From Fidelibacterota bacterium (lineage in GTDB: Bacteria; Fidelibacterota; Marinisomatia; Marinisomatales; JABMOV01): a stretch of 64,000 nucleotides of DNA. The stretch covers positions 4,948 through 68,947 of the forward strand of contig JBHHUC010000005.1 in NCBI GenBank assembly GCA_046861395.1, in the 5' to 3' direction. Shown piece after piece: positions 1-64,000 of the stretch. The position numbers and the translations under genes are program-made. The notes under the pieces are model-generated. The model was not told the DNA's origin. It saw nothing but the letters and a program-made list of their open reading frames with translations, and did no database searches. How positions within the stretch are numbered: position 1 is the first letter of the stretch; the number at the start of each line of letters is the position of its first letter.

Positions 1-332
1 GCACGGATAGTTCCGAAAAAGGCAAGATCATGTGGGCGCGGGTGAAAGGACGGACTGAAAACATGGTTTTGAACATGGGCTTTAAGGATGCCTACGCCTT
101 TCGCCCGGGACTGATTTTACCCGTAAAAGGGGTTAAGTCGAAAACTGCTTGGTATAATGCCTTTTATGTCGCCGCACGTCCCCTTTTTCCTTTACTGATC
201 CGTTTGAATTCTGTCACAACCAGCGCAGCCGTGGGCCAGGCCATGATTGCCTCAGTGCTTCATCCTGTCAACAAGAAACACCTTGAAAACCGGGATATAA
301 ACGAATTGGCTCTAACCCTAAATCCCAAATAG
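1..332 (+). CDS. NAD(P)H-binding/epimerase-family oxidoreductase, C-terminal part (5' end outside window)
   Basis: The frame is open from nt 3 (TDSSEKGKI precedes the listed Met), so the gene enters from the left edge. 'KGxxE...FRPGLILP' resembles the C-terminal half of HTATIP2/YbjT-like NAD(P)-binding proteins. Assignment is by recall only. Confidence 0.45.
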   Translation, partial: TDSSEKGKIMWARVKGRTENMVLNMGFKDAYAFRPGLILPVKGVKSKTAWYNAFYVAARPLFPLLIRLNSVTTSAAVGQAMIASVLHPVNKKHLENRDINELALTLNPK

Positions 333-337
333 GCTGT

Positions 338-730
338 ATGAATCCCATTCTCATCATGGCGGGTATTATCGCCGTTGTGGCAGTTGTCACGACGGTGTTT
401 GCCCTTAATCATTATCGCAAAGAACAAAAGCTTCGTCACCAGTATCCTGGGTTTCCCAAAGGGTACTGGATGAGTCAGGGCATGGGTATTGGCGTGGCAC
501 TTGGGGCCGGAATAGGGGTTGCGTTGGGCAATCTTGCCATTGGGATCGGCGTGGGTATCGCCATCGGAGCTGGTATTGGATCTGCCAATGAAAAGAAACA
601 TGCCCATGAGACGCGGCCTGCCACGCCGGAGGAACTGGTCTTGCGCCGTCAGGCTATGCGGTTTATGCTTGGGATATTTTTAGCAGGACTGGTTGTTTTA
701 CTGCTCTTGTTTTTATTTCTGAGGGAATAG
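338..730 (+). CDS. small membrane protein with glycine-zipper segment
   Basis: 130-aa ORF with an N-terminal and a C-terminal hydrophobic helix. The central segment 'GMGIGVALGAGIGVALGNLAIGIGVGIAIGAGIG' is a GxxxG glycine-zipper repeat. Confidence 0.55.
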   Translation: MNPILIMAGIIAVVAVVTTVFALNHYRKEQKLRHQYPGFPKGYWMSQGMGIGVALGAGIGVALGNLAIGIGVGIAIGAGIGSANEKKHAHETRPATPEELVLRRQAMRFMLGIFLAGLVVLLLLFLFLRE

Positions 731-781
731 CCTGTTGACCACAAAGTCTTCCTATCGTACATTAAATTTGGGAGTTATATC

Positions 782-3607
782 ATGACAAAACGATTATCAA
801 TTGTTCTCTTGTGCCTCACGTATGCTTGTGTCCCTCCGGAACCTGTGCCTGTATCTGAATCAATGAGAGAAACTTCGTCCGTATTACCAATCGATCCAGC
901 GGTTCGCATCGGACATCTTGAAAATGGATTGACCTATTATATTCGTACCAATTCCGAACCGGAAAACCGTGCTGAACTCCGCCTGGTCGTGAATGCCGGA
1001 TCTGTTCTTGAGGATGATGATCAGCAGGGACTGGCCCACCTCCTGGAGCACATGGCGTTTAACGGTACCAATCATTTTGAGAAACAGCAATTAGTCGATT
1101 ACCTGGAATCTATCGGAACCAAATTCGGTCCCGACCTGAATGCCTACACCAGTTTCGATCAAACCGTCTATATGCTGAAGGTACCTACCGATAGTCTCGA
1201 TCAGCTGGCAACCGCCTTCCAGATTTTGGAAGACTGGGCCCACAACATTACCCTGGATCCGGAAGAAATTGACAAGGAACGGGGCGTTGTGCATGAAGAA
1301 TGGCGGCTGGGGCGCGGTGCCCAGGCCCGTATGCGGGATAAACAGTTTCCCATCCTGTTCAAAGATTCCCAATATGCCAAACGCCTGCCCATCGGTCAGT
1401 ATGATGTTATCGATACGGCCCATTATGAAACCATCCGGCGTTTTTATCGGGACTGGTACCGTCCCGACCTCATGGCTATAATGGCCGTCGGTGATTTCGA
1501 TCCGGGCTGGGTCGAGGAAAAAATCATTTCCCATTTCAACGGATTGACTAATCCACAACCGGAACGGGAACGCATTTATTTCCCCGTGCCGAATCATGAT
1601 GAAGAACTGGTTGCCACGGCCACGGACCCGGAAGCAACCATGACGTTCGCTTCATTGTATATCAAACGCGATCCGGTCAGGCCTGTGACCGTAACGGATT
1701 ACCGGGATATATTAATCCACGATCTTTTGTCGGAAATGTTAAACGCCCGGCTGGAAGAACGAACCCGGGAATCCGATCCGCCTTTTATTTTTGGTTTTAC
1801 AGGGCAGGGTTCTTTCGTCCGCACCAAGAATATTGTTTACCTGGGGGCCGCCATGTCTAGCGACAAAATCGTCACCGGCCTGCGGGCTCTGCTCGAAGAA
1901 GTGGAACGGGCCCGGCGATTTGGCTTTACTCAAACGGAATTGGAGCGGGAAAAGGCCGAGCAAATGAAATGGATTGAAAAAACTTATAATGATCGGGAAA
2001 ACATTTCGTCCCGACGGCTGGTCAATCAATATATCAATCATTTTCTTTTGGAAGAACCGGTGCCGGGAATTGAAAATGATTATGCCCTTTACAAGATGCT
2101 GTTGCCGGACATATCCCTGGATGAAGTCAATGCCGCCGTACCGGAAACCTATACCCGCGGCAATAATGTGTTCATGATTAATGCCCCGGAAAAAGAAGGT
2201 GTTTCCATTCCAGACGACCAGGAGATCCTGGTCCTGAGTGACGATGTTGCCACCATGGACATCACCCCTTATGTCGACAATGTCAGCGATGAACCGCTGA
2301 TTGCCAATACTCTGGCGAACGGTACTATTATACAGGACACCGTCTATGACAATGTGGGAATCAAGGAATGGACCCTGTCCAATGGTGTGAAAGTACAATT
2401 CAAGGTCACCGATTTTAAGAATGATGAAATACTCTTTTCCGCTCAGAGTCCCGGCGGACATTCTCTTACCAGCGACAGTAATTTCCTTTCGGCCGCCTAT
2501 GCCACCGCCATTATCACTTCCTCCGGCCTGGCCCAGTTCGATGTCAACACATTCAAGAAGAAAATGAGCGGAAAAGTCGTATCGGTGCGACCCTGGATCT
2601 CCAATCTCCAGGAAGGACTGTCCGGCAATACCCGTCCCGAAGATCTGGAAACATTAATGCAAATCATCTATCTATATTTCACACAACCGCGGGCTGATTC
2701 TGTCGGTTTCAATGCTTTCCTCCAATTGCAGCGCGGCGTACTGGAAAACCGGTCGGCCAGTCCAGAGGCAGCTTATCGTGATACGCTGAATGTTACCTTG
2801 GCTAACTATCACTCCCGGCGACGACCCATGACAATTAAACGATTGCAGGAAATCAATCTAGATTCCGCATTTTCCTTCTATGTGGATCGTTTTCGTGATG
2901 CTTCTGATTTTACCTTTTTCTTTGTAGGGGCCATCGATACGGCTGTATTTCGGCCCCTGGTGGAATATTACCTGGGCAGCCTGCCCGCTTTCTCCCGCAG
3001 GGAAACCTGGCGGGATATCGGCGTTCGAACCCCGGAGAATACGGTTAAGAAGGCTATTTACCGCGGCGTTGAACCAAAGAGTCTCACGACCATTTCCTTC
3101 TCGGCGCCCTTTGACTGGACACCCTATAATGAGTTCATCCTGAAATCGTCAGTCCAGGCCATGCGAATCAAATTGCGGGAAGTCCTGCGGGAAGACCAGA
3201 GCGGAACCTATGGCGTCCGCCTGTCCGCCGGGGCCACGCATTATCCCATCGAGCAGGCCCAGCTGACCATCTCATTCGGCGCTGACCCGGATCGGATTGA
3301 CACCCTGACCACCATTGTATTTGACCAGATCGACAGCCTGAAACAATTCGGACTCTCCGATAAATATGTGAAAAAAGTCCGGGAAATCCTGCGCCGGGAA
3401 CGGGAAACCAATCTCAGGAAAAACCGCTTCTGGCTGGGCACCATGCGTTCATTCACTTTTCATGGCCGGGATTATTCTGATTTCGACGACTATGATGAAT
3501 GGATCGCCGGTTTTTCGTCCGACCATATCCGGGAAACCGTCAACGCCCTGTTTACCGATCGTTATGTCCGGGTGACACTTTACCCCGAAAACGGAGAGAG
3601 TCCCTGA
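782..3607 (+). CDS. M16 (pitrilysin/insulinase) family zinc peptidase, secreted/lipoprotein-like
   Basis: 941 aa with the inverted zinc motif HxxEH ('HLLEHMAFNGT') near the N-terminus. The length fits two tandem M16 halves. The signal-like N-terminus 'LSIVLLCLTYAC' contains a Cys. Confidence 0.9.
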   Translation: MTKRLSIVLLCLTYACVPPEPVPVSESMRETSSVLPIDPAVRIGHLENGLTYYIRTNSEPENRAELRLVVNAGSVLEDDDQQGLAHLLEHMAFNGTNHFEKQQLVDYLESIGTKFGPDLNAYTSFDQTVYMLKVPTDSLDQLATAFQILEDWAHNITLDPEEIDKERGVVHEEWRLGRGAQARMRDKQFPILFKDSQYAKRLPIGQYDVIDTAHYETIRRFYRDWYRPDLMAIMAVGDFDPGWVEEKIISHFNGLTNPQPERERIYFPVPNHDEELVATATDPEATMTFASLYIKRDPVRPVTVTDYRDILIHDLLSEMLNARLEERTRESDPPFIFGFTGQGSFVRTKNIVYLGAAMSSDKIVTGLRALLEEVERARRFGFTQTELEREKAEQMKWIEKTYNDRENISSRRLVNQYINHFLLEEPVPGIENDYALYKMLLPDISLDEVNAAVPETYTRGNNVFMINAPEKEGVSIPDDQEILVLSDDVATMDITPYVDNVSDEPLIANTLANGTIIQDTVYDNVGIKEWTLSNGVKVQFKVTDFKNDEILFSAQSPGGHSLTSDSNFLSAAYATAIITSSGLAQFDVNTFKKKMSGKVVSVRPWISNLQEGLSGNTRPEDLETLMQIIYLYFTQPRADSVGFNAFLQLQRGVLENRSASPEAAYRDTLNVTLANYHSRRRPMTIKRLQEINLDSAFSFYVDRFRDASDFTFFFVGAIDTAVFRPLVEYYLGSLPAFSRRETWRDIGVRTPENTVKKAIYRGVEPKSLTTISFSAPFDWTPYNEFILKSSVQAMRIKLREVLREDQSGTYGVRLSAGATHYPIEQAQLTISFGADPDRIDTLTTIVFDQIDSLKQFGLSDKYVKKVREILRRERETNLRKNRFWLGTMRSFTFHGRDYSDFDDYDEWIAGFSSDHIRETVNALFTDRYVRVTLYPENGESP

Positions 3608-3625
3608 TCAGGAAGGAAACGGCTC

Positions 3626-4258
3626 ATGGCATTAGCAGGTGCTTCTTCAATCCGGGAACTGGAGGAACGATATGACCTGATCGCTCCCTGGTTTCCTCTC
3701 TGGGTACGGATTCTGGAATACCGGACGCGGCTTTGGGAAATCCGACAATTACCGGTATCCGATAGCCTGATCATATCTCCTCCCGGCGACCCTTTTCTCG
3801 GATTGTTATTGAAAACTAATACCGGTCGCTCTTCGTACCTCTGCCTTTCCCCGACACTGGAAAAACGAGTAAAGCGTTATTGTGCCCAAAAGCATCTCTC
3901 CGGTCTACATCTGATCCGGGGTTATTCCCTGCCATTCGCCATACCCGACAATCATTTTGATGCCGTTTTCGCCAATTGCCTCTTTGATTTCTGTGACGAT
4001 TCCCTTTTGTCCGTGTTGCTGGCGGAAAGCCTGCGTATTCTGAAACCCGAAGGTCGGTTGTATCTTGTTTTAATGGATCAGCCCCGGACCCTGATGGGAA
4101 CCGGGTGGCAATGGGTGTTTACTCATTTTCCCCGTCTCAGCGGAGGCTGCCATCCCGTTGCCAGCCTCCCTCCGGCAAAAAGGTACACGATCCACACCGG
4201 TGAGCGATGGACTCGTTTCGGTTTTCCGCTGGGATTATTCATCCTGAAAAAACGGTAA
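3626..4258 (+). CDS. class I SAM-dependent methyltransferase-like protein (motif I degenerate)
   Basis: 'FDAVFANCLFDFCDD...LRILKPEGRLYLVLMD' matches the post-I/II/III region of Methyltransf_11-type enzymes. The expected GxGxG SAM loop is not obvious ('LIISPPGDP'). Confidence 0.45.
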   Translation: MALAGASSIRELEERYDLIAPWFPLWVRILEYRTRLWEIRQLPVSDSLIISPPGDPFLGLLLKTNTGRSSYLCLSPTLEKRVKRYCAQKHLSGLHLIRGYSLPFAIPDNHFDAVFANCLFDFCDDSLLSVLLAESLRILKPEGRLYLVLMDQPRTLMGTGWQWVFTHFPRLSGGCHPVASLPPAKRYTIHTGERWTRFGFPLGLFILKKR

Positions 4259-4307
4259 ATAATAAATTCCCACTGTTTCGCTTTACACAAAAACAGTAGG
4301 TTAAACC

Positions 4308-4745
4308 ATGTCAATTTCTATCCGCAACATGCGAAACGTCCTGATTTACTATTATGCGACTTTGCAAACATTGCATTTGCTGGCCCTGTTGCAGGCCGGT
4401 CGGGAATATTTAACAACCGGACAAATCGGTTTTCCGGCCGCAACGGTTACGACTTGGTCGGCGGATGCGATTCCTTTTCTGGTCGGAACCGCCATTCTGG
4501 ACCTTCTCATGATTCCCCTGGCCTGGGTCCTGGTGTGGTGTCTTATCAAACGGGATCCCCGGGAACGAATTGTTGAAACCGTCGCTCTTACCGGGTCGCT
4601 GTATTCCGCCGGAATCTTCCTGCTGGGGACCTGGCCTTCCGGCGCCTGGCAGGCTCATCCCCAGGCCTACGGCCTGCTGGCCATTTTGTTCAGTCCCGTA
4701 ATTCTCTTGGTTATCCTGGAACTATGGTGGAGGAAAAACCCATGA
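4308..4745 (+). CDS. hypothetical polytopic membrane protein
   Basis: 145-aa ORF with about four hydrophobic helices. No recognisable family. Confidence 0.5.
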   Translation: MSISIRNMRNVLIYYYATLQTLHLLALLQAGREYLTTGQIGFPAATVTTWSADAIPFLVGTAILDLLMIPLAWVLVWCLIKRDPRERIVETVALTGSLYSAGIFLLGTWPSGAWQAHPQAYGLLAILFSPVILLVILELWWRKNP

Positions 4746-5080
4746 CAATGGATCTCTTTTATACTTCCCTGGCGGAAACGGCCAAGGCCTGGCTCTATGT
4801 CTTCTTCATCCTGCTGATCTTTTTTGCCCTCTGGCAGCGAAAGCAGGGTCGACCCGGCTGGAGGAACTGGATCCACGCTATCATTCTCATCAACTTTATC
4901 ATCGGTGGTCTCTACTGTGGGCTGCGCATGCTTACCACCGATCCTATGACCGATATGATCGTACGGCGCATGTTTGCCTGGGAAGCGTGGTTTTGTTTCG
5001 GCGGTGCCAGTTTCTACTTTCTGGGTCTCACATTTTTAAGTTATATAAAGCAGGGGCATTCCGGGTCCGAAAACGGTTAA
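4724..5080 (+). CDS. hypothetical membrane protein
   Basis: 118-aa ORF with about three hydrophobic helices. It overlaps the previous ORF by 22 nt, suggesting coupling. Confidence 0.45.
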   Translation: MVEEKPMTMDLFYTSLAETAKAWLYVFFILLIFFALWQRKQGRPGWRNWIHAIILINFIIGGLYCGLRMLTTDPMTDMIVRRMFAWEAWFCFGGASFYFLGLTFLSYIKQGHSGSENG

Positions 5081-5187
5081 ATTTCCCGACAACTTTTCCT
5101 GAGACCAGAACCAACATGTGGAGCGTTTCTACTCCGAATGTGTTTTGAATCATTACCAATGACCATTTTATCAGATAAGGAATAATT

Positions 5188-5679
5188 ATGGAAAATATTC
5201 TCATCAATCAATCGGTGGCCATCCTTTGTGATGGAAATAACATTGAACGCAGCATCCATGAATTATCGGGGACTAAAAATGCCATGATAAATTTTGACAT
5301 GCTGATTCCCAAATTACTGAATGACCGCGGCCTGAACCGCTTATTATACTTCCGGGAAGGGAAGTCCATTTCATCCAAATTTGCTGAACGGCTCCATGAA
5401 AACTATTATGGGTCTGTCATCCCGTGCCATAAATCGGCTGATATTCCACTCTCAATCAAGGCTACCCAACTGGCCTCCAAGGTGGATACCATTATTATCA
5501 TGTCCGGTGATTCCGACTACGTGGATCTAGTTTCACATTTAAAGGGGGAAGGGGTTCGCGTGGAAATTGCTGCCGTGAAACAGACCACGGCCCGGGTCCT
5601 GGTGGAAGAAGCAGACTATTTCCACGAAATCACTAAGGAAGACTGGTTTATATACAAAGCACCGCGGAAGCAGAGATAA
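5188..5679 (+). CDS. NYN/LabA-like domain protein (putative RNase fold)
   Basis: 'VAILCDGNNIE' at the N-terminus and 'IIIMSGDSDYVDLVSHLKGEGVRVEIAA' are the characteristic acidic motifs of NYN (DUF88/LabA) domains. Confidence 0.75.
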   Translation: MENILINQSVAILCDGNNIERSIHELSGTKNAMINFDMLIPKLLNDRGLNRLLYFREGKSISSKFAERLHENYYGSVIPCHKSADIPLSIKATQLASKVDTIIIMSGDSDYVDLVSHLKGEGVRVEIAAVKQTTARVLVEEADYFHEITKEDWFIYKAPRKQR

Positions 5680-5791
5680 ACCAAAGCGTTAAACGTGGGA
5701 AACGATTCTAAAAAGCCCAACGGACAGCTTTCCAGTGCCATGCCTGTGGGTATTTACATGACTTTGTCTGAATTCATGGGGCAGAAGATAT

Positions 5792-7138
5792 TTAAAGCAG
5801 AGCCTGAGCCCGCTCAATATTGCCTGTTTTCCCGTAAAGCCCAATCAATATTTTCTTGATGCGGTCGTTCTTGGGATTTTGTGTATACAGATTTTCAAAC
5901 AGGGGCAGGGCTTGTTGAAATTTTTCCTGCTTGATGCGGGTAATGCCCAGCAATTCCGTGTATGATTCATCCTCCAGGATGGAGGTTCCGGCACTTGTCA
6001 ATACTTTTTCCAGGGCTGTCAGGTTATTGGTTTCCTGATAGAGATGAATAAGCCGGTTTATAATTTCACGATGATTCGGGCGTTTTTGTAACAATTCTTC
6101 ATATAGGTCAATGGCATTGGGGGCATTTCCCAGATCGGAATACAAACCGGCCAGGGTGAATTTTATTTTTTCGTCGGGAATCAGGATATCGGTGGAAACC
6201 CGTTTTTTTTGCCCTTTCAGTTGCCGGGTTACCCGCAATAGTTTTTTCAGATAAAGAACGGCCTTTTCCGGCTGCTGATCTTTAAGAGCCAGTTTATATT
6301 GTAAATAATACCCGGCGGCCTGTACCGGCTGCAGGCTCAGCGATTTCCGGATATATTTTTTTGCTTCCTGATATTTTCCCAGTGCAAACAGTGTTTCACT
6401 GTAAGTATTATACAGGGAGACGGTCATTTTTTTATCAAATTGTTTCAACGCGACGGCTCGCTCATAGTGTCCCAGAGCCTTATCATAATCCCGGTTAATT
6501 GCCAGATGCTGGGCCAGAGTATAATGTGCATAGGCACTTTTGGGATTTTCCTCTACCTGTTGCAATAACAAATTCCGGTTCCGTTCGTTTTTGGCCGCCG
6601 CCTTGCCACCGGAATAGTTGTAACCCGTATGGTACAATACAATGTTGGATTCCCGTTCCACGCCGCCCAGACGAACCACACTGGGAGACACCTGTTCGTG
6701 AATCCGTCCGATAAAATAGATTCCCTTGAAATTATTGAATAGCCGATGGGCCCCGGACAAGGAATAGGTTCCGTCGCGCTTTATGTTTTGGATTTGCACA
6801 CCGTAGATGACGGGGGACTTTTCTTCCCTGAGCAGTGACAGCAACTCTTTCTGTGATTTTTCCATTAATGTTTCATCGGCATCCAGCCACAGAATCCAAT
6901 CTCCGGTGGCATAGGAAATGGACGTATTCCGGGCCGCCGAAAAATCATCAATCCAGCGAAAAGAGTACACCTCGGCCCCATGTTCCCGCGCAATGGCCAC
7001 CGTTCGGTCGGTTGAACCCGTATCGACAACAACAATTTGATCCGCCACCGGGCGAACGCTGGCCAGACAATCTCCCAGGCATGATTCTTCGTTCTTAACG
7101 ATTAGACAGACGGACAGTGTTTGACGTTTGAGTGTCAT
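5792..7138 (-). CDS. family-2 glycosyltransferase fused to C-terminal TPR repeats
   Basis: The N-terminus 'SVCLIVKNEE...VVVDTGSTDRT...DDFSAARN...LWLDADE' carries the GT2 DxD-type signature. The C-terminal ~250 aa has repeated TPR-like 'A..Y....L......A' units. Confidence 0.85.
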   Translation of the reverse strand: MTLKRQTLSVCLIVKNEESCLGDCLASVRPVADQIVVVDTGSTDRTVAIAREHGAEVYSFRWIDDFSAARNTSISYATGDWILWLDADETLMEKSQKELLSLLREEKSPVIYGVQIQNIKRDGTYSLSGAHRLFNNFKGIYFIGRIHEQVSPSVVRLGGVERESNIVLYHTGYNYSGGKAAAKNERNRNLLLQQVEENPKSAYAHYTLAQHLAINRDYDKALGHYERAVALKQFDKKMTVSLYNTYSETLFALGKYQEAKKYIRKSLSLQPVQAAGYYLQYKLALKDQQPEKAVLYLKKLLRVTRQLKGQKKRVSTDILIPDEKIKFTLAGLYSDLGNAPNAIDLYEELLQKRPNHREIINRLIHLYQETNNLTALEKVLTSAGTSILEDESYTELLGITRIKQEKFQQALPLFENLYTQNPKNDRIKKILIGLYGKTGNIERAQALL

Positions 7139-8001
7139 GGTGTATGGTTCAGATTTTTCAATTTGGTTTCAATGGCCTCAATCACGGCCGCTACTGTAAT
7201 GTTCTTTTGACATTTGACGGCGTAAGGACAGGGTTCTTTTCGGTGAACGGCAATAGCATTGTATTCACGGTAACAGGGTGAACAGTCTTCGCCTGACCAT
7301 AAATTTGTGGCCGTGGGATAACCGGAACCTACGGGGCTGGTGCTGCCGAAAATGACAACCGCCGGTTTCTTAAATGCCCCCGCTACATGATTGGGAAAAC
7401 TGTCAATGCCCAGAAAAAGGTCTGACTCCGCAACGCAGGCCGCGCTGAGCCGGATATTCATTACGCCGTTCATGGTGACGGCATTTTTCAGGACCGGCTC
7501 ATTCCGGCCACCGATCTGAATAAACACCAAGCGACCGAAAAAATGATTCACGACTTGCTGCCAGTTTTCAACCGGCCACTCCTTATAGGGCGACCATCCG
7601 GCTTTGATATGGATTGTGGCGACGGGAAGCGGAGAAAATTTCCGTACCAGGGTCCGGGCAAAGGAACGTTCGCTCTTGGTGAAGCATATCCGGCCGGCAA
7701 TTTCCATCACCGGTATTCCATTTGACCGAGCAAATTCCCGGGCCAGATGATCCTGCAACGGAACATCTGGATAACCGTCTTTCACGGGATACTCGAACCA
7801 GACCGTACGATTCGCCTCAAGATTCACGGGAGAAATTTCATCAATGTCGGGATTTTCCAACAGAAGATCGGGATTCATGGTGACAAATCGGATCAAGGCA
7901 TCCGGGTGCTTCTGTCGCAGGGCTCGAACGGCAGGTGTGGTCATCAGAACATCACCGATGGCACCGGCACGGCAGCATTCAATGACATAGGGACGCGACA
8001 T
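7135..8001 (-). CDS. GT9 (heptosyltransferase-like) glycosyltransferase
   Basis: 'RAGAIGDVLMTTPAVRALRQKHPDA' is the typical GT9 N-terminal motif, and 'GIDSFPNHVAGAF' matches the C-terminal motif. The ORF is open to 8091, but Met at 8001 ('MSRPYVIE') avoids overlapping the upstream gene. Confidence 0.75.
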   Translation of the reverse strand: MSRPYVIECCRAGAIGDVLMTTPAVRALRQKHPDALIRFVTMNPDLLLENPDIDEISPVNLEANRTVWFEYPVKDGYPDVPLQDHLAREFARSNGIPVMEIAGRICFTKSERSFARTLVRKFSPLPVATIHIKAGWSPYKEWPVENWQQVVNHFFGRLVFIQIGGRNEPVLKNAVTMNGVMNIRLSAACVAESDLFLGIDSFPNHVAGAFKKPAVVIFGSTSPVGSGYPTATNLWSGEDCSPCYREYNAIAVHRKEPCPYAVKCQKNITVAAVIEAIETKLKNLNHTP

Positions 8002-8008
8002 CGTGCAT

Positions 8009-8785
8009 CTACGTTTTTTCATATCCCAGATGTTCCAGAGTGGGGCCGATAGCAGATTGAAAATAATCACAATCTGCGGTAGATAATTCATGACGATAAC
8101 GGCCTGAGATTCCGGGTCCGGGCTGGATCACATTGTGTTGCCGGTTAGGACGGACAGGTGTTTTCAATGGCTTGCCTAAGAAAATGCTCATTTTTTCAAC
8201 CGTAGCATTGAATTCATCGTTTAGGTCTTCATACTGCAGAACAAATATTTCCTCTTTCGGTCGCGTAGCGGCGAAAGACAACCAACCCCGCACATGAGAT
8301 TCCCAGCGGTGAAGGACCGTGGGTTCCTGTTCTTTCTGATAGCGCAACATGGCGCCCCGGGGAGCCGAACGGATAAATTCACCGACAGATGAACAGTTCG
8401 GACCTTCATCCCATCCTCGGGCATGACCATGATTTATCAGGTGCCAATTACTGAGCATCGTATCCCGGGGGTCACGATAGATATAAAAAATTTGAAACTG
8501 CGAACAGAAATAATCGGCAAAGGGTTTAATAAAAGCAACCGGATGATGTGATTTCAGGACATTGATTACCGGTTTATTGTGTACCTGTCGAAAATAGTTC
8601 TCCAGGCTTTCTGTTGCGTGGAAATTCAAGCCCTGTTCAAAATCCAGATTCCACCAAGGCTTGGCGATATAACCGAAATTCTCCGCCAGTGTATTCATTA
8701 AGAAATGTGTCCCCGACCGTTCGTGACTGATGACGGCAACCTTCTTCTGCGGTTCCGGACTCAGACTCAGCGTTAATTGGGGCAT
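8009..8785 (-). CDS. sulfotransferase-domain protein
   Basis: The 5'-PSB-like loop is 'VISHERSGTHFLMNTL'. The 3'-PB-like motif is 'IYRDPRDTMLS'. The size (258 aa) fits a stand-alone PAPS-dependent sulfotransferase. Confidence 0.75.
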   Translation of the reverse strand: MPQLTLSLSPEPQKKVAVISHERSGTHFLMNTLAENFGYIAKPWWNLDFEQGLNFHATESLENYFRQVHNKPVINVLKSHHPVAFIKPFADYFCSQFQIFYIYRDPRDTMLSNWHLINHGHARGWDEGPNCSSVGEFIRSAPRGAMLRYQKEQEPTVLHRWESHVRGWLSFAATRPKEEIFVLQYEDLNDEFNATVEKMSIFLGKPLKTPVRPNRQHNVIQPGPGISGRYRHELSTADCDYFQSAIGPTLEHLGYEKT

Positions 8786-8800
8786 GGGTATTCTACCTGT

Positions 8801-9922
8801 CTATCCGGTCTGAAAGATGTCGGCATATTTCTCTTTATAGGCCGGGTCGCGTCGATCGGCCATTGTAAATAATGATGCTGCTTTTTGTTCATCTCCCATT
8901 GCTTGTACTATCATTGCCATTTGATGATAGGCCCCGCCATTTTGGGGGTCCAGCCTTAAGATTTTTTTGACACATTCGAGAGCATGAGCCGTTTTTCCTG
9001 ACGCGCGATATACAATGGAAAGGATTAATAAAGCCATTTGATCTATCGGGTTTGTTAAAAGGACGGAGTACAGCAGGTTTTTTGCATCGTTAAGTTTATC
9101 GTCTCTCAAATATTTTAATGACATTTGGCATCGTTTTTTATTCCTGTCCACCAATTGTTCAGATTTTTCCATGAATTTATCATAGTCAATATTGGGCCAT
9201 TTTTGTTTGAATTTTTCTTTTGTTTCTTTTAAACTCTGCTTGTAGTCAATATTATTTTCCATAAAGGTTCTACTTCCGTAGTGATGGATAAAGACGCTCT
9301 CATCACACATTAGTGAAAAACCTTTATTTCGATACCTAATACAAAGATCATCGTCTTCGTAGTTACCCGTTCCTAAAGTCTCATCAAAACCTCCCACCAT
9401 AAAATATTCATTCTTTCTAGCAATTATTGCAAACCCTGCTAGCCGATTGCGTGGAGTTAATTTTCCCTTATTTACTATTCTTATTTTATTGGCAAACTCC
9501 TGAAACTTGTCTCCCCTGTATGGCAATCTTTTTACCATTTGTCTACCACTTATGTAGTTTGTAATCGGGCCAACCAGACCAATTTGAGGATCTTTTTCAA
9601 TGGACGCAACTAAAGATGTTAACCAGTTTTCTGCGACTGTTACATCGTTGTTAAGGAATAACAGGTACTTGCCGGTTGCAATTCTTGCCCCTTGATTATT
9701 TGCTGCTGAGAACCCACGGTTATCTTTATTAAATATTAATTGTACATTCTTGTGATTCTCCTTAACCTCTTCTAAATAATTCTTTGTTCCATCGCGTGAT
9801 CCATTATCAACAATTATGAGTTCAAATTCTGATTGATCCGTATGCTTATAAATAGATTCAATACATTTGATTGTAAACAACTTTGCATTTAACGTGAGAA
9901 TAATTATTGATGTTTTATTCAA
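8801..9922 (-). CDS. family-2 glycosyltransferase fused to C-terminal TPR repeats
   Basis: 'IIILTLN...LIIVDNGSRDGT...NRGFSAANNQG...LFLNNDV...EDDDLC' are GT2 signatures. The C-terminal ~100 aa is TPR-like. The gene lies in the AT-rich segment. Confidence 0.85.
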   Translation of the reverse strand: MNKTSIIILTLNAKLFTIKCIESIYKHTDQSEFELIIVDNGSRDGTKNYLEEVKENHKNVQLIFNKDNRGFSAANNQGARIATGKYLLFLNNDVTVAENWLTSLVASIEKDPQIGLVGPITNYISGRQMVKRLPYRGDKFQEFANKIRIVNKGKLTPRNRLAGFAIIARKNEYFMVGGFDETLGTGNYEDDDLCIRYRNKGFSLMCDESVFIHHYGSRTFMENNIDYKQSLKETKEKFKQKWPNIDYDKFMEKSEQLVDRNKKRCQMSLKYLRDDKLNDAKNLLYSVLLTNPIDQMALLILSIVYRASGKTAHALECVKKILRLDPQNGGAYHQMAMIVQAMGDEQKAASLFTMADRRDPAYKEKYADIFQTG

Positions 9923-9923
9923 T

Positions 9924-11678
9924 TTATTGATTCCTTAATCGAATTGTTTTTTTTAGAGATAATTGAGAAATATGATATATTTTATTATCGTTTTCTGTCA
10001 TCTTTTTAGACAGATCTACAAACCACAAATCATCTTTATACGGTTTCATGGAATAATGTTTGTTCCTTAGAGCAAAATATTCCGGAATAACACAATCAAT
10101 TGGTTTGAGCTGAAAATTATTAATTGTATTTCTCTTGGCCCTTAATTCAATTAAATCAGAATTAGCAAACTTATATCCATATTTTACTTCCGTTTTTGTG
10201 ATGATATTCCCACTAATTGCATTTGCTTTTTCAAGCTTCATAAAAAGCCTGTTAATTAATTGATGTTCATTGTACTTATCAATAAACCTGTAGTTGATAT
10301 TATTAACAATAATATATTTCGAGCGTGAACCGAGAATACTTTCAATAATACCAATAGAGATGTCATAAGAATCGACTACTTTTACAACTTCTTTTAATTT
10401 CGCCACTGAGGCTTCATCAAACAATCCGCGCTTTAAAACTATTATATTTTTTATACTATTAGACCCATTAGCCAGAAGGTCCAAGCAGTAATCGTAATAA
10501 TCCTCAATTTTTTCGCTTCCGTAAATAATTTTCGTTACCATACTATTGTGTATCTTTACCTTAAAATCATATTGTTTTAACTTTATGTTTATAGTTCTGA
10601 GATGAGTATCATCCAGGTGCATTCTCAAAAGTCTTAATTTTAATATATTATTGAGTCTCTCATTAATATGACCTTTTACAAGTTCTTGCCAATATCCTTT
10701 ACCCCAATAGTATCGCATTATAAAGTCATAGGATTTAAACAATTTTTTTATTTCCCTGAAGGAATTCAATTCATATTGATTTATTTGCCCACCATGCAAG
10801 GCTTTTAACCAAACACCTTGATAGTCAGGAATTTTTTCTATGGCTTTTTCGAGTATCTCTATTTTTTCAAATTCATTTATTAATTCTAAATCGGAAATAC
10901 TTAAATATGATTTAAGTAATAAATCCAGATTACTTATTTCATCCTCAAAACCTGGATGCATTTTTGATAATTTTACAACGCTTGCACCAGCTTTTTCTTG
11001 TCGTGATAAAAAGTTGTTTAAGTAAATAATATGGTTATGATAACCAACAGCATTCGCATTAAAAACTATCCTGGTGTCACTTAGTTTTAGCCGGATTGCC
11101 AGTTCGGTGTCTTGTGATCCAAATGGTAATGATTCCTGGAATAAACCGATTTTCATAATTACTTCCCGCTTCATTGAAACATTCGGCGCATATAAAAACT
11201 GTGGTGGTACATCTTGATGATTTTTAATTTGGTAATAGGCGAATTGCCAACCACCATTTACAGAATAAAACATAAAAGGACTGATTGCTATGTTCTTTGC
11301 GTATGGTAAATAACCCAGTACAACTATTTCTTCATTAGCGTAATCAGAGTGTGTTGTTAAATGTTCAGATATTAGTTTTCTATCAAAAATAATGTCTTGT
11401 GCAGAAAATAATAAATATTCTCCGCGGGCATTTTTTATAGCAGAATTTGTTGCAGCAGACTGCCCGCTCTTTAAATGTTTTATCATTTTAAAGGAAAATT
11501 GGTATTTACTGTTTAAATATTTTTCATAAGTCCCATCCGTTGATCCATCATCGCATACAACAACTTCAACCTTATCCATGTTAAAATTATTTTTTGCGAT
11601 TGAATTCAATGTATCACCAAGCAGGTTAATACCATTAAAGCTCGGAATAATAATACTGATTAAAGGTCGGTCATTCAT
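9924..11678 (-). CDS. family-2 glycosyltransferase with long uncharacterised C-terminal region
   Basis: The N-terminus 'ISIIIPSFNG...VVVCDDGSTDGT...GQSAATNSAIKNARGEYLLFSAQD' is GT2. The remaining ~350 aa has no motif I recognise. The DNA is very AT-rich. Confidence 0.8.
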   Translation of the reverse strand: MNDRPLISIIIPSFNGINLLGDTLNSIAKNNFNMDKVEVVVCDDGSTDGTYEKYLNSKYQFSFKMIKHLKSGQSAATNSAIKNARGEYLLFSAQDIIFDRKLISEHLTTHSDYANEEIVVLGYLPYAKNIAISPFMFYSVNGGWQFAYYQIKNHQDVPPQFLYAPNVSMKREVIMKIGLFQESLPFGSQDTELAIRLKLSDTRIVFNANAVGYHNHIIYLNNFLSRQEKAGASVVKLSKMHPGFEDEISNLDLLLKSYLSISDLELINEFEKIEILEKAIEKIPDYQGVWLKALHGGQINQYELNSFREIKKLFKSYDFIMRYYWGKGYWQELVKGHINERLNNILKLRLLRMHLDDTHLRTINIKLKQYDFKVKIHNSMVTKIIYGSEKIEDYYDYCLDLLANGSNSIKNIIVLKRGLFDEASVAKLKEVVKVVDSYDISIGIIESILGSRSKYIIVNNINYRFIDKYNEHQLINRLFMKLEKANAISGNIITKTEVKYGYKFANSDLIELRAKRNTINNFQLKPIDCVIPEYFALRNKHYSMKPYKDDLWFVDLSKKMTENDNKIYHISQLSLKKTIRLRNQ

Positions 11679-12822
11679 TGATTACTGTATTGATTTGTTG
11701 TTCCAGCCTACTTGCTTCCGCACTTTGTTCTCCAATACGCCCATTCTGATTATTCCCGACTCGAATAAAAGTATTGGGTTTCGCGATATCGGTTTGATGT
11801 GTGCTTAGAATATCTGTTAACCATCCGGGATATAATCCTTCAAATGATTCCATAAATACAATTACTTCACCTTTCATGTATGATTTAGTACTGTTTATGA
11901 TGAAATCACAAGATTTGTCTTGAGAATGCTTAAAGTCAATATGTCGAATGGTTCTCCGATTGACTTTTATTAAATATTCACATGTTCCATCCGTGGAATA
12001 ATTATCAATAAATAAAACCTCGAAGCTTGGATATTTCGTATTCTTGAGGATTGATTTTGTACACTCATGAGTATATAAAAGTTGATTATATACCGGAATA
12101 ACAATGGATACCAAGGGGTGGGTGTTTTTTACATCAACCTGGGAATGGTCTAGCTTTGGATCAATAACATTTTTTGCGATTGAGCTGAGTTTTTTCTCTA
12201 TCCTCAGAAATTGTTGTATTTTTCCCACTGCCTCCTTAAATGCCTCTCCTAATAAATTCTCATAATTGATATGTATATTTTCATATCCTTCAGCAAAATG
12301 GTCTGCTTGAGAGTTATATTTATCATATAGTTTCCCCGCTTTTTCCCGCGTAAAGCTATCGCGTCGTACCAATGATTTTATCACCGATTCTCGATCTCGA
12401 ATTATTCTGATAATTTTCATATCAGGAGGTAAAAGGTCTTTCCACACCGGGAAGGTTAAACACAGACGCGGATCTTTAATTGCCGCTTGTTTCTTGTCTT
12501 TATAACACTCCAACAACGATTTAATTAATGGATCTATTCGTATACTCTTGACATCCTCTGAATCTGGTGGATCATCCCACGTCCCACCTGCCATCTTTAA
12601 TATTATATCATTGGCCTCCATTACACTATTGCGCTCAAAATATCCCTTGGGATTATCCGGGGTAGATTTCATCAAATCATTATCATCGCTCACATAAAAT
12701 CCGGCCTCATGAAGAATGTTCATCATCATTGATGTACCGCTGCGATGCATTCCCAAGACTATTACAAACTTTTTTGTTTGATATTTTTCTTGTGATTTTA
12801 CTTTTTGCAAAGAATATCCCAT
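11671..12822 (-). CDS. sulfotransferase-glycosyltransferase (GT2) fusion protein
   Basis: The N-terminal half has 'VIVLGMHRSGTSMMMNIL' (PSB loop) and 'IIRDRESVIKSL' (3'-PB-like). The C-terminal half has 'VSIVIPVYNQ...VLFIDNYSTDGT' (GT2 start). Confidence 0.7.
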   Translation of the reverse strand: MGYSLQKVKSQEKYQTKKFVIVLGMHRSGTSMMMNILHEAGFYVSDDNDLMKSTPDNPKGYFERNSVMEANDIILKMAGGTWDDPPDSEDVKSIRIDPLIKSLLECYKDKKQAAIKDPRLCLTFPVWKDLLPPDMKIIRIIRDRESVIKSLVRRDSFTREKAGKLYDKYNSQADHFAEGYENIHINYENLLGEAFKEAVGKIQQFLRIEKKLSSIAKNVIDPKLDHSQVDVKNTHPLVSIVIPVYNQLLYTHECTKSILKNTKYPSFEVLFIDNYSTDGTCEYLIKVNRRTIRHIDFKHSQDKSCDFIINSTKSYMKGEVIVFMESFEGLYPGWLTDILSTHQTDIAKPNTFIRVGNNQNGRIGEQSAEASRLEQQINTVINE

Positions 12823-12835
12823 TTAATTCATTGTT

Positions 12836-13372
12836 TCAGGTTCTCTCAAGGATCCCTTGGATAAACTGATTCTCCGGCTCCAGCTCCCGGGCTCGTTCCA
12901 ACAATAATTGTGCATCTTCGTGGCGGTCCACTTCGGCGTATAATCGTGCCATTCTCACCAGGGTAGCCACATCATCCGGGAAGTTCTGCATGATAATCTG
13001 CAGTGCTCTCAGACCATTTTCATAATCCCCTTCTTCCAGTAAAATTTCGGCATAGTTGCGCTGGGCATCCACGAATTGGGGATCGTATTCGATGGCGGCC
13101 CCGAACAATGTTTTGGCGCTGTCATAATCACCGGTCTGGGCGGCAATGATCCCGGCCAGATTATAGGCTTCTACGTGGTGGGGTTCTACCAGGATGATTT
13201 CATTGAGCTGGGTAATTGCCAAATCATAATTTTTCTCAGCATAGGAACAATAGGCCAAACCATACAAGGCATCGGGGTCCTGGGTTGTGGAAAAACATTG
13301 ATCAAATAGTTTTTTCGCCGCCACAATCTGACCGCTCTCTGCCAGTTTATTAGCCTGTGTTATTGCATTCAT
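12836..13372 (-). CDS. TPR-repeat protein
   Basis: 178 aa made of about four or five 34-aa TPR-like units ('ALYGLAYCSYAEKNYDLAI', 'AYNLAGIIAAQTGDYDSA', and others). A GGAGG SD sits 11 nt after the csrA stop. Confidence 0.8.
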   Translation of the reverse strand: MNAITQANKLAESGQIVAAKKLFDQCFSTTQDPDALYGLAYCSYAEKNYDLAITQLNEIILVEPHHVEAYNLAGIIAAQTGDYDSAKTLFGAAIEYDPQFVDAQRNYAEILLEEGDYENGLRALQIIMQNFPDDVATLVRMARLYAEVDRHEDAQLLLERARELEPENQFIQGILERT

Positions 13373-13383
13373 TTTTTCCTCCT

Positions 13384-13635
13384 CTAATCAACCATTTCTT
13401 CTTCAGCCTGCTTACCGTAAATATTGAACAGGTTTTCCAGAACATGGGTGGATGTCATAATGGATTCCCGGTTTTTATTCCGGATTTTATTATAAACTTC
13501 TTCCCGATATATGGGAATTTCACGGGGAGCCTGAATCCCCAGCTTAATCTGGTCGGCCTCATTGGATAACACGGTAATGACAATATGTTGTCCAACCTGA
13601 ATTTTTTCTCCTTTTTTGCGTGTCAGCACTAACAT
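13384..13635 (-). CDS. csrA: carbon storage regulator CsrA (flagellar-type)
   Basis: 'MLVLTRKKGEKIQVG..I.ITVL......IKLGIQAPREIPIYREEVY' is the canonical CsrA sequence. It lies directly downstream of fliW. Confidence 0.95.
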   Translation of the reverse strand: MLVLTRKKGEKIQVGQHIVITVLSNEADQIKLGIQAPREIPIYREEVYNKIRNKNRESIMTSTHVLENLFNIYGKQAEEEMVD

Positions 13636-13658
13636 GTTCCCTCCATGGATAATTCGGT

Positions 13659-14117
13659 CTATTTCCTGTTTAAGGCATAATTCATGGGCAGCGCCTGCTG
13701 GTCAAGAATGATCTGTCGGCCCGACTTACTGCTCTCATCCACCACAATCGGGGCCCGCAGATTCGCCGTGAATCCCTTTGTCCCCCGGTTGTACTGCAAT
13801 ACCGAATACACACAGACCGAGGTATTTGACATGAGCGTCGGATTGCTTTTCTGCAACGCTTCACTCAATTGGTCGGCAATATCCGGTGGAAGAATTTTCT
13901 TATGCTCGATCATGAGAAAAGCAACTGTGGGATCGTGGTGGGCGTGTAGAATCTTGAATGGTGTAAAACCGGCAACATCACGGACGATGAATTTTGTCAG
14001 TGATTCGAATCCCGGCAGGCCGTAGGAAAACGTGTACACGTCACCCGCTTTCTGATCGTCCTCTGCCAAAATTGAAGCTCCTGAATCCCCGCTGAATTCC
14101 TGGTTTAATAATTCCAT
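13659..14117 (-). CDS. fliW: flagellar assembly factor FliW
   Basis: The 'YTFSYGLPGFESLTKFIV' motif, the ~150-aa size and the flgL-fliW-csrA synteny support the call. Confidence 0.9.
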   Translation of the reverse strand: MELLNQEFSGDSGASILAEDDQKAGDVYTFSYGLPGFESLTKFIVRDVAGFTPFKILHAHHDPTVAFLMIEHKKILPPDIADQLSEALQKSNPTLMSNTSVCVYSVLQYNRGTKGFTANLRAPIVVDESSKSGRQIILDQQALPMNYALNRK

Positions 14118-14121
14118 GATA

Positions 14122-15003
14122 TCACCCTAAAAAATCCAGCAAATTCGTCCTGATCACATCGGATGCCGTCCGTAATGCTGCGTTATAGGAAATTTCTTCA
14201 TTGTTATAGCGTGTAATCGCTTCCACCACGTCCGTATCCTCAATTTGTGATAGATAGGAGGCCAGATTAATGTTGGCCGTGTCCAGTCTCTGACGCGCCA
14301 TTTCCATATGATTCTGGATGGAACCGACACCGGATGCCAGTGATGCGATCTGATCGCTCACATCGCGCAAGGAATTAATCATATCATTGATGGCGGTCTG
14401 ATCATTATCATTCAGAGCATTCTTCAAATCGGTGAGCGCTGAAAAGACCCCCGTATTGGCCAATTGATTGCCGTTCACATTAATGGTCACGCTCAGGCTG
14501 GATCCGATTTTTCGATTGATCTTCCCGCTATTCCCATTGTAGGTCAGCGATCCGTTGGACCAATCAAAAGCCGCTTCTTCCTTGGTCTTGGTACCGGCAA
14601 ACAGATTTTTGCCCAGATACTTGGTATTCACCAGAGAGACAACCTCTTCAATCAGACCGTCAACCTTATCGGCCAGGGCGGCACGATTGGTGGCATTCAA
14701 TGTGTCATTAGCCCCTTGCGTGGCATATCCCTTGGCTTCCATGACCCGGTCCAGAATATGGTTCAGGGCGGAAGATGTCGTCGAAAGCCAGCCGTTGGAA
14801 TTGGTAATGTTCCCCATATATTTTTCATTCTGGTTTATCATTTGGCGATAGCGAGCCATGCGCGTGTATCCCAGGGGATCGTCTGACGGTTTATGGATGG
14901 TTTTCCCGCTGGCAATATCCCGTTGAGCATTATTCATATTTTCATGGCTACGGTTAATGCCGTCCAGGATTGTGCGGGTAATAATGGATTGTGTTATTCG
15001 CAT
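14122..15003 (-). CDS. flgL: flagellar hook-associated protein 3 FlgL
   Basis: 'MRITQS......IN.....M...Q..I.SGK.I.KPSDDP' is a flagellin-like N-terminus. The gene lies downstream of flgK. Confidence 0.9.
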   Translation of the reverse strand: MRITQSIITRTILDGINRSHENMNNAQRDIASGKTIHKPSDDPLGYTRMARYRQMINQNEKYMGNITNSNGWLSTTSSALNHILDRVMEAKGYATQGANDTLNATNRAALADKVDGLIEEVVSLVNTKYLGKNLFAGTKTKEEAAFDWSNGSLTYNGNSGKINRKIGSSLSVTINVNGNQLANTGVFSALTDLKNALNDNDQTAINDMINSLRDVSDQIASLASGVGSIQNHMEMARQRLDTANINLASYLSQIEDTDVVEAITRYNNEEISYNAALRTASDVIRTNLLDFLG

Positions 15004-15021
15004 GACACGCCCACCTTCCTA

Positions 15022-16371
15022 TTAAATCAGGTTTAAAATGGTTTGGATCATTTCATCAGCTGTAATAATCATTTTGGTTGCCGCCTGAAAACCTCGTTCA
15101 TATTCAATCATCTTGGTCATTTCTTCGTCCAGGGATACGGCTGAAACCGAGTCCCGCTGGTTCATCAAACTTTGTACAACTTTCTCCTGGCTCTCGCGCA
15201 TGAATGTCGCTTCCTGGGCCAGGTTTCCCACGCGGCTGACCGTCGTGCGGTAATAATCGGAAATGGATTGATTGCCCACCATGCTGGATTCACGCAGGGA
15301 TGCGATGGCTTGCGCCAGGTTACCGTTGCCCTGCTCACCGATGGTATCCGCAGTGGCAATAATCCTGGCATTATCCAGAATTGAATCCGTTACAGCAAAG
15401 TCTCCGGCGTGTTGCAGGGCAGGATCAAAGAAATTAAATCCCGTATCGTCATCACTGCTGTATCCGGAGCGGTGGAGAGCATTCACATCTTCCGTAATGG
15501 TCTTCGCCAAGGTGTTGATCCGGTCAATCTGATCGGGAATTACATCGTTGATCGTCTGGAGCAGGCCACCGATTACTCCCGATTCGGGTACAAAACTCTT
15601 ATTCGTATTTTTGACACCAATCTCCATGCTGTAATTACTGCCTTCTTCAGTTTGGTTGGCTTCCAGCTCCGATATGGTGGAAGCAGAAAGCAGGATAACA
15701 CCATTAGAAGAAATGGTCAGGGTCTGATCGGATGATTCACGTACATTAATATTCAGTATCGCCGAAAGTTTTTCCACCTGAGCATCCCGTTCATCCAGTA
15801 ATTCATTGGTCACATTGAGGCCCAGTTGCTGATTGATTTTGTAAATCTGATTCAGGATGAGATTGGTTTCCGCCACCTTTTCCTGGACGTCATAGCCGAT
15901 CTGATGTTGGAATTCCGTCATGTCATGGTGCAGGGAATTAAATACATGAGCTACCATCTGCCCCTTGTCCCGGACCCGATAGCGGGCCGCATCATTTTCC
16001 GGATCTGAGGATAAATCCTCCCAGGCATTCCAGAATTGCATCAATGTATTGGCCAGGGCCGAATCCCGCGGTTCTCCGAAAATGTCTTCAACCCGTGTCA
16101 ACAGGCGCTGCGATGTGGAATACTGACCCAATTCATGCTTTTCCTGATATAGCTGTAATTCGGTAAAACGCTGTCGTACCCGTGAGATTGCCTTTGATCC
16201 CTGTACGCCATTCAATCCCGAAAAGCCGATTCCCAGTTTGGAAAGGTCAACCTTGCGCCGTTTAAATCCTTCCGTGTTTACATTGGAAATATTTTTCGCC
16301 GTTGTATTGATGGCAGTTTGGTGCGAAAGCAGGGATCGTTTGGAAATATCGAATATTTTTGAAATTGACAT
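15022..16371 (-). CDS. flgK: flagellar hook-associated protein 1 FlgK
   Basis: The N-terminus '...AKNISNVNTEGFKRR' and the C-terminus 'SLDEEMTKMIEYERGFQAATKMI' are FlgK hallmarks. Confidence 0.92.
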   Translation of the reverse strand: MSISKIFDISKRSLLSHQTAINTTAKNISNVNTEGFKRRKVDLSKLGIGFSGLNGVQGSKAISRVRQRFTELQLYQEKHELGQYSTSQRLLTRVEDIFGEPRDSALANTLMQFWNAWEDLSSDPENDAARYRVRDKGQMVAHVFNSLHHDMTEFQHQIGYDVQEKVAETNLILNQIYKINQQLGLNVTNELLDERDAQVEKLSAILNINVRESSDQTLTISSNGVILLSASTISELEANQTEEGSNYSMEIGVKNTNKSFVPESGVIGGLLQTINDVIPDQIDRINTLAKTITEDVNALHRSGYSSDDDTGFNFFDPALQHAGDFAVTDSILDNARIIATADTIGEQGNGNLAQAIASLRESSMVGNQSISDYYRTTVSRVGNLAQEATFMRESQEKVVQSLMNQRDSVSAVSLDEEMTKMIEYERGFQAATKMIITADEMIQTILNLI

Positions 16372-16379
16372 CTAAACGC

Positions 16380-16901
16380 TCACAATTGAAAATCCAACAC
16401 TGTGGTTGGGGTGGATTCTTCTCGGGAAAGCTGGCCCTTGTTATCATAGAGTTTCGCATCCTTCCGTTCCAGCGATAAAAAGGTTCGGATCAAGCTTTGT
16501 ATGTATTCGATGGATTTCAACAATAATCGACGATTTTCCAGATTGGTCCATTGGATTTCCCTGACAACGCTGCGCAATTCATCCCGGAGCGCTTCCAGCG
16601 TGGACCGGTATTCATCCGGAGCCCGAGCAATAATGTCTTTTAATTTCATGTCTTTTCCATCCGGGGATTCGATTAACCTGGACAGCAAACGGTAGCGTTT
16701 TTCCGAGAAATGATTGGCGGTTCGCAGGGTATATTGTTCTTTTACCAGGATGCCGTCCAATTCAGAAATTTTTCCGGCCACAATCACTTTTGATTTTTGC
16801 CGCATGGTACGCAGGACGTTTTCGTAGAGATCCTTCTCTTCCGTAAGCAGATCAATGCACAATTGCCAGTTCACAGGTTCACTCATATTCGCCTCCTTCA
16901 C
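16380..16901 (-). CDS. flgN: FlgN-like flagellar export chaperone
   Basis: All-helical 173-aa protein immediately upstream of flgK with an 8-nt gap, which is the usual flgN position. Confidence 0.6.
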   Translation of the reverse strand: MKEANMSEPVNWQLCIDLLTEEKDLYENVLRTMRQKSKVIVAGKISELDGILVKEQYTLRTANHFSEKRYRLLSRLIESPDGKDMKLKDIIARAPDEYRSTLEALRDELRSVVREIQWTNLENRRLLLKSIEYIQSLIRTFLSLERKDAKLYDNKGQLSREESTPTTVLDFQL

Positions 16902-17253
16902 CGCTTATGGCAGATAGATCCGGCAGGACATTTTCCTGTAAATCATCCATTTTACCCAGAGCGGATGTGCCCTCTTCCGACAATGATCGATATATCATTT
17001 CGGACAGACCAATGCCGCCGGAACCGGCAATGGCATCGCCCATGATGGAACTGAACATCATGGTGGAAAGGGATTGCCCTGAGCTTTCTTTGGGAATCGT
17101 TTTTTCCATCACCTTGATCAGATGAGACAGAAATACGGCTTCCAGTTCCTTGCTCTTTTCGCGCAGGGCAAGATCATGACCGGAATCCTTTGAGGCGGGA
17201 CGTCCCTGGATAAGCTTAGGAAAGGAGTCGGGAGTTACTTCCATGATGATCAA
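16879..17253 (-). CDS. flgJ: rod-binding protein (FlgJ N-terminal-domain type, no muramidase domain)
   Basis: 'ELEAVFLSHLIKVMEKTIP' is the Rod-binding motif. The protein is 124 aa, and its start overlaps the flgI stop. Confidence 0.8.
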   Translation of the reverse strand: MIIMEVTPDSFPKLIQGRPASKDSGHDLALREKSKELEAVFLSHLIKVMEKTIPKESSGQSLSTMMFSSIMGDAIAGSGGIGLSEMIYRSLSEEGTSALGKMDDLQENVLPDLSAISGEGGEYE

Positions 17254-18392
17254 ATGATAATCAGTTTGGCGTTCAGAGCGCCCGCCTCTTTAATGGATTG
17301 AAATATGGCGATTACATCCCGAGGTTTTAATCCCAGGGCATTCAGAGCGGCAGCCAGATCGCCGACCGTGCTGGTTTTGGGCAGCATGGCAATGGTTGAA
17401 CTTTCCTCCGCCGTGGTTGATGTCTGTGGTACCACCACCGTCTGACCGGAGTTGCTAAACGGGGCCGCTGGCTGGGAAATGATCGGTCGCTGTGAGGTGT
17501 GAATCGTCAGGTTGCCGTGAGAAATCATGACTTCCTGAATATTGACATTGGCACCGGCCACAATGGTGCCGGTCCTTTCATTCAGCACAACCCGCGCTTC
17601 CACGTCCGGCTCCACAAACAGCGTCTCAATACTGGCAATAAAAAAGATAGCATCTTCCTGAGTCATGACCAGTTCCGGGTAATTCACTTCCACCAGAGCC
17701 GAACTGATCGGTCGGGCAATTTGGTTATTGACGACCAATCCATCCGCAGTCGTGTATCCGCCCCGAATGATATTGATTTCCTGGGCTATGCGGCTAGCGG
17801 TCACAAAATCCGGCTCATTCAGGACCAGTCGCAGGGGCTCGTTTAAATCCATGATGGGAGAAGCCAATTCCTTGGTCAGTGTGCCGCCGTTGGGAACACG
17901 TCCAACCAGAGCATGATTTTTCCGCAGACGTTCCCCGCCAATGGTTTCCACATTGAATCCGCCAATGGAAAGAGGCCCCTGGGATTGACCGTAATAATTC
18001 CCTTCCTTGTCCAGCAACGGCGTCATGAGAAGCACGCCGCCTTCCAGCGTTGTTGCATCTCCGATGGAGGAAACAGTAACGTCAAATTTGGATCCCACGC
18101 GGCCATAAGACGGGGTGGTCCCTGTCACCATTACGGCTGCGACATTCCGGATGCGTAATTCATTTTTAGGGACTGTAATTCCAAATCGTTCCAGCATATT
18201 ACTAATTGTTTGAACAGTAAAGACCGCACCGTGACGTACATTGCTCCGGTCGCCTGTGCCGTTCAGTCCCACCACCAGGCCATAACCGATGAGGGCCTCC
18301 TGCGTTGTGTTTTCGATGCTGGCAATGTCCTTCAGACGTACCTGTCCTGATAAAACCAGGGATAGACAAAGAGTAATAACGGTTATTCTCAT
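17250..18392 (-). CDS. flgI: flagellar P-ring protein FlgI
   Basis: 'RLKDIASIE....L.GYGLVVGLNGTGD' and the C-terminus 'LNALG..P.D.IAI.Q.IK.AGAL.A.L' support the call. Confidence 0.95.
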   Translation of the reverse strand: MRITVITLCLSLVLSGQVRLKDIASIENTTQEALIGYGLVVGLNGTGDRSNVRHGAVFTVQTISNMLERFGITVPKNELRIRNVAAVMVTGTTPSYGRVGSKFDVTVSSIGDATTLEGGVLLMTPLLDKEGNYYGQSQGPLSIGGFNVETIGGERLRKNHALVGRVPNGGTLTKELASPIMDLNEPLRLVLNEPDFVTASRIAQEINIIRGGYTTADGLVVNNQIARPISSALVEVNYPELVMTQEDAIFFIASIETLFVEPDVEARVVLNERTGTIVAGANVNIQEVMISHGNLTIHTSQRPIISQPAAPFSNSGQTVVVPQTSTTAEESSTIAMLPKTSTVGDLAAALNALGLKPRDVIAIFQSIKEAGALNAKLIII

Positions 18393-18393
18393 A

Positions 18394-19011
18394 TTAATTT
18401 GCCCTCATAATGGACATGACTACCAACCCGCCGATCATGGCCTTTGATAACCAGCGCTGGCCCCAGCCCGGTCGGCCGACTTTATTAGCCAGTCCGGTTT
18501 TTTTATACGAGATCGTGGCATCGGCAATGTTATAGGAATAAATCGTGTTGTTATTCAATATGTCCCGGGACCGTACCGTTCCCTGCAGTTGCATCATATT
18601 TTCTTCACCGTTAACATTCACCAGGCGCTCTCCATAGATGGAAAACAATCCTTTGCCCATATCTTCCACGATAGTGGCCGTGATTTTCCCCGTTAATTGT
18701 TCTTTTTGTTTCGTGCCATCATTGCCATCGAAAGATGTGGCTGTGCTGCCCCGGGCACCGAATACCGGAAGAAAATTGGATAGATTTCCTGAAACCGAAC
18801 TTTCGGCCGATGCATCGGTGCGGGAAGAATTATTCACCGAAGATTCGCGGGACGCATTGGCCTGCTCCACAATAAGGACGGTTACCACATCACCGACTTC
18901 TCTCGCCTTCAGATCGGCATACAACGACGGAAACCCCTGAGCGGTCAACACATCGGCAACCATAAGCAAGATCGCCACACAGAGACTGGTCGATTTAATA
19001 AACATTTTCAT
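18394..19011 (-). CDS. flgH: flagellar L-ring protein FlgH
   Basis: 'SLYAD.KAREVGDVVTVLIVEQ' and '...NGEENMMQLQGTVRSRDI' are the FlgH pattern. A signal peptide is present. Confidence 0.92.
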   Translation of the reverse strand: MKMFIKSTSLCVAILLMVADVLTAQGFPSLYADLKAREVGDVVTVLIVEQANASRESSVNNSSRTDASAESSVSGNLSNFLPVFGARGSTATSFDGNDGTKQKEQLTGKITATIVEDMGKGLFSIYGERLVNVNGEENMMQLQGTVRSRDILNNNTIYSYNIADATISYKKTGLANKVGRPGWGQRWLSKAMIGGLVVMSIMRAN

Positions 19012-19717
19012 GCTTGTTTCCTTTCATCCTGACCAGGACTTCCTTGTTCTCATTTGCCAGACCGTGCACTATTTTGCCAGTGGCCAAGGAACGAACACGG
19101 ACCTGATCGCCCTTTTGTCCGTTGCTCTGTGCAATCCCATCGGTTTCCACCACCAGATTACCCACCACTATCTTCAGGGCCACCTGCTCTCCCCGTAAAA
19201 TGGTATAGGGCTGGGACACCATATTGGTTTTCAGGATTTCTCCCGGCTGAATAACATGACGCGCCTGGCGGCCTACCAATTCTTCCCGGGAACGAAAATA
19301 TGAGGCCAGATTTCTTTCAATGTCCACCGTCTTAAAGGTCAGGTCTTCCAAAGTAAGTATTTTATTCCGTGAAACTTTCCTCGCCACTGTAACAACTGGA
19401 ATGGTGACCGAAAGTTTGATTGTCACCGGATATCGTCTGCGGTATATTCCATTTTCATAGATTTCCAGCCACACCGTTTGAAACCCGATCTTGTTTTCCG
19501 AACGGATAACATAATCTGCTTCGGCCGGTGCCTGGGGACGTACCTCAGGGATGCTTTTAACCTGGATGCGAATATCCTTTGCCGCAATGGACTGAGCCCG
19601 GGAATAATCTTCCGTCACAGCTTCGACCACGGCCCCTTCCCACGTGACACTGGAACCCGGTGAAACTGCCGGCAATTGGGCCGCCAGAAGAAAACCAGCT
19701 ATGATCCCATATTTCAT
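18995..19717 (-). CDS. flgA: flagellar basal-body P-ring formation chaperone FlgA
   Basis: C-terminal SAF/ChapFlgA pattern: 'GEILKTNMV...ILRGEQVALKIVVGNLVVETDGIAQSNGQKGDQVRVRSLATGKIV'. Confidence 0.88.
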   Translation of the reverse strand: MKYGIIAGFLLAAQLPAVSPGSSVTWEGAVVEAVTEDYSRAQSIAAKDIRIQVKSIPEVRPQAPAEADYVIRSENKIGFQTVWLEIYENGIYRRRYPVTIKLSVTIPVVTVARKVSRNKILTLEDLTFKTVDIERNLASYFRSREELVGRQARHVIQPGEILKTNMVSQPYTILRGEQVALKIVVGNLVVETDGIAQSNGQKGDQVRVRSLATGKIVHGLANENKEVLVRMKGNKHENVY

Positions 19718-20503
19718 TTATCGCTTAATATTGTTGGTGAGTGCCAGTAATTCATCGCTTGTTTTCACAGCTTTGGAATTGATTTCATATGCCCGCTGGG
19801 ATACAATCAGATTGATCATTTCCTGGACGACATCCACATTTGATTTTTCCAGATATCCCTGGAGAACCGTGCCATAACCGTCTTCCCCCGGTGTGCCGTA
19901 GGACGGCTGTCCCGACGACTCGGTGGCTTCATATAAATTGCCACCTATGGCCCGGAGTCCCGCCGGATTCATGAATGTAACCAATTCCAGCTGCCCCACT
20001 TCCTCCGGTTCGGACTGTCCCTGAAAAATGACGGAAATAATTCCATCCTGACTGATATTAATGCCCGATACACCCTCTGGAATGGAGACCTCGGGCTGAA
20101 TTCGTAATCCCGAAGCGGTGACCAGGCTGCCGTTGGCATCAATCCGCAGGGCGCCATCTCGCGTATAACCATAGCTGCCATCAATGCGTTGTACCTGGAA
20201 AAAACCTTTCCCCTGGATGGAAATATCCAGCGGGTTTCCCGTTTCCTGAACCGATCCCTGAGAGAATGTCTTAAATGTGGATACCGGCCGGTTACCGTGA
20301 CCGATTTGAATCTCAGACGGTTTGCTATTGGTCTCGCGCGATGCCTGGCCGGACTGAACCGTTTCATATAATAAATCCTGAAACTCTACCGATGATTTCT
20401 TGAAACCATTTGTATTCACATTGGCCAGATTATTGGCGATTGTATCGACATTCAACTGTTGAGCAGCCATTCCCAACGCTGCGGTTCTCAAAGCACGTAA
20501 CAT
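19718..20503 (-). CDS. flgG: flagellar distal rod protein FlgG
   Basis: 'MLRALRTAALGMAAQQLNVDTIANNLANVNTNGFKK' and the C-terminus 'QGYLEKSNVDVVQEMINLIVSQRAYE'. Confidence 0.95.
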   Translation of the reverse strand: MLRALRTAALGMAAQQLNVDTIANNLANVNTNGFKKSSVEFQDLLYETVQSGQASRETNSKPSEIQIGHGNRPVSTFKTFSQGSVQETGNPLDISIQGKGFFQVQRIDGSYGYTRDGALRIDANGSLVTASGLRIQPEVSIPEGVSGINISQDGIISVIFQGQSEPEEVGQLELVTFMNPAGLRAIGGNLYEATESSGQPSYGTPGEDGYGTVLQGYLEKSNVDVVQEMINLIVSQRAYEINSKAVKTSDELLALTNNIKR

Positions 20504-20518
20504 AAACTTATCCTTTCA

Positions 20519-21217
20519 CTAATACCGGGGAATATCATTGACGGCTCTCCCCAGCGCCATATCCAGAGAACGAATGGTGCGTTGCAGACTTTCATACTGG
20601 CGCTGTATCTCAATTAATTGTACCATTTCATCGATGGGATTGACATTGGATTCTTCCAGTTTACCCTGCAGCACAGCATGATTGGATGCCGGTTGTATTT
20701 CCGTTTCCGGACCAGCCATAAAATATCCGTCACCTGTTTTCTTCAGGGTTCCGGGATCCGTCACCGAAATAATTTTCAGAGTGTCAAGCTGGGTATCCCG
20801 GTAAAAAATATCTCCTTCGGATGAAATGGTAATATCACCAGGCTTGCTATCTTCGGATGGCAGATAAATCCGTCCCGCTTCACCCAGAACGTAATCACCC
20901 GAACCGGTTACAACTGCCCCCTGTGCATCCAGAGCGAAATGCCCGTTTCTGGAATACCGTTCTCCCTCCGGCGTCTCAATCGCAAAAAATCCGGCACCGC
21001 TGATGGCTAGATCCAGGGAGTTTTTCGTGTCCAGAAATTTTCCTTGGGCATGGCTTGTTTTTACTGTGGACTTGACTGTATCCGACTGTTCCAGGTATTC
21101 CACAAACATGACATCTTTCTTATATCCCGTGGTCTGGATGTTGGCCAGGTTATTGGCAACGACTTCATTCTTTGCTTGCGTAGCTAATAAGGTGTTTTTT
21201 ATTTGTTCTAATTTCAT
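20519..21217 (-). CDS. flgF: flagellar proximal rod protein FlgF
   Basis: '...VVANNLANIQTTGYKKD' and 'GKLEESNVNPIDEMVQLIEIQRQYE'. I prefer the start at Met 21217 ('MKLEQIK') because the 14-codon extension to 21259 is occupied by a sigma54 promoter. Confidence 0.88.
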   Translation of the reverse strand: MKLEQIKNTLLATQAKNEVVANNLANIQTTGYKKDVMFVEYLEQSDTVKSTVKTSHAQGKFLDTKNSLDLAISGAGFFAIETPEGERYSRNGHFALDAQGAVVTGSGDYVLGEAGRIYLPSEDSKPGDITISSEGDIFYRDTQLDTLKIISVTDPGTLKKTGDGYFMAGPETEIQPASNHAVLQGKLEESNVNPIDEMVQLIEIQRQYESLQRTIRSLDMALGRAVNDIPRY

Positions 21218-21242
21218 TATTCTTCTTCGTGTACCCCTTTTA

Positions 21243-21259
21243 TGCAAATGAAATGCCAA
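21243..21259 (-). promoter_or_regulatory. sigma54 (-24/-12) promoter for flgF...csrA (and probably the GT/sulfotransferase genes)
   Basis: The minus strand reads tTGGCAT-ttcat-TTGCA, matching TGGCAC-N5-TTGCW with correct GG/GC spacing. The predicted +1 lies about 15 nt upstream of ATG 21217. Confidence 0.7.
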
Positions 21260-21436
21260 CGCTGAATTATTTCAATAATATCAAATTAATGAAATCTGTA
21301 ATATCATTATTTATATACCATTACGTTCGTTCTATGGATTATTTGTAAGGGGCGGGGGTTGCTGGTGTTAGGGAATTTTACTCCCGGACATAGAATATTT
21401 TTCCTTATCCTTACTTTAAACGAAAAAAGATGGTCG

Positions 21437-22195
21437 TCAGGGGTGGAGGTGCGGAGACGAAGCGGTGGATTGCCGGGCAGGAACGTCCCGTTCCATTCGC
21501 TGAGACATTTTAAGCAATTCCGCTTTTATTGCTTCCATTCCAACGCTGATCCGTTCCAGGTTGCCGGTAGGCAATGACAGAGTCAGAAGATCAATTAATT
21601 CCAATATGATGTTTATCTGACGACGAAAGGACGGACTGACTGGCGGGTTCCAGGACGATTGTTCTTGGGCATCCTGTTGTTTCATAATATTCTTTTCACG
21701 GATTAAATGCATTAGAATCAGGGAAACCTGGCGGCCCAGATATTGATAATCTTCCCGGTAGCAGGCCTGATACGTATTCTTTTCCACATGGCCCAGGTTT
21801 AATACACCAATGGGGGTTTGATTGTAATGCAACGGAATGGATACCATGGAATTAAAGGTTGAACGTTCACTCCATTTTGTGCTTTTCAGCGATGGGAAGA
21901 TAATGGGATAGGATTGGGTGGAAATCCACCCGGCAATTCCATGACCATTCTGAAATCGAAAACTACTGGCCAGGTCAACGGGTTCATCGCCATGCTGAAA
22001 AACCGTTACCAGCGTCTTTTCCGACCCCGCAAGAGCATACAGGGTCGCCGATGAAAAGGGAATCATTTTATTGACCAGATTAAACAGGGAATTGAAAATA
22101 TCTTCCCGGGACACGCTGGGGGATAATAGGGTGGCAACATCGCACAGCACCAAGGGTTGAGTCATCTGCATCTCATCCTCCATGTAACATTTCAA
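21437..22195 (-). CDS. GAF-domain protein
   Basis: '...SSATLYAL.....L..V......GHGIAGWI....PII....................SMVSIPL......IGVLNLGH' is a GAF fold pattern. No output domain is recognised. The exact start is uncertain because the ORF overlaps the kinase stop. Confidence 0.65.
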   Translation of the reverse strand: MKCYMEDEMQMTQPLVLCDVATLLSPSVSREDIFNSLFNLVNKMIPFSSATLYALAGSEKTLVTVFQHGDEPVDLASSFRFQNGHGIAGWISTQSYPIIFPSLKSTKWSERSTFNSMVSIPLHYNQTPIGVLNLGHVEKNTYQACYREDYQYLGRQVSLILMHLIREKNIMKQQDAQEQSSWNPPVSPSFRRQINIILELIDLLTLSLPTGNLERISVGMEAIKAELLKMSQRMERDVPARQSTASSPHLHP

Positions 22196-23360
22196 TTAAT
22201 GCTTTCAGTTGATCCCGTTCTCCGTTTTGCCCGGAGGGAAGCATGATTACAAAGGTTGTCCCATCCCCGGCCTGGGAAGACACCTTGATTTCTCCTCCCA
22301 GAGTATGGATAATATTTCTGGAAATGGCAAGCCCCAGACCGGAATTCTCCTCCGGTGGCTTGGTGGTAAAAAAAGGATCAAATATCTTTTCCAGAATGGT
22401 CTGGGGAATACCACCAGCGTTATCGCGAATGGTCAGTTCCACCCATTTATTGTCTATAGCTTTGGTCGATACAGATACATATTTATCTTTTTGCTTCCGG
22501 GACCGGTTGCTGAAAGCATCGATGGAATTATTCACCAGATTGATGAGAACTTGATCAATCAACAGCTGGTTGGCAATACAAAACGGTATTGATAAATCTT
22601 TTTCAATGCGTAATTCAATATTGTGACTGTCCAGTTCATATTGAATCAAAGCATGTGCATTATCAATGGAATCATTGAGATTCACCAGCCCCAGAGCATC
22701 ATCATCGGTCTGTTGGGCAAAGGTCCGCATGTGATCCATGGTGTTGGCAATACGTTGAATCAGTAATAGATATTCAGCCAGGTCTTCTTGGATTTTTTCC
22801 GGTGTAGCCGCGGCCAATTGTGATTGTAGAAGTTCAATTTTTAACCGCAGGGTCGTTAACGGCTGACTGATCTCATGGATTATGCCCACCGACATTTCTC
22901 CCAAGGCCCGCATGCGATCCTTGGAAATGGAAACAGCCTGCTGTTCCCGCAATTTTTCTTCCAATTGCTTTTGCCGGGATATATTTTTGGCCGTAACAAT
23001 AATATAGGCCGCCTCGCCTTCCCGATCCTTCACAATGCTGAAATTCAAAATTACGGGAATCAATTGGTCTTTACCCTGGAAACGACTCTCTAGATTTTCC
23101 AGCATCCCTGATTTCAATTTTTCCAGGAGATCGGACAGGGTATCGGTCTTCCGCCCGTCATAATAAATTAAAGAATCAAATAATTCTCCCGCCAATTCTT
23201 CCAGACTTCGTTGCAACAGCTTCTGCGCCGCTCGGTTGGTGTATTGAATTCTGCCCGTTTTACTCAGAAAAAATACGGCATCTTCAATGCTTTCCAGAAT
23301 GGCGATGGTTGTGGTGTAATCTTTTATTTTCCCTGGTTCCTCTGTGTGTGCTTCCGTCAT
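22173..23360 (-). CDS. cytoplasmic PAS-domain sensor histidine kinase (FleS/FlrB-like)
   Basis: PAS-like N-terminus, H-box 'IIHEISQPLTTL', N-box 'LINLVNNSIDA', G1 'IRDNAGGIP' and G2 'GLGLAISR'. There is no TM segment. Confidence 0.88.
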   Translation of the reverse strand: MTEAHTEEPGKIKDYTTTIAILESIEDAVFFLSKTGRIQYTNRAAQKLLQRSLEELAGELFDSLIYYDGRKTDTLSDLLEKLKSGMLENLESRFQGKDQLIPVILNFSIVKDREGEAAYIIVTAKNISRQKQLEEKLREQQAVSISKDRMRALGEMSVGIIHEISQPLTTLRLKIELLQSQLAAATPEKIQEDLAEYLLLIQRIANTMDHMRTFAQQTDDDALGLVNLNDSIDNAHALIQYELDSHNIELRIEKDLSIPFCIANQLLIDQVLINLVNNSIDAFSNRSRKQKDKYVSVSTKAIDNKWVELTIRDNAGGIPQTILEKIFDPFFTTKPPEENSGLGLAISRNIIHTLGGEIKVSSQAGDGTTFVIMLPSGQNGERDQLKALIEMLHGG

Positions 23361-23376
23361 ATTCTAACCTGCCTTA

Positions 23377-23682
23377 TTACAGCCTCATATCCACAACGTG
23401 GCAGGCTGTTAATCGTTTATCCCTTTTGCTAAGGACCTGAAACTCAATCCGCGGGATTACCCTCGTTATGACCAAATCCAGTTCTTCACATCGCATAAAG
23501 GTCCCCCTGGCTTCGGTTAATATATTATACCCATGTACCCGTAATAATATTCGGTTGGATGAAAATATGTCCACAACACGACCACGGAGAACCGTACCTC
23601 TTTTCAGTCGTTTTTTCAGCCGATCGAGCGTTGGCTGGATCATGTAATTACGATTGGAAAGATGTTCATTCATGGTCGTCAT
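23377..23682 (-). CDS. hypothetical protein (flagellar-operon embedded)
   Basis: 101-aa ORF whose ATG overlaps the upstream stop (ATGA). The kinase starts 16 nt downstream. No family recognised. Confidence 0.5.
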   Translation of the reverse strand: MTTMNEHLSNRNYMIQPTLDRLKKRLKRGTVLRGRVVDIFSSNRILLRVHGYNILTEARGTFMRCEELDLVITRVIPRIEFQVLSKRDKRLTACHVVDMRL

Positions 23683-24473
23683 TTTCGCTGTGTAACATGG
23701 AGAAATAAATTGGCTTCATCATAGGTCAATCCCCGCTCTTCCATCACTTTCCTTACCCGGGTCTCATGATCCTCTTTTTCCATCGGTTCCGACCTCTCTG
23801 GAGAAGGCTTGGCCTTCGTTTCCGGCTCCGGTTCCTCTTTCTTTTCTTTTTTCCCTGGCCTTTGGGCCCGAATCCAGGCCATTTGACCAATTACTGTCAG
23901 ACTCAATACAATGATGACAGCCAGCATAATGGAATAATGAATGGGTGAAGCCATGTTGGCTTTCCCCATGCGGACAGAGCCGTCATCCTTCCAGGTATCC
24001 GTTGTGCCCGTCACATTGTCCTGTTCAAAGGGAATGGTCTTTTCCTGGAAATACGACTCAATGGCTGTGTAGTGATAGACATCGAAAATTAATGTATTCT
24101 CATTCAACACCATGTAGCTCACCAGACGGTCATACGGTTTGGTAAAACCCTGGATTTCCATGGAATGGGAATCGGGAAAGGTGGTGACCAGTTTTAAAGG
24201 AACGGCCCCGGCCGCCCGGATATATTTCCGGCTGTTATAATCCTTCTGGTCTATGGAGTTTACGAGAATCGTGAAACGGCCGGAATCGGGATCGGACTGT
24301 ACCAGGGGAATGGTCTGTGTATGGCGTGGCAGGGTTACCATGATTCTGCGAACCTTATAGAATTCGTCGGTGGCAATGACAATGCGATCGCTTTGACCAT
24401 CCGCCGTGAGCAGGGATAACCATCCTGTCAGAACCAGACCGTAACGATATATACGTAGCGTTTTCTTTACCAT
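23679..24473 (-). CDS. hypothetical bitopic membrane protein (signal peptide, periplasmic domain, TM, charged tail)
   Basis: 264 aa with a hydrophobic N-terminus, the TM segment 'IHYSIMLAVIIVLSLTVIGQMAWI', and then a K/E/P-rich tail. It starts 3 nt after the upstream stop. Confidence 0.6.
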   Translation of the reverse strand: MVKKTLRIYRYGLVLTGWLSLLTADGQSDRIVIATDEFYKVRRIMVTLPRHTQTIPLVQSDPDSGRFTILVNSIDQKDYNSRKYIRAAGAVPLKLVTTFPDSHSMEIQGFTKPYDRLVSYMVLNENTLIFDVYHYTAIESYFQEKTIPFEQDNVTGTTDTWKDDGSVRMGKANMASPIHYSIMLAVIIVLSLTVIGQMAWIRAQRPGKKEKKEEPEPETKAKPSPERSEPMEKEDHETRVRKVMEERGLTYDEANLFLHVTQRK

Positions 24474-24476
24474 TGC

Positions 24477-24683
24477 TTATTGCAAAAGGATGTCGATTGA
24501 ATTGCCTCGCGGCTCAACCGTATTCTTGTTTTCTTCTTTTTCTGTTTCTTGTTCGTTTGTTTCCTGTTCCGAAGGCTCATCTTCCTGATGTTTTTCCCTG
24601 GTGTTGTTCTCCACTTCCTTAATGCGTCTGATGGTAGGATAGAACGCGGAAGACAGGGGAGAAATCCGAGAAACATCGCCCAT
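24477..24683 (-). CDS. small acidic hypothetical protein
   Basis: 68-aa ORF whose ATG shares one nt with the fliA stop (TAATG). It has an E/Q/T/N-rich low-complexity C-terminus. Coding status is uncertain, since the alternative-frame ORF 24467..24676 also exists. Confidence 0.35.
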   Translation of the reverse strand: MGDVSRISPLSSAFYPTIRRIKEVENNTREKHQEDEPSEQETNEQETEKEENKNTVEPRGNSIDILLQ

Positions 24684-25453
24684 TACAGTACTACCTTTTT
24701 CTTGATACTGCGCAATGTTTCACTCAGGATCTGCGAAACCCGGGACTCTGAAATATCCAATACCTTTCCGATATCGGCCAGAGTCAATTCTTCATAATAA
24801 TACAGGGCCAGGATCAGCCGTTGCCGTTCGGGAAGCTGCTGAACAATCTGTCGCAGTTCCCGTTTAAGTGCATCCTCCTCGAAAGATTTTTCCGGACTTT
24901 TCTGTTCCGGGTCCGGAATGATATCCAGCCAAGTTGATTTCTCTCCATTGTGCAGAATAATATTATCATCCAATGAAATATATTTTTGAAAGCGATTCAC
25001 TAGGCGGACTTTCCGGATGCGTTCCAGAGATAATCCCACATAGGCCGCTAATTCTTCCGGGGACGGATCGCTGCCAAATTTTAACCGATGGGCATCCACT
25101 GCCTGGGAGATAACCCGTAAATCATGAATATATTCCTTGTTCAGATTGCTGGCAGCCCGGACCGTATCAATAACGGCTCCGTTGATGCGGGGATAGGCAT
25201 AGGATTTAAATGAAACGCCTCGTTCCGGATCATATTTTTCCAACGCATCGATTACACCGATGACACCGGCCTGGATTGCGTCACGCTTCCGGATCACGCC
25301 ACTGCCGATATAGTGCATCCGTCCCACGATATGTTTGACCAGAGGCAGAAAAGCCAGAATAGCCTCTTCCCGGACAGCGGGGTTCTTGGTGCTGACATAT
25401 TCCCTGACGATTTCTTCCCCGCGCAGGGGTTCTGATTTGGTCAGATTCTTCAT
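24683..25453 (-). CDS. fliA: flagellar sigma factor FliA (sigma28)
   Basis: Sigma70 regions 2-4 are present: 'LPLVKHIVGRM', 'SYAYPRINGAVID', and 'RLILALYYYEELTLADIGKVLDISESRVSQI'. Synteny follows flhF-flhG. Confidence 0.93.
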   Translation of the reverse strand: MKNLTKSEPLRGEEIVREYVSTKNPAVREEAILAFLPLVKHIVGRMHYIGSGVIRKRDAIQAGVIGVIDALEKYDPERGVSFKSYAYPRINGAVIDTVRAASNLNKEYIHDLRVISQAVDAHRLKFGSDPSPEELAAYVGLSLERIRKVRLVNRFQKYISLDDNIILHNGEKSTWLDIIPDPEQKSPEKSFEEDALKRELRQIVQQLPERQRLILALYYYEELTLADIGKVLDISESRVSQILSETLRSIKKKVVL

Positions 25454-25662
25454 TCCGTATGTTGTTTGTCCTGATTTTTATGTACCATGAAAAACCCCAG
25501 CGCCAGACTGACATTCGCCAGATAAATCACCGCCAGGACACCGATGAAGACCACGGTGCTGCGAAATAGCAAAACATAAAGGGAAACTTCATTGAGCAGG
25601 CAGAGAAGAATGGTTATAACGGCCGCCAAAGATGCAAGTTTATACATAGCTATCGCTCTCAT
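25450..25662 (-). CDS. small two-TM membrane protein
   Basis: 70-aa ORF with two hydrophobic helices, wedged between flhG and fliA. It overlaps both neighbours (23 nt and 4 nt). Confidence 0.45.
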   Translation of the reverse strand: MRAIAMYKLASLAAVITILLCLLNEVSLYVLLFRSTVVFIGVLAVIYLANVSLALGFFMVHKNQDKQHTE

Positions 25663-26518
25663 TCAGGAGTTGCCGGTTATTGCGCACGCGTTTGAACAGC
25701 GTACTTTCAATAGTGTCCATTTTTCTGGGTTGTTTGATAATTCGGTGAGCGATGGCCTTAATCGAACTGACGGCCGGAGATTCCGGATGTTTCAGAATAA
25801 CCGGAATTTGTTGGCGAATGGCATCAAGGATCAGGTCATCCTCGGTGATTGATCCGGCATAAATAATCTGAGATTTCAAAAAACGCCGGACCATGAGATT
25901 CATTTTCTGGAAAATCCTTTCCCCTTCCACATTACTGCGTACCATATTGGACACCATGATAATGGGACCGTCGAAGGAGAAGCTCTTTACGATTTTAATG
26001 ACACCGTAGGCATCGGCAATCGAAGCCGGATCTGGTGTGACCAGGAGTACGATTTTATCGGCGCCCAACAAGAAGGAAATGACATTTTCTCCAATTCCGG
26101 CCCCCGTATCCACCACAATATTGTCATACTGTGATTCCAGGTCCTTGAAGGCTCGCCCCAATTTATTGATTATGGATTTTTCCTGTTCAACAAAGGAATG
26201 AATGGAGGCCGAAGACGGCAATATATCAACGCCATGATAATTCCGCATGATCACATCCGACATGGCAACGTTATTGATGGCAAAATCCATGATGGAATAG
26301 CGTGGCCGGAGCCCCAGAAACAAATCCACGTTTCCCAGGTGAATATCGGCATCAAAGAGCAGAATACGCCGATTCATTTTTTGCAGTGTGAGTGAGAGGT
26401 TGACGCTCAGATTGGTTTTTCCCACACCCCCTTTCCCGCTGGTAATCGCTATGACTTCCGGGGCAGAGGAACTGCTCTGAGCAAAAAACTTATTGGTCAA
26501 CTGATCCATAGTTTTCAT
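25640..26518 (-). CDS. flhG: flagellar number regulator FlhG (MinD/ParA-type ATPase)
   Basis: Deviant Walker A 'ITSGKGGVGKTN'. The gene is downstream of flhF. Confidence 0.92.
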   Translation of the reverse strand: MKTMDQLTNKFFAQSSSSAPEVIAITSGKGGVGKTNLSVNLSLTLQKMNRRILLFDADIHLGNVDLFLGLRPRYSIMDFAINNVAMSDVIMRNYHGVDILPSSASIHSFVEQEKSIINKLGRAFKDLESQYDNIVVDTGAGIGENVISFLLGADKIVLLVTPDPASIADAYGVIKIVKSFSFDGPIIMVSNMVRSNVEGERIFQKMNLMVRRFLKSQIIYAGSITEDDLILDAIRQQIPVILKHPESPAVSSIKAIAHRIIKQPRKMDTIESTLFKRVRNNRQLLNESDSYV

Positions 26519-27629
26519 CTTTTTTGAAAATGTTATTCAAGACTGTTTCACTTTTTGCCAATTGTATATCATGCGGGATCCCCTGTCCGTTACAGATAAA
26601 ATGCATTGGCAAGTGAACCTCATTCAGGAGAGAAAAAAGTTTCCCGCCCTGGGTGGTTTCATCAAATTTTGTCAGGACCAGCCCGTTGATTCCAACCGGG
26701 AGATATAAACCAACGTCCAGAAGAAGATCTTCCAGAGAGGTTGTAAGGCTCAGGGTCAATAAAATCGCCAGTTCTTGCAGACCGGAAAAGGTGTCCATCA
26801 ATTCTTTGATATAACCCGGGAAATAGGGACTGCGGCCCGGGGTGTCAATAATAATCCGATCCAGGTCACTCATTCGGTGAATGGCAGACAATAATTCTTT
26901 CCCATCGCGTGCCAAGGCAACATCCACCTGAGAAATATCACCAAAGGATTTCAGTGCCGCCGTGCCACCAATTCGGTAAACATCCGTGGTAATAATGCCC
27001 ACTGTTTCAGCCGCGAATACCTGGGGACTGCTCACCATTTTCATAATGGTTGTTGTTTTCCCCACGCCGGTCGGCCCCACCAGGGCGATAATGCGGGGTA
27101 ATCCTAGCGCGAGAACCGAGGGCCGGAACACCGTTTTTACCTGTTGTCGCAGCAAGTGCTCAACAATGGTTGACGGCGGTGGAAAGGACGAAAAATGTTT
27201 GAAAAAGCCAGGATCCAGTTCCAGAATATATTTCAGGGATAAGGCTGGTATAATCCCCAGAGCATTCAACTGGTTATACACCTTCACTCGCCAGCCTGTA
27301 AGGCGGGAAGCATTCACCGGGTTTTCCTCGGTGGAATGAATCATATCGGCTCTGAGAGACGACCGGGACTGGACCGCATCGGCCTGGTATTTATCCAGAC
27401 GGTTTTTCAGCTTCATTTTAACATCCTGGTACGATCCGTTGGGGGGAACCGTGGCTGGTTTGTTATTCTGTTTTCCTTTATCCGCTACCACGATCTGGAC
27501 CACTCTCCCGTTTCCGTCTGGGGCATCGATTTCGCGGGATTCAACCAGAAGAATATCATCACCCATTTCCTGGCGAGCTTTGCTCATGACTTCGCGCTGT
27601 GTTTTTCCGGTATATGTTTTAACGACCAT
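26490..27629 (-). CDS. flhF: flagellar biosynthesis SRP-type GTPase FlhF
   Basis: G1 'LVGPTGVGKTTT', G3 'IIDTPGRS' and G4 'LTKFDET'. The likely start is 'MVVKTYTGKTQREV' at 27629, though the ORF is open to 27650. Confidence 0.92.
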   Translation of the reverse strand: MVVKTYTGKTQREVMSKARQEMGDDILLVESREIDAPDGNGRVVQIVVADKGKQNNKPATVPPNGSYQDVKMKLKNRLDKYQADAVQSRSSLRADMIHSTEENPVNASRLTGWRVKVYNQLNALGIIPALSLKYILELDPGFFKHFSSFPPPSTIVEHLLRQQVKTVFRPSVLALGLPRIIALVGPTGVGKTTTIMKMVSSPQVFAAETVGIITTDVYRIGGTAALKSFGDISQVDVALARDGKELLSAIHRMSDLDRIIIDTPGRSPYFPGYIKELMDTFSGLQELAILLTLSLTTSLEDLLLDVGLYLPVGINGLVLTKFDETTQGGKLFSLLNEVHLPMHFICNGQGIPHDIQLAKSETVLNNIFKKDENYGSVDQ

Positions 27630-29694
27630 GAGGATATTCCACAATACCAACAGTTTTAATACTGGTGTCCGGGGTCAACTCGGAAAATGAAAGCACATGA
27701 ACATTCGGCAAAACCGGTTCTATGAAATTTCTCAACTGTCGGCGAATCTGGGGCGACACCAGCAACAGGGGTTTTTTCCCCTGTGATATCATGGCTTCCG
27801 CATTTTTATTCAGGCCGTCAAAAAGATCCCTTACTTCATCCGGAGTGAGGCCCATGTTTTGCGCATTTCCGTTTCGGGTGTTCAGGGTGTTGATGATTCT
27901 GTCTTCCAGCCGCGGGTCAAGTGTCGTGACCATCAATTCCTTATCGTCCTGCTTGAATTGGGCCGTAATGATGTCCGTCAGGGCTGCCCTTACGTATTCG
28001 GTAAGCATGTCGGCATCTTTTGTCACGGCGCAGTAATCCGCCACAGTTTCCATGATGGTTACCAGATTTCGAATCGGAATTTTCTCCTTCAGAAGATTCT
28101 TCAAGATCTGGGTGACCGTTCCCAGCGGCACCAGGTCCGGTACGATGCCTTCCACAACCGCCGGATAGGATTCCTTTAGATGGTCCAACATTTTCTGCGT
28201 CATCTGACGGTCGACCAGTTTATATATTTTCAGTTTCAACTCCTCCATTAAGTGGGTCGCGACAACAGCCGGTGTTTCCACCACTGTATAACCGGCTGCT
28301 TCAGCCTTTTCTTTTTCCTGCTCGTTGACCCAGAGCGATGGAAGTTTAAAGGTGGGTTCAACCGTCGGAACGCCGGCGAGGTCCACATCATCACCGGGGT
28401 TTAGCACCAGGTAGGCGTCCATCATTACTTCGGCACTGGAAACGGGAATTCCGTTTATTTTAATGACATATTTCGTGGATGATAGCTGGATATTATCACG
28501 AATGCGAATGGGAGGAACAATGACGCCCAGCTCCATCGCAATGCTCTTTCGAATGGTAGTAATCCGGTTAAGAATATTCCCCCCCCGGTTGGCATCCACC
28601 AATGGAATAAGTCCATAGCCAATTTCAATTTCAATGGGATCGGGATGTAGGTAATTCTCAATATTTTCTTCGGCTGGTTCCGTTTCAGTCTCTTTTTCCG
28701 CCTCTTCCATTTCTTGATCATGTTCTTCCTGCATCCGCCGGCGTATGACATAACCCAGAAAAATGAGTAAACCGGCTACCGACATGAAAGGAATGAAGGG
28801 AAATCCCGGTACAATTCCCAGTAATGCCAGAACACCACCGGTAATATAGAGGGCCCGCGGCTGTCGGCTGACCTGCTGGGCAATGTCAGCACCCATATCC
28901 GTCTCAGAAGATGCTTTGGTGATAATGATACCGGCTGCCGTGGAAATGATTAACGCCGGAATCTGTGCCACCAATCCGTCACCGATCGTCAGCAGGGTAT
29001 AGAGAGAAGCCGCTTCACCCAATGAAAGGTCTCGTTGCAGGATTCCGATAGTCAAACCACCGATAATATTCACGGCTGTAATGATTAATCCGGCAATAGC
29101 ATCCCCGCGCACAAATTTTGCCGCCCCGTCCATGGCACCATAGAATTCCGCTTCTTCGGTGATGGTTTTTCGCCGTGATTGCGCATCCTGGTCGTCAATT
29201 AGCCCAGCATTGAGATCCGCATCAATGGCCATTTGCTTTCCGGGCATGGCGTCCAGGGTGAACCGAGCCGATACTTCCGCGATCCGACCCGAACCCTTAG
29301 TGATTACGACAAAATTAATAATGACTAAAATCAGGAAAATGACAATACCGACGGCGTAATTCCCTTGTACGACAAAAGCACCAAAGGAAGCAATAATTTC
29401 CCCGGCATAGGCCTGTCCCAGGATCAACCGGGTAGTGGCCACATTCAGGGAAAGACGGAAAAGGGTGATAATCAGCAACAATCCGGGGAATACGGAAAAT
29501 TCCAGAGGGCGCGGAATGTAAAGCGCCACGAACAGCATGACCAGAGCACCGGTTATATTCATCACCAGGAACATGTCCATCATGAAGGTGGGCAGAGGTA
29601 GAATCATGATACCCAGAATCATAATGACGGAACCCGCCAGCATGAGATTACTGCTGGAAAACAGGTTGATTTTCACCGGTTGTTTATCGGGCAT
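27619..29694 (-). CDS. flhA: flagellar export gate protein FlhA
   Basis: 691 aa with the FHIPEP signature 'FPGLLLIITLFRLSLNVATTRLIL' and 'RFTLDAMPGKQMAIDADL'. Confidence 0.97.
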   Translation of the reverse strand: MPDKQPVKINLFSSSNLMLAGSVIMILGIMILPLPTFMMDMFLVMNITGALVMLFVALYIPRPLEFSVFPGLLLIITLFRLSLNVATTRLILGQAYAGEIIASFGAFVVQGNYAVGIVIFLILVIINFVVITKGSGRIAEVSARFTLDAMPGKQMAIDADLNAGLIDDQDAQSRRKTITEEAEFYGAMDGAAKFVRGDAIAGLIITAVNIIGGLTIGILQRDLSLGEAASLYTLLTIGDGLVAQIPALIISTAAGIIITKASSETDMGADIAQQVSRQPRALYITGGVLALLGIVPGFPFIPFMSVAGLLIFLGYVIRRRMQEEHDQEMEEAEKETETEPAEENIENYLHPDPIEIEIGYGLIPLVDANRGGNILNRITTIRKSIAMELGVIVPPIRIRDNIQLSSTKYVIKINGIPVSSAEVMMDAYLVLNPGDDVDLAGVPTVEPTFKLPSLWVNEQEKEKAEAAGYTVVETPAVVATHLMEELKLKIYKLVDRQMTQKMLDHLKESYPAVVEGIVPDLVPLGTVTQILKNLLKEKIPIRNLVTIMETVADYCAVTKDADMLTEYVRAALTDIITAQFKQDDKELMVTTLDPRLEDRIINTLNTRNGNAQNMGLTPDEVRDLFDGLNKNAEAMISQGKKPLLLVSPQIRRQLRNFIEPVLPNVHVLSFSELTPDTSIKTVGIVEYPHGR

Positions 29695-30775
29695 AGGACC
29701 CCGCCAGGGATGCTTTATTCTGTGACTGGAACACTAGCGCTAATATCTCTGCCACAGCCTGGTAATACAGAACTGGGACCTCCATACCCACCTCCACTGT
29801 ATCAAACAGTCCCCGGGCCAACGGTTTGTTTTCAATCACCGGCACCTGGTGTTCCTTGGCAATGGTTTTGATCTTTTCGGCTACTTTTCGTTTTCCCTTG
29901 GCAATGACAACGGGCGCATCGGAACGATCAACCGGATCATATTTCAGAGCGACGGCGATGAAGGTGGGGTTGGTTACCACGACAGTCGCATCCGGGACCG
30001 CCTCCATCATCCGGGACCGGGACATTTGCATTTGGATGGTCCGGATACGCCGTTTGATTTCCGGGTTTCCTTCGTATTGCTTTCCTTCTTCCTTGACTTC
30101 CTCCTTCGTCATTTTCAGTTGTTTTTCATGCTCCCACCGCTGATAGGCATAATCCCCCAACGCCATGATCAGCAATACACCACTGGTTTTTAACGATAAT
30201 TCAAACAGGACCGAACCCAAAAAGGCCAGGGCTTGTCCTGTAGTGGCATTGGACAGGAACCAGAAATCGGGTAAATATTTATTAATGACGGAAAGGGCAA
30301 TGAAACCGACAATAATAATCTTGAAAAGGCCCTTTATCAATTCCACTACCGACATGAGAGAAAAAATGCGTTTAATCCCCGAAGCCGGATTCAGTTTTTT
30401 CCATTTCAGCTTCAAGGCCTTTTTGGAAATGGCAAAACCCACCTGCATATAATTCACAAGAAGACCCACGATAATTAATCCTGCCAGAAAAGGTCCCAAC
30501 ACGGTAATGAAGAATGTAAATACCATGCGTATCTGTAAGGGAAATACAGTGGGCGTGAGTTCAATGGTGGACAGTTGAGAATAGGTCGCAGTGGTGACAT
30601 CGGATAATTGTCCGATCAAGCGCGACGCTGAAGAATATAGCATCATGATGCCGGCCATCATGATCACCACGGAGTTGAGTTCACGACTGCGGGCAACATT
30701 CCCTTCATCCCGCGCTTTTTCCCGACGTTTGGCCGTCGGTTTCTCAGTCCGCTCACCTGACCAGTTGTCCGCCAT
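29684..30775 (-). CDS. flhB: flagellar export protein FlhB
   Basis: 'GERTEKPT.KRREKARDEG.V.RS.EL' and the autocleavage-site region 'VVVTNPTFIAVALKY' (NPTH-like). Confidence 0.96.
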   Translation of the reverse strand: MADNWSGERTEKPTAKRREKARDEGNVARSRELNSVVIMMAGIMMLYSSASRLIGQLSDVTTATYSQLSTIELTPTVFPLQIRMVFTFFITVLGPFLAGLIIVGLLVNYMQVGFAISKKALKLKWKKLNPASGIKRIFSLMSVVELIKGLFKIIIVGFIALSVINKYLPDFWFLSNATTGQALAFLGSVLFELSLKTSGVLLIMALGDYAYQRWEHEKQLKMTKEEVKEEGKQYEGNPEIKRRIRTIQMQMSRSRMMEAVPDATVVVTNPTFIAVALKYDPVDRSDAPVVIAKGKRKVAEKIKTIAKEHQVPVIENKPLARGLFDTVEVGMEVPVLYYQAVAEILALVFQSQNKASLAGSYAR

Positions 30776-30776
30776 G

Positions 30777-31565
30777 CTATACCGCTCCCACTGCGCCGAT
30801 CATGGCACGCAGTAAATCAGTCATTTGTTGATAAATGGAATGAAACATGATCTGAAAAATGTCGAGGGATGTGATCAATACGAAAAGTCCGGTTCCAATT
30901 TTCATCGGCAATGTGACCAGGAAAATATTCATCTGCGGCATGACCCGGGCCGTTAGAGCAATTGCCCCATCCGCCAGGAGTAGGAAAATCATGGCCGGCA
31001 GAGCCAGTTTTAAACCAATATCGAAGGCCAGTGAACCGCTTTTCACCAGCAGGTCGGCCACGGCTGGTTTGAATTCAGCAAAGGAAGGTGCCACCAGTGT
31101 ATTCGTTTTTACCAAGACCGTGATGAATAGGTGGTGCCCGTCAAAAGCTAGGAAATAGGCCATGATGACCAACACCCAAAACTGACTGATGACAGGAATT
31201 TGCTGCCGGCTGGTTGGGTCCATGACATTAGCAATTCCAATCCCCATCTGACGGGCGACAAAACTGCCGGCCATATTAAAGGCTTCGAATATCATTTTTA
31301 CTCCGAACCCAATGAACAATCCCACAAAAATTTCCCGAATCACCATTCCGACCATCACTATAATGGAGTCAATTGTTTCCGCTGTCGGTGTCAGCATGGG
31401 AAGGATAAAGATGGTGATGGCAAAAGCCAGTAAAACCCGTACCCGTACCGGAATCACCGGATAGCTCAGAATGGGTAACACCATGATCATGGCATTAATC
31501 CGGAAAAACATGAGTAGCAGGACCGGGAGCCAGGGCAGGTATTGTTCCAGGGGGAAAAGCATCAT
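30777..31565 (-). CDS. fliR: flagellar export protein FliR
   Basis: Polytopic membrane protein in the fliPQR order. The start ATG at 31565 overlaps the fliQ TGA (ATGA), though the ORF is open to 31631. Confidence 0.9.
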   Translation of the reverse strand: MMLFPLEQYLPWLPVLLLMFFRINAMIMVLPILSYPVIPVRVRVLLAFAITIFILPMLTPTAETIDSIIVMVGMVIREIFVGLFIGFGVKMIFEAFNMAGSFVARQMGIGIANVMDPTSRQQIPVISQFWVLVIMAYFLAFDGHHLFITVLVKTNTLVAPSFAEFKPAVADLLVKSGSLAFDIGLKLALPAMIFLLLADGAIALTARVMPQMNIFLVTLPMKIGTGLFVLITSLDIFQIMFHSIYQQMTDLLRAMIGAVGAV

Positions 31566-31831
31566 TGCACCATCAGCGGGATCTGGGCGTAGAGTTCCTG
31601 TGTATAGGTTAACAGAATATCCAAAAACCACGGGACCAGCAATAGTATGACAAAACCAACAGCGGCAATCTTGGGAACAAAAACCAATGTCATTTCCTGA
31701 ATCGATGTTATTGCCTGAAAGATTCCGATGGCCAGGCCCACCACCAGCCCGCTTCCCAAAACAGGAGCCAGGATATAGATGACCGTAATCAAGGCGTGTT
31801 TGCTCAACTCCAAAACATAATCGACCGTCAT
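31562..31831 (-). CDS. fliQ: flagellar export protein FliQ
   Basis: 89 aa with two TM helices: '...LLVGLAIGIFQAITSIQEMTLVFVPKI'. Confidence 0.95.
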   Translation of the reverse strand: MTVDYVLELSKHALITVIYILAPVLGSGLVVGLAIGIFQAITSIQEMTLVFVPKIAAVGFVILLLVPWFLDILLTYTQELYAQIPLMVQ

Positions 31832-32572
31832 TTATACAAATCCTTTCACTAATGATTCAACCGTCAGATACCAACCGTCAACCAGCACGAATAACAGAAT
31901 TTTAAAGGGCATGGATATCATGATCGGCGGGAGCATCATCATTCCCATGGACAATAAAATACTGGCAATAATGATATCAATGATCAGCATGGGCAAATAG
32001 AGAAGAAAACCAATCTGAAAGGCGGTTTTTATTTCACTGATCAGAAATGCAGGAATGATGGTTGTTGCTTTCAATTCCTGGGCGGATGAAGGCTTATCCC
32101 TACCCGATAAGTCCACGAATAATTTCAAATCTTTGCTGCGGGTATGTTTCAGCATAAAGGTCTTTATGGGCCGGAGAGCATTATCCAACGCTTCCGATTG
32201 GGAAATTTCTTCCTTGAGATAGGGCTGTAACGCATGTTGATTGACATCGGAAAACACCGGGCGCATGATGAAAAACGTCAGGAAAAGGGCCATGCTGATA
32301 ATAATCTGATTGGACGGAACCGTTTGTGTTGCCAAGGCTGACCGCAGGAAGTGAAATACAATAACCAGGCGGGTAAAAGATGTCATCATGATCAGGATGG
32401 ATGGTGCAAGCGACAGGATAGTCATGAGCGCCAGTATCTGAAGCGTCAGGGACAGGTCCCCGGGAGAGGTGGCCTCTTCCAGTCCGAAAGTAATTTTTGG
32501 TAGTCCGGTCTGGGCCGGGACAATTGCCGGCAGGAAGAGGAAAATAAGCAGCAGAACGTATCTTTTACGCAT
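31832..32572 (-). CDS. fliP: flagellar export protein FliP
   Basis: 'ILSLAPSILIMMTSFTRLVIVFHFLRSALATQ..P.NQ' and 'FLISEIKTAFQIGFLLYLP'. Confidence 0.97.
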   Translation of the reverse strand: MRKRYVLLLIFLFLPAIVPAQTGLPKITFGLEEATSPGDLSLTLQILALMTILSLAPSILIMMTSFTRLVIVFHFLRSALATQTVPSNQIIISMALFLTFFIMRPVFSDVNQHALQPYLKEEISQSEALDNALRPIKTFMLKHTRSKDLKLFVDLSGRDKPSSAQELKATTIIPAFLISEIKTAFQIGFLLYLPMLIIDIIIASILLSMGMMMLPPIMISMPFKILLFVLVDGWYLTVESLVKGFV

Positions 32573-32576
32573 TGCC

Positions 32577-33041
32577 TTACCCTGGTTTTATCCGGTTGAG
32601 AACGGTGGCAAACGACAGTGACGGTGAACCCAGTCCCAATTTTTCCAGTTCGGAAATATCGTCAATTTCAGAGAGCAGTGTTATATTGTGTTCCGTGACG
32701 CCTAACAATAAATGTTGCTTCCCAACCGAAACGACAGTCAGGTATTGCCGGGGGCCGATATACTTTTTCATCCGAAAAACCAGTGCGCCGGAATTCGCCG
32801 GCTCAGATTGGCGACGTTTGATCAGGAAAAGGGCGACTACCAGGATAACGACTAAAAAAGCGGATGCCAAAAGCAACCACAGAACGGATGATTCATGTCC
32901 AATCGCCTCCGGAACCGGGGGTAAATTATTAAACAAAGAATCGGAGGCCGCCGGTTCCTGGCCGGGCGCTGCAGTAAACAGGAATAGTCCTGCCAGAAAT
33001 ATAGGTATCCTTTTCCTGTATACCCCGGAAATTGATATCAT
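32577..33041 (-). CDS. fliO: FliO/FliZ-type flagellar export protein
   Basis: Single central TM helix followed by 'LTVVSVGKQHLLLGVTEHNITLLSEI'. The position between fliN and fliP fits. Confidence 0.75.
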   Translation of the reverse strand: MISISGVYRKRIPIFLAGLFLFTAAPGQEPAASDSLFNNLPPVPEAIGHESSVLWLLLASAFLVVILVVALFLIKRRQSEPANSGALVFRMKKYIGPRQYLTVVSVGKQHLLLGVTEHNITLLSEIDDISELEKLGLGSPSLSFATVLNRIKPG

Positions 33042-33057
33042 GGTCGCAACCGTCCCG

Positions 33058-33897
33058 TCAGCCGGCCATGCTTCCCAGCTTATGCGTCAAGCCGGCCAGT
33101 TTTGTAATACGAATTCCAAAACGGTCATCCACCACCACGACTTCACCCAAGGCAAACTTTTTATCATTTACAAAAATATCCAGTGGTTCTCCGGCTGCTT
33201 TTTCCAGCTCAATCACCGAACCTTTTCCCAGCTTCAGAATATCATTGATCAACATGGACTTTTGTCCCAGCTCCACAAATACACGGAGTTCCACATCCAG
33301 CAGCATATCCATGTTTTGTGTAGGACCGTTTGTTACGGGACTGTCCGGGACCTGTCCGAAGCTGGCAGGATGCACAGATACATTTTCTTTTCCAGTCTCT
33401 TTTTCCAATTCCCGACCTCTTATTGCATGAAAGATTTTTAGTGTTTCTTCACCATTGATTAAGTCGTATACCGCATAAGCAGACTCAGCCTCCGTCACGA
33501 ATTGTTCCGCAGATTCTATAAATTTCATTTTCGGTTGACCGAGGTTCAAATCGGGAAGCGATTCCAGAATGGAAACAACCTGTCCGGAAAAGATATCCAT
33601 ATCCTCCTCTTCCAGGTCTTCCTTGGGTTGCTTTCCTGACGCCCATGCCAGCAGCCGTGCGACAGTGCCCAGTGATAGCCCAATTACGTGTTGCGCTGAA
33701 CCGTCTGTTGTGCGGAAGTGAACGGCCACCAGTGGAAGTTCGGCCGACATGCTTTCAAGAATTTGATCTGAATTTTCCGGTAAGGTATAGTTCAGGGAAA
33801 ATTCCTGCTTATACGCCTCTCTTAATCGACCGATAATGTCATCAGATCGTTTGGTAAAGAATTCCGTGAAAATAGATTTGAAGGATTCACTATTCAT
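33058..33897 (-). CDS. fliN: flagellar C-ring protein FliN with extended N-terminal domain (FliY-like)
   Basis: C-terminal SpoA domain: 'LDVELRVFVELGQKSMLINDILKLGKGSVIELEKAAGEPLDIFVNDKKFALGEVVVVDDRFGIRI'. At 279 aa it is about twice the size of a minimal FliN. Confidence 0.9.
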   Translation of the reverse strand: MNSESFKSIFTEFFTKRSDDIIGRLREAYKQEFSLNYTLPENSDQILESMSAELPLVAVHFRTTDGSAQHVIGLSLGTVARLLAWASGKQPKEDLEEEDMDIFSGQVVSILESLPDLNLGQPKMKFIESAEQFVTEAESAYAVYDLINGEETLKIFHAIRGRELEKETGKENVSVHPASFGQVPDSPVTNGPTQNMDMLLDVELRVFVELGQKSMLINDILKLGKGSVIELEKAAGEPLDIFVNDKKFALGEVVVVDDRFGIRITKLAGLTHKLGSMAG

Positions 33898-34858
33898 TGT
33901 CTACTCCTTTTACAATGGATGTAATCGCCACGGCATAGTTATTTCCGTGGGTTCCCACCAGGGCATCATAGAGATGGTAACCGTTAATTTTAACCGGGAT
34001 GAAATCTGTTATCCCTTTCCCCAGTTGAATGATGTCCCCCTCTTGAAGATTGATTAGGTCATTAATGCTCACCATACGATCCCCCAGAATAGCCCGCAGA
34101 GTAACCGATGTTTTTTTCAGGTTATTTTCCAGTGTTTTCTGTTCCTTTTCATCGGCCGATTTGATTTTGTAGGTCGGTTTAGACTTTACTGGTACCTGGG
34201 TCAGAAGATTTGCTATCCATTTGTACGGATAGCAGATATTCATCACGGATTCCTGATCCTGATATTTCACTTCAAATGAAACAACCACCACCGGTTCGGA
34301 GGCGCTGAGAATCTGAACCGCCAGCGGATCTTCTTCATAGCGATTGAATTCACAGTTCAATTTATGAATGGGGGTCCAGCTCTTTTCCAGTTCATGACCA
34401 ATGATTGTGATGATTTTCTTGACAATCCGTTGTTCGATTGGCGACAGGTTCCGGTTGATTTCGATTTTTTCACCCATGCCTCCCAACAGCCGCTCTACCA
34501 GAAATATTCCCATTTTGGGCTCGAATTCCAGAATAATATTGGACTCTTCTTTATTCAATTCACCAACATATAGGGCCACCGGTGTACCGATGGTGTTCTT
34601 ATAGTCGGCATATTGATTTTGAGTGATTTCCAGAATCGCCATATCCACAATTAGGCGTAGCTGGTCGGATAAATAAGTACTCAGGCTGGCAGCGATGCCT
34701 TGATGGATTGCACGGATTAAGTCTAACTGTTCTTTGGAAAGGAGATTGGGGTGCTTGAAGTCGTACTTTGATACTTTCCCCGATTTGGCTTTCAGAGGCA
34801 TGGTTTTATTGGCATCATCATAAAGCACATCCATCTCCGCGGCTGATAACACCTTCAC
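33890..34858 (-). CDS. fliM: flagellar C-ring protein FliM
   Basis: GTG start. The N-terminal 'LSAAEMDVLY' is a CheY-P-docking LSQxEIDxLL-like motif. Middle and C-terminal SpoA-like domains are present. Confidence 0.92.
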   Translation of the reverse strand: MKVLSAAEMDVLYDDANKTMPLKAKSGKVSKYDFKHPNLLSKEQLDLIRAIHQGIAASLSTYLSDQLRLIVDMAILEITQNQYADYKNTIGTPVALYVGELNKEESNIILEFEPKMGIFLVERLLGGMGEKIEINRNLSPIEQRIVKKIITIIGHELEKSWTPIHKLNCEFNRYEEDPLAVQILSASEPVVVVSFEVKYQDQESVMNICYPYKWIANLLTQVPVKSKPTYKIKSADEKEQKTLENNLKKTSVTLRAILGDRMVSINDLINLQEGDIIQLGKGITDFIPVKINGYHLYDALVGTHGNNYAVAITSIVKGVDNE

Positions 34859-34913
34859 GATGGCATTCCCGGTATTGGTTTGATAATCTGTCTAGGCATG
34901 ATGCGGGATATAA

Positions 34914-34929
34914 GTCAAAATTCATGCCA
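34914..34929 (-). promoter_or_regulatory. candidate sigma54-type promoter upstream of fliM
   Basis: The minus strand reads TGGCAT-gaatt-TTGAC. The GG is correctly spaced, but the -12 element is GA instead of GC. It lies in the only sizeable gap (201 nt) of the flgB-to-GAF array. Confidence 0.4.
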
Positions 34930-35018
34930 TTTATGAAAACAGGATTATTCGAGTATAATCTCTTCTCCGGCATGGAACCGAGTGGAATAATTTTCCGGCA
35001 GGTGCTTCTTTTTTCCCA

Positions 35019-35049
35019 GTCGGGCAGCCTCATGCGGAGGCTGCCCGAC
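35019..35049 (-). promoter_or_regulatory. perfect 13-bp stem-loop 10 nt downstream of the flgE stop (attenuator/mRNA-stabiliser; no U-tract)
   Basis: GTCGGGCAGCCTC-atgcg-GAGGCTGCCCGAC. On the minus strand it is followed by tgggAAAAAAg, not by a T run. Confidence 0.6.
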
Positions 35050-35059
35050 ATCGTAAACA

Positions 35060-36976
35060 TTAACCTAAGCGGACTGTCTCTTCCAGGAAGTCCGTATAGG
35101 TGGAAAGGACCCGAGCGGCTGCCTGAAAGGAGCGCTGGGCTTCAATCATTGACGTGAGTTCCTCCGTCAGGTCCACGGTTGAGGATTCCAGGGAACCGGA
35201 TTCCACGTCAGAATCCAGGCTGTTGGGCGCGCCGATCTGTGCAATACCGCTGTCGATTGTATCAACGAAGTTGCTTCCAGACACTTTCTGCAACCCGCTG
35301 GGGTTATTGAATTTTGCCAGTGCAATCTGACCTAATTCCATTTTTTCCCCGTTGGTGAAGGACCCGAAAATGAGGCCGTCGGCATCAATCTGGAACCCGT
35401 TCAGAGAACCGGTTTTACGGCCATCTTGTTCCCGGGAATGGATGGTGGAAGAAAAATCATACTGTGAAATTCCCGAAAAACCTTCCGATCCCCGACCATC
35501 GATGTTTATCGTCTGGGTGGCAGCTCCATCACCCGGGGCGAACGTCAGGGCATCCACACCACCATCATGCTGCAAGGAAATGAAATTTCCCTCCGTATCA
35601 AAAAGGACTTTTCCGGTTGCACCACTGACCATGGTTTCATTGTCGGAGCCCGTTATGGTCCAGGTCCACTCACCGTCATTTTCGGTTTTTGTGAATTCCA
35701 GCGTCAAATTGTGGCTGGCACCGAGACTGTCATAAACAATCATCGAAGTGGTTACACGGCCGGTGAAACCGGGAACGGAATTGGTGAAACTGGGCAGGGA
35801 AATCTTTTCCCCGACGCTGGCGTTGCCTACGGCCAGAGCTATTTGAGATTCACTTTCACCGGGGACATCATCCGTCATAACGATTTGCCCGTCCCTCAGC
35901 GTCACGGTTGAACTTCCAGCAAAGACATCATTCATCACCGTTACCAGGTCCCCCAGCGTGGTACCATCTTCGGTAGACCCGAAAGTAAAGGTGCGAGCCA
36001 AGGATGCGCCTGCGGAATCGGACCCAGAAATGTTCAGAGTGTCTCCGTCTATGAAGTTGGAATGAACCTGAAGCAGGTCATTAATGGGTGTCAATTCACT
36101 GGCAAGGTTTCCGGACGTGGCGACCTGCCCATCGGTGAAACCAAGGGTTGACAGTAAATCATTGGTTCCAACCCGTAAGGTAAGACCCGTTCCGCTTTCG
36201 CCGTCGATAGCTCTGAATTTCAAGAACCCGCCCTCGGCATATGCCTCCACGTTTCCGTCCAGGACGGATGAATTCCCGATTTGGGTATTGATTTCCGTTA
36301 CAAGGGAATCCAGATCGGCGTAACTCTGTTCCGTCAATGTGATTTCAACCGGTGAACCGTCACCGGTGGGAGGATCGTACTGAATCTGAAGCTGATTATT
36401 GGTGGCCGTAACATCCAACGGGAACGTGATACTCGAACCACTGGCGAGGATGGCCTTGGTCGTAAAGGTACCACTGGTCATCCATACTTCCGCCTGGGGT
36501 GTCAGTCCGGCATTCAGATTTCCGGACAGATACACATTTTCTGTTGTTTTGGCCGGCATGATCAGGTTGGGATCAATGACAATGTCCTGGAGCTGGTTGG
36601 CACCGGTATTGGATGATGATCCGTCCACTGCATTGTTGACCCAGCCCTGGACCACAAAGGAGTCGGCATTTCCCAGTTTACCGTTGGAATCAATGAAGAA
36701 AGCCCCGGAGCGGGTATAGACCGTTTCTTCACCTTTTTTCATAACGAAAAACCCGTTCCCATTAATCGCCAGGTCGGTTGCATTTCCGGTGAATTCCAAG
36801 GCACCTTGGGTAAAGGGTGAGCGGGTGACATTTACGATGGCGCCCAGCGTTTCAACAAAGGTCATACGACTCGTCTTATAGCCGGGAGTGTTAATATTGG
36901 CAATGTTCGTTCCCAACAATTCCAGACGGGAACGTTGATTGCTTAGTGCGGAAACCGCTACATCAAATGAACTCAT
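35060..36976 (-). CDS. flgE: flagellar hook protein FlgE (long form)
   Basis: The N-terminus is '...LGTNIANINTPGYKTSR' and the C-terminus 'SLESSTVDLTEELTSMIEAQRSFQAAARVL'. A strong SD (AAGGAGG) precedes the start. The 638-aa length includes a large central insert. Confidence 0.93.
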   Translation of the reverse strand: MSSFDVAVSALSNQRSRLELLGTNIANINTPGYKTSRMTFVETLGAIVNVTRSPFTQGALEFTGNATDLAINGNGFFVMKKGEETVYTRSGAFFIDSNGKLGNADSFVVQGWVNNAVDGSSSNTGANQLQDIVIDPNLIMPAKTTENVYLSGNLNAGLTPQAEVWMTSGTFTTKAILASGSSITFPLDVTATNNQLQIQYDPPTGDGSPVEITLTEQSYADLDSLVTEINTQIGNSSVLDGNVEAYAEGGFLKFRAIDGESGTGLTLRVGTNDLLSTLGFTDGQVATSGNLASELTPINDLLQVHSNFIDGDTLNISGSDSAGASLARTFTFGSTEDGTTLGDLVTVMNDVFAGSSTVTLRDGQIVMTDDVPGESESQIALAVGNASVGEKISLPSFTNSVPGFTGRVTTSMIVYDSLGASHNLTLEFTKTENDGEWTWTITGSDNETMVSGATGKVLFDTEGNFISLQHDGGVDALTFAPGDGAATQTINIDGRGSEGFSGISQYDFSSTIHSREQDGRKTGSLNGFQIDADGLIFGSFTNGEKMELGQIALAKFNNPSGLQKVSGSNFVDTIDSGIAQIGAPNSLDSDVESGSLESSTVDLTEELTSMIEAQRSFQAAARVLSTYTDFLEETVRLG

Positions 36977-37047
36977 TTTTCCTCCTTTTCCGTCTCTGTC
37001 GTTCGACGGAATCAGGGGCCTCCCTTGCGGGTCCGGCCCGGTTTGGT

Positions 37048-37455
37048 TTACACTACTGCAACACTGTCGATGTTCGTGAAAACATGTTCCCTAGTCGCTT
37101 CCGGTGACAGGGCAGTAATGATGGTTTTATTTGTCACGCTGAGAACGAAGGCCGTACCGTCCATAAACAACAGGGAGCTTTGACTTCCCTTTCGTTCCAC
37201 CATTTGCAGGCCTTCCTGCAGGCGTTCCATGTTTTGTGGTGTAAGATTAATGTGCCGCTGGTCCAGACGCTTCATGGCATGGGCCGAAAATGTCAGATTC
37301 TGCTTGTCCTTGATCTGCTGATGCAGGACATCGCGAAAGGCTGGACGAGCCGATGCCGTGTTCTGAGCGACGTTTTCCGGTCCTTTGGCCGGTGTCGGAT
37401 TGACCGTACGCGGCGATTGTATCCGGTGTTGAATGGTTAATTCTGCTAATTTCAT
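37048..37455 (-). CDS. flagellar operon protein (TIGR02530-like, between flgD and flgE)
   Basis: 'FSAHAMKRLDQRHINLTPQNMERLQEG...' resembles the small conserved protein found between flgD and flgE in Firmicutes and Thermotogae. Assignment is by recall. Confidence 0.6.
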   Translation of the reverse strand: MKLAELTIQHRIQSPRTVNPTPAKGPENVAQNTASARPAFRDVLHQQIKDKQNLTFSAHAMKRLDQRHINLTPQNMERLQEGLQMVERKGSQSSLLFMDGTAFVLSVTNKTIITALSPEATREHVFTNIDSVAVV

Positions 37456-37466
37456 CGTTGCTAATC

Positions 37467-38150
37467 CTAATCGTTGAAAGAAATTTCCAGTATTGAGGAG
37501 AACGGTATTTCCTGGGATCCGATCAGAAAGACGGCTGAACCGTCTTCATATCGTACACCGTTAATGATCCCCTGAACGAAAGGCGTGGCCTGGATTGAAT
37601 TGCCATTGGGATCGGCCGCTTCGATGGAAAAGGTATAATTCCCTTCCGGCATCGTGGTGCCGTTATTGTTTTTTCCATCCCAGGTGAAGGTGTGTTCTCC
37701 CCGTTGCATTCCTGATTCTTCAATGACGCGAATCACGGCCCCTTCATCATCCATAATACTGATCTTTACCGCACTGGCATCACCGGACAAATCGAAGGAC
37801 AGGGAAGCCTGACCATCCACGCCGTATGTGATTAAGTTCCCATCAGCACGTGCCGATTTCCCGATTGCGGTGGCCGCCAGTGTGTTATTGATCGTCTGGG
37901 ACAATACCAGATCCATATCCACGCCGTACTGAATATTGCTGTCTATGCTGGCCAGTTGCTCCACCGATGTGAACTGGGCTAATTGTGCGGCAAAGGCTTC
38001 GCTGTCGGCGGGGGCTGTAGGATCCTGATTGGTTAATTCCGTCAATAATAATTTCAGAAATTCATCCATTTCAATTCCCGACTTACGGGCAGTCTGTGTG
38101 CTGGCAGCGGCCCCGCCAGGATTCATATTCAGATTTGTTATTCCTTCCAT
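37467..38150 (-). CDS. flgD: flagellar hook capping protein FlgD
   Basis: 'DEFLKLLLTELTNQDPTAP' plus a C-terminal FlgD Ig-like region ('TFTWDGKNNNGTTMPEGNYTFSIEA'). Confidence 0.93.
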   Translation of the reverse strand: MEGITNLNMNPGGAAASTQTARKSGIEMDEFLKLLLTELTNQDPTAPADSEAFAAQLAQFTSVEQLASIDSNIQYGVDMDLVLSQTINNTLAATAIGKSARADGNLITYGVDGQASLSFDLSGDASAVKISIMDDEGAVIRVIEESGMQRGEHTFTWDGKNNNGTTMPEGNYTFSIEAADPNGNSIQATPFVQGIINGVRYEDGSAVFLIGSQEIPFSSILEISFND

Positions 38151-38167
38151 GCCATTTTCCTTCCTGT

Positions 38168-39658
38168 TTAGGCAATGATTTCCAGCGTGTTATAGCCATA
38201 GTCCAGCTTCGCCGGTTGTGATTTGACTCTTTCGGAACTAGTCGCGTCCTGTTCGTCGTCCACGTTGGTCCATTGATCTTTCATTTTCCTCCGGTCGGTT
38301 CGTGTTTCCTGCTCCCGTGTCTGCTGCTGGTTTATCTGTACATCCAGCGATGATAATTCGAATCCCTTCTGGTTCAGATTTTCCTGAATCATAGGAACCA
38401 GCCGGTCAATAAACTCCTTGCTTGCAATATTGTCAACTAAAATGGTGACATGTTCTCTGGCGTCCACCTGGGAAAACTGAACTCCTATTTTTCCCAATGA
38501 TCCGGAATCCACGGAAAAATGTGTAACCCTGGCTGTTGTTGTTGCCATTTGCAGTATGATCCGTGCGATGCGTTCAATGTGTACAGTTTGGCTTAACTTG
38601 CTGAACCGTGGTAGGGAATTTGCCTCCCGGGAATCCTGGACCAGGCCAGATCGGTGCTCCGGCTTAACCAAAAAGCCATCTTGTTGGGGCGATAGATTGC
38701 GATGAATGGTGTGTTTTGCCTCTTGGCCGGCCTTTTCCGCTACATTCATGGGTGTTTGTTCTGGTCCCGCATTCTTACCCGACGCTGTTTTCTGCTGTAT
38801 TGCTTCTTCCGAAACCTCCGCCGGCTCAGTGCCCTGTTTAGGGACGCTGCGGACCGAACGAACCGGCTTCTGAATTACTTTCAGCGCCTGGTCCAGCGAA
38901 AGTCCGGGAATACGGCGATCCATTTTCTCCTTTTTGTCCCGCTTCACGTCAGTTGCAATCACGGCCGGGTCTTTGGCCCGCAATCGTTGCTCCTCCATCG
39001 TCGGTGTTTTGGTACCTTCCGGCAGGGGACGAGGAGTGGCTAATGGTTCCGCGGATGTCGTTTTCGTTCCAGCGTCCCGCTCCGGATATGCGGCCCCGGA
39101 CTGAGGCATTACATCTTCCTGCATGGCTACGGCCTGCCGATTCGGTTGCGGAGACTGAACCGGCGAAGGAGCCGGGTCCGCCGGGGCGTTTGGTATTGTG
39201 GGTACCGGTCTTTTCCCCGGGGTGGCCGTCGCAGGAAGAGGTGAAAGGTTTTCCGGCGGTTGTTTCTGAATGGTCGGGCGCAAGGAAGCGTTGATCACCG
39301 ATTTGGGCCGGGGTAATATGAGTTCCGGCACCAACTGCGGGCGGGCCGGCAATGCTTGATTGACCGACGGCACTGGATTCATGGGTTTTACTGTCGCCGG
39401 GGCCGCTGCTGTTGCGGACGTCAGGACCGGTATGATACCCGGCGCAATATTCACTTTCCGCGGTTTTACCGATTCCATGTCGGGGGTTACCGGACGCTTC
39501 ACGGTGCCGGGCAACATTTTCTTCAATATTTCGGGCGGGTCGGGTACCGGCATATTGCCGAACCAGATGGCGTTCATGGCATCATTGGGCTGAGGGCCGG
39601 TTTCCGCTCCGGGTTGCCCCTGAGGTGTCGGAGCTTGGATTTCTATGATTTTAATCAA
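38168..39658 (-). CDS. fliK: flagellar hook-length control protein FliK
   Basis: Pro-rich 496-aa protein with a C-terminal Flg_hook-like block ('VDSGSLGKIGVQFSQVDAREHVTILVDN...'). The position upstream of flgD fits. Confidence 0.8.
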   Translation of the reverse strand: MIKIIEIQAPTPQGQPGAETGPQPNDAMNAIWFGNMPVPDPPEILKKMLPGTVKRPVTPDMESVKPRKVNIAPGIIPVLTSATAAAPATVKPMNPVPSVNQALPARPQLVPELILPRPKSVINASLRPTIQKQPPENLSPLPATATPGKRPVPTIPNAPADPAPSPVQSPQPNRQAVAMQEDVMPQSGAAYPERDAGTKTTSAEPLATPRPLPEGTKTPTMEEQRLRAKDPAVIATDVKRDKKEKMDRRIPGLSLDQALKVIQKPVRSVRSVPKQGTEPAEVSEEAIQQKTASGKNAGPEQTPMNVAEKAGQEAKHTIHRNLSPQQDGFLVKPEHRSGLVQDSREANSLPRFSKLSQTVHIERIARIILQMATTTARVTHFSVDSGSLGKIGVQFSQVDAREHVTILVDNIASKEFIDRLVPMIQENLNQKGFELSSLDVQINQQQTREQETRTDRRKMKDQWTNVDDEQDATSSERVKSQPAKLDYGYNTLEIIA

Positions 39659-40190
39659 CGGTGACGACTCCTGCCAGTTGCTGGGTTAATACCGCGGCCC
39701 GGGTACTTGTGAGGGCCAGCAGCAGGTTTTTTCGATTCCGGCTGCTCATATTTTTATAGAGAGCAATCAGGGTCTGATCATCAATTTTTGCCAGAATGGG
39801 TTCCATTTCCTTGGGCTTGAGGGATTCATACGTTTTTGCCAACTCTTTCATGTTCATTTGTTGTGATTCAAGAGCTGTAACTTTTTCTCCCAAGGCGGCA
39901 ATTTTGTTTTCAAATTTTGCAATATCTCTGTTAAGCTGTGAAATAACATCCAGGAGACTGTCCTTTTCCATGCTCAGGAAAAAATGATTACTGTTTAATT
40001 CATTGATCACCTGAATCAGACTATCTTTCTCACTGATAGTCAGAGCCGGTTCATCCGTTGCTTCGGCCGGCGGACTGACTGGTGCCTCGGCCTTGGCAGG
40101 AAAGAAAAATGTGAATATAATGAATGTAGTCGCTATGACGATCAATAACACACTGGCTGAAATGCCGCCTATCACATAGAGCTTTTTCAT
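39651..40190 (-). CDS. YlxF/FlbB/MotE-family protein (MgtE-N-like domain)
   Basis: N-terminal TM helix, then a coiled coil, then the C-terminus 'PKEMEPILAKIDDQTLIALYKNMSSRNRKNLLLAL'. It occupies the fliJ-X-fliK position, as ylxF does in B. subtilis. Confidence 0.6.
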   Translation of the reverse strand: MKKLYVIGGISASVLLIVIATTFIIFTFFFPAKAEAPVSPPAEATDEPALTISEKDSLIQVINELNSNHFFLSMEKDSLLDVISQLNRDIAKFENKIAALGEKVTALESQQMNMKELAKTYESLKPKEMEPILAKIDDQTLIALYKNMSSRNRKNLLLALTSTRAAVLTQQLAGVVTVD

Positions 40191-40648
40191 CCGATCCGAC
40201 CTCCTCCGACATTTCGGCCGGCAGCGGTGATGGCCTGTTCATCCTGCTTTTTCTGTTCCGCCTTTTTTGCTTCACGGGCTTGTCTTTCCAGATATTTTTC
40301 CTTCAGTTTCTCGAGGACTTTCTTGGCCTTGGCTGCCGCCAGAAGCTCCCGGCGTTTATTGGCAACCTTGACCGTCGAAGCGCTGGTTTTTTTACGCTGA
40401 TCTGCAATCGTGGCATTCAACCCGTTGATGTACCCGGCCGAGACCTGTAAGTCAAACAGAGAATGGGTCGTTTCCGGTTTTGCATGGTGTAAAAGGGCTG
40501 AATCTTTCACATTCTCCAGCTTTGACAACCGCCGCTGTGCTTCTTTTAATTCATCCTTGGTTTTTCGTAAATCGATCTCCAGTAATTCCTCTCTCAGGGA
40601 TTTGACGTTCAGTACTTTTTCCAATGAAAACTGGTCTGATTTGCTCAT
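40187..40648 (-). CDS. fliJ: flagellar export protein FliJ
   Basis: 153-aa coiled-coil protein ('LEKVLNVKSLREELLEIDLRK...') directly after fliI. Confidence 0.8.
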   Translation of the reverse strand: MSKSDQFSLEKVLNVKSLREELLEIDLRKTKDELKEAQRRLSKLENVKDSALLHHAKPETTHSLFDLQVSAGYINGLNATIADQRKKTSASTVKVANKRRELLAAAKAKKVLEKLKEKYLERQAREAKKAEQKKQDEQAITAAGRNVGGGRIG

Positions 40649-40649
40649 C

Positions 40650-41975
40650 TCAGTCTTTCCCGCTGGTCAGTTGAAAAAGTCTGTCCAGCGTTTCCTGAAA
40701 GGAGGATGCTTCATCCATCCCCTGCCGGAGAAATTGATTGATGGCCGGTATTTTTTCGATTGCTTCATCGATTTTTGGGTTTGCGCCTTCGCTGTAGGCC
40801 CCGATATTGATCAAATCTTCAGCTTCAGTATACTGGGCAATCAAATCCAGGATATCCATGGATACATTGATCTGTTCAGGGTCCGCGACCTGTTTTTTCA
40901 AACGACTGACACTTTGCAATACATCGACTGAAGGATAATGTCCCTTGGAAGCCAGTTTACGGGATAAAACTATATGTCCATCCAAAATGGCCCGGGCCGC
41001 ATCACTCATGGGGTCATCCAAGTCGTCCCCTTCCACAAGGACGGTGAAAAGACCGGAAATACTTCCGCGCTCATTGCACCCGGCTCTTTCCAGCAACCGG
41101 GGAAGAAAGGCAAATACCGATGGTGTGTATCCTTTGGCGGTGGGGGGTTCACCTACGGCCAGTCCGATTTCACGCTGGGCCATGGCTACTCGGGTCAACG
41201 AATCCATCAATAACATAACATCCTGACTCTGGTCACGAAAATATTCCGCAATGGACATAGCCATGAGGCTCCCTTTCAGCCTTAACATTGCAGCCTGATC
41301 GGATGTAGCCACAATGACCACGGATTTTTTCAATCCTTCTTCACCTAGATCTCTTTCAATGAATTCACGAACTTCCCGACCACGTTCTCCGATCAGGGCA
41401 ATCACATTTACGGCGGCATCTGCGTAGCGCGCCATCATTCCCAACAGCACACTTTTTCCAACGCCACTACCAGCAAAAATTCCCACCCGCTGACCTTTTC
41501 CGATAGTCAACAGGCCATCAATGGAGCGAATTCCGGTTACCAGAGGTTTATCAATATTATTTCGCAACATGGGATTGGGCGGACGGTTGTAAACCGGTTG
41601 AAATTCCGTGGCCGCAATGGGTCCCTTGCCGTCAATTGGATTACCCAGGGCGTCAATGACACGGCCCATAAGGGCCGGTCCAACGGGAACGTGGAGAGGG
41701 CGTGGGCTAATTTGCACACCGCTGCCGGGAGAAATTCCAACCGTCTCATCCAGCGGCATTAAAAGGGCCCGTTGACCGTTAAAACCTACAATTTCAGCCC
41801 GTATTTCACGTTGGGAACGTGTTCGGATGGTACACAATTCTCCCATCGTACCATCCGGTAAATAGGCTTCAATGACCAACCCAATCACCTTGGTGACCTT
41901 TCCGATTTTCTTGTATCCTTCAAGAATATCAATCTGGTCTAGTTTATTGTCAAATATTTGAGCGGGCTGAATCAT
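40650..41975 (-). CDS. fliI: flagellum-specific ATPase FliI
   Basis: Walker A 'GIFAGSGVGKSVLLG', Walker B 'VMLLMDSLTR', and overall F1/T3SS ATPase colinearity. Confidence 0.97.
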   Translation of the reverse strand: MIQPAQIFDNKLDQIDILEGYKKIGKVTKVIGLVIEAYLPDGTMGELCTIRTRSQREIRAEIVGFNGQRALLMPLDETVGISPGSGVQISPRPLHVPVGPALMGRVIDALGNPIDGKGPIAATEFQPVYNRPPNPMLRNNIDKPLVTGIRSIDGLLTIGKGQRVGIFAGSGVGKSVLLGMMARYADAAVNVIALIGERGREVREFIERDLGEEGLKKSVVIVATSDQAAMLRLKGSLMAMSIAEYFRDQSQDVMLLMDSLTRVAMAQREIGLAVGEPPTAKGYTPSVFAFLPRLLERAGCNERGSISGLFTVLVEGDDLDDPMSDAARAILDGHIVLSRKLASKGHYPSVDVLQSVSRLKKQVADPEQINVSMDILDLIAQYTEAEDLINIGAYSEGANPKIDEAIEKIPAINQFLRQGMDEASSFQETLDRLFQLTSGKD

Positions 41976-42649
41976 GCCAGGTCGCTTAACAACTGTTCCT
42001 CGATGTGGTTTAATTGGCTGCCCAGATCTCCTTCCAGGAAGTAATCATCCAGTTCAATCAGGCATTCCCCCGGAGCCAGACGGTCACTGGAAACAAAATT
42101 CACTTCCGCGTGGGGCGGGAAAATGATGGACTCCAGTTCCGTTGAAGTACACACCCAATTGAGTTGTTTGGGGTTCACATAGACGGTCAGCGATTTGGAA
42201 TGGGTGACTTTTTCAACTAATTCCCTGATCCGGTTTACCAATATTTTTTCCTTATTCCCGTTTTTGTCCAATTCGGCACCGATGATTTTTTCTGCGATTT
42301 TTACCGATAGCCGGATCATGGGCTTGGCCGCCTGTTCAAGTCGGTCATCCACCTGGGCTTTCAGCGAACTGAGCATGGAATCATAGATGGCTTTTATTTC
42401 TTCCATTTGTCCTGTCAAATCCTTTAACGCCGCCTGGCGCCCTTCCGAATATCCGGCCTGAAAGGCCTGGTCTCGGGCTTCCGCCATGGTATTGCGCAGT
42501 GTTTCCACCTGCTTGCTTAATTCTTCCACCCGATCAGACGTATTGCCATATAAGTCACCGGTGTCGAACGACGGTCTTACCTGGTCGCCGTTAGTGACAA
42601 TATTGAAACTGCTGACCTTCTTGCTTAATGGTAACCTTAATTCTCTCAT
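41972..42649 (-). CDS. fliH: flagellar assembly protein FliH
   Basis: 225 aa between fliG and fliI, overlapping both. It has the FliH-like pattern 'A...A...G...G...A'. Confidence 0.8.
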   Translation of the reverse strand: MRELRLPLSKKVSSFNIVTNGDQVRPSFDTGDLYGNTSDRVEELSKQVETLRNTMAEARDQAFQAGYSEGRQAALKDLTGQMEEIKAIYDSMLSSLKAQVDDRLEQAAKPMIRLSVKIAEKIIGAELDKNGNKEKILVNRIRELVEKVTHSKSLTVYVNPKQLNWVCTSTELESIIFPPHAEVNFVSSDRLAPGECLIELDDYFLEGDLGSQLNHIEEQLLSDLA

Positions 42650-43662
42650 TCAATCACCTCTTCCGATTCTGATCGGTCAACCACGATCTTGTTACTCTTT
42701 TCCAGTCTTCGCACGACTTCCACCACCTTTTTCTGGGCCGTATCAACTTCACTAACTTTCACCGGTCCCAGATACTGTAAATCATCTTTCAGCATTTCGG
42801 CCGCACGCTCAGACATGTTGCTAAATATTTTATCCCGCAATTCATCACTGGACGATTTCAAGGCATAAGCCAAGACTTTGGAATCCACTTCCTTCACGAT
42901 GATCTGCACCGCTTCATCGGGCAGCTTAATAATATCATCATACACAAACATGAGGCCTGAGATTTCCTCTGCCAGGACGGAATCGTGCTGTTTGATAAAT
43001 TCCATCACATTTTTTTCCGTGGCCCGGTTGGCATAATTCAGGATTTCTGCCATGGATTCAATTCCGCCAATCGTATCACTTTGCCGCCCGAATCCGGTCC
43101 CGATATTTTCACGCAATAAGGATTCCACTTCATTGAGCAGCTCATCGGATGGTTTCCCGATCGTAGTCAGGCGATAGGCAATGTCGGCCTGTGTTTCCGG
43201 CGGTAAACCCGCCATCAGGGTAGCGGCCTGATCGGGCTTAAGTTTGGCCAGCACCAGGGCCGCTGTTTGGGGATGTTCATTTTTAATAAAACTTAATAGA
43301 AGTTTATTATCTACCGATTGCAACAGATTGAAGGCGCTGGTTTCGGTGGCTTCCTGGGCACGGCGAAGAATTTCATTTGCCTTTTCTTCGCTATAGGCGC
43401 TCATGAGGACTTCCTTGGCATATTCCGGACCACCGGTGACGATATATTGCCGGGCAACAATCAATTCATAATACTCTTGAATTACCAGGCTCAACACCGC
43501 TGCCGGGATGTTTTTCAGGCGGGCCATTTCTATGGCGATACGTTCCGTTTCCTGATCGGTGAGATTTTTCATGACCTGCGCCGCGTTGTCCACTCCCAGG
43601 GCCACCAGGATCAGGGCAGCTTTCTGATAAGATGGAATCTGGATCTGGGCGTTATCTTCCAT
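42646..43662 (-). CDS. fliG: flagellar motor switch protein FliG
   Basis: 'YQKAALILVALGVDNAAQVMKNL' and C-terminal motifs ('MFVYDDI', 'ALK......R.KI..NMS.RAA..L'). The start is chosen at 'MEDNAQ' (43662), though the ORF is open to 43749. Confidence 0.93.
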   Translation of the reverse strand: MEDNAQIQIPSYQKAALILVALGVDNAAQVMKNLTDQETERIAIEMARLKNIPAAVLSLVIQEYYELIVARQYIVTGGPEYAKEVLMSAYSEEKANEILRRAQEATETSAFNLLQSVDNKLLLSFIKNEHPQTAALVLAKLKPDQAATLMAGLPPETQADIAYRLTTIGKPSDELLNEVESLLRENIGTGFGRQSDTIGGIESMAEILNYANRATEKNVMEFIKQHDSVLAEEISGLMFVYDDIIKLPDEAVQIIVKEVDSKVLAYALKSSSDELRDKIFSNMSERAAEMLKDDLQYLGPVKVSEVDTAQKKVVEVVRRLEKSNKIVVDRSESEEVIE

Positions 43663-45259
43663 TGGGTGTTGCCGGTCGGTTATCCATGAGCCAGGTCCGG
43701 ATAATCCGGGCCGCATCCTCTGGAACTTCCTTGCTGAAGGCCAGAACATCCTCCGTCACCTGGTCTTTTTTCTTCAATTTTTCCCGGGCTTCGGGACTGA
43801 GTTTTTCAAGAAGCAAATCGTTTTTCTTCTCGGCACTGTCAGCCTGTCCTCCAGGTAAGGCTTCTGGCTGGTCGCCTTCCGGCAGTGCCGACAGGCCCTC
43901 GCCGTCACTGAGCTGGAAAATCGGCATACCGTTTTTCAACAGGGATTTGATCAAGAAAAGTGCCAGGATCAAGGCCACGCCGATAAAACTTTTATCAATA
44001 ACACTCGACCATAACTGGTTTTTTTCCATTGAAGCAAAATATTCCTGATCATCGGCAAAAATCGAACGATCGAATTTCAGGTTTTGCACCTCTACCACAT
44101 CCCCCCGATCGGGATTATAACCCACGGCACTGCGCACCAGAGAAGCAATCCGGTCCAGGTCCTTTTTCTTCCACTCCTGGTACACGGTAGTGGGGTTACC
44201 GTCTTCGTCCGTGCCGGGAACCAGTAATCCATTTAACAGGACCGCAACACTTATATTTTTAATTGTGCCACTGTTACCGGTATAATGTTCGACGGTTTTA
44301 TTCAATTCATAGTTCGTAATGACATTTTCTTTCGAATAATCTTCCTGGTTTGTGCCGGCCGAGTCGTTCCCGGAATTCGAAGATTCCGATAAGCGCTCTT
44401 CACTTACAATTACCACATTCTCCGGATCATAGAATTCCGAGGTTCGGTTAACCTGTTCAAAGTCCAGTTCAACCGACACTTCCACCACCACATTTCCGTA
44501 GCCGGCCACTCCTTCAACAATCCCCCGAACCTTGCTCTGTAATTTTCGTTCTATTGCATTACGCAATTCCCATTGCGAGCCGGTAGTGCCGGATGCTAGT
44601 TCCGTCTGAGCATTGGACAATAAATTGCCTTCCTCATCCACAACCACGACATTATCCGGTTCAATACCCTCCACGCTGTTTGCCACCAGGGCAACAATTC
44701 CCTTTACCTGATCCTGGTTGATATAAGTATTCTGCGCCGTGTAAAGCACAATGGAGGCCGATCCGTTTTTGCGATCTTCAAAAATTCCTTTTTCGGGAAA
44801 GACCAAATGAACCCGGCTGTTTTTGATCCCGGGGAATTGATTAATGGTCTTGGTCAGTTCGCCTTCCAGGGCACGACGCATATTGAGCTGTTGCATAAAT
44901 GTCGTCATACCGATTTTGGAATTATCGAACACTTCATAACCAGTGGCAGAGGTACTTAAATATCCCAGATCGGCGAACTGGACCTTCAACTCGGCCACCT
45001 TGTCGGCGGGAACAAGAATGGTCCGGCCGCCACGTTCAATCTTATATTCAATTTTCCCCGATTCAAGATCACCGATGATATCACTGGCATTGGCCGGATC
45101 CAAGTCAGAGTACAGCACGGCAAATTCCGGGCGGTTGGCCCAGAGCAACAGGGAAGTGATGGCCGATATCATACCGATTATCACAATGGTAATCACCACC
45201 CGCTGAGCCACGGTATACTGGCTGATTACCAGATTGAATCGTTGCATAAAAGTATTCAT
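43652..45259 (-). CDS. fliF: flagellar MS-ring protein FliF
   Basis: 535 aa with an N-terminal TM helix and the YscJ/FliF pattern 'ALEGELTKTINQFPGIKNSRVHLVFPE'. A second TM helix lies near the C-terminus. Confidence 0.95.
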   Translation of the reverse strand: MNTFMQRFNLVISQYTVAQRVVITIVIIGMISAITSLLLWANRPEFAVLYSDLDPANASDIIGDLESGKIEYKIERGGRTILVPADKVAELKVQFADLGYLSTSATGYEVFDNSKIGMTTFMQQLNMRRALEGELTKTINQFPGIKNSRVHLVFPEKGIFEDRKNGSASIVLYTAQNTYINQDQVKGIVALVANSVEGIEPDNVVVVDEEGNLLSNAQTELASGTTGSQWELRNAIERKLQSKVRGIVEGVAGYGNVVVEVSVELDFEQVNRTSEFYDPENVVIVSEERLSESSNSGNDSAGTNQEDYSKENVITNYELNKTVEHYTGNSGTIKNISVAVLLNGLLVPGTDEDGNPTTVYQEWKKKDLDRIASLVRSAVGYNPDRGDVVEVQNLKFDRSIFADDQEYFASMEKNQLWSSVIDKSFIGVALILALFLIKSLLKNGMPIFQLSDGEGLSALPEGDQPEALPGGQADSAEKKNDLLLEKLSPEAREKLKKKDQVTEDVLAFSKEVPEDAARIIRTWLMDNRPATPNGR

Positions 45260-45271
45260 AGCGATCCCTTG

Positions 45272-45586
45272 TTAAACCGTCATTCGTTGAATTTCCTTGT
45301 AAGAATCCAATAGTTTATTGCGGATTTCTACCAAGAGTTGGAAACTGATTCGACTTTCTTCCATCGTGGCCATGGCTTCCGAAATACTCTCGGACTTACC
45401 CTCCACCACCGCCGTCACTTTTTCCGCCGCCGCGGCCTGCTTATCATTTACCGTTTCAATAAAATCTCTGATTGCCGTGGCAAAGCTGGGACTTTCCGGT
45501 CCATCGGTTTTTTCTCCCCCTTCGTTGGTTTTTTCAATAATTGCCTTTGGAAGAATCTGTTGTTGAATAGGATCGATGATTGCCAT
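45272..45586 (-). CDS. fliE: flagellar hook-basal body protein FliE
   Basis: 104 aa. 'SFATAIRDFIETVNDKQ' and the C-terminus 'ISFQLLVEIRNKLLDSYKEIQRM' are the FliE pattern. Confidence 0.9.
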   Translation of the reverse strand: MAIIDPIQQQILPKAIIEKTNEGGEKTDGPESPSFATAIRDFIETVNDKQAAAAEKVTAVVEGKSESISEAMATMEESRISFQLLVEIRNKLLDSYKEIQRMTV

Positions 45587-45594
45587 AGTTATTC

Positions 45595-45882
45595 CTAACT
45601 GATCAGGTCAATAAAGTGACCTTTTGGTGTCGTGGGTGTCGTTTTCTGATTGTAGAACTGCATGGTATCCGGTTTTTCCGCCCCAAACAGCATGTGTAAT
45701 GATTCTTTTTCCGGCGCTGTCAAGACCCGGGCGGGCGTGGTGACTGTCTCTGTTCTGTCAGATTCCGATATTGTACCATTGATTTCAAATACGGATTCGT
45801 GACCCGGCTGATCCGGACGTGCAGTTCGGTTCAGAGCCTGTTGCTCCGGACGAATTGCATTGAGGGCTGTTTCAATTTTCAT
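45595..45882 (-). CDS. hypothetical protein inserted between flgC and fliE
   Basis: 95-aa ORF starting immediately after the flgC stop, with GGAG 8 nt upstream of its ATG. It ends 8 nt before fliE. It is T/P-rich, has no TM segment, and matches no family I recognise. Confidence 0.5.
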   Translation of the reverse strand: MKIETALNAIRPEQQALNRTARPDQPGHESVFEINGTISESDRTETVTTPARVLTAPEKESLHMLFGAEKPDTMQFYNQKTTPTTPKGHFIDLIS

Positions 45883-46383
45883 CTAAATCTCCAGGGCTTT
45901 CTTGGCCATGCCTTTGGCGGCACGCATTACACTAATATTGGCTTCATACAGACGGCTGGCGGATACCAGGTCCACCATTTCTTCAACGGTATTGATATTG
46001 GGCATAGTTACATATCCATTCTCGTCCGCTTTGGGATGAGAGGGGTCATAGACTTTCTTGTCTCCCTTCATTTCCACAACCTTGAAGCTGTCAGCTTGAT
46101 TTTCCGTTTGCAGACCGCTGCCGGCGTTGTGTTTATGTCGAATATGACTGCCTTTGGTCTGTCGCAACGCCAACGCCATTTGGCTGCCGAAATTTGACCT
46201 GCCGGTTGCAGGGGCCGGATTGCCGGAGACAACAACTGTTTTCCGATGATATACCTTACCGTTTTCATCAGGCAGCTTTTCCGCATTCGCTATATTCTCG
46301 GAAATGACATTTAATTTTTTCATTTGAGATGAAAGGCCGGCCAGTGTCGTCCGCAACGAAGAGAAAATTCCAATCGTATTCAT
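45883..46383 (-). CDS. flgC: flagellar proximal rod protein FlgC
   Basis: 'ISENIANAE' and the C-terminus 'YVTMPNINTVEEMVDLVSASRLYEANISVM'. Confidence 0.95.
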   Translation of the reverse strand: MNTIGIFSSLRTTLAGLSSQMKKLNVISENIANAEKLPDENGKVYHRKTVVVSGNPAPATGRSNFGSQMALALRQTKGSHIRHKHNAGSGLQTENQADSFKVVEMKGDKKVYDPSHPKADENGYVTMPNINTVEEMVDLVSASRLYEANISVMRAAKGMAKKALEI

Positions 46384-46389
46384 AGCGAA

Positions 46390-46773
46390 TTAATTCCTTC
46401 CCACAATGCTGTCGCTTAAGCCTCGATAATACCGTCCCAGGGCGCTGGTAGTAAAATCGTACCTGATTTGGTTTTCCGTTAGACTGACCATTTCCTCCGT
46501 CAGGTCTACTTCATTATTCTGCGTCTGGTTACTGGCAACCCGGGTTATGGTTTTACTGATGGCGTGGGTAATGTGTTTGTTATTGGTTGTCTTCAGCCGT
46601 GACTGGCCGATGGTTTTATCCAGTACAACGGAGAAATCCGAATTCTCTTTTTGATACGTAGGATCTTCCGCGTGAGCTATATTCCGGGCGATGACTTCCT
46701 GGCGTTTTTCTTGCCGCTGAATCGCTTCTTTCAGCGTGGTAGCATAGCCGTTTGTAAATAATTTGATATTCAT
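46390..46773 (-). CDS. flgB: flagellar proximal rod protein FlgB
   Basis: 'RQEVIARNIAHAEDPTYQK' and 'VDLTEEMVSLTENQIRYD'. It is the first gene of the array. Confidence 0.93.
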   Translation of the reverse strand: MNIKLFTNGYATTLKEAIQRQEKRQEVIARNIAHAEDPTYQKENSDFSVVLDKTIGQSRLKTTNNKHITHAISKTITRVASNQTQNNEVDLTEEMVSLTENQIRYDFTTSALGRYYRGLSDSIVGRN

Positions 46774-46787
46774 GGCACTTTCTTCCG

Positions 46788-46804
46788 TTCAAGTGGCGTG
46801 CCAA
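46788..46804 (-). promoter_or_regulatory. sigma54-like element upstream of flgB (doubtful: leader only ~4 nt)
   Basis: The minus strand reads tTGGCAC-gccac-TTGAA. The -24 element is perfect but the -12 is GA. The predicted +1 would fall downstream of the apparent SD (GGAAGAAAG). Confidence 0.3.
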
Positions 46805-46989
46805 GACTATCCGGTAGTATTTCAGAAAAATTGAAAAATGCTTAATGTGTTTAAATATATAGCGTTATACTTTATAGTGCATTGGGTCGGATTTCAGACA
46901 GAGCAGGAAAAACTATTACCAATCTTTCCTCTTTCGGGAAAAATTTTCCGTAATGATTGGAGGGGTATCAGGCGACCCGGATGAAAATA

Positions 46990-48360
46990 TCAGTTGTCTG
47001 TTTCCAGACTGTATTGCTGCAGTTTATTGCGCAGTGTGCGAACATTAATACCCAGGATTTCAGCGGCCCGGGTGCGATTATTATTGGTGCGCTCCAGGGT
47101 GCTGATGATGAGATGTTTTTCCATTTCAGCAATTGACATGTTGCGTGAAAAAGGCTGTGATTCCTGCGGGGGATGAGGAATGATGTCCTCTCGGAAATTT
47201 TCTAGGGACAGTTTGATATTGTTGCCGGCATAAAGAATGGCCCGTTCGATGAGATTTTCCAGTTGACGAACGTTTCCCGGCCAATCCCGGCGGCATAAAT
47301 CGTCAATGATTTCCTGATCGATTCGTTTTTTCTTCCCTTTATATTTCGCATTAAATTTTTCCAGGAAATGTTTGACCAACAACGGCACATCTTCCAGCCG
47401 CTCCCGGAGCGGCGGAACAACGATGGGAAATACATTGAGGCGGTAATAAAGGTCGGCCCGGAAGTTTCCTTCCTGTATTTCATCGGCAATGGATTGGTTG
47501 GACGTGGCAATAATTCTTACATCTACCGGGATCTCCTTCGTACTGCCAACGCGATTTATTTTATTTTCCTGTAACACACGTAACAACTTGGCCTGCATGG
47601 CTGGTGTTGTTTCCGTGATTTCATCCAATAATAAGGTGCCTCCGTCCGCTTCTTCAAAAAGACCCTTATGTTGTTTTATGGCACTGGTAAAGGCTCCTTT
47701 TTCATGGCCGAAAAACGTGCTATCATAAAGAGTTTCCGGGATGGCAGAACAGTTTATCTTGATAAACGGCTTATCGGCCCGGTTGCTGGTGTTGTGAATC
47801 GTGCGGGCGATGATTTCCTTGCCCGTACCGCTTTCACCCTGAATAAATACAGGAGCATCACTGTTACACACAATTTCAATCTGGGAATGAATGGCTTTGA
47901 TCCCGGGACTTTCACCAATCAGAACCTGATATTTTTCCTTATCGGATAATTTTCGTTTCAGCGCCCTATTCTCACCTACCAGACTAATGTATTCGAAATA
48001 GCGTTGTACGCGGGATTCAATCTGTGAAATGGAAAATGGTTTGGTAATAAAATCAAAGGCGCCGTCTTTCAGCGTTTTCACCGCTGTTTCAACGGTTCCG
48101 TATGCCGTGATGAATATGAAACCGGTGTCGGGAAATTTCTCCTTTGTCATGGCCATGAGTTCTGGTCCGTTGACACGCGGCATTACAAAGTCCGTTATAA
48201 CCAGATCACAGGGATTATCCTTCAAAGAATCAAATGCTTCTTCGCCGTTTTTGGCAATACTTACATCATATCCGCTGCTGGTCAGAGCATCCTTCAATAT
48301 GCTGCGCATACTGTAATCATCATCCACGACCATGAGTTTTTTTCTGACTTCGGCTGACAT
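46990..48360 (-). CDS. sigma54-dependent response regulator (NtrC family; FleR/FlrC-like)
   Basis: REC domain ('LMVVDDD...DLVITDFVMP'), AAA+ domain ('GESGTGKE', 'GAFTSA' = GAFTGA variant, 'RADLYYRLNV'), and a C-terminal Fis-type HTH ('TRAAEILGINVRTLRNKL'). Confidence 0.93.
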   Translation of the reverse strand: MSAEVRKKLMVVDDDYSMRSILKDALTSSGYDVSIAKNGEEAFDSLKDNPCDLVITDFVMPRVNGPELMAMTKEKFPDTGFIFITAYGTVETAVKTLKDGAFDFITKPFSISQIESRVQRYFEYISLVGENRALKRKLSDKEKYQVLIGESPGIKAIHSQIEIVCNSDAPVFIQGESGTGKEIIARTIHNTSNRADKPFIKINCSAIPETLYDSTFFGHEKGAFTSAIKQHKGLFEEADGGTLLLDEITETTPAMQAKLLRVLQENKINRVGSTKEIPVDVRIIATSNQSIADEIQEGNFRADLYYRLNVFPIVVPPLRERLEDVPLLVKHFLEKFNAKYKGKKKRIDQEIIDDLCRRDWPGNVRQLENLIERAILYAGNNIKLSLENFREDIIPHPPQESQPFSRNMSIAEMEKHLIISTLERTNNNRTRAAEILGINVRTLRNKLQQYSLETDN

Positions 48361-48372
48361 TTCTGACCTTAG

Positions 48373-48957
48373 CTACTCGTTGGTAACAGTATTTTCTTCC
48401 GGAGTTGCAGTATGCATTGAATAGGATTGTTTCATCAGGTTTTCTTCCAGTTTCAGCACTTGACTTTCCGGCACAGGTTCATCTCTGGTTTCCAATTTGG
48501 CAATATGTTTCTTCAATTCTTGATTTTCCTCCATCAGTTGCAGGACACGTTTTTCCCTTTTTTCCGCCACTTCTGTTTCCTGCAGCAGATGTCGCCCCCG
48601 GTCCAGAGCTGCCTTCAGTTCATCCAGATGGAACGGTTTCATGAGGTAATCCAAATATCGCTTCCTCAGGGCATCAATACAACCCTTCAGGCTGGGGCGG
48701 GCAGTCATCAGAATAATGAAACACCGGGGATTACCATTCTGTACCACTTCCGCCAGCATGGGATTGCCGCGGGGTGTGATCTGCAATGATAAAAGAGCGA
48801 AATCCAATGTTTCACGATCACTGATTTTTCGGGCCTCCATATAATCCGTGGCCGGGTAAACAGTAAAGCCGTAGTCTTGCAGGGCGGTTTCTAACTGCTG
48901 AACCACCGCAGCGTCTTTGTCGGCCACAAGAATCGCTGAATGATGTGAATCTGGCAC
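48373..48957 (-). CDS. pseudo-receiver protein with C-terminal coiled coil
   Basis: The REC fold is present ('AILVADKD', 'FIILMTA', 'YLMKPF'), but the phospho-acceptor position reads 'FALLSLQ' (Ser, not Asp). The start is ambiguous: a GTG at 48957 avoids a 116-nt overlap with the upstream ORF, while the ATG-initiated ORF reaches 49098. Confidence 0.6.
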   Translation of the reverse strand: MPDSHHSAILVADKDAAVVQQLETALQDYGFTVYPATDYMEARKISDRETLDFALLSLQITPRGNPMLAEVVQNGNPRCFIILMTARPSLKGCIDALRKRYLDYLMKPFHLDELKAALDRGRHLLQETEVAEKREKRVLQLMEENQELKKHIAKLETRDEPVPESQVLKLEENLMKQSYSMHTATPEENTVTNE

Positions 48958-48982
48958 AAATATCCGTGTTTTATTTGATTTT

Positions 48983-49255
48983 TTATTGCTCCGTGAAGTT
49001 AAAATGTATTTCGACCGCTTGCCCGCAGGCACAGGTATGGACCACACCAACGATTTCATCATTTTCAATGAGTGGTTGAATATCATGATCCTTGGCAAAA
49101 GTATGGTGTTTTACCTGGATCGGCCTCGGGTCTTCCAGCCGAATCTGATCCTGTTTGATTACAGGATTCCGGTTTGGAACTCTCATGGATTGTCCTTCTA
49201 TTATATGTTTTCCAAGCAGGTTAAATCCTGTTTCGGTGTGTTTATTTTCTAACAT
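48983..49255 (-). CDS. hypothetical 90-aa protein
   Basis: ORF at the head of the regulator operon. It has the Cys pair 'HTCACG'. No family recognised. Confidence 0.4.
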   Translation of the reverse strand: MLENKHTETGFNLLGKHIIEGQSMRVPNRNPVIKQDQIRLEDPRPIQVKHHTFAKDHDIQPLIENDEIVGVVHTCACGQAVEIHFNFTEQ

Positions 49256-49289
49256 ATTGTGTCACCAGGGTTTGTTCCCAGGCAATGTT

Positions 49290-49304
49290 ACAACATTCTT
49301 GCCA
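49290..49304 (-). promoter_or_regulatory. candidate sigma54-like promoter upstream of the regulator operon
   Basis: The minus strand reads TGGCAA-gaatg-TTGT, with one mismatch in each element. It lies about 35 nt upstream of ATG 49255. Confidence 0.3.
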
Positions 49305-49399
49305 CGGCAGGAACCTGAAAGAAAACAATTTCATTTCCAAGGAATATTTTACCCATAATCGGAATTAAATTCCTAAGGCTGTGTAAAAAGAAGCTGTGA

Positions 49400-50080
49400 C
49401 TATTTTTCCGGGGTGCGGGATTTGTCCAGATCGATCATGAGGGGACCGCCTTCGGAATATTCAACCGAACTCAGTTTATTGATTTCACCGATTTTTTGTG
49501 TAACCAGATGAATTTTGACGGCATTCTCTATGATGGATCGGAGATGTTCCCGCGTTTCCAGTGAAGCCTCTTTATTGGATAATAATAAAAATTCTGCTGT
49601 GGAAATGATAGTTTGCAGAGGTGTATTGATTTCATGACTGGCAGTAACCGCCAGTTGATGAATGGCATCAATGCCGTATTCTTTCATGGATTCCTGCCGG
49701 TCCCGGACTTTCCTTAAGGCGGCCCGGACGCGGGCGCGGATTTCCTGATTACTGCAGGGTTTTACGATATATTCGTCGGCACCGTGGGTGAGGCCCTTTA
49801 CGATGCGCTTGGTATCGCTCACAGCCGTCAGCATAATAAAATAACAATCGGAATATTTAGGATGCGTTTTTACCCGTTCACATAATTCTTCCCCGGACAG
49901 ATTCGGCATCATGATATCGGAAAGAATCACATCGGGTTTCTCTTTCTCGATCTGTTTCAGGCCTTCGGCTCCGTCCCTGGCCAAAAAGATATCCACATCA
50001 TCCTTTTTGAATAAAAAATGGAGCGCCTTTAAAAAGGGCTCATTATCCTCAATAATGAGCAATTTCATCCGATCGCTCAT
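49400..50080 (-). CDS. response-regulator receiver fused to a DHp/HisKA-like domain, no ATPase domain
   Basis: Canonical REC domain ('LLIIEDN', 'VILSDIMMP', 'IMLTA', 'YIVKP') followed by the H-box 'VTASHEINTPLQTI'. The ORF ends at 226 aa without N/G boxes. Confidence 0.8.
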   Translation of the reverse strand: MSDRMKLLIIEDNEPFLKALHFLFKKDDVDIFLARDGAEGLKQIEKEKPDVILSDIMMPNLSGEELCERVKTHPKYSDCYFIMLTAVSDTKRIVKGLTHGADEYIVKPCSNQEIRARVRAALRKVRDRQESMKEYGIDAIHQLAVTASHEINTPLQTIISTAEFLLLSNKEASLETREHLRSIIENAVKIHLVTQKIGEINKLSSVEYSEGGPLMIDLDKSRTPEK

Positions 50081-50236
50081 TGCCGCCCCCGGGGTTGCGC
50101 TGGGATATATAATTTAAATGGCATACGACCTTTTTCCTTTGTTGAATTCTTCCCCGATTTTGGTTTCAACCGATTGATTAACGCCGTATAATTTACACAG
50201 CCTGGTAAGGAATCTTTGTAACATTCTAATTCCAGA

Positions 50237-51055
50237 CTAATTATCGGCCTCCGTGTCCGATTCCTTTTTCATTTCCCCTTCCATTTCTCCCATCTTCATA
50301 CGTTCGATACTGCCTCTTTCATAAACAATTTCTACTCGTCGATTCTTGTTCCGACCTTCCACTGTATTATTATTGCCCACCGGTCGGTATTCTGCAAATC
50401 CTTCCGCCGATAATTGTTCGGGGGGAATACCATTTTCGATGAGATAACGAACAATTCTACTGGCCCGGTTGGCCGATAGTTCCCAGTTGGAAGGAAACAG
50501 TTCGGTGTTAATGGGACGATTGTCCGTATGCCCCTCAACCTTGATATGGTAATCAAATTGTTTGAGCATATCTTTTACCTTGTTCAGAATATCTAACCCT
50601 TCCGGGTTGATGGCTGTTTCCCCCGGGGGAAACAGCACAAGATCCGATATTGTAATGACGGCGCCGCGGCCATCCTGCTTGACCTGAACCTGACCTCCTA
50701 ATTTATTTTTCATTATGAATTCTTCCACTTCGGACTGGATGCTGTCCAATTCAGCCTGGACCATTCCACCCAATTCATCCACCGCTTCCGGTTTGCTTTC
50801 GGTACCCATATTTAACATTTCCAGTCCTTCGCGGGTCCCGGCCATGGGAACATCCTCTTTTCCAATGGCAGAACGCAACGATTGTACCAGCTGAGCAAAT
50901 TTATCCATTTTTGTTTCACTCATGGAAAACAGCAGAATAAAAAAGGTTAACAACAGTGTCATCAGGTCGCCATAGGTCATTAACCAGCCGGCGCCCTCCT
51001 CACCAGATTCGGGTTCGTCGTCAGGAATATAAGGCTGGGTTTCTTCTTCGGACAT
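50237..51055 (-). CDS. motB: flagellar stator protein MotB (OmpA-like C-terminus)
   Basis: 'AGWLMTYGDLMTLLLTFFILLFSMS' contains the conserved TM Asp. The C-terminal OmpA motif is 'GHTDNRPI......NWELSANRA'. Confidence 0.93.
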   Translation of the reverse strand: MSEEETQPYIPDDEPESGEEGAGWLMTYGDLMTLLLTFFILLFSMSETKMDKFAQLVQSLRSAIGKEDVPMAGTREGLEMLNMGTESKPEAVDELGGMVQAELDSIQSEVEEFIMKNKLGGQVQVKQDGRGAVITISDLVLFPPGETAINPEGLDILNKVKDMLKQFDYHIKVEGHTDNRPINTELFPSNWELSANRASRIVRYLIENGIPPEQLSAEGFAEYRPVGNNNTVEGRNKNRRVEIVYERGSIERMKMGEMEGEMKKESDTEADN

Positions 51056-51060
51056 AACGG

Positions 51061-51855
51061 TTATTTCTTACCTTTGACTTTGGGCTTGGCCGCTTTTTCC
51101 GCTTTTTTCGTTTCATTAGAGGCCAAGAATTTGTTCAGCTTATCCTCCATCAGTTTGGGGTTTTCAGAGGCCTGAATGGAACGAATAGCTTCGATGACCA
51201 AATTGTTCAGCAGGGCTTCCTGATGACTCCGACGCTGAAGTTTGACGGCGATAGGCACACAAAACATATTTGCAATAATCGCTCCGTAAAATGTGGTCAA
51301 CAGTGCCACAGCCATTTTGGGTCCGATGGTGGACGGGTCGGACAATTCTGCCAACATCTGAATCAGGCCGATTAGTGTTCCCACCATTCCAAAGGCCGGA
51401 GCATATTTTCCCATCTCAACAAAGATTTCCCAGCCGACTCGGTGGCGGTGTTTGATATTCACTACTTCAATCTGCAGAATATTGTTTATGGACGGATTAG
51501 GAACACCATCGACAACCAGTTGCAAACCCTTCCGCAGAAAATCATAGTTTACTTTACTCAGTTCCTTATCCAGGGCCAGGAGTCCGTCCCGACGCGCTTT
51601 GATTGATAATTCCACCATTTCTTTTATCAACTTCCTGGGATCGGTGGCCTTAAACAGGAATACCTTCCTTAATGTACCGAAGACTTTAAATACTTCGTTT
51701 AAGGGGTAAGCAATAAGGGTTGCGGCAATCGTCCCGCCTACCACAATTAAAAATCCAGGTGCATTAACAAATAATTCCAATCCTGAATTCAACAGAATGG
51801 AAAACACAATCAATCCTACACCGGTTACAATACCAACTACGGTTGCAATATCCAT
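51061..51855 (-). CDS. motA: flagellar stator protein MotA
   Basis: Four TM helices and the MotA/ExbB signature 'APAFGMVGTLIGLIQML...ALLTTFYGAIIAN'. Confidence 0.93.
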   Translation of the reverse strand: MDIATVVGIVTGVGLIVFSILLNSGLELFVNAPGFLIVVGGTIAATLIAYPLNEVFKVFGTLRKVFLFKATDPRKLIKEMVELSIKARRDGLLALDKELSKVNYDFLRKGLQLVVDGVPNPSINNILQIEVVNIKHRHRVGWEIFVEMGKYAPAFGMVGTLIGLIQMLAELSDPSTIGPKMAVALLTTFYGAIIANMFCVPIAVKLQRRSHQEALLNNLVIEAIRSIQASENPKLMEDKLNKFLASNETKKAEKAAKPKVKGKK

Positions 51856-51882
51856 CGTGCTCTACTCATGGCTGTATCGTAT

Positions 51883-52074
51883 TCATTGTTTTTGTTCCCA
51901 ATCATCCGTTTTTTCGCCGGGCTGAAACAGATTTAACAACGCCTGACGATAAAACCTCCATTGACCGCCGATCTTTACAGCAGGGATTTTGCCTTCATGA
52001 ATCAACTTGTACATGGTTCGTTCCTTGATGCCAAGGAAAACGCAGGCTTCTTTTATGTTTAATATTTGATTCAT
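51883..52074 (-). CDS. excisionase/MerR-type helix-turn-helix protein (paralog 1)
   Basis: 'LNIKEACVFLGIKERTMYKLIHEGKIPAVKIGGQWRF' is the HTH_17 pattern. The start is set at 'MNQILNIKEA' (52074), because the longer ORF (to 52113) would begin 8 nt from the sigma28 -10 box. Confidence 0.75.
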   Translation of the reverse strand: MNQILNIKEACVFLGIKERTMYKLIHEGKIPAVKIGGQWRFYRQALLNLFQPGEKTDDWEQKQ

Positions 52075-52120
52075 CTGTTTTCTGCCTCGGTCCTTTCGCC
52101 GTAATCCGGTCATACTCTTA

Positions 52121-52147
52121 CCATCGGTGAAAACGGGTAAATCTTTA
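52121..52147 (-). promoter_or_regulatory. sigma28 (FliA) promoter for HTH-motA-motB
   Basis: The minus strand reads TAAAGATT-N11-ACCGATGG, against the consensus TAAAGTTT-N11-GCCGATAA. Confidence 0.65.
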
Positions 52148-52297
52148 ACTTTTTTGCAGAATTTTGAACAAATTAACGGTAGAACAACCTTAGTCGCAGG
52201 ACATTGCAGAACATTGCCGGTTTTAAGATGGTGAATGATCCAAAATACAGGGGCGGAAAGAGGTTATGTCTGAAATGTAAGAATCGATTTTGAGCTC

Positions 52298-52768
52298 TCA
52301 GAACTCTTCATCCAGAATTCTCCGGACGATTACAGCGACAATTTCGTCTGTGTTGTATTGACCCTGGTTGATTTTTTCACGTATGGCGGTAATGTCTACC
52401 GGCCGGGATGACGGTGGGTCCTGGGTTTCCCTTTTTATTTCCTGAAAAAGATTTTCGACTACAACATCCGTAATTACATCTTTCAGGTATTCCCCTTTCA
52501 TGACCTTGGCTTTAATGGCCGCCAGCCGATCATGGTCCGTATCCGGCAACCGGGAAAATGCATTCACATATTTATTGACTTCGGTCCCTTCCTGCAGCAA
52601 AGCCTGACCCGTATCAGAAATGGTGACTTTGTCCTTACCGGGACGAGGATCACCTTTAGCCGGATCCGATGATGGAGATATGGTTTCTTTCTCCTTTTGG
52701 GCCTGTTTTGTCTTTTCGGATTCGGAAAGATCGTTGGGAAAGGGCGGGATGTTCTTAATCGTTGTCAT
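52298..52768 (-). CDS. flgM: anti-sigma28 factor FlgM with duplicated C-terminal module
   Basis: There are two FlgM-type C-terminal motifs: 'RLAAIKAKVMKGEYLKDVITDVVVENL' and 'ITAIREKINQGQYNTDEIVAVIVRRIL'. The N-terminal half looks disordered. Confidence 0.75.
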   Translation of the reverse strand: MTTIKNIPPFPNDLSESEKTKQAQKEKETISPSSDPAKGDPRPGKDKVTISDTGQALLQEGTEVNKYVNAFSRLPDTDHDRLAAIKAKVMKGEYLKDVITDVVVENLFQEIKRETQDPPSSRPVDITAIREKINQGQYNTDEIVAVIVRRILDEEF

Positions 52769-52771
52769 CTG

Positions 52772-53185
52772 TTATTTCTGCAGGATATCAATAATCGGTT
52801 TGGTGGCCGTGTTCTGCCGGATTTCCAACGGAGAATTTCGGTTTATCAGGGTATTCAATTCACTCAGGACTTCCGATTTCATAATATGAACAATTTCCAT
52901 GACCCGGGCATCCAGGGCAATGATTTTCTTGGAAACGTTGGATATTTCATTCAGGATGTGTTCCGCATTGGAGCCTGAATTATATTGAATTTCCTGTTGA
53001 TAGATCTGCTCAATATCATTGATCAGATTGATATGCTTTTCCCGCTCATCCAGCAATTGCAGAATTGCTTCAATCGTGACCGAGTCCAAATCATTGATAA
53101 ACCGGTTGGTTTCCCGGAGAATATGATTAAAACAATCCAGTTCATCTTCGAGTAATTTTTTAATATTTACGATTCTTTCTTTCAT
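52772..53185 (-). CDS. FlgN/FliT-like flagellar chaperone (tentative)
   Basis: 137-aa all-helical protein tightly coupled between fliD and flgM. Call rests on position and composition only. Confidence 0.4.
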   Translation of the reverse strand: MKERIVNIKKLLEDELDCFNHILRETNRFINDLDSVTIEAILQLLDEREKHINLINDIEQIYQQEIQYNSGSNAEHILNEISNVSKKIIALDARVMEIVHIMKSEVLSELNTLINRNSPLEIRQNTATKPIIDILQK

Positions 53186-53187
53186 GA

Positions 53188-54669
53188 TTATCGGCTAAAT
53201 ACCTGGAAATATGATTGTTGTGAACTTAACCGTATCATGGCTTCCTGCAATTTGGAAAAATCGTCCCGCAGACGCATTTCCCTGTCATACAATAGATCTT
53301 CAGTAAACGAAATCCGGTCTTCCAGCAGCGTCAATTCATCTTCAATGACATTTTTACTGCCGTCGATGGTTCCCCCTACGGCAGTATAATTTTCGATATA
53401 TGATTTAATATTGGTCGCCACACCGTCCGTGGCGTTAAATACATCAGAAATATTGGTGGATAACCCTTCAATGGCGGTGGTGAACTTGTCCATATCCACG
53501 ATGGATAATTTGCCTTCATCATCAGCCTCAATACCAATATTGTATAATTTTGTATACGATGAGGACTGTGCTCCAGAAACAGTGGATACCGTATATCCGC
53601 GCAAGGTATTGGTAATATCCTTGTAAACCAAATCGTTGGATAGCAACCCGTTTTCTTCCGTGTCGGGATTGAATCGGGCATTTTCACGCATAAAAGTGAT
53701 AACATCGTTATAGGCCTCGATAAAACCGTTTACTTCTGTTTTCACTGCATCCACGTCTGCATTCACGGTAATGGTTTCAGTAGTGGTAAAAGTATCCAAT
53801 AATTGAATTGTCAGACCGGACAGGGCATCGGTTACATTGTTCGAGTCGCGGTAAAAGGTAAGACCATCCATCGTAAATTTTGCATTTAATTCACTCGTCG
53901 TGGCTGATGTACCTACGGTTGTTATGTAACCGCCACTGGTTCCGGTCGATAACACATTATTGCTTATTTCCAACGTGGATAAAAGTGAATCCGCACTATC
54001 CGTAAATCCTTGCCGGTATGTATATCCCGATCGTTCGCTGCGAAACATCAGGCGCGATTTTCCGCTTTCTTCGGTAACCACGGAGGCGTGTATGACTTCA
54101 TCACTGTCTATTGTTTCAGCGGTAACGGCATTGGACATGGCTGAATTCACGGCACTGGCGATATCCAGCAGTACCTCATCATCGGTTTTACTGAACGTGG
54201 CACTGGAAACTGTCACGGAAATATCCACGCGGTTCGAGGAATCGGCATCCGTCGGGTGAGCCACATTAATCGTAAAGGTCTGATCCGCTGTGAAGCCGGT
54301 GAAACTGGTGGCGGTATCGGTGTATTGTGTCGACACCCGGGTATCTGAAATGGCCAACCGTTCCACACTGATGGAATGATTGCCCAGTACCGACGACGAT
54401 CCAGCTGAAGCTGTTACTTTGGTTTCATCACTGGTGGACGCTTTTTTTGCGGAAAAATAATCGGTAATCGGATCGGTAAGTTTTTCAGTAACAGTATAAA
54501 GGCTGGACAGTTTTGAATCCAGTTCATTAAAGACATCCTTTTTGGATTCCAGGGTGTTTTTTTTGTTCAGCAGGGCATCAAGTGGCTGCCGCTCCAAGGC
54601 AATATACTGACCTACCAGGCGGTCAATGGAGGACTGGGAGCTAAAGATACTTTCAATATCGACCGACAT
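53188..54669 (-). CDS. fliD: flagellar filament cap protein FliD
   Basis: The N-terminus 'IDRLVGQYIALERQPLDAL' and the C-terminus 'R...FS.LQEAMIRLSSQQSY' support the call. The protein is 493 aa. Confidence 0.92.
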   Translation of the reverse strand: MSVDIESIFSSQSSIDRLVGQYIALERQPLDALLNKKNTLESKKDVFNELDSKLSSLYTVTEKLTDPITDYFSAKKASTSDETKVTASAGSSSVLGNHSISVERLAISDTRVSTQYTDTATSFTGFTADQTFTINVAHPTDADSSNRVDISVTVSSATFSKTDDEVLLDIASAVNSAMSNAVTAETIDSDEVIHASVVTEESGKSRLMFRSERSGYTYRQGFTDSADSLLSTLEISNNVLSTGTSGGYITTVGTSATTSELNAKFTMDGLTFYRDSNNVTDALSGLTIQLLDTFTTTETITVNADVDAVKTEVNGFIEAYNDVITFMRENARFNPDTEENGLLSNDLVYKDITNTLRGYTVSTVSGAQSSSYTKLYNIGIEADDEGKLSIVDMDKFTTAIEGLSTNISDVFNATDGVATNIKSYIENYTAVGGTIDGSKNVIEDELTLLEDRISFTEDLLYDREMRLRDDFSKLQEAMIRLSSQQSYFQVFSR

Positions 54670-54679
54670 GGGTAATACG

Positions 54680-55000
54680 CTATTGTTTCATGGCCTGTTT
54701 CCAGGTTGTCCGCAAATCGGACAACGCATCCCGGGCAGCGTCAAATTGTTCATTTTGAATGAGAAACTGAATATGGCGATATACTTGGAAGAATGTCGTA
54801 GCCAATTCTTTTTCATTAAAATTCAGGGCATTGATTAGCTCCTGAACGGCATTTTCGGCCTTTATCCGGTCTTTTCGAGAACAAAAGGCTATGCCGGCAT
54901 CAAAGATATAGGTTATTAATTGTTCTGGGGTAGCGGTTAATACTTTTTGTTTCAAGTAGATATTTGAAGTATGAACCTTGGACATGTCGGAACTTTTCAT
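54680..55000 (-). CDS. fliS: flagellin chaperone FliS
   Basis: 'VLTATPEQLITYIFDAGI' is the hallmark FliS motif. The gene lies upstream of fliD. Confidence 0.9.
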   Translation of the reverse strand: MKSSDMSKVHTSNIYLKQKVLTATPEQLITYIFDAGIAFCSRKDRIKAENAVQELINALNFNEKELATTFFQVYRHIQFLIQNEQFDAARDALSDLRTTWKQAMKQ

Positions 55001-55071
55001 ATTTTCTTCCTTCTTTCAATCTTTATCCGATAATCATACTGTTATTGGACGCATACATATTCATTACCCAA

Positions 55072-55098
55072 ATATCGTCGCTTTTTCGTAATTCTTTA
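55072..55098 (-). promoter_or_regulatory. candidate sigma28 promoter for fliS-fliD-orf-flgM
   Basis: The minus strand reads TAAAGAAT-N11-GACGATAT, immediately after the flagellin-1 terminator. Confidence 0.5.
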
Positions 55099-55099
55099 G

Positions 55100-55146
55100 T
55101 GTTTTTTTGAAAAATCTGGGAGGACGGGAATTGCTTCCCGTCCTCC
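55100..55146 (-). terminator. intrinsic terminator after flagellin 1
   Basis: Perfect 12-bp stem GGAGGACGGGAA-gcaa-TTCCCGTCCTCC on the minus strand. It is followed by cagaTTTTTc. Confidence 0.8.
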
Positions 55147-55171
55147 TGTGATCGTTCTGTGCTTATTTTTA

Positions 55172-55996
55172 TTAGAATAAGGACAGAACGACTTGCGGCG
55201 AAGAATTCGCCTGAACCAGAGAGGCTACCGCAGTCTGCTGTAATATCTGTAGCTTCATCACCTCCATCTGTTCTTTCGCGAAGTCAGCATCCTCAATCAC
55301 GCTACGCGCCGACTCCGTATTCGTAATGGCCACCGCCAGGTTTGATTCCTTGGCCGAGAGGCGGGATTTGAATTCTCCCACATCCTGGACACGACCGGCC
55401 AGGGTGTCAATTGCCGTGCTAAGGGTGCTGATGGCGGCACTGGCACTGGCAGCCGATGATACATTCACACTGTCGATACTGAGATCAGCTGAATCAGCAC
55501 CATTCAAGGTAACCGACAATTCATCCGTTGCACCTTCGCCAGTATGGAATGCTTTACTAGAATAGGATCCATCAATGAGCGCGGTTCCGTTAAAGGATGT
55601 TTCAGTTACGATCGCGTCTATTTCCGAAATCAGAGCGCTGACCTGGTCGTTGATGGCTGAACGCTGGGTGCTGGACAAAGACACATCCGAGGCCTGGGTG
55701 GCCTTTTCCTTCATGGTCTGCAATAGATCCATGATGGTTTGATAACCACCTTCCGCAATGTTCAATACATTCTTGGCCGTACCGACATTTGCCAGGGCCA
55801 CTTCCAGTCCACGACGACGACGTTCCAAACCGCGTGCGATCTGGTAGCCGGCTGGGTCCTCTTCCGTGGAGTTGATTCGTTTACCGGTTGCAAGACGTAA
55901 TTGTCGCATTGCAATCTTGCCATTAATATCCGAGAGTGAACTCAGAGACTGCATCGCCGGAACATTGGCGCCGATTTTTGTTAAGTCACTAGCCAT
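55172..55996 (-). CDS. fliC: flagellin (short form), copy 1
   Basis: The N-terminus is 'LRLATGKRINSTEEDPAGYQIARGL...' and the C-terminus 'DADFAKEQMEVMKLQILQQTAVASLVQAN.SPQVVLSLF'. The start at 55996 (MASDL) is preceded by AAGGAG, though the ORF is open to 56056. Confidence 0.93.
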   Translation of the reverse strand: MASDLTKIGANVPAMQSLSSLSDINGKIAMRQLRLATGKRINSTEEDPAGYQIARGLERRRRGLEVALANVGTAKNVLNIAEGGYQTIMDLLQTMKEKATQASDVSLSSTQRSAINDQVSALISEIDAIVTETSFNGTALIDGSYSSKAFHTGEGATDELSVTLNGADSADLSIDSVNVSSAASASAAISTLSTAIDTLAGRVQDVGEFKSRLSAKESNLAVAITNTESARSVIEDADFAKEQMEVMKLQILQQTAVASLVQANSSPQVVLSLF

Positions 55997-56105
55997 GTGA
56001 ACTCCTTTTGTTATTGTTAACTTCCTTGTTATCAGACGGCAGTTTTTTATTGACATGGGAACCGTCTGCCTTCCGGCATGTCAATCGTTGTTGGTTTCAG
56101 TGTTA

Positions 56106-56132
56106 TTATCGGAGGATTGACGGGGCCCTTTA
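56106..56132 (-). promoter_or_regulatory. sigma28 promoter for flagellin 1
   Basis: The minus strand reads TAAAGGGC-N11-TCCGATAA. The leader is about 100 nt. Confidence 0.7.
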
Positions 56133-56209
56133 TTCCGCTGGACGGCCTGATAAAATTGATGGGGAAAAAAGATGATTTAACGGTTTTTGATAAAAATCAG
56201 TAATAATGA

Positions 56210-56241
56210 TAAAAAGAAAAGCCCTCATTTCGAGGGCTTTT
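56210..56241 (-). terminator. intrinsic terminator after HTH paralog 2
   Basis: AAAAGCCCTC-gaaat-GAGGGCTTTTCTTTTT on the minus strand. The flanking A and T runs make it potentially bidirectional. Confidence 0.8.
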
Positions 56242-56264
56242 CAAGCGCAGGGTTGTTGTGTGCG

Positions 56265-56459
56265 TTAGTGTTTCAACTCATTCAGTTTTTCCGTCAGAAT
56301 TTCATCGAACATGCGATCAATATGTTCCTGTTTCATTTTCCATTGACCTCCGAGTTTTAACGCAGGGATTGTACCATTCTGGACCAGGCGATAAATCGTT
56401 TGTTCCTTGATCTTCAGATACTGCGCTGCCTCTTTTATTCCCATGATGTCATTTGCCAT
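56265..56459 (-). CDS. excisionase/MerR-type helix-turn-helix protein (paralog 2)
   Basis: 'MGIKEAAQYLKIKEQTIYRLVQNGTIPALKLGGQWKM'. It starts 45 nt after the flagellin-2 stop with AAAGGA as SD and no intervening hairpin. Confidence 0.75.
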   Translation of the reverse strand: MANDIMGIKEAAQYLKIKEQTIYRLVQNGTIPALKLGGQWKMKQEHIDRMFDEILTEKLNELKH

Positions 56460-56504
56460 AGGACGGTCCTTTCATCACGTTCTTTTAATTGATATTCCGA
56501 TCGG

Positions 56505-57332
56505 TTAACCGAAGAGAGAAAGAACAACCTGCGGGGATGCATTAGCCTGTGCCAAGGAGGCGACGGCTGTCTGTTGCAGGATCTGCAACTTCATGACTTC
56601 CATCTGCTCTTTTGCAAAGTCGGCATCTTCCACCAGGCTGCGAGCTTCCTCGGTATTGGTGATCGCAACCGCCAGGGTCTGCTCCTTGGCAGTCAGACGG
56701 GATTTAAATTCTCCCACATCCTGCAAACGACTGGCCAGGGTGTCGATTGCCGTGCCCAGGGTGCCAATGGCGGCACTGGCACTGGCGGCCGTTGATAGGC
56801 TTACCGTGCTGATTGTAAGATCGGCTGAATCCGCACCGTTCAAGGTAACTGACAATTCATTTGACGCCCCTTCGCCAGTATGGAATTTCTTGGCTGAATA
56901 TGAACCATCAATGAGTGCAACACCGTTAAAGGATGTTTCGGTAACAATGGCATCAATTTCCGAAATCAGAGCACCGACTTGATCGTTAATAGCTGAACGC
57001 TGGGTGCTGGACAAAGATACATCCGCAGCCTGAGTGGCTTTTTCTTTCATGGTCTGTAACAGATCCATGATGGTTTGATAGCCGCCTTCGGCAATGTTCA
57101 ATACATTCTTGGCCGTACCGACATTTGCCAATGCAACTTCCAGCCCGCGACGACGACTTTCCAATCCGCGAGCAATTTGATAACCGGCCGGATCTTCTTC
57201 CGTAGAATTGATCTTTTTTCCGGTTGCCAGGCGTAACTGGTGCATGCCAATTTTCCGGTTGATTGAGGATAATGAGCCTAAGGATTGTAAGGCTTCTATA
57301 TTGGCACCGATTCGTGTTAAATCACTTCCCAT
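56505..57332 (-). CDS. fliC: flagellin (short form), copy 2
   Basis: Nearly colinear with copy 1, with the same N- and C-terminal blocks. The start at 57332 (MGSDL) is preceded by GGAGG, and the upstream ATG at 57344 lies inside that SD. Confidence 0.93.
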   Translation of the reverse strand: MGSDLTRIGANIEALQSLGSLSSINRKIGMHQLRLATGKKINSTEEDPAGYQIARGLESRRRGLEVALANVGTAKNVLNIAEGGYQTIMDLLQTMKEKATQAADVSLSSTQRSAINDQVGALISEIDAIVTETSFNGVALIDGSYSAKKFHTGEGASNELSVTLNGADSADLTISTVSLSTAASASAAIGTLGTAIDTLASRLQDVGEFKSRLTAKEQTLAVAITNTEEARSLVEDADFAKEQMEVMKLQILQQTAVASLAQANASPQVVLSLFG

Positions 57333-57420
57333 AGTGACCTCCATGTTGTTTTTTATGACTTCCTTGTCTTCGGGCGCTGTGAAGCTCCCGACAGTCGGCG
57401 ATTTCCATCACCTGCTAACA

Positions 57421-57447
57421 ACATCGGAGAAAATTCAGGAAACTTTA
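57421..57447 (-). promoter_or_regulatory. sigma28 promoter for flagellin 2 - HTH operon
   Basis: The minus strand reads TAAAGTTT-N11-TCCGATGT. The -35 element is perfect. Confidence 0.75.
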
Positions 57448-57556
57448 GGATTATTTCATCGGAAACAGAAAAAAACAGCACTTTTCGCCAAAACCATAGA
57501 GAAAAGAAGAAAATATTGTATTTTATATTAAAGTCTGTTGTTAAATATCTATTCTA

Positions 57557-60500
57557 TCATACATTTCCATTCAATTGATGCATCACGCTGTGTGTCCGTT
57601 TGGCTTGCAGGATGAATGTTTCTAGCCTTGCTTCGATGACCTGAGGAAACGGATTCCCATCGCTCTCGATAGCCAAAAACGGCAGATTGGGAATTTCCTC
57701 CAGTAGTTTGCGTGTGAAATCATCCTTTCGGAAGCGTTGAACATGATCCTGGTCCATCCCCAGGTTCAACAGCGCTTCACTGAGCCGGTTAGGCATACAA
57801 CCGAAGGGGCCTATGGCCACGGCACCGCAATACTTGCTTCCCACCTCCGCAAACGGTCCTCCGGTGGTTAAAATAGCTTCTCCCGGCAAATTTCGCGATA
57901 AAAACATCTCACCCGCTGCCACGATATGGTCTATATCGATAAAGTGGGGAGAAATCCATCCTGATTTTGCCAACAATTTTTTCAATTTGCGCTCAATTCG
58001 ACCTTTGAGCTGACGTTCGATGGCTTTTCCAAGTCTTTCTTTCCATCCTTCTGCCTCGGTTAGTAATCGTTCCTTATGTAGCCAGTCCACATACATGCCC
58101 CATTCATGAATGGGGGCTACCAGCGGTATGATTCCGGCTTTCACCAGGCGTTCTGGTAACCATCGGCGCGAAAGCCCTTCTTTGCGAACATAGATTTCAC
58201 CTACAACAAGAACCTGTGGTGTCTCGGATAAGGGCTGTTTCTGCGGAACCGTCGCCAGAAGCATTGCCGCTTCCTCCACGGCAGGGTTCAAGTGGTCGAA
58301 ATCAGTTTTCAAGGCATTGATGATCGTTGCCCAGGCCTGCTCAAATATTTTCCTGGCCCGGGGCCAGGAATGTGCCAACACCTGCATCGTATAGAAAATA
58401 TCTTCAAACAGATCGGCCAGGATCACGGCCTGCCAGATTCGTTGCGTAATTTTCTTTCCCAGACCGCCATAACCATCCTGCGAGGACATGGTGAAAAAAG
58501 AAACATCCCTAACCTTGTTTTTCTGAACATAATCACGCCAGAAGTCCCGATATTGACCAAAGCGGCAGGGGCCGTCGGCAGTTGGAACAAAATATATGGA
58601 TATTTCATCCGGTTCCCGTTCCTCTTTCAGATATTTAATAAAGGCACCTGTTGTAATCTGAAGCGGGAGACATTCCTTGCAGGTAGTGTTTCCCCGTCCA
58701 AGTTTCAGTTCCTCTTCCGTTGATTCTGGCATTACAACCGTTTTTACACCCATGCCGCTGTAACTCGCACCTATCGCTTCCGAGGAAAATCGTCCCATGC
58801 TACAGAAGATCAACTTTACTCTGGGGTCGAAGAGATCAGTGACCTCACCCTCCGAAGTGACAATCGTATATGTTCCCTTGTGCAGCCATGATTCCGCCGG
58901 CCGGAAGGGCTTTTCTTTCTGCGTCACTAACGATGGTTGAATTTTTCGATAGCGGGCAACGATATCGAGGAAAGCCTCAATTCGGGTTTCAAGACCGGCA
59001 TCAGCAGTATGATTATCCAATTCCAGAGTCAGGGATGGTTTTTTCTCCAAAATATCACGAAAGTATCCCACAATGAATGAATCGGGGCCACAACTGAAAT
59101 TGGTAATGAAGGTTCCGAATAGCTGAGGATGGTGTTTGATAAATTCCGCCCCCTTCAGGTTGAATTGTCCCATCCCCCAGAACATATGATCTTTCACCGG
59201 TTGATCGGCCAGTTCCAAACAGTCCACGGGAATGATGGTGTAACCGCGAGAGGCAAACTTATGGGGAATCCCCTTATTCGCCTCCGGGGCAAAGGCATTG
59301 TAGGGTCGGCCAAACAGAATGACACCGATACGGTCCGGCTCCTGTTCCACCTGTGCCAGTGCTTCCTGGCCCAGGTTTAGCATGGCAGCAAAAACTTTCT
59401 GCTGAACATCACTGGCTTGCTCGAAGGCTTTGTCGATTTGGTCTTCCGATACCTTCAGACTCAGAGCCAGGCTGCGTAAACCTTTCCGCTGTGTTTTCAT
59501 CGAATCGGAAAAGTTGATGACCGGCGATAAAATCAATGGTGCCGACGCCCTACGGAACAGAAACGTGTTGTTCAGGTAATACGGTTCCCCCTGAACCAGA
59601 GGACAGGTCCGGGCCGGGTTGTAACCGTTTTTTACGAAAATCCCGGTAACATGCGGCAGAAAGACATAATCCGTATCCTTGGACATTAAATTATGAAAAC
59701 ACCCGTGAGAAATTTCACAGGGATAACAAAAGGCGGCAGCACACTGGTCGATGCCCTCCTGGGATACTTCATCCGATAATACCGGTCGCATACCCAGAGA
59801 CACAAAAAAGTGTGCCCACAGCGGATAATACGTATTCATGAGCAGGGAGCGCATAATGCCCACTGTTGGCGCGGTGTCGGGGAGAATATTGAGATCGGGC
59901 GCAAAGGTTTCGTAGATCAATTTCTGTCGCTTTACAACATAATCATGTTGTCCCGGTTCGATCCTAATCTTGTGCCGCAGATTATAAAAACGGTTGCAAG
60001 CTCCACCAAACGGAATGGTCTTGCCTTCGATTACAATTCGATTGATCTCACAGCCCAGATCACATTTTTCTTTACCACCGAAGCAGTTGATGGATTTCTT
60101 ATACTCAACGTCCCTGTTGATGAGTGTTTCGAGATTAAAGCTCTTTGGTTCCAGGAGTCCTTTCTCCACCCGATGTAACACTTCCAATGCCACACCATAG
60201 GCACCCATGAGCCCCGGCTCAGGTGGAACAACGATTTCCTTTCCCGAAAGGGCCGCCATTGCCATGGGAATGGCCCGATTGTAACACACGCCGCCTTGCA
60301 TAAACACCTTGCGGCCCACGGGACGGGCCCCCTTCACTCGGTTAACGTAATTCATACAAATTGAATACACTAGTCCGGCCAGAATATCTTCTTTCGGTAT
60401 GCCTTCCTGAGAAGTGCTTTGGATATCAGACGATATGAAGGCGGCACATTGATCATTGAAATTCGGCGGACGTTTTCCTTCCAGGGCCCAATCGGCGATT

Positions 60501-61873
60501 TCCTCCATAGGTATTCCCAGGGTTTCAAACGCTGATTCTTCCAGAAACGACCCGGTTCCGGCCGAACATGCTTCATTCATGGCATAATCACTGGCCACAC
60601 CATTGGTAATAAAAGTGTACTTGGCATCCTGCCCGCCGATTTCAAATATGGTATCAACATCCTTGTCAAAGTGAATGGCCGCCTCGGCATGAGCAATGAT
60701 TTCATTGATGACACCATCGGTTTGCGCGTGTAGTCCCGCAATTTTCCGGCCTGACCCAGTAACGCCCAAACCAAAAATATCGACCTTTACACCGCCCAAC
60801 CTCCCCAGCAGTACCCGGTAACAATTGCGAGAAGCCGCGACCGGATCACCATTGGTCCGCAAATATTCCGAAGCAATGATCTTCAGGTCCCGCTCCCGTA
60901 ACAGAACTGCTTTGGTGGTCGTGCTCCCAACATCCAGCCCAAGGATGCACCGATCTCCCTCTTTGGGTGTACCGCGATCCAATGACTTAAAAACAACTTG
61001 ATCCCGGAAATTCATTAAGGGGGGATGGAAATCAAAACGGGTGCCGGTCTCATTAAATAGAGTATCGATTTCACCCCAGGCACGACTTCCGTTCTTCAAG
61101 CCCCAGATGCCAGCGCCCAGTGCTTCAAAATAGGTTGCTTCATCTGGAATAATAACATTCTCAATTTTAGTTTTGATATAATCGATCATGGGTGATATCT
61201 GTGTTGTACCTCCCACGATCATAACCGAATTCTTGTCTGTACTTTTGAGTAACTCCAAAACTTTCTGGGCCATCATCTGGCTCAGACCAGCCACAACCTT
61301 ACCTTTTGGAACTCCGATGTTTGTGGCATGGGTGCAGTCACTCTTACAAAATACGGAACAGCGTCCGGAAACATGGTGGGGGTCTTCATTTCGGCTCAAA
61401 CGAATGGCATCATCCAGAGAAACATCCATACGGCGAATCTGCTGGAGAAAAAATTCGCCGGTGCCTGAGGCACATTTGTTTCCGGTATAAACTCGGGTGA
61501 TCCGACCTTTCTTATCCAGGCTATAAACGATGAATGTTTCACCTCCGGCACTTATCAGGGCATCTATGGGGGGACCACCATTATACACATGTTCCAAGGC
61601 AATTTCAATTGCACGTGGTTCCGAAATATTATCGAAATTTAGACAATCCTTGAAGCGGCGGCCGGTAACACTCACCTTTGTCTCAGGCGACAAACGGGCC
61701 TTCTTCAGAACAGTTTTAAGTGTTTCTCTGGGATTCCCTTCATGGGTCAGGGATACTTTTTCCCTGATATCAACTTGGTTGTTATCATCGCTAATAAGCA
61801 CACCGGTTATCGTCGATGCGCCTACACAGATACCAAATGCAGTTGCCATAAGTCCTCCATTAACTATCCCCAC
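57557..61873 (-). CDS. large BcrAD/BadFG-type (2-hydroxyacyl-CoA dehydratase activase-like) ATPase fusion protein
   Basis: 1438 aa with two acetate/sugar-kinase-fold ATPase modules ('GICVGASTITGV', 'GLDVGSTTTKAVLL', 'EIGGQDAKY'). A ~700-aa C-terminal region resembles the DUF2229/dehydratase-component-like part of 'CoA-substrate-specific enzyme activase' giants. The start may be Met 61849. Confidence 0.7.
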   Translation of the reverse strand: MGIVNGGLMATAFGICVGASTITGVLISDDNNQVDIREKVSLTHEGNPRETLKTVLKKARLSPETKVSVTGRRFKDCLNFDNISEPRAIEIALEHVYNGGPPIDALISAGGETFIVYSLDKKGRITRVYTGNKCASGTGEFFLQQIRRMDVSLDDAIRLSRNEDPHHVSGRCSVFCKSDCTHATNIGVPKGKVVAGLSQMMAQKVLELLKSTDKNSVMIVGGTTQISPMIDYIKTKIENVIIPDEATYFEALGAGIWGLKNGSRAWGEIDTLFNETGTRFDFHPPLMNFRDQVVFKSLDRGTPKEGDRCILGLDVGSTTTKAVLLRERDLKIIASEYLRTNGDPVAASRNCYRVLLGRLGGVKVDIFGLGVTGSGRKIAGLHAQTDGVINEIIAHAEAAIHFDKDVDTIFEIGGQDAKYTFITNGVASDYAMNEACSAGTGSFLEESAFETLGIPMEEIADWALEGKRPPNFNDQCAAFISSDIQSTSQEGIPKEDILAGLVYSICMNYVNRVKGARPVGRKVFMQGGVCYNRAIPMAMAALSGKEIVVPPEPGLMGAYGVALEVLHRVEKGLLEPKSFNLETLINRDVEYKKSINCFGGKEKCDLGCEINRIVIEGKTIPFGGACNRFYNLRHKIRIEPGQHDYVVKRQKLIYETFAPDLNILPDTAPTVGIMRSLLMNTYYPLWAHFFVSLGMRPVLSDEVSQEGIDQCAAAFCYPCEISHGCFHNLMSKDTDYVFLPHVTGIFVKNGYNPARTCPLVQGEPYYLNNTFLFRRASAPLILSPVINFSDSMKTQRKGLRSLALSLKVSEDQIDKAFEQASDVQQKVFAAMLNLGQEALAQVEQEPDRIGVILFGRPYNAFAPEANKGIPHKFASRGYTIIPVDCLELADQPVKDHMFWGMGQFNLKGAEFIKHHPQLFGTFITNFSCGPDSFIVGYFRDILEKKPSLTLELDNHTADAGLETRIEAFLDIVARYRKIQPSLVTQKEKPFRPAESWLHKGTYTIVTSEGEVTDLFDPRVKLIFCSMGRFSSEAIGASYSGMGVKTVVMPESTEEELKLGRGNTTCKECLPLQITTGAFIKYLKEEREPDEISIYFVPTADGPCRFGQYRDFWRDYVQKNKVRDVSFFTMSSQDGYGGLGKKITQRIWQAVILADLFEDIFYTMQVLAHSWPRARKIFEQAWATIINALKTDFDHLNPAVEEAAMLLATVPQKQPLSETPQVLVVGEIYVRKEGLSRRWLPERLVKAGIIPLVAPIHEWGMYVDWLHKERLLTEAEGWKERLGKAIERQLKGRIERKLKKLLAKSGWISPHFIDIDHIVAAGEMFLSRNLPGEAILTTGGPFAEVGSKYCGAVAIGPFGCMPNRLSEALLNLGMDQDHVQRFRKDDFTRKLLEEIPNLPFLAIESDGNPFPQVIEARLETFILQAKRTHSVMHQLNGNV

Positions 61874-62008
61874 CGCACACCGGAGATCATGATCGTGGAA
61901 GGAGGAATAAACAGTAATTACAGCCGCTTGAGGAGCAGGGTTATAAAAAATATACGGTGAATTCTATATAATTCATAAATTTTATTTAATGGCGCCCAAC
62001 TTGTACGG

Positions 62009-62240
62009 TTAACACACGAATTCTATTTTTTCCTTTAGAGCTTCGTTGCCGGCTTCTATCCGATACAAATAGGTGCCGGAGCCCCGGTCATTATATCCGC
62101 CCCATTTCCAAGTTATCAGTTCAGGAAACAACCCGCTTCCCTTAAGCGAGTCCGGGTCTCGCAGCCCTCCGGCCAGCGCAAATAACTCTGACGTGGTCGT
62201 CGGTGAGAAATCCTATACCGAAATGCCGGGTTACCGGGGA
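62009..62240 (-). pseudogene. decayed relic of a T9SS C-terminal sorting domain
   Basis: Hand translation of the minus strand gives '*DFSPTTTSELFALAGG...ITWKWGGYNDRGSGTYLYRIEAGNEALKEKIEFVC*'. There is no start codon, an in-frame stop at 62213-62215, and 'PGNPAF' in another frame just upstream. Compare the intact CTD of the neighbour: 'NPFNPTTNIDYAL...GTYIYLIQTDGF..AKKMVLLK'. Confidence 0.55.
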
Positions 62241-62292
62241 CCATTCCTATGATCCTTTGTTTTCCCTTGATTTCCCCGTAATGTAGAAACAG

Positions 62293-62344
62293 AAAACCCC
62301 TGCTGGGGAAGAGCAGGGGTTTTCAGGCATACCGTAGGGTATGC
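62293..62344 (-). terminator. intrinsic terminator (two tandem hairpins) after the T9SS cargo gene
   Basis: On the minus strand, GCATACC-ctac-GGTATGC is followed by AAAACCCCTGCT-cttcccc-AGCAGGGGTTTTCTGTTTCT. Confidence 0.85.
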
Positions 62345-62364
62345 AGTACAGGGTGAAAAAGGGG

Positions 62365-64000
62365 TTATTTCAGTAACACCATTTTCTTGGCCTGTCTAAA
62401 GCCATCCGTCTGTATCAAGTAAATGTAGGTTCCTGCCGCCAGGTTCCCGGCATCAAACCGTACCGTGTGATGGCCTGCCAACTGCATACCATTGACTAAG
62501 GTGGCCACTTCACGACCCAAAATATCATACACCTTCACGTTGACAAAACCGTCTTCCGTCAAAGCATAGTCAATATTGGTGGTGGGGTTGAACGGGTTGG
62601 GATAGTTCTGGCTAAGACTGTAGGTCTCAGGAATATCCGCCGCATAAATCGGTTCGCTCCAGGCCGCCAGCTTGGCATTGGCATTCCCCAACACGTCAAA
62701 GTAGCTGTCCAGAGTCAGTAAGACTTCTTTTTCAACTTTCACTTCTGAGGCATAGAGGGCGCCGGTCACATCCGATTCCTCTTTGACCTCCAACTCTGCA
62801 TCCGGAGCATAGATGGTGGCATAAGTGTGGCTCTTCTTGCCCAGTTCGATTTCGTCGTCACCGGCCACATAGAAGATTATGGAGGATGCATCTATCATGG
62901 CGCCATTGGCGGGACCAATGTAGACATTTTCCTTCACCTTCAGCTTGTCGGCCACACGAACCTCACCGGCATTTTCAAAGCGCAGCTTGGCTTTCTTCTC
63001 CAGTTCCAGCTTGGCCACGTTATACACGCCACCGGTCAAGTGCAGTTTACCATTCTTCTTGACCTTGATCCGTCCGTAATCGCCTGGAGGCAGGGTCAGA
63101 GTTTGGTTTTTCTGAACCGTTACGTTGCTGTTACCGGCCGGAGCAGATTTGAAGGGAGGCATGTTCACATACTCCGGTACAGCAATACCGGCAATAAGGG
63201 CACCCGTCAGATCGGCATTGTTGCTGGCATCCAGGACATTGTAATAAATGTCACCTGCGACAACGGCATCTTTCTTGATCTGGATACTGTTGGCATGAAG
63301 GAAATAACCAGCAGGCGTTAGAACTTCCTTGTCCAGTTTCAGTTCATAGCCCTCTTCGTCATCATCGCCGTGGTCATCATCTTCATCATCACCATGGTCA
63401 TCATCGCCATGATCATCGTCATCTTCGGAAGCGCGATAATCATTCACGATAACGTTACCGGTCACCACTTCACTTTCCTTGCCTAGTTTTGATTCGTGAG
63501 TAGCAAAAACAATGGACTGGGCCAGTGCCGGCAGGGCAATCACTTCAACAGTAAACTCATGAACTGTGCTGCCACCACAAATATCTGTGGCGGTCACCGT
63601 CACTGTGGCATAACCAAAGTCAACGGCATCCACCGTAACCACGGACCCATTCAGAGAGGCCGTAGCCACACCATCATCACCGCCAACCGCGGCAAAGGTC
63701 ATGGGATGTCCATCGGGATCAGTAAATACCGTGGACAGGTCCACGTCGGCAGAAATCGATCCGCCAAATGTCAGGGTAACCGTACCGACGGCATTGGCCA
63801 CAACCGGGTCGTTGTTTATCACTTCAACCGTCCGGGTGACGCTGGCGCTGTTGCCAGCAGCATCTGTGGCCGTGTAGGTGACTTCATAGGTTCCCAATGC
63901 CAGGGTATCTACGGTGGAACTCACGGTGACGGCCGGAGCCGCATCGCATACATCCACCACATCCACGCCGGGATCGGTGTAGCCATAATGACAAATGGTT
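62365..64000 (-). CDS. secreted multi-domain protein with Ig-like/cadherin-like repeats, beta-helix-like region, D/H-rich acidic tract and T9SS C-terminal sorting domain (5' end outside window)
   Basis: The frame stays open to nt 64000 ('TICHYGYTDPG' precedes the listed GTG). 'GTYEVTYTATDAAGNSASVTRTVEV' and 'FTDPDGHPMTF' are Ig/cadherin-like motifs. The C-terminal ~80 aa 'NYPNPFNPTT...VYDILGREVATLV...AGTYIYLIQTDGF..AKKMVLLK' is a type-A T9SS CTD. Confidence 0.8.
   Translation of the reverse strand, partial: TICHYGYTDPGVDVVDVCDAAPAVTVSSTVDTLALGTYEVTYTATDAAGNSASVTRTVEVINNDPVVANAVGTVTLTFGGSISADVDLSTVFTDPDGHPMTFAAVGGDDGVATASLNGSVVTVDAVDFGYATVTVTATDICGGSTVHEFTVEVIALPALAQSIVFATHESKLGKESEVVTGNVIVNDYRASEDDDDHGDDDHGDDEDDDHGDDDEEGYELKLDKEVLTPAGYFLHANSIQIKKDAVVAGDIYYNVLDASNNADLTGALIAGIAVPEYVNMPPFKSAPAGNSNVTVQKNQTLTLPPGDYGRIKVKKNGKLHLTGGVYNVAKLELEKKAKLRFENAGEVRVADKLKVKENVYIGPANGAMIDASSIIFYVAGDDEIELGKKSHTYATIYAPDAELEVKEESDVTGALYASEVKVEKEVLLTLDSYFDVLGNANAKLAAWSEPIYAADIPETYSLSQNYPNPFNPTTNIDYALTEDGFVNVKVYDILGREVATLVNGMQLAGHHTVRFDAGNLAAGTYIYLIQTDGFRQAKKMVLLK
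63352..63427 (-). repeat. GAT/GAC/CAT-rich coding microrepeat encoding EDDDDHGDDDHGDDEDDDHGDDDEE
   Basis: The plus strand shows reiterated gtcatcatc/gccatgatc/accatggtc units. The encoded (D3-4-H-G) motif repeats three times. Confidence 0.8.

Follow-up and report, generated by a model that had tools for sequence, protein, structure and literature searches.

The stretch of DNA analyzed here—a 64,000-nucleotide window from a Fidelibacterota contig (JBHHUC010000005.1)—carries a tightly packed island of seven co-directional genes on the minus strand (5792-13372), lying 3' of flgK-flgL-fliW-csrA. All seven ORFs reported in a first-pass annotation are present on that strand, and Pfam searches recover the TPR, sulfotransferase, GT2 and GT9-like domains that it had assigned to them. 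In gene order, the island encodes a TPR protein (12836-13372), a fusion of a Sulfotransfer_3 and a GT2 domain (11671-12822), a GT2 protein with an unannotated 340-aa tail (9924-11678), a GT2-TPR protein with a TTG start (8801-9922; hereafter GT2-TPR_B), a Sulfotransfer_1 protein (8009-8785), a Glyco_transf_9 protein (7135-8001) and, as its last gene, another GT2-TPR protein (5792-7138; GT2-TPR_A). Directly upstream and in the same orientation lie csrA (13384-13635) and fliW, flgL and flgK (13659-16371), preceded by flgN, flgI, flgH, flgA, flgG and flgF. The junctions are as short as had been claimed: the csrA stop codon is 11 nt from the first island start codon, in a gap that contains GAGGAGG and no terminator-like site, and a 13-nt gap, an 8-nt overlap, a 1-nt gap, a 15-nt gap, a 7-nt gap and a 4-nt overlap follow. 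At its other end, the island converges, as described before, on an NYN-domain gene (5188-5679). GC content is low in the middle genes (0.36 in 8801-9922, 0.31 in 9924-11678 and 0.36 in 11671-12822).

Upstream of flgF, a sigma-54-type -24/-12 element without mismatches, TGGCATTTCATTTGCA (21243-21258, minus strand), is a candidate promoter, judging from its sequence, of the operon running into the island. When one mismatch is allowed, the consensus shows no enrichment across the window (9 matches versus 7.4 expected). The simplest view, and a plausible one, is that sigma-54 transcription reads through into the island, which would be cotranscribed with flgF...flgKL-fliW-csrA. Promoters inside coding sequence remain compatible with the tight junctions, and the AT-rich middle has somewhat more promoter-like hexamers than expected (42 versus 29.2 +/- 5.6). 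If the island is transcribed from the sigma-54 promoter, its enzymes would already be in the cell when synthesis of the sigma-28-driven flagellins begins. There are two such flagellins, 42 kb from the island on the minus strand, and they are the proposed acceptors: FlaA (55172-55996; 274 aa from the ATG at 55996), with a sigma-28-like promoter at 56132-56107, and FlaB (56505-57332; 275 aa from the ATG at 57332), preceded by a sigma-28-like TAAA-N16-CCGATG (57447-57422). Their number and length of about 275 aa are thus as originally described, but the segment quoted as a Ser/Thr/Ala-rich center, AISTLSTAIDTLAGRVQDVGEF, is mostly conserved helix—we take most of it for the beginning of the C-terminal D1 helix rather than a variable surface domain—and is therefore weak evidence for acceptor sites. 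The exposed stretch is probably formed by residues ~145-185.

The clearest link to flagellin glycosylation is GT2-TPR_A, in which a GT-A catalytic domain with a DADE motif (residues 1-194; Pfam GT2, 9e-24) is followed by TPR repeats (195-448; Pfam TPR families). Its best PDB match is the glycosyltransferase domain of GmaR (22ao_A, E 2.1e-30, over residues 5-194 including DADE), ahead of the peptide glycosyltransferase SunS and a related GT2 (7msk), so that a likeness first claimed from architecture extends to sequence homology between the catalytic domains. Orthologues with 42-51% identity occur in loci L001, L079, L166-L169 and L172, and we propose that GT2-TPR_A is the priming flagellin O-glycosyltransferase. 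GT2-TPR_B (373 aa; Pfam GT2, 1e-29, and TPR) matches generic GT2 structures in the PDB, aligns at 41-46% identity with parts of larger proteins in L001, L079, L166-L168 and L172, and is proposed to be an elongating glycosyltransferase with its own TPR module. The long GT2 protein (584 aa) has its GT2 domain in the N-terminal 245 aa; the C-terminal ~340 aa matched no known domain. The stand-alone TPR protein (178 aa), which is 45% identical to residues 823-981 of a 982-aa protein in L167, looks, on this alignment, like a C-terminal TPR module split off from the larger GT2-TPR proteins of relatives, and is proposed to be an acceptor-binding adaptor. The Glyco_transf_9 gene encodes a short GT9-like GT-B protein (Pfam, 44.8 bits) of 288 aa according to its orthologues and to the gene call on a 99% identical contig, the longest ORF reaching 8091. 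It has four invariant cysteines (C240, C243, C258 and C264), only 21 relatives among 5.8 billion proteins, and an AF2 model (pLDDT 89.9) whose fold matches 3tov, WaaF, TibC and WaaC. GT9 is the family of LPS heptosyltransferases, and the GT2 domains are similar to those of polysaccharide synthases such as chondroitin and heparosan synthases, which, together with an AT-rich middle resembling the variable parts of surface-polysaccharide loci and the sugar-modifying genes (DegT, WbqC, epimerase, methyltransferases) upstream of the cassettes in L001 and L169, would fit an island making or modifying a sulfated envelope glycan—LPS core, capsule or exopolysaccharide—with the flagellar operon merely a neighbor. 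We consider this very improbable. The GT9-like protein scores 50 bits versus 170, far under every NCBIfam LPS heptosyltransferase cut-off; no membrane helix is predicted in any of the seven proteins (no 19-residue window above 1.6 on the Kyte-Doolittle scale); the island lacks a gene for an initiating phosphoglycosyltransferase, a flippase, a polymerase or an exporter; TPR modules, which bind proteins, are present in three of the seven gene products; and linkage to flagellar genes is seen repeatedly across phyla.

Both sulfotransferases look functional, as judged by retained PAPS-binding motifs and, for the stand-alone enzyme, a confidently modeled SULT fold (AF2, pLDDT 93.8). The latter is a PAPS-type protein of 258 aa (Sulfotransfer_1, 3.4e-17) with the invariant motifs HERSGTHF (P-loop), KSHH, and R104/S112 in YRDPRD..S. 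In the fusion protein, the Sulfotransfer_3 domain (residues ~20-191) has a GMHRSGTS P-loop and IIRDRESVIKS, while the short GT2 domain (239-358) has ESFE in place of the expected DXD. Structure does not reveal the class of acceptor, because the nearest solved enzymes, cytosolic SULTs and the glycopeptide-antibiotic enzymes Teg12, Teg14 and StaL, act on hydroxyls of small molecules or on peptide phenols. The same enzymes lend some credit to a scheme in which flagellin is glycosylated but sulfate goes to Tyr/Ser/Thr side chains, a nucleotide sugar or a small molecule, as do L006 and L007, where two sulfotransferases accompany only one recognizable glycosyltransferase domain, and the occurrence of the family as a lone gene. 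We nevertheless find such a scheme unlikely: the sulfotransferase and GT9-like genes are neighbors in the window, L001 and L085, a GT9 domain follows the sulfotransferase within one fused protein in L079, and the second sulfotransferase of the window is fused to a GT2 domain, all of which fits enzymes sharing one glycan substrate. Neither PAPS-synthesis nor sugar-nucleotide genes are found within the window.

Gene neighborhoods in relatives provide a second line of evidence. Flagellar genes accompany GT2-TPR_A relatives in 23 of 80 metagenomic loci averaging 9.9 kb (flagellin in 21, fliW/csrA in 7), at a median of 256 nt to the nearest flagellar gene, and in L107 and L101 the order is flgK-flgL-fliW-csrA followed by GT2-TPR, as in the window. 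The sulfotransferase/GT9/GT2-TPR cassette itself occupies three different flagellar neighborhoods in Marinimicrobia and Calditrichota: after flgKL in the window, L079 (Calditrichaceae) and L172 (an assembly labeled Caldithrix abyssi); abutting FlaG-FliD-FliS-flagellin in L167, a Marinimicrobia MAG with flagellins 70% identical to those of the window; and between two flagellin genes in L006, L007 and L012. In Calditrichota, sulfotransferase, GT9, GT2, GT4 and TPR domains are fused in proteins of 1852-3495 aa encoded directly after flgL, and these proteins contain counterparts of each of the window's two sulfotransferase types, at 33% and 32% identity, the latter value being that of the sulfotransferase part of the fusion protein against the N terminus of the L172 megaprotein (E 1e-30). 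In the alphaproteobacterial L078, the sulfotransferase adjoins two TPR/GT9-like proteins and two flagellins. Co-occurrence with flagellar genes, which the first-pass annotation had singled out as informative, is seen repeatedly for the GT2-TPR_A family and for the cassette, but less often for the sulfotransferase family, which has flagellar genes in only 5 of 80 species-representative loci, is found unaccompanied among housekeeping genes in L083 and L084, and in L085 occurs with TPR-GT41 proteins. No flagellar gene lies within the 10 kb available around the related cassettes of L001, L166 and L169-L171, whose downstream neighbors encode PAS kinases, a ParA-like ATPase and an M23 peptidase.

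Loci such as L001 and L169-L171 would be expected if the pathway were a TPR-guided cytoplasmic glycosylation and sulfation of other proteins (secreted adhesins, T9SS cargo, hook or cap), the place of the island after csrA then being a matter of operon history. TPR-enzyme fusions with GT9-like, GT41 or methyltransferase partners are the commonest neighbors of the sulfotransferase family across phyla (23 of 80 loci), mostly in loci without flagellar genes; the sulfotransferase/GT9-like pair of L085 adjoins a ShlB/POTRA two-partner secretion system and a cadherin-repeat protein; and autotransporters are glycosylated by GT9-fold enzymes such as TibC (PMC4358343). A non-flagellin acceptor is, in our view, a minor possibility, since the GmaR-type family lies directly beside flagellin in the 21 loci above, the cassette recurs in three flagellar settings, and the genes close to the island in the window include no candidate for a non-flagellar acceptor. 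Because GmaR homology and flagellar neighbors coincide with functional-looking sulfotransferases and no export route, our best reading, drawn from gene neighborhood and homology and rather probable, is that the island specifies a cytoplasmic flagellar-filament O-glycosylation pathway extended by PAPS-dependent sulfation. The earlier proposal of a candidate flagellin glycosylation system that includes sulfotransferases is thereby supported. That the acceptor is flagellin and not some other flagellar protein is an inference, as are the sugars, the order of steps and the placement of sulfate on the glycan. GT2-TPR_A would dock unfolded or chaperone-bound flagellin through its TPR half, and its GmaR-type GT-A domain would add the first sugar, probably HexNAc by analogy with GmaR, to Ser/Thr residues in the exposed central part of flagellin. 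Extension or branching of the glycan would fall to GT2-TPR_B, the long GT2, the GT9-like GT-B and perhaps the GT2 domain of the fusion protein. The stand-alone TPR protein may serve as an adaptor, and the stand-alone sulfotransferase and the N-terminal half of the fusion protein would move sulfate from PAPS to sugar hydroxyls. All of these steps would precede flagellin export by the flagellar type III apparatus.

Flagellin glycosylation islands in Pseudomonas, Campylobacter, Aeromonas and Clostridioides are variable, horizontally exchanged glycosyltransferase clusters within flagellar regions. Alteromonas provides a further example (PMC3542563). Known islands share an AT-rich, replaceable middle with the window island (8801-12822), but none in the literature searched has a PAPS-type sulfotransferase, whereas the window island has two. 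To our knowledge, such an enzyme is absent from every characterized bacterial flagellin glycosylation island, and, as already claimed, we found no description of a sulfotransferase in bacterial flagellin glycosylation in that literature. In C. difficile, type B flagellin bears a sulfonated glycan, in which the sulfonate sits on a peptidyl-amido sugar and is no sulfate ester. The island would be a variant of known systems to which sulfotransferases are the new addition; a sulfated bacterial flagellum, if true, would apparently be without earlier description.

Individual systems show similarities and differences. GmaR of Listeria monocytogenes, which glycosylates flagellin with GlcNAc (PMC9638930), is homologous to GT2-TPR_A over ~190 residues of its N-terminal GT2 (GT-A) domain with the DXD kept, has a TPR domain after it, belongs to a family whose genes adjoin flagellar genes, and acts in the cytoplasm on a flagellin of ~280 aa, similarly short to those of the window. 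However, GmaR has 637 residues, including a linker and a MogR-binding antirepressor domain that are both missing from GT2-TPR_A (448 residues), and it works alone to add one GlcNAc, whereas GT2-TPR_A is one of five glycosyltransferase domains alongside two sulfotransferases. In FlmG from Caulobacter and Brevundimonas (PMC7591256, bioRxiv 10.1101/2022.03.25.485807), the TPR domain binds flagellin and the linked glycosyltransferase modifies it before export, the logic we propose for the island; by architecture, the TPR/GT-B (GT9-like) fusions in L006, L007 and L078 follow the FlmG manner. FlmG, however, unites TPR and glycosyltransferase where the GT-B enzyme and the TPR protein of the window are separate genes, and it transfers pseudaminic or legionaminic acid made by a dedicated donor pathway with no genes in the window. 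Maf-1, whose fused TPR domain also binds flagellin, and Maf-2/GlfM, with a small separate adaptor (bioRxiv 10.1101/2023.12.03.569772), parallel the fused TPRs and the stand-alone TPR protein of the island, but the Maf catalytic family (MAF_flag10/DUF115) and sugars (nonulosonic acids) are unrelated, and no Maf gene is found in the window. TibC/AAH are heptosyltransferase-like GT-B enzymes acting on proteins in the cytoplasm (PMC4358343), which the GT9-like model matches with TM-scores of 0.66-0.71 and with a perhaps equivalent four-cysteine cluster near the C terminus; their acceptors are autotransporters, not flagellin, and TibC (406 aa versus 288 aa) has an N-terminal β-barrel and a hairpin thumb that build a dodecamer. 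Archaellins of Halobacterium salinarum offer a motility filament whose glycan is sulfated by two dedicated sulfotransferases (PMC11980604), as proposed for the island, although the filament and machinery are unrelated: archaeal N-glycosylation, with assembly on a lipid carrier and transfer outside the cell. A PMT_2 (membrane GT-C) domain in the cassette of L167 hints, by sequence, at a periplasmic step in that genome.

The reading best supported by the sequence is that the seven genes following csrA constitute a GmaR-type, TPR-guided flagellin glycosylation island that appears to have gained two PAPS-type sulfotransferases. This agrees with the glyco-sulfation system proposed in the first-pass annotation, and the evidence that carries it is homology to GmaR and the recurrence of both sulfotransferase types in flagellar loci. 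The same combination is conserved in Marinimicrobia and Calditrichota flagellar loci, and also appears in one alphaproteobacterium. We consider it quite probable that flagellin or another protein of the flagellum serves as the acceptor, and we rate the full model including glycan sulfation somewhat above an even chance. The layout of the island is as first described. ORF analysis of the window identifies seven same-direction minus-strand ORFs at 5792-13372, straight after csrA, and Pfam finds in them the claimed TPR, Sulfotransfer_1/3, GT2 and Glyco_transf_9 domains. In transcription order, these are a stand-alone TPR protein (12836-13372, 178 aa), a Sulfotransfer_3/GT2 fusion (11671-12822, 383 aa), a long GT2 whose GT2 domain is N-terminal and whose tail is unannotated (9924-11678, 584 aa), a GT2-TPR protein with a TTG start (GT2-TPR_B; 8801-9922, 373 aa, the TPR at residues 260-373), a stand-alone Sulfotransfer_1 protein (8009-8785, 258 aa), a Glyco_transf_9 protein (GT9; 7135-8001, 288 aa), and a second GT2-TPR protein (GT2-TPR_A; 5792-7138, 448 aa). 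The ORF coordinates bear out the tight junctions within the island, the fusion gene overlapping the next gene by 8 nt, and an NYN-domain gene facing its 3' end makes the island end convergently. The start of the GT9 gene is most likely at 8001, giving 288 aa: every close homologue has this length, and so does the gene as called on a 4.8-kb contig (L002) of 99% identity, which covers part of the island only. An exact-sequence look-up with the stand-alone sulfotransferase of the window returned no match.

The signals around the island suggest how it may be expressed. Its 5' flank consists of csrA, fliW, flgL, flgK, flgN, flgI, flgH, flgA, flgG and flgF, immediately 5' of which lies a perfect sigma-54 -24/-12 element (21258-21243), and the GT2-TPR_A gene closes the operon-like run beginning with flgF...csrA. 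Terminator and RNA-family scans found nothing between csrA and the island or elsewhere in the window, and the absence of a terminator-like hairpin at the csrA-island junction is in keeping with the read-through first proposed there. Since the sigma-54 element lies 5' of flgF and no terminator separates csrA from the island, the simplest reading is that the island is co-transcribed with the sigma-54 flgF operon. A promoter may also sit inside a coding region, and the stretch from 5000 to 17000 has somewhat more promoter-like hexamers than expected (42 found, against 29.2 +/- 5.6). The 112-nt gap 3' of the island folds no better than shuffled sequence. Both flagellin genes, FlaA (55172-55996) and FlaB (56505-57332), are preceded by sigma-28-like promoters (56132-56107 and 57447-57422), and sigma-54 co-transcription would put the island enzymes in place ahead of flagellin synthesis. 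Both flagellin leaders also contain the motif ACAAGGAAGT (56029-56020 and 57367-57358, minus strand), 3' of the promoters and about 25 nt 5' of a GGAG Shine-Dalgarno. The Bacillus subtilis hag leader has two CsrA-binding GGA sites, which the motif resembles, and it would fit FliW-CsrA control of flagellin translation. The base composition of the island is not uniform. The stand-alone TPR, stand-alone sulfotransferase, GT9 and GT2-TPR_A genes (GC 0.47-0.51, GC3 0.47-0.54) match the flagellar genes in composition, and the three middle genes at 8801-12822 have a GC of 0.31-0.36 and a GC3 of 0.26-0.34. The middle segment therefore looks like a recently acquired or replaced part of an older cassette, this being the composition expected for its variable, horizontally replaced portion, which would make the island a composite.

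The last gene of the island links it to a characterized enzyme. The likeness to GmaR first noted for the GT2+TPR architecture extends to the sequence of the catalytic domain, since a phmmer search of the PDB aligns residues 5-194 of GT2-TPR_A with residues 8-196 of GmaR chain 22ao_A (E 2.1e-30), including the DADE motif; among solved structures SunS, a peptide glycosyltransferase, comes next, followed by the related GT2 7msk. GmaR is a 637-aa glycosyltransferase/TPR/linker/antirepressor protein that adds GlcNAc to flagellin and binds MogR through its C-terminal domain (PMC9638930). Both proteins have a GT2 (GT-A) domain with a DXD motif followed by TPR, which in GT2-TPR_A occupies residues 190-448, straight after the catalytic domain, according to Pfam. 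However, the 448-aa window protein is without the linker and the antirepressor domain, and the PDB search retrieved the glycosyltransferase-domain chain of GmaR only, with no C-terminal chain at E 1e-3. A GmaR-like antirepressor role is thus ruled out by the absence of that domain. Marinimicrobia, Calditrichota, Ignavibacteria and Bacteroidota supply the closest full-length homologues of GT2-TPR_A (40-51% identity). In FlmG and Maf-1, flagellin is bound by the TPR domain (PMC7591256; bioRxiv 10.1101/2023.12.03.569772), and Maf-2 is served by a small separate adaptor (bioRxiv 10.1101/2023.12.03.569772). While FlmG joins an N-terminal TPR and a C-terminal GT-B in one protein, the window has a 288-aa GT-B without TPR and a TPR in a separate gene, and FlmG-like fused TPR/GT9-like proteins are present in three loci of relatives (L006, L007 and L078). 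Furthermore, FlmG-type systems have pseudaminic/legionaminic acid genes alongside, whereas a Pfam scan of the window genes, several small ORFs excepted, detected none; such genes may lie in another part of the genome.

The association between this family and flagellar genes is common. We aligned GT2-TPR_A with two orthologues, scanned a metagenome collection, and searched the six-frame ORFs of the 80 loci returned (mean length 9.9 kb) with the flagellar proteins of the window. Flagellar genes are present in 23 of these loci (29%), including flagellin in 21 and fliW or csrA in 7, and the GT2-TPR gene is a median of 256 nt from the nearest flagellar gene in the 21 loci with a measurable distance. 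The order flgK-flgL-fliW-csrA-(flagellin)-GT2-TPR is repeated in several of them, and in L107 the GT2-TPR ORF starts 53 nt past csrA. GmaR-type GT2-TPR genes thus often adjoin flagellin and fliW-csrA far beyond Listeria, which should aid the annotation of proteins currently called "cell wall glycosyltransferase". As the sulfotransferase is absent from all 80 loci, the GT2-TPR/flagellin link is the common part of the arrangement and the sulfotransferase an unusual addition.

Both sulfotransferases exceed the curated Pfam cut-offs: the stand-alone protein matches Sulfotransfer_1 (63.1 bits, cut-off 22), and the fusion protein Sulfotransfer_3 (36.1 bits, cut-off 27). In the former, the HERSGTHF P-loop, R104 and S112 are invariant among 24 homologues, and KSHH is also kept; GMHRSGTS and RDRESVIKS are present in the latter. 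By analogy with SULT structures in general, we take these motifs to be the 5'-phosphosulfate P-loop and the 3'-phosphate binding site. The AF2 model of the stand-alone protein has a pLDDT of 93.8, and its best 50 Foldseek matches are all PAP(S)-binding SULT-family enzymes (probability 1.00, TM about 0.55-0.60). These structural neighbours act on small molecules and the acceptor is not readable from the fold, but gene fusions with glycosyltransferases suggest that it is a glycan. The GT2 half of the fusion protein may be inactive, because the polypeptide stops about 145 residues into the domain and has ESFE at the expected DXD position.

Sulfotransferases of both window types, as identified by homology, recur in flagellar loci. 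The stand-alone type belongs to a large family spread across many phyla, which has flagellar genes within 10 kb in 5 of 80 species-representative genomes; searching the 80 sulfotransferase loci iteratively, with profiles of the GT9 and the flagellar proteins of the window, brought almost no gain over the first pass. Three loci (L006, L007 and L012), of which two are Neomarinimicrobiota, have the sulfotransferase between two flagellin genes, whose products are 58-70% identical to the window flagellins. It adjoins FliD-FliS and a TPR/GT9-like/TPR protein of about 1250 aa in L006 and L007, the latter having a second sulfotransferase, and in L078 (Alphaproteobacteria) it is found between two TPR/GT9-like proteins and two flagellins. 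In L079 (Calditrichaceae), flgK-flgL are followed by a 3495-aa ORF (8082-18569), with the domain order sulfotransferase, GT9, GT2, GT4/GT1, three more GT2 and TPR repeats, and then by a GT2-TPR_A orthologue. Look-ups of GT2-TPR_A homologues yielded three further loci. In L167 (Marinimicrobia MAG), a whole cassette—GT2-TPR, sulfotransferase, two TPR proteins, GT9, a cNMP-binding protein, GT2 and GT2-TPR_A—abuts FlaG-FliD-FliS-flagellin, with flagellins 70% identical to those in the window. Two Caldithrix abyssi-labelled assemblies encode megaproteins with a sulfotransferase domain, one of 2882 aa (L168, 371-9019) and one of 1852 aa (L172, 2892-8450), the latter with flgK-flgL directly upstream and an N-terminal sulfotransferase 32% identical to the sulfotransferase half of the window fusion protein (E 1e-30). 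The cassette is therefore present in three different flagellar neighbourhoods. In the Calditrichota megaproteins (L079, L168 and L172), what amounts to a whole glycosylation island (sulfotransferase, GT9, GT2, GT4/GT1 and TPR) is contained in one polypeptide, and such fusion argues that the cassette enzymes act on one product. The stand-alone TPR protein of the window may be a detached module, since it shares 45% identity with the C-terminal TPR portion of a PMT_2/GT2/TPR protein of 982 aa from L167 (232-3180), whose PMT_2 domain (membrane GT-C) is unexpected for a cytoplasmic pathway. In L001, L166, L167 and L169-L171, the space between GT9 and the GT2-TPR_A orthologue is always occupied by two genes that the window is without, one for a cNMP-binding protein (about 327 aa) and one for an additional GT2. 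L171 furthermore encodes a short MptE-like protein (the former MAF_flag10/DUF115) immediately upstream.

The co-occurrence with flagella in relatives, raised in the first-pass annotation, stands only in part: it is seen in L006, L007, L012, L078, L079, L167 and L172, but the 10 kb covered around the cassettes of L001, L166 and L169-L171 contain no flagellar gene. These cassettes are flanked upstream by further sugar-modifying genes and downstream by kinases, a ParA-like ATPase and an M23 peptidase. In the island itself, the three GT2 domains other than that of GT2-TPR_A resemble only generic polysaccharide-type GT2 enzymes, and no family in Pfam, NCBIfam or the PDB matches residues ~245-584 of the long GT2, a 340-residue stretch with a very high content of Lys, Asn and Ile. 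That the island serves an envelope polysaccharide is nevertheless very improbable in our view, because three of its proteins carry TPR modules and it encodes no membrane or export proteins: no membrane helix is predicted in any of the seven proteins (no 19-residue hydrophobic window exceeds 1.6), and neither Pfam nor NCBIfam detects an initiating membrane transferase, flippase/polymerase or ABC exporter domain among them. Modification of a flagellar protein remains our preferred reading for the window, and other contexts point to a wider use of the enzyme. Close homologues of the sulfotransferase are found in L083, L084 and L085 (and L004, L009, L011, L013, L014 and L017); in one Marinimicrobia lineage and in a Scalinduaceae MAG, homologues with 47-51% identity stand alone in a housekeeping setting that is conserved, and the L085 homologue is accompanied by TPR-GT41 proteins, next to a ShlB/POTRA two-partner secretion system. 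In 23 of 80 loci the sulfotransferase has beside it a TPR protein whose C-terminal domain is GT9-like, GT41 or a methyltransferase, which makes this its commonest neighbour. From these lone, TPR-GT41 and TPR-neighbour contexts, the broader family looks like a part of TPR-guided protein-modification systems, with flagellin probably one target.

The GT9 protein matches Pfam Glyco_transf_9 with 44.8 bits, and its model (pLDDT 89.9) has a GT-B fold that matches 3tov, 1psw and 2h1h and is about equally near LPS heptosyltransferases and the protein heptosyltransferase TibC. Its best NCBIfam score is 50.3 bits against a cut-off of 170.2 (TIGR02201), and all others are lower; being below every NCBIfam equivalog cut-off, it was rejected as an orthologue of the LPS heptosyltransferases WaaC/WaaF/WaaQ. 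The subfamily is very small (21 proteins), with invariant cysteines C240, C243, C258 and C264 in a CxxC-x14-C-x5-C spacing. This cluster is reminiscent of the Cys4 iron finger in the 406-aa TibC (C339/C342/C358/C370) (PMC4358343). TibC is the sole PDB family that aligns across the cysteine region, and the profile alignment is confined to TibC residues 228-388; a PDB search with the C-terminal 99 residues of GT9 gave chance matches to a CCCH zinc finger only. Unlike TibC, the 288-aa GT9 is missing the N-terminal β-barrel and the hairpin thumb that builds the dodecamer.

Bacterial glycoconjugates seldom carry sulfate esters, the known cases being Nod factors, mycobacterial sulfolipids and a few polysaccharides. 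As the first-pass annotation had anticipated, the full-text literature we searched, whose coverage excludes most subscription journals, describes no bacterial flagellin sulfotransferase and has no report of a sulfate ester on a bacterial flagellum; the search on flagellin sulfation returned only archaeal archaellin N-glycan sulfation and unrelated papers. A wider reading, tentative and as a whole tilting somewhat towards the doubtful, is that the sulfotransferase/GT9/TPR core defines a widespread uncharacterized class of TPR-guided cytoplasmic protein glyco-sulfation systems with lineage-specific targets and, in Calditrichota, an assembly-line enzyme. If this were true, flagellin would be the target in Marinimicrobia, Calditrichota and some Alphaproteobacteria, which would make theirs the first sulfate-ester-coated flagellar filament of any bacterium; a single Calditrichota enzyme of up to 3495 residues would build and sulfate a glycan on a protein; and in other lineages sulfotransferases would modify other proteins together with TPR-GT41, TPR-GT9-like or TPR-methyltransferase partners. 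Sulfation would give the filament a high density of negative charge, which could alter recognition by phages or grazers, adhesion to marine particles and filament mechanics. Marinimicrobia abound in the sulfate-rich ocean, and their place among the cassette carriers would give the modification ecological reach. The conserved cassette and the megaproteins offer a defined gene set that makes the prediction of a sulfated filament directly testable, the same arrangement being found in an assembly labelled Caldithrix abyssi, a cultured species. In C. abyssi DSM 13497 the genes of the flagellar cluster are Cabys_1463-1503, and the organism is reported to show tumbling motility (PMC5317091).

The remainder of the window is one large flagellar region with fliA, flhG, flhF, flhA, flhB, fliR, fliP, fliM, flgE, flgD, fliI, fliH and fliF, a sigma-54 activator, motAB-like genes, fliD, fliS and the two flagellin genes. 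The stretch between the flgF operon and fliA (21437-24473) encodes a GAF protein and a PAS histidine kinase, and has two further ORFs that match no family. A 289-aa plus-strand ORF without family match (32572-33441) is probably a shadow ORF and not a gene; it lies opposite the minus-strand ORFs 32577-33041 and 33058-33897, which fill the fliP-fliM gap. Beside the flagellin genes, 57557-61873 encodes a 1438-aa fused BcrAD/BadFG-DUF2229 CoA-enzyme activase. Finally, a partial surface protein (62365-63966) has a T9SS C-terminal sorting domain (Por_Secre_tail), which fits an FCB-group organism and agrees with the Marinimicrobia-like flagellins.

Follow-up and report, generated by a model that had tools for sequence, protein, structure and literature searches.

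Two genes for small excisionase-type DNA-binding proteins, here called HTH1 and HTH2, lie among late flagellar genes in a 64 kb stretch of DNA (the window) from the MAG of an uncultured marine Fidelibacterota bacterium. This raises the question of whether the proteins are stranded phage factors or part of the flagellar regulon. A sequence-only reading had interpreted them as flagellar regulators, and each computationally testable part of that interpretation (linkage, promoters of solo copies, FliA, no prophage, no prior description) held up. HTH1 and HTH2 belong to a lineage-specific, undescribed flagellar-regulon family and are not phage leftovers, because the family is conserved in the late flagellar genes of a phylum and is predicted to be switched on with them. 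We infer that both are likely new regulators of swimming.

Every gene under discussion is on the minus strand. The two proteins, their neighbours and the terminators are:

HTH1, 51883-52074, minus strand: 63-aa HTH_17 protein of the che/mot-linked subfamily (Pfam HTH_17, 1.2e-15)
motA, 51855-51061, minus strand: Pfam MotA_ExbB, co-oriented, 27 nt after HTH1
motB, 51055-50237, minus strand: Pfam MotB_plug and OmpA, after motA
flgM, 52768-52298, minus strand: Pfam FlgM
flgN-like, 53185-52772, minus strand: role by homology and position in related loci
fliD, 54669-53188, minus strand: role by homology and position in related loci
fliS, 55000-54680, minus strand: Pfam FliS
flagellin flaB, 55172-55996, minus strand: monocistronic, likely start MASDLTKIG at 55996, terminator at 55146-55119
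intrinsic terminator closing flaA-HTH2, 56216-56242, minus strand: 12-bp stem with 6 GC pairs, then the T-run TTTTTATC
HTH2, 56265-56459, minus strand: 64-aa HTH_17 protein of the flagellin-linked subfamily (Pfam HTH_17, 1.7e-14)
flagellin flaA, 56505-57344, minus strand: Pfam Flagellin_N (1.6e-26) and Flagellin_C (1e-16), opening the bicistron

The short gap between HTH1 and motA and the Pfam matches of the stator genes confirm HTH1 as the head of an HTH1-motA-motB unit, as had been claimed. The fliS-fliD-flgN-like-flgM block (52298-55000) lies directly upstream. HTH2 had been described as the second gene of a flagellin bicistron with a strong terminator, and this too was correct: flaA and HTH2 are separated by 45 nt without a terminator, and the 12-bp stem and T-run follow HTH2. 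The 5'UTR of flaA contains a GACAAGGAAGTC box, and an Rfam scan of the window returned no known RNA family.

Both proteins scored well above the cut-offs for Pfam HTH_17 (57.9 bits for HTH1 and 54.2 for HTH2; cut-off 27) and for TIGR01764, the excisionase-family DNA-binding domain (54.7 and 50.2 bits; cut-off 28.8). They share the core quoted in the sequence-only reading and are 47% identical across 49 residues (E = 3e-17). Both the NCBI gene call and comparison with homologues place the start of HTH1 at 52074; an in-frame ATG further upstream, at 52113, coincides with the predicted transcription start. Each is a single domain of 63-64 aa without an effector-binding or coiled-coil dimerisation domain. 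The classical MerR architecture of a long coiled coil and C-terminal effector-binding domain is absent, as both proteins stop after one 20-residue helix. Two other assignments were rejected. The MADS anti-phage protein MAD1 (NF047737) matched at 60.4 and 50.9 bits against an equivalog cut-off of 80 and there are no adjoining defence genes, and the score for MamR was under its cut-off.

The AF2 model of HTH2 (pLDDT 91) has a beta-alpha-alpha-wing-long helix topology, in which the highly conserved C-terminal helix (residues 44-63) is predicted to be long. The most conserved residues (T21, Y23, K35 and G37-G38-Q39-W40) fall in the recognition helix and wing, and the recognition-helix signature is QT[VI]Y in HTH2 and RTMY in HTH1. 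With this model, the best Foldseek matches were to BldC (6ama/6amk; TM 0.67-0.81, rmsd 1.4-2.5 A, identity 14-17%), followed by RacA, P2 Cox, Pukovnik Xis, Tn916 Xis and RdfS. The best matches are all MerR-like winged-helix proteins in a DNA-bound state, and the fold family also includes the pSK1 Par protein. In a profile search of PDB sequences the closest protein was the mycobacteriophage Xis 4j2n (E = 0.0012), and BldC 6ama gave an insignificant match (E = 0.71, 13 bits).

BldC is a stand-alone winged-helix protein that binds head-to-tail on phased direct repeats (PMC5859096). The likeness extends beyond this top structural match to a format of about 65 aa, a stand-alone MerR-like winged helix without effector or classical coiled-coil domain, and head-to-tail binding would suit the phased repeats at HTH1 promoters described below. 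The differences are that sequence identity is low and the profile match insignificant, that BldC has no known tie to flagella or sigma-28, that its repeat unit is AATT-N4-C rather than YTGCAR, and that the C-terminal helix of HTH2 is longer. DNA binding by HTH1 and HTH2 is a prediction.

We then considered the promoters and the sigma factor, which are:

FliA (sigma-28), 24683-25453, minus strand: NCBIfam TIGR02479 FliA_WhiG, 193.1 bits (cut-off 189.6), adjoining an FlhG-like ATPase; the sigma factor expected to act at the promoters below
sigma-28-type promoter of HTH1-motA-motB, 52120-52147, minus strand: TAAAGATT-N11-ACCGATGG
looser sigma-28-like site before fliS-fliD-flgN-like-flgM, 55073-55098, minus strand: TAAAGAAT-N11-GACGATAT; TAAAGAATTACGAAAAAGCGACGATA
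sigma-28-type promoter of flaB, 56105-56132, minus strand: TAAAGGGC-N11-TCCGATAA
sigma-28-type promoter of flaA-HTH2, 57420-57447, minus strand: TAAAGTTT-N11-TCCGATGT

The promoters quoted earlier for the HTH1 and HTH2 units are present at 52147-52120 and 57447-57420. The 64 kb window has exactly three copies of the strict motif TAAAG-N15-CCGAT, each on the minus strand and before late flagellar genes. Shuffled sequences contained a mean of 0.20 copies and none of 100 reached three. Both genes have the marks of the late or class III tier, a TAAA-N15-GCCGATAA-type promoter upstream and FliA in the genome, with the sigma-28 assignment made by consensus matches alone. In other loci, sites equivalent to the HTH1 promoter lie 53-66 nt upstream of HTH1-type genes. 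These findings, together with the retention of such promoters by solo copies elsewhere, bear out the proposed placement under FliA-type promoters.

The check set beforehand for the regulator interpretation asked whether homologues are systematically linked to flagellin or motAB genes, and its result was strongly positive. HTH2 has 73 homologues at 65-94% identity, mostly in Marinimicrobia. Counting one genome per species gave 67 family copies in 60 species-level loci (64 HTH2-type and three HTH1-type). All but two are either in a flagellar cluster (48 copies) or solo with their own sigma-28-type promoter (17). Within the flagellar clusters, 36 copies have a flagellin gene at most 300 nt upstream in the same orientation, five follow fliS, four have flagellar genes at other places in the locus and three are HTH1-type. 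The solo copies have no flagellar gene within 8 kb and are surrounded by unrelated housekeeping genes, and in all 17 a sigma-28 PWM match (p <= 0.027) lies 100-290 nt before the gene. No conserved RNA structure emerged in the leaders of solo HTH2 genes (100-200 nt), for which RNAalifold gave no consensus pairs. The two copies without flagellar neighbours or a sigma-28 promoter are both on short contigs.

The flagellin-HTH2 arrangement is a compact cassette, with 36 distinct intergenic regions of median length 64 nt, and in two loci (L014 and L021) it was duplicated as a unit. Directly downstream of the cassette, in the window and in most loci, stands another flagellin gene that has a promoter of its own. 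HTH1-type genes were found in the late flagellar cluster in seven of seven context look-ups, in about ten metagenome loci and in L012, L014, L023 and L084. They usually lie downstream of flgM, often some way off and in some loci directly after it (L003, L005-L008 and L174), and precede a che/mot operon, either as HTH-(REC-HD-GYP)-motAB or as HTH-HDOD-cheR-cheY-cheZ/cheA...motAB. The metagenome scan with the HTH1 profile was informative for about 12 of 80 loci, the rest being swamped by an abundant unrelated HTH_17-PTS_EIIA_2 fusion.

As an outgroup control, 20 HTH_17 copies from Alphaproteobacteria, Omnitrophota, HTH_17-EIIA fusions and others were examined. None had a flagellar gene nearby and one had a sigma-28 PWM match. 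In a neighbour-joining tree the family formed two clades, each coherent in context and apart from the outgroups. The family ranges over Fidelibacterota (Marinimicrobia) and Calditrichota, and Eisenbacteria-like MAGs probably hold relatives. Cluster look-ups for a cultured carrier returned only MAG-derived proteins, all from uncultured genomes. Among the curated families and in the library of papers searched, no description was found of an HTH_17 family tied to flagellar genes, in agreement with the earlier suggestion of a previously undescribed regulator.

Upstream of the HTH1 promoter we found a candidate operator:

YTGCAR hexamers, 52154-52209, minus strand: CTGCAA at 52159-52154, CTGCAA at 52209-52204 and CTGCGA at 52199-52194

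The first hexamer is at -13 from the -35 element and the other two are spaced by 10 nt. In HTH1 promoters of other lineages YTGCAR occurs at -23, -13 and +7 relative to the -35 element, with spacings of 9-11 or 19-22 nt. TGCA[AG] was present at 1.73 copies per 92 nt in 15 HTH1 promoters compared with 0.09 in 65 other sigma-28-like sites, an approximately 19-fold difference; the background is 0.18 per 92 nt. An unbiased 6-mer scan recovered TGCAAA in eight of ten HTH1 promoters (p = 3e-11; such p-values are inflated by relatedness among some of the promoters). Within these loci, the density of phased YTGCAR pairs was 58-fold higher upstream of HTH1 than in the remainder, where the pairs fall mostly within coding sequence. 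The window has just two such pairs outside the HTH1 promoter, both inside flagellin coding sequence. The element is not universal: it was present in two of four loci examined later (L174 and L176), and five HTH1 loci (L094, L099, L084, L175 and L177) have variants only or lack it. In L176 the repeats stand directly before the start codon and no sigma-28 promoter is recognisable, which leaves room there for a role at the RNA level or of another kind. The hexamers were also considered as a sigma-54 -12 element, which was ruled out by the lack of GG at -24 and by a spacing of 9-10 nt rather than 11. YTGCAR is a candidate auto-operator of HTH1 and the sole direct pointer to regulation by these proteins; a factor other than HTH1 could bind it.

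Taken together, HTH1 and HTH2 represent two subfamilies of a lineage-specific BldC/Xis-like winged-helix family within the predicted sigma-28 late regulon, and they probably exert late-stage transcriptional feedback by DNA binding. Family members would be produced only after FliA becomes active, with HTH1 coming first from the late chemotaxis/stator operon and HTH2 made by read-through from the flagellin gene or, as a solo gene, from its own sigma-28 promoter. Both would bind DNA sequence-specifically via the wing and recognition helix, with no effector domain, and this binding would feed back on transcription from the late stage of flagellar assembly. HTH1 would occupy the helically phased YTGCAR hexamers that bracket, or in many lineages invade, the -35/spacer region of its own sigma-28 promoter, leading to autoregulation, most simply repression, of che/mot expression. 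HTH2 would be expected to recognise other sites, because its recognition-helix signature differs from that of HTH1.

A bolder form of this proposal, which we put forward tentatively, is that these are a new class of flagellar regulator, BldC-like mini winged-helix proteins that are built firmly into the sigma-28 tier of Fidelibacterota and Calditrichota. HTH1 over the che/mot -35 element would set stator and chemotaxis dosage, and HTH2, dosed by flagellin transcription, would form a second loop (flagellin choice or earlier tiers) parallel to FliW-CsrA. If so, an excisionase-type fold has been domesticated as a late-stage checkpoint reporter of the phylum's flagellar hierarchy.

The putative targets of HTH2 were sought by 6-mer enrichment at solo-HTH2 and flagellin promoters and by a scan for phased exact repeats, neither of which gave a convincing operator. 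Over-representation against local composition yielded only AT-rich TTTATC-like boxes, enriched about 2-fold. When flagellin genes upstream and downstream of HTH2 were compared, no motif told them apart, TTTATC included. Three TTTTATCA copies upstream of flaB in the window remain anecdotal, because the TTTATC-like boxes are so modestly enriched and do not discriminate.

The result at flagellar promoters would suit a different role, in which the proteins are sigma-28-driven output regulators whose main DNA targets are non-flagellar genes coordinated with motility (adhesion, surface or c-di-GMP functions). The solo copies, keeping their sigma-28 promoters amid housekeeping genes, are consistent with this, and the frequent HD-GYP or HDOD proteins in HTH1 operons suggest a tie to c-di-GMP signalling. 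There is also a parallel in FliZ, whose DNA-binding domain resembles part of phage recombination machinery. FliZ of enterobacteria is a flagellar-operon regulator that acts back on the flagellar hierarchy and on other regulons (PMC3814329). Like FliZ, the HTH proteins are encoded inside the flagellar hierarchy and are predicted to bind DNA; FliZ, however, has another fold, is encoded in another operon, fliAZ, where it is co-transcribed with fliA and not with flagellin or stator genes, and is not known outside Proteobacteria. We consider this role unlikely, as YTGCAR is specific to HTH1's own promoter and the tight flagellin-HTH2 cassette, duplicated whole, points to a flagellin-centred function.

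Such a function might be flagellin choice, with HTH2 shutting down or favouring another flagellin paralogue at its promoter or mRNA leader. In Salmonella, FljA is encoded beside fljB and blocks translation of fliC mRNA (PMC2652032). The order of flagellin, small regulator, terminator and second flagellin with its own promoter resembles fljB-fljA, and several flagellin-HTH2 cassettes occur in loci that have as many as nine flagellin genes (L021 and L014). In both systems the gene of a small regulator directly follows that of a flagellin within one unit, so that the regulator's dose is tied to expression of that flagellin. The likeness is one of gene placement: FljA is about 173-179 aa compared with 64 aa for HTH2, the Salmonella operon is under the Hin invertible switch and none is evident in the window, and the HTH family also has solo and stator-linked members. 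A strict cassette model does not account for the solo and fliS-linked copies, and no motif marks the downstream flagellins. We regard flagellin choice as decidedly unlikely for HTH2.

Very unlikely, in our assessment, is a role by protein-protein contact or as an architectural factor rather than through a specific operator, with CheY-like proteins, REC-HD-GYP proteins, FliA or FlgM as possible partners. The excisionase TorI, which inhibits the response regulator TorR, is a precedent for contact. RacA and Xis, which shape or anchor DNA, are architectural members of the fold family, as are Cox and the pSK1 Par protein. HTH1 usually has flgM upstream and REC-domain proteins next to it, and HTH2 output would scale with a very abundant mRNA. 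Nevertheless, the strongest conservation falls on the recognition helix and wing, the pattern that DNA contact would produce, and HTH1 promoters have a phased cis element.

The chance that the HTH ORFs are excisionase remnants of a prophage or integrative element, landed by accident in a flagellar region, is practically negligible; the conserved chromosomal context refutes it as far as sequence analysis goes. HTH1 and HTH2 share domain family and fold with the excisionases Pukovnik Xis (4j2n, the nearest solved structure by sequence), Tn916 Xis, RdfS and P2 Cox, and their PHROG matches are also to excisionase families. Unlike these, they are chromosomal genes with a fixed place in flagellar operons throughout a phylum, with conserved sigma-28 promoters, a flagellar context kept in more than 60 genomes and a gene order that recurs in dozens of species-level genomes at 60-80% protein identity. 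In line with the sequence-only reading, which saw none nearby, no integrase or transposase was found among the annotated ORFs of the window. The window has no tRNA gene, and its annotated part showed no mobile element, partner integrase or attachment site of the kind that would accompany a functional excisionase or recombination directionality factor. A search of 2.9 million viral contigs returned only five relatives, at 30-39% identity.

The flagellar hierarchies of Proteobacteria and Firmicutes have been mapped well; to our knowledge almost nothing is known of those in the FCB-group phyla that are dominant in much of the dark ocean and sediments. If the feedback role of HTH1 and HTH2 is correct, they add a new type of regulator to the flagellar toolkit, one branch tied to flagellin and another to stator and chemotaxis genes, and would be a further use, after BldC, of the excisionase/MerR-like mini-fold in cellular regulation. 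Hundreds of genes labelled "excisionase family DNA-binding protein" could receive a more accurate name. The predicted operator (YTGCAR, 52154-52209 and its equivalents) is open to in vitro study even while the organism is uncultured.

The window also contains fliW and csrA, and its flagellin leaders have GGA hairpins. FliW-CsrA similarly couples flagellin level to the control of late flagellar genes, but it acts post-transcriptionally by RNA binding and its proteins are unrelated to HTH1 and HTH2. With both genes present, the HTH proteins would form an extra layer of control and not a replacement.

The genes of interest all lie on the minus strand of the window. HTH1, a 63-aa protein, heads the HTH1-motA-motB unit, and HTH2, a 64-aa protein, follows the flagellin gene flaA.

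Flagellar genes and regulatory features in the window
57447, minus strand: sigma-28-type promoter of flaA-HTH2, TAAAG-N15-CCGAT match
57344-56505, minus strand: flagellin gene flaA
56459-56265, minus strand: HTH2, Pfam HTH_17
56242-56216, minus strand: terminator after HTH2
56132, minus strand: sigma-28-type promoter of flaB, TAAAG-N15-CCGAT match
55996-55172, minus strand: flagellin gene flaB
55146-55119, minus strand: terminator after flaB
55098, minus strand: looser sigma-28-like site ahead of fliS
55000-52298, minus strand: fliS, fliD, a flgN-like gene and flgM, in that order
52147, minus strand: sigma-28-type promoter of HTH1-motA-motB, TAAAG-N15-CCGAT match
52074-51883, minus strand: HTH1, Pfam HTH_17
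51855-51061, minus strand: motA
51055-50237, minus strand: motB
48360-46990: sigma-54-dependent response regulator (REC-AAA-Fis HTH), ahead of rod genes flgB and flgC and fliE
25453-24683: FliA/WhiG sigma factor, TIGR02479 score above cut-off

TAAAG-N15-CCGAT occurred exactly three times in the 64 kb, on the coding strand immediately upstream of flaA, flaB and HTH1. Shuffled windows contained a mean of 0.20 matches and none of 100 shuffles contained three. By promoter sequence both HTH genes would fall within the sigma-28 regulon, and they very probably belong to the late flagellar regulon. HTH1 most likely starts at 52074, since homologues and the NCBI gene call open with MNQILNI and the other ATG, at 52113, coincides with the predicted start of transcription. 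The sequence-only reading had described two paralogous excisionase-type HTH proteins in late flagellar operons; its account of the proteins, operons and promoters was accurate in each checkable detail.

Both proteins scored far above the Pfam HTH_17 threshold, belong to HTH_17/TIGR01764 and share 47% identity over 49 residues (E = 3e-17). NCBIfam covers them with a generic excisionase-domain model only, and scores for the MAD1 and MamR equivalogs were under the cut-offs. Identical proteins from a Fidelibacterota (Marinimicrobia) MAG are named just "helix-turn-helix domain-containing protein" in the databases. HTH2 (P0005, 56459-56265) is present under two NCBI accessions, one labelled a "Desulfobacterales bacterium" MAG, against Fidelibacterota for HTH1 of that contig, probably a binning or labelling mismatch between assemblies.

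An AlphaFold2 model with the family alignment as input (pLDDT 91) predicted a short strand followed by two helices, a wing of two strands that corresponds to the invariant K-x-G-G-Q-W, and a C-terminal helix of 20 residues. With this predicted model as query, Foldseek placed BldC-DNA complexes on top in the PDB (TM 0.67-0.81), followed by RacA, P2 Cox, Pukovnik and Tn916 Xis, RdfS, TraN and the MerR N-domain. Every match is a DNA-binding MerR-like winged helix and several oligomerise on repeats. HTH1 and HTH2 lack both an effector domain and the coiled-coil of classical MerR proteins, and fall outside the classical MerR class. BldC is the documented example of a mini-protein of this type that serves as a cellular transcription factor, arranged head-to-tail on phased direct repeats (PMC5859096). 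The BldC family resembles HTH1 and HTH2 in architecture and, as modelled, in fold; in sequence the similarity to BldC was not significant (E = 0.71). We consider it likely that both are DNA-binding regulators. A neighbour-joining tree of 84 distinct sequences, of low resolution at about 63 columns, resolved two clades, one che/mot and one flagellin/solo, with outgroups apart from both.

Genomic context was examined by a one-genome-per-species scan with the family alignment, which yielded 80 loci. The window's own proteins served as tblastn queries for flagellar genes, and upstream regions were scored with a sigma-28 matrix (PWM) built from the flagellin promoters of these loci. Counts were made on 60 loci with a copy at least 50% identical to HTH2 (all but one at least 58%), containing 67 family copies. 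A flagellin gene lay at most 300 nt upstream on the same strand of 36 copies, whilst 5 sat behind fliS within a fla-fliS-HTH-fla-fliD block, 4 had flagellar genes at other places in the locus and 3 were HTH1-type. Solo genes made up the rest: 17 copies with no flagellar gene within 8 kb and with a PWM match, and 2, on short Calditrichota contigs, without either signal. The expected linkage of homologues to flagellar genes was thus found for 48 of the 67 copies, with the 17 solo copies tied in by promoter. All 17 matches lay 100-290 nt upstream at p <= 0.027, against a background itself full of true sigma-28 promoters. The solo copy of L022 has TAAAGCTT-N11-TCCGATAT and is flanked by unrelated housekeeping genes. 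The majority of MAGs with a solo copy also hold a flagellin-linked copy on a different contig, and L014 and L021 contain several fla-HTH cassettes per locus.

The fla-HTH2 spacer has a median of 64 nt and often contains a GC-rich hairpin without a U-tract, then a strong Shine-Dalgarno sequence, an arrangement compatible with attenuated read-through. Strong hairpins of this kind (e.g. GGGGAGG-loop-CCTCCCC) were seen in L013, L016, L019, L024, L027-L029, L045, L060 and L061; they could be leaky terminators or 3' stabilisers of flagellin mRNA, setting the HTH2:flagellin ratio. The window's 45-nt flaA-HTH2 spacer has no such hairpin. Solo HTH2 leaders (L033, L034, L035, L036, L038, L039, L041, L043, L044, L047, L057) are 100-200 nt long with a conserved CCACATA box and possible GTGGT/ACCAC pairing upstream of an AAGGA ribosome-binding site; RNAalifold on their MAFFT alignment gave no consensus structure.

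The outgroup comprised 20 copies, drawn from Alphaproteobacteria, Omnitrophota and Gemmatimonadota as well as from a highly abundant HTH_17-PTS_EIIA_2 fusion. No copy had a flagellar gene in its locus and one had a PWM match. The alphaproteobacterial copies are of GGSWRF type with a sigma-70-like promoter. The PWM-positive copy, L082, is Eisenbacteria-like, as is the related L076; the two have TAAAGAT-N-GCCGATTA and may be true family members. The 237-aa fusion, unlinked to flagella, is extremely abundant in sediment metagenomes (L105-L173, e.g. L115:7001-7714), its first 50 residues nearly invariant (MESYLTAKEAAEYLKLAERTLVRLAHEGKIPGVKIGGQWRFRRALLDEYL).

HTH1 lay in the late flagellar cluster before a che/mot operon in 7/7 context look-ups, and likewise in about ten informative metagenome loci and in L012, L014, L023 and L084. 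The flgM gene is immediately upstream in L003, L005-L008 and L174; elsewhere other genes or a long gap part the two. Two layouts were found: HTH-motAB or HTH-(REC-HD-GYP)-motAB, and HTH-HDOD-cheR-cheY-cheZ-HD-GYP-motAB or a cheA variant. A sigma-28-like motif lay 53-66 nt upstream of the start codon in 15/17 promoters examined; the two missed by the strict regex, the window's own and that of L001, are variant sites. REC-HD-GYP, HD-GYP or HDOD genes often lie between HTH1 and motAB (L095:7226-8581, L176:6269-7612, L003:10263-14117, L174:6280-10212), which suggests that c-di-GMP signalling is part of the late stator/chemotaxis operon in these lineages.

In an alignment on the -35 element of HTH1 promoters that represent four or more divergent lineages, YTGCAR (TTGCAA, CTGCAA, TTGCAG) recurred at about -23, about -13 and, in many lineages, +7 within the spacer, with unconserved flanks. 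TGCA[AG] occurred 1.73 times per 92 nt in 15 HTH1 promoters, compared with 0.09 in 65 other sigma-28-like sites and 0.18 in background. An unbiased 6-mer scan found TGCAAA in 8/10 HTH1 promoters (p = 3e-11), although such p-values are optimistic because part of the promoters are evolutionarily related. Phased pairs (9-11 or 19-22 nt) were 58-fold denser in the 160 nt upstream of HTH1 than in the rest of the same loci; the few outside HTH1 promoters lay mostly within coding sequence. The window contains:

52159-52154, minus strand: CTGCAA, -13 from the -35 element of the HTH1 promoter
52209-52194, minus strand: CTGCAA and CTGCGA, 10 nt apart, upstream of the HTH1 promoter

Four loci retrieved later served as an out-of-sample set: L174 has CTGCAA at -23 and L176 three YTGCAA spaced by 10 and 19 nt, whilst L175 and L177 (a 78-aa variant) have no YTGCAR. 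The element was absent from flagellin and HTH2 promoters, a specificity that fits the recognition-helix signatures (RTMY in HTH1, QT[VI]Y in HTH2). That YTGCAR overlaps the -35 element and spacer suggests that HTH1, if it occupies the site, may repress its own promoter. Another factor could bind the site instead, and we propose only tentatively that HTH1 acts on this candidate operator at its own promoter.

The flaA-HTH2 region resembles Salmonella fljB-fljA in its order of flagellin, small regulator, terminator and a further flagellin that has a promoter to itself. In that system FljA keeps the other flagellin from being expressed (PMC2652032). By this analogy of layout HTH2 might be a FljA-like flagellin-choice regulator, a rival that found no specific support. 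Motif enrichment and comparison of promoter classes identified no HTH2 operator at flagellin/HTH2 promoters; TTTATC-type boxes, moderately enriched at flagellin promoters, did not discriminate between promoter classes and were rejected. Our confidence in any specific HTH2 target is low.

An excisionase function and a prophage or mobile remnant were both rejected: as the sequence-only reading had noted, no mobile-element gene is nearby, with no integrase or transposase among the annotated ORFs (part of all ORFs in the window) and no tRNA gene in the window, and 2.9 million viral contigs held five relatives only, at 30-39% identity. Excisionases did match by sequence in PHROG and the PDB, but these hits reflect a common domain and nothing more. 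Overall, we lean towards HTH1 and HTH2 being late-flagellar mini winged-helix regulators.

A full-text literature search returned no paper tying HTH_17/excisionase-type proteins to flagellar operons; the single co-occurrence was in the feature list of a machine-learning motility study. The Marinimicrobia literature searched made no mention of an HTH_17-flagellar link. Neither the fold nor the broad concept of regulators within late flagellar operons is new, whilst no earlier description is known of the family, of how it is wired to sigma-28, of its two context-specific branches or of the YTGCAR element.

Several neighbouring systems were also seen. The sigma-54-dependent response regulator before flgB, flgC and fliE suggests a two-tier hierarchy of sigma-54 then sigma-28. 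Right behind motB, 50080-48373 encodes a REC-HisKA protein and another REC protein. Directly downstream of fliA, within the flagellar cluster, ORFs of 264 and 101 aa (24473-23679 and 23682-23377, minus strand) had no match in Pfam or NCBIfam. A sigma-28-type site (TAAAGAAATGGGAAAGATCGCCGATAAT) is conserved near the close of the flgN-like coding sequence, within its 3' end and right before flgM (L013:12438, L016:10920, L056:12340, L032:11395, L042:11682, L049:11472, L012:6270 and others), and resembles an internal promoter that would serve the anti-sigma factor at the late stage; no strict equivalent turned up in the window. A fliW (14117-13659) and csrA (about 13635-13384) pair lies downstream of flgL on the minus strand. 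GGA boxes occur in the flagellin 5'UTRs (57400-57345, 56100-55997), frequently within the loop of a hairpin (GACAAGGAAGTC, TAACAAGGAAGTT), and GGATGC (z = 18) and CAAGGA (z = 13) were the top over-represented 6-mers upstream of flagellin genes in related loci. Together these probably represent the CsrA-FliW circuit already known for flagellin homeostasis. Finally, a TPR-glycosyltransferase (GT2) and sulfotransferase block (5792-12822, minus strand) adjoins the flagellar cluster, and a similar TPR-sulfotransferase and GT2-TPR pair lies immediately upstream of a flagellin gene in L003 (71-3567); these genes may serve to glycosylate or sulfate flagellin.
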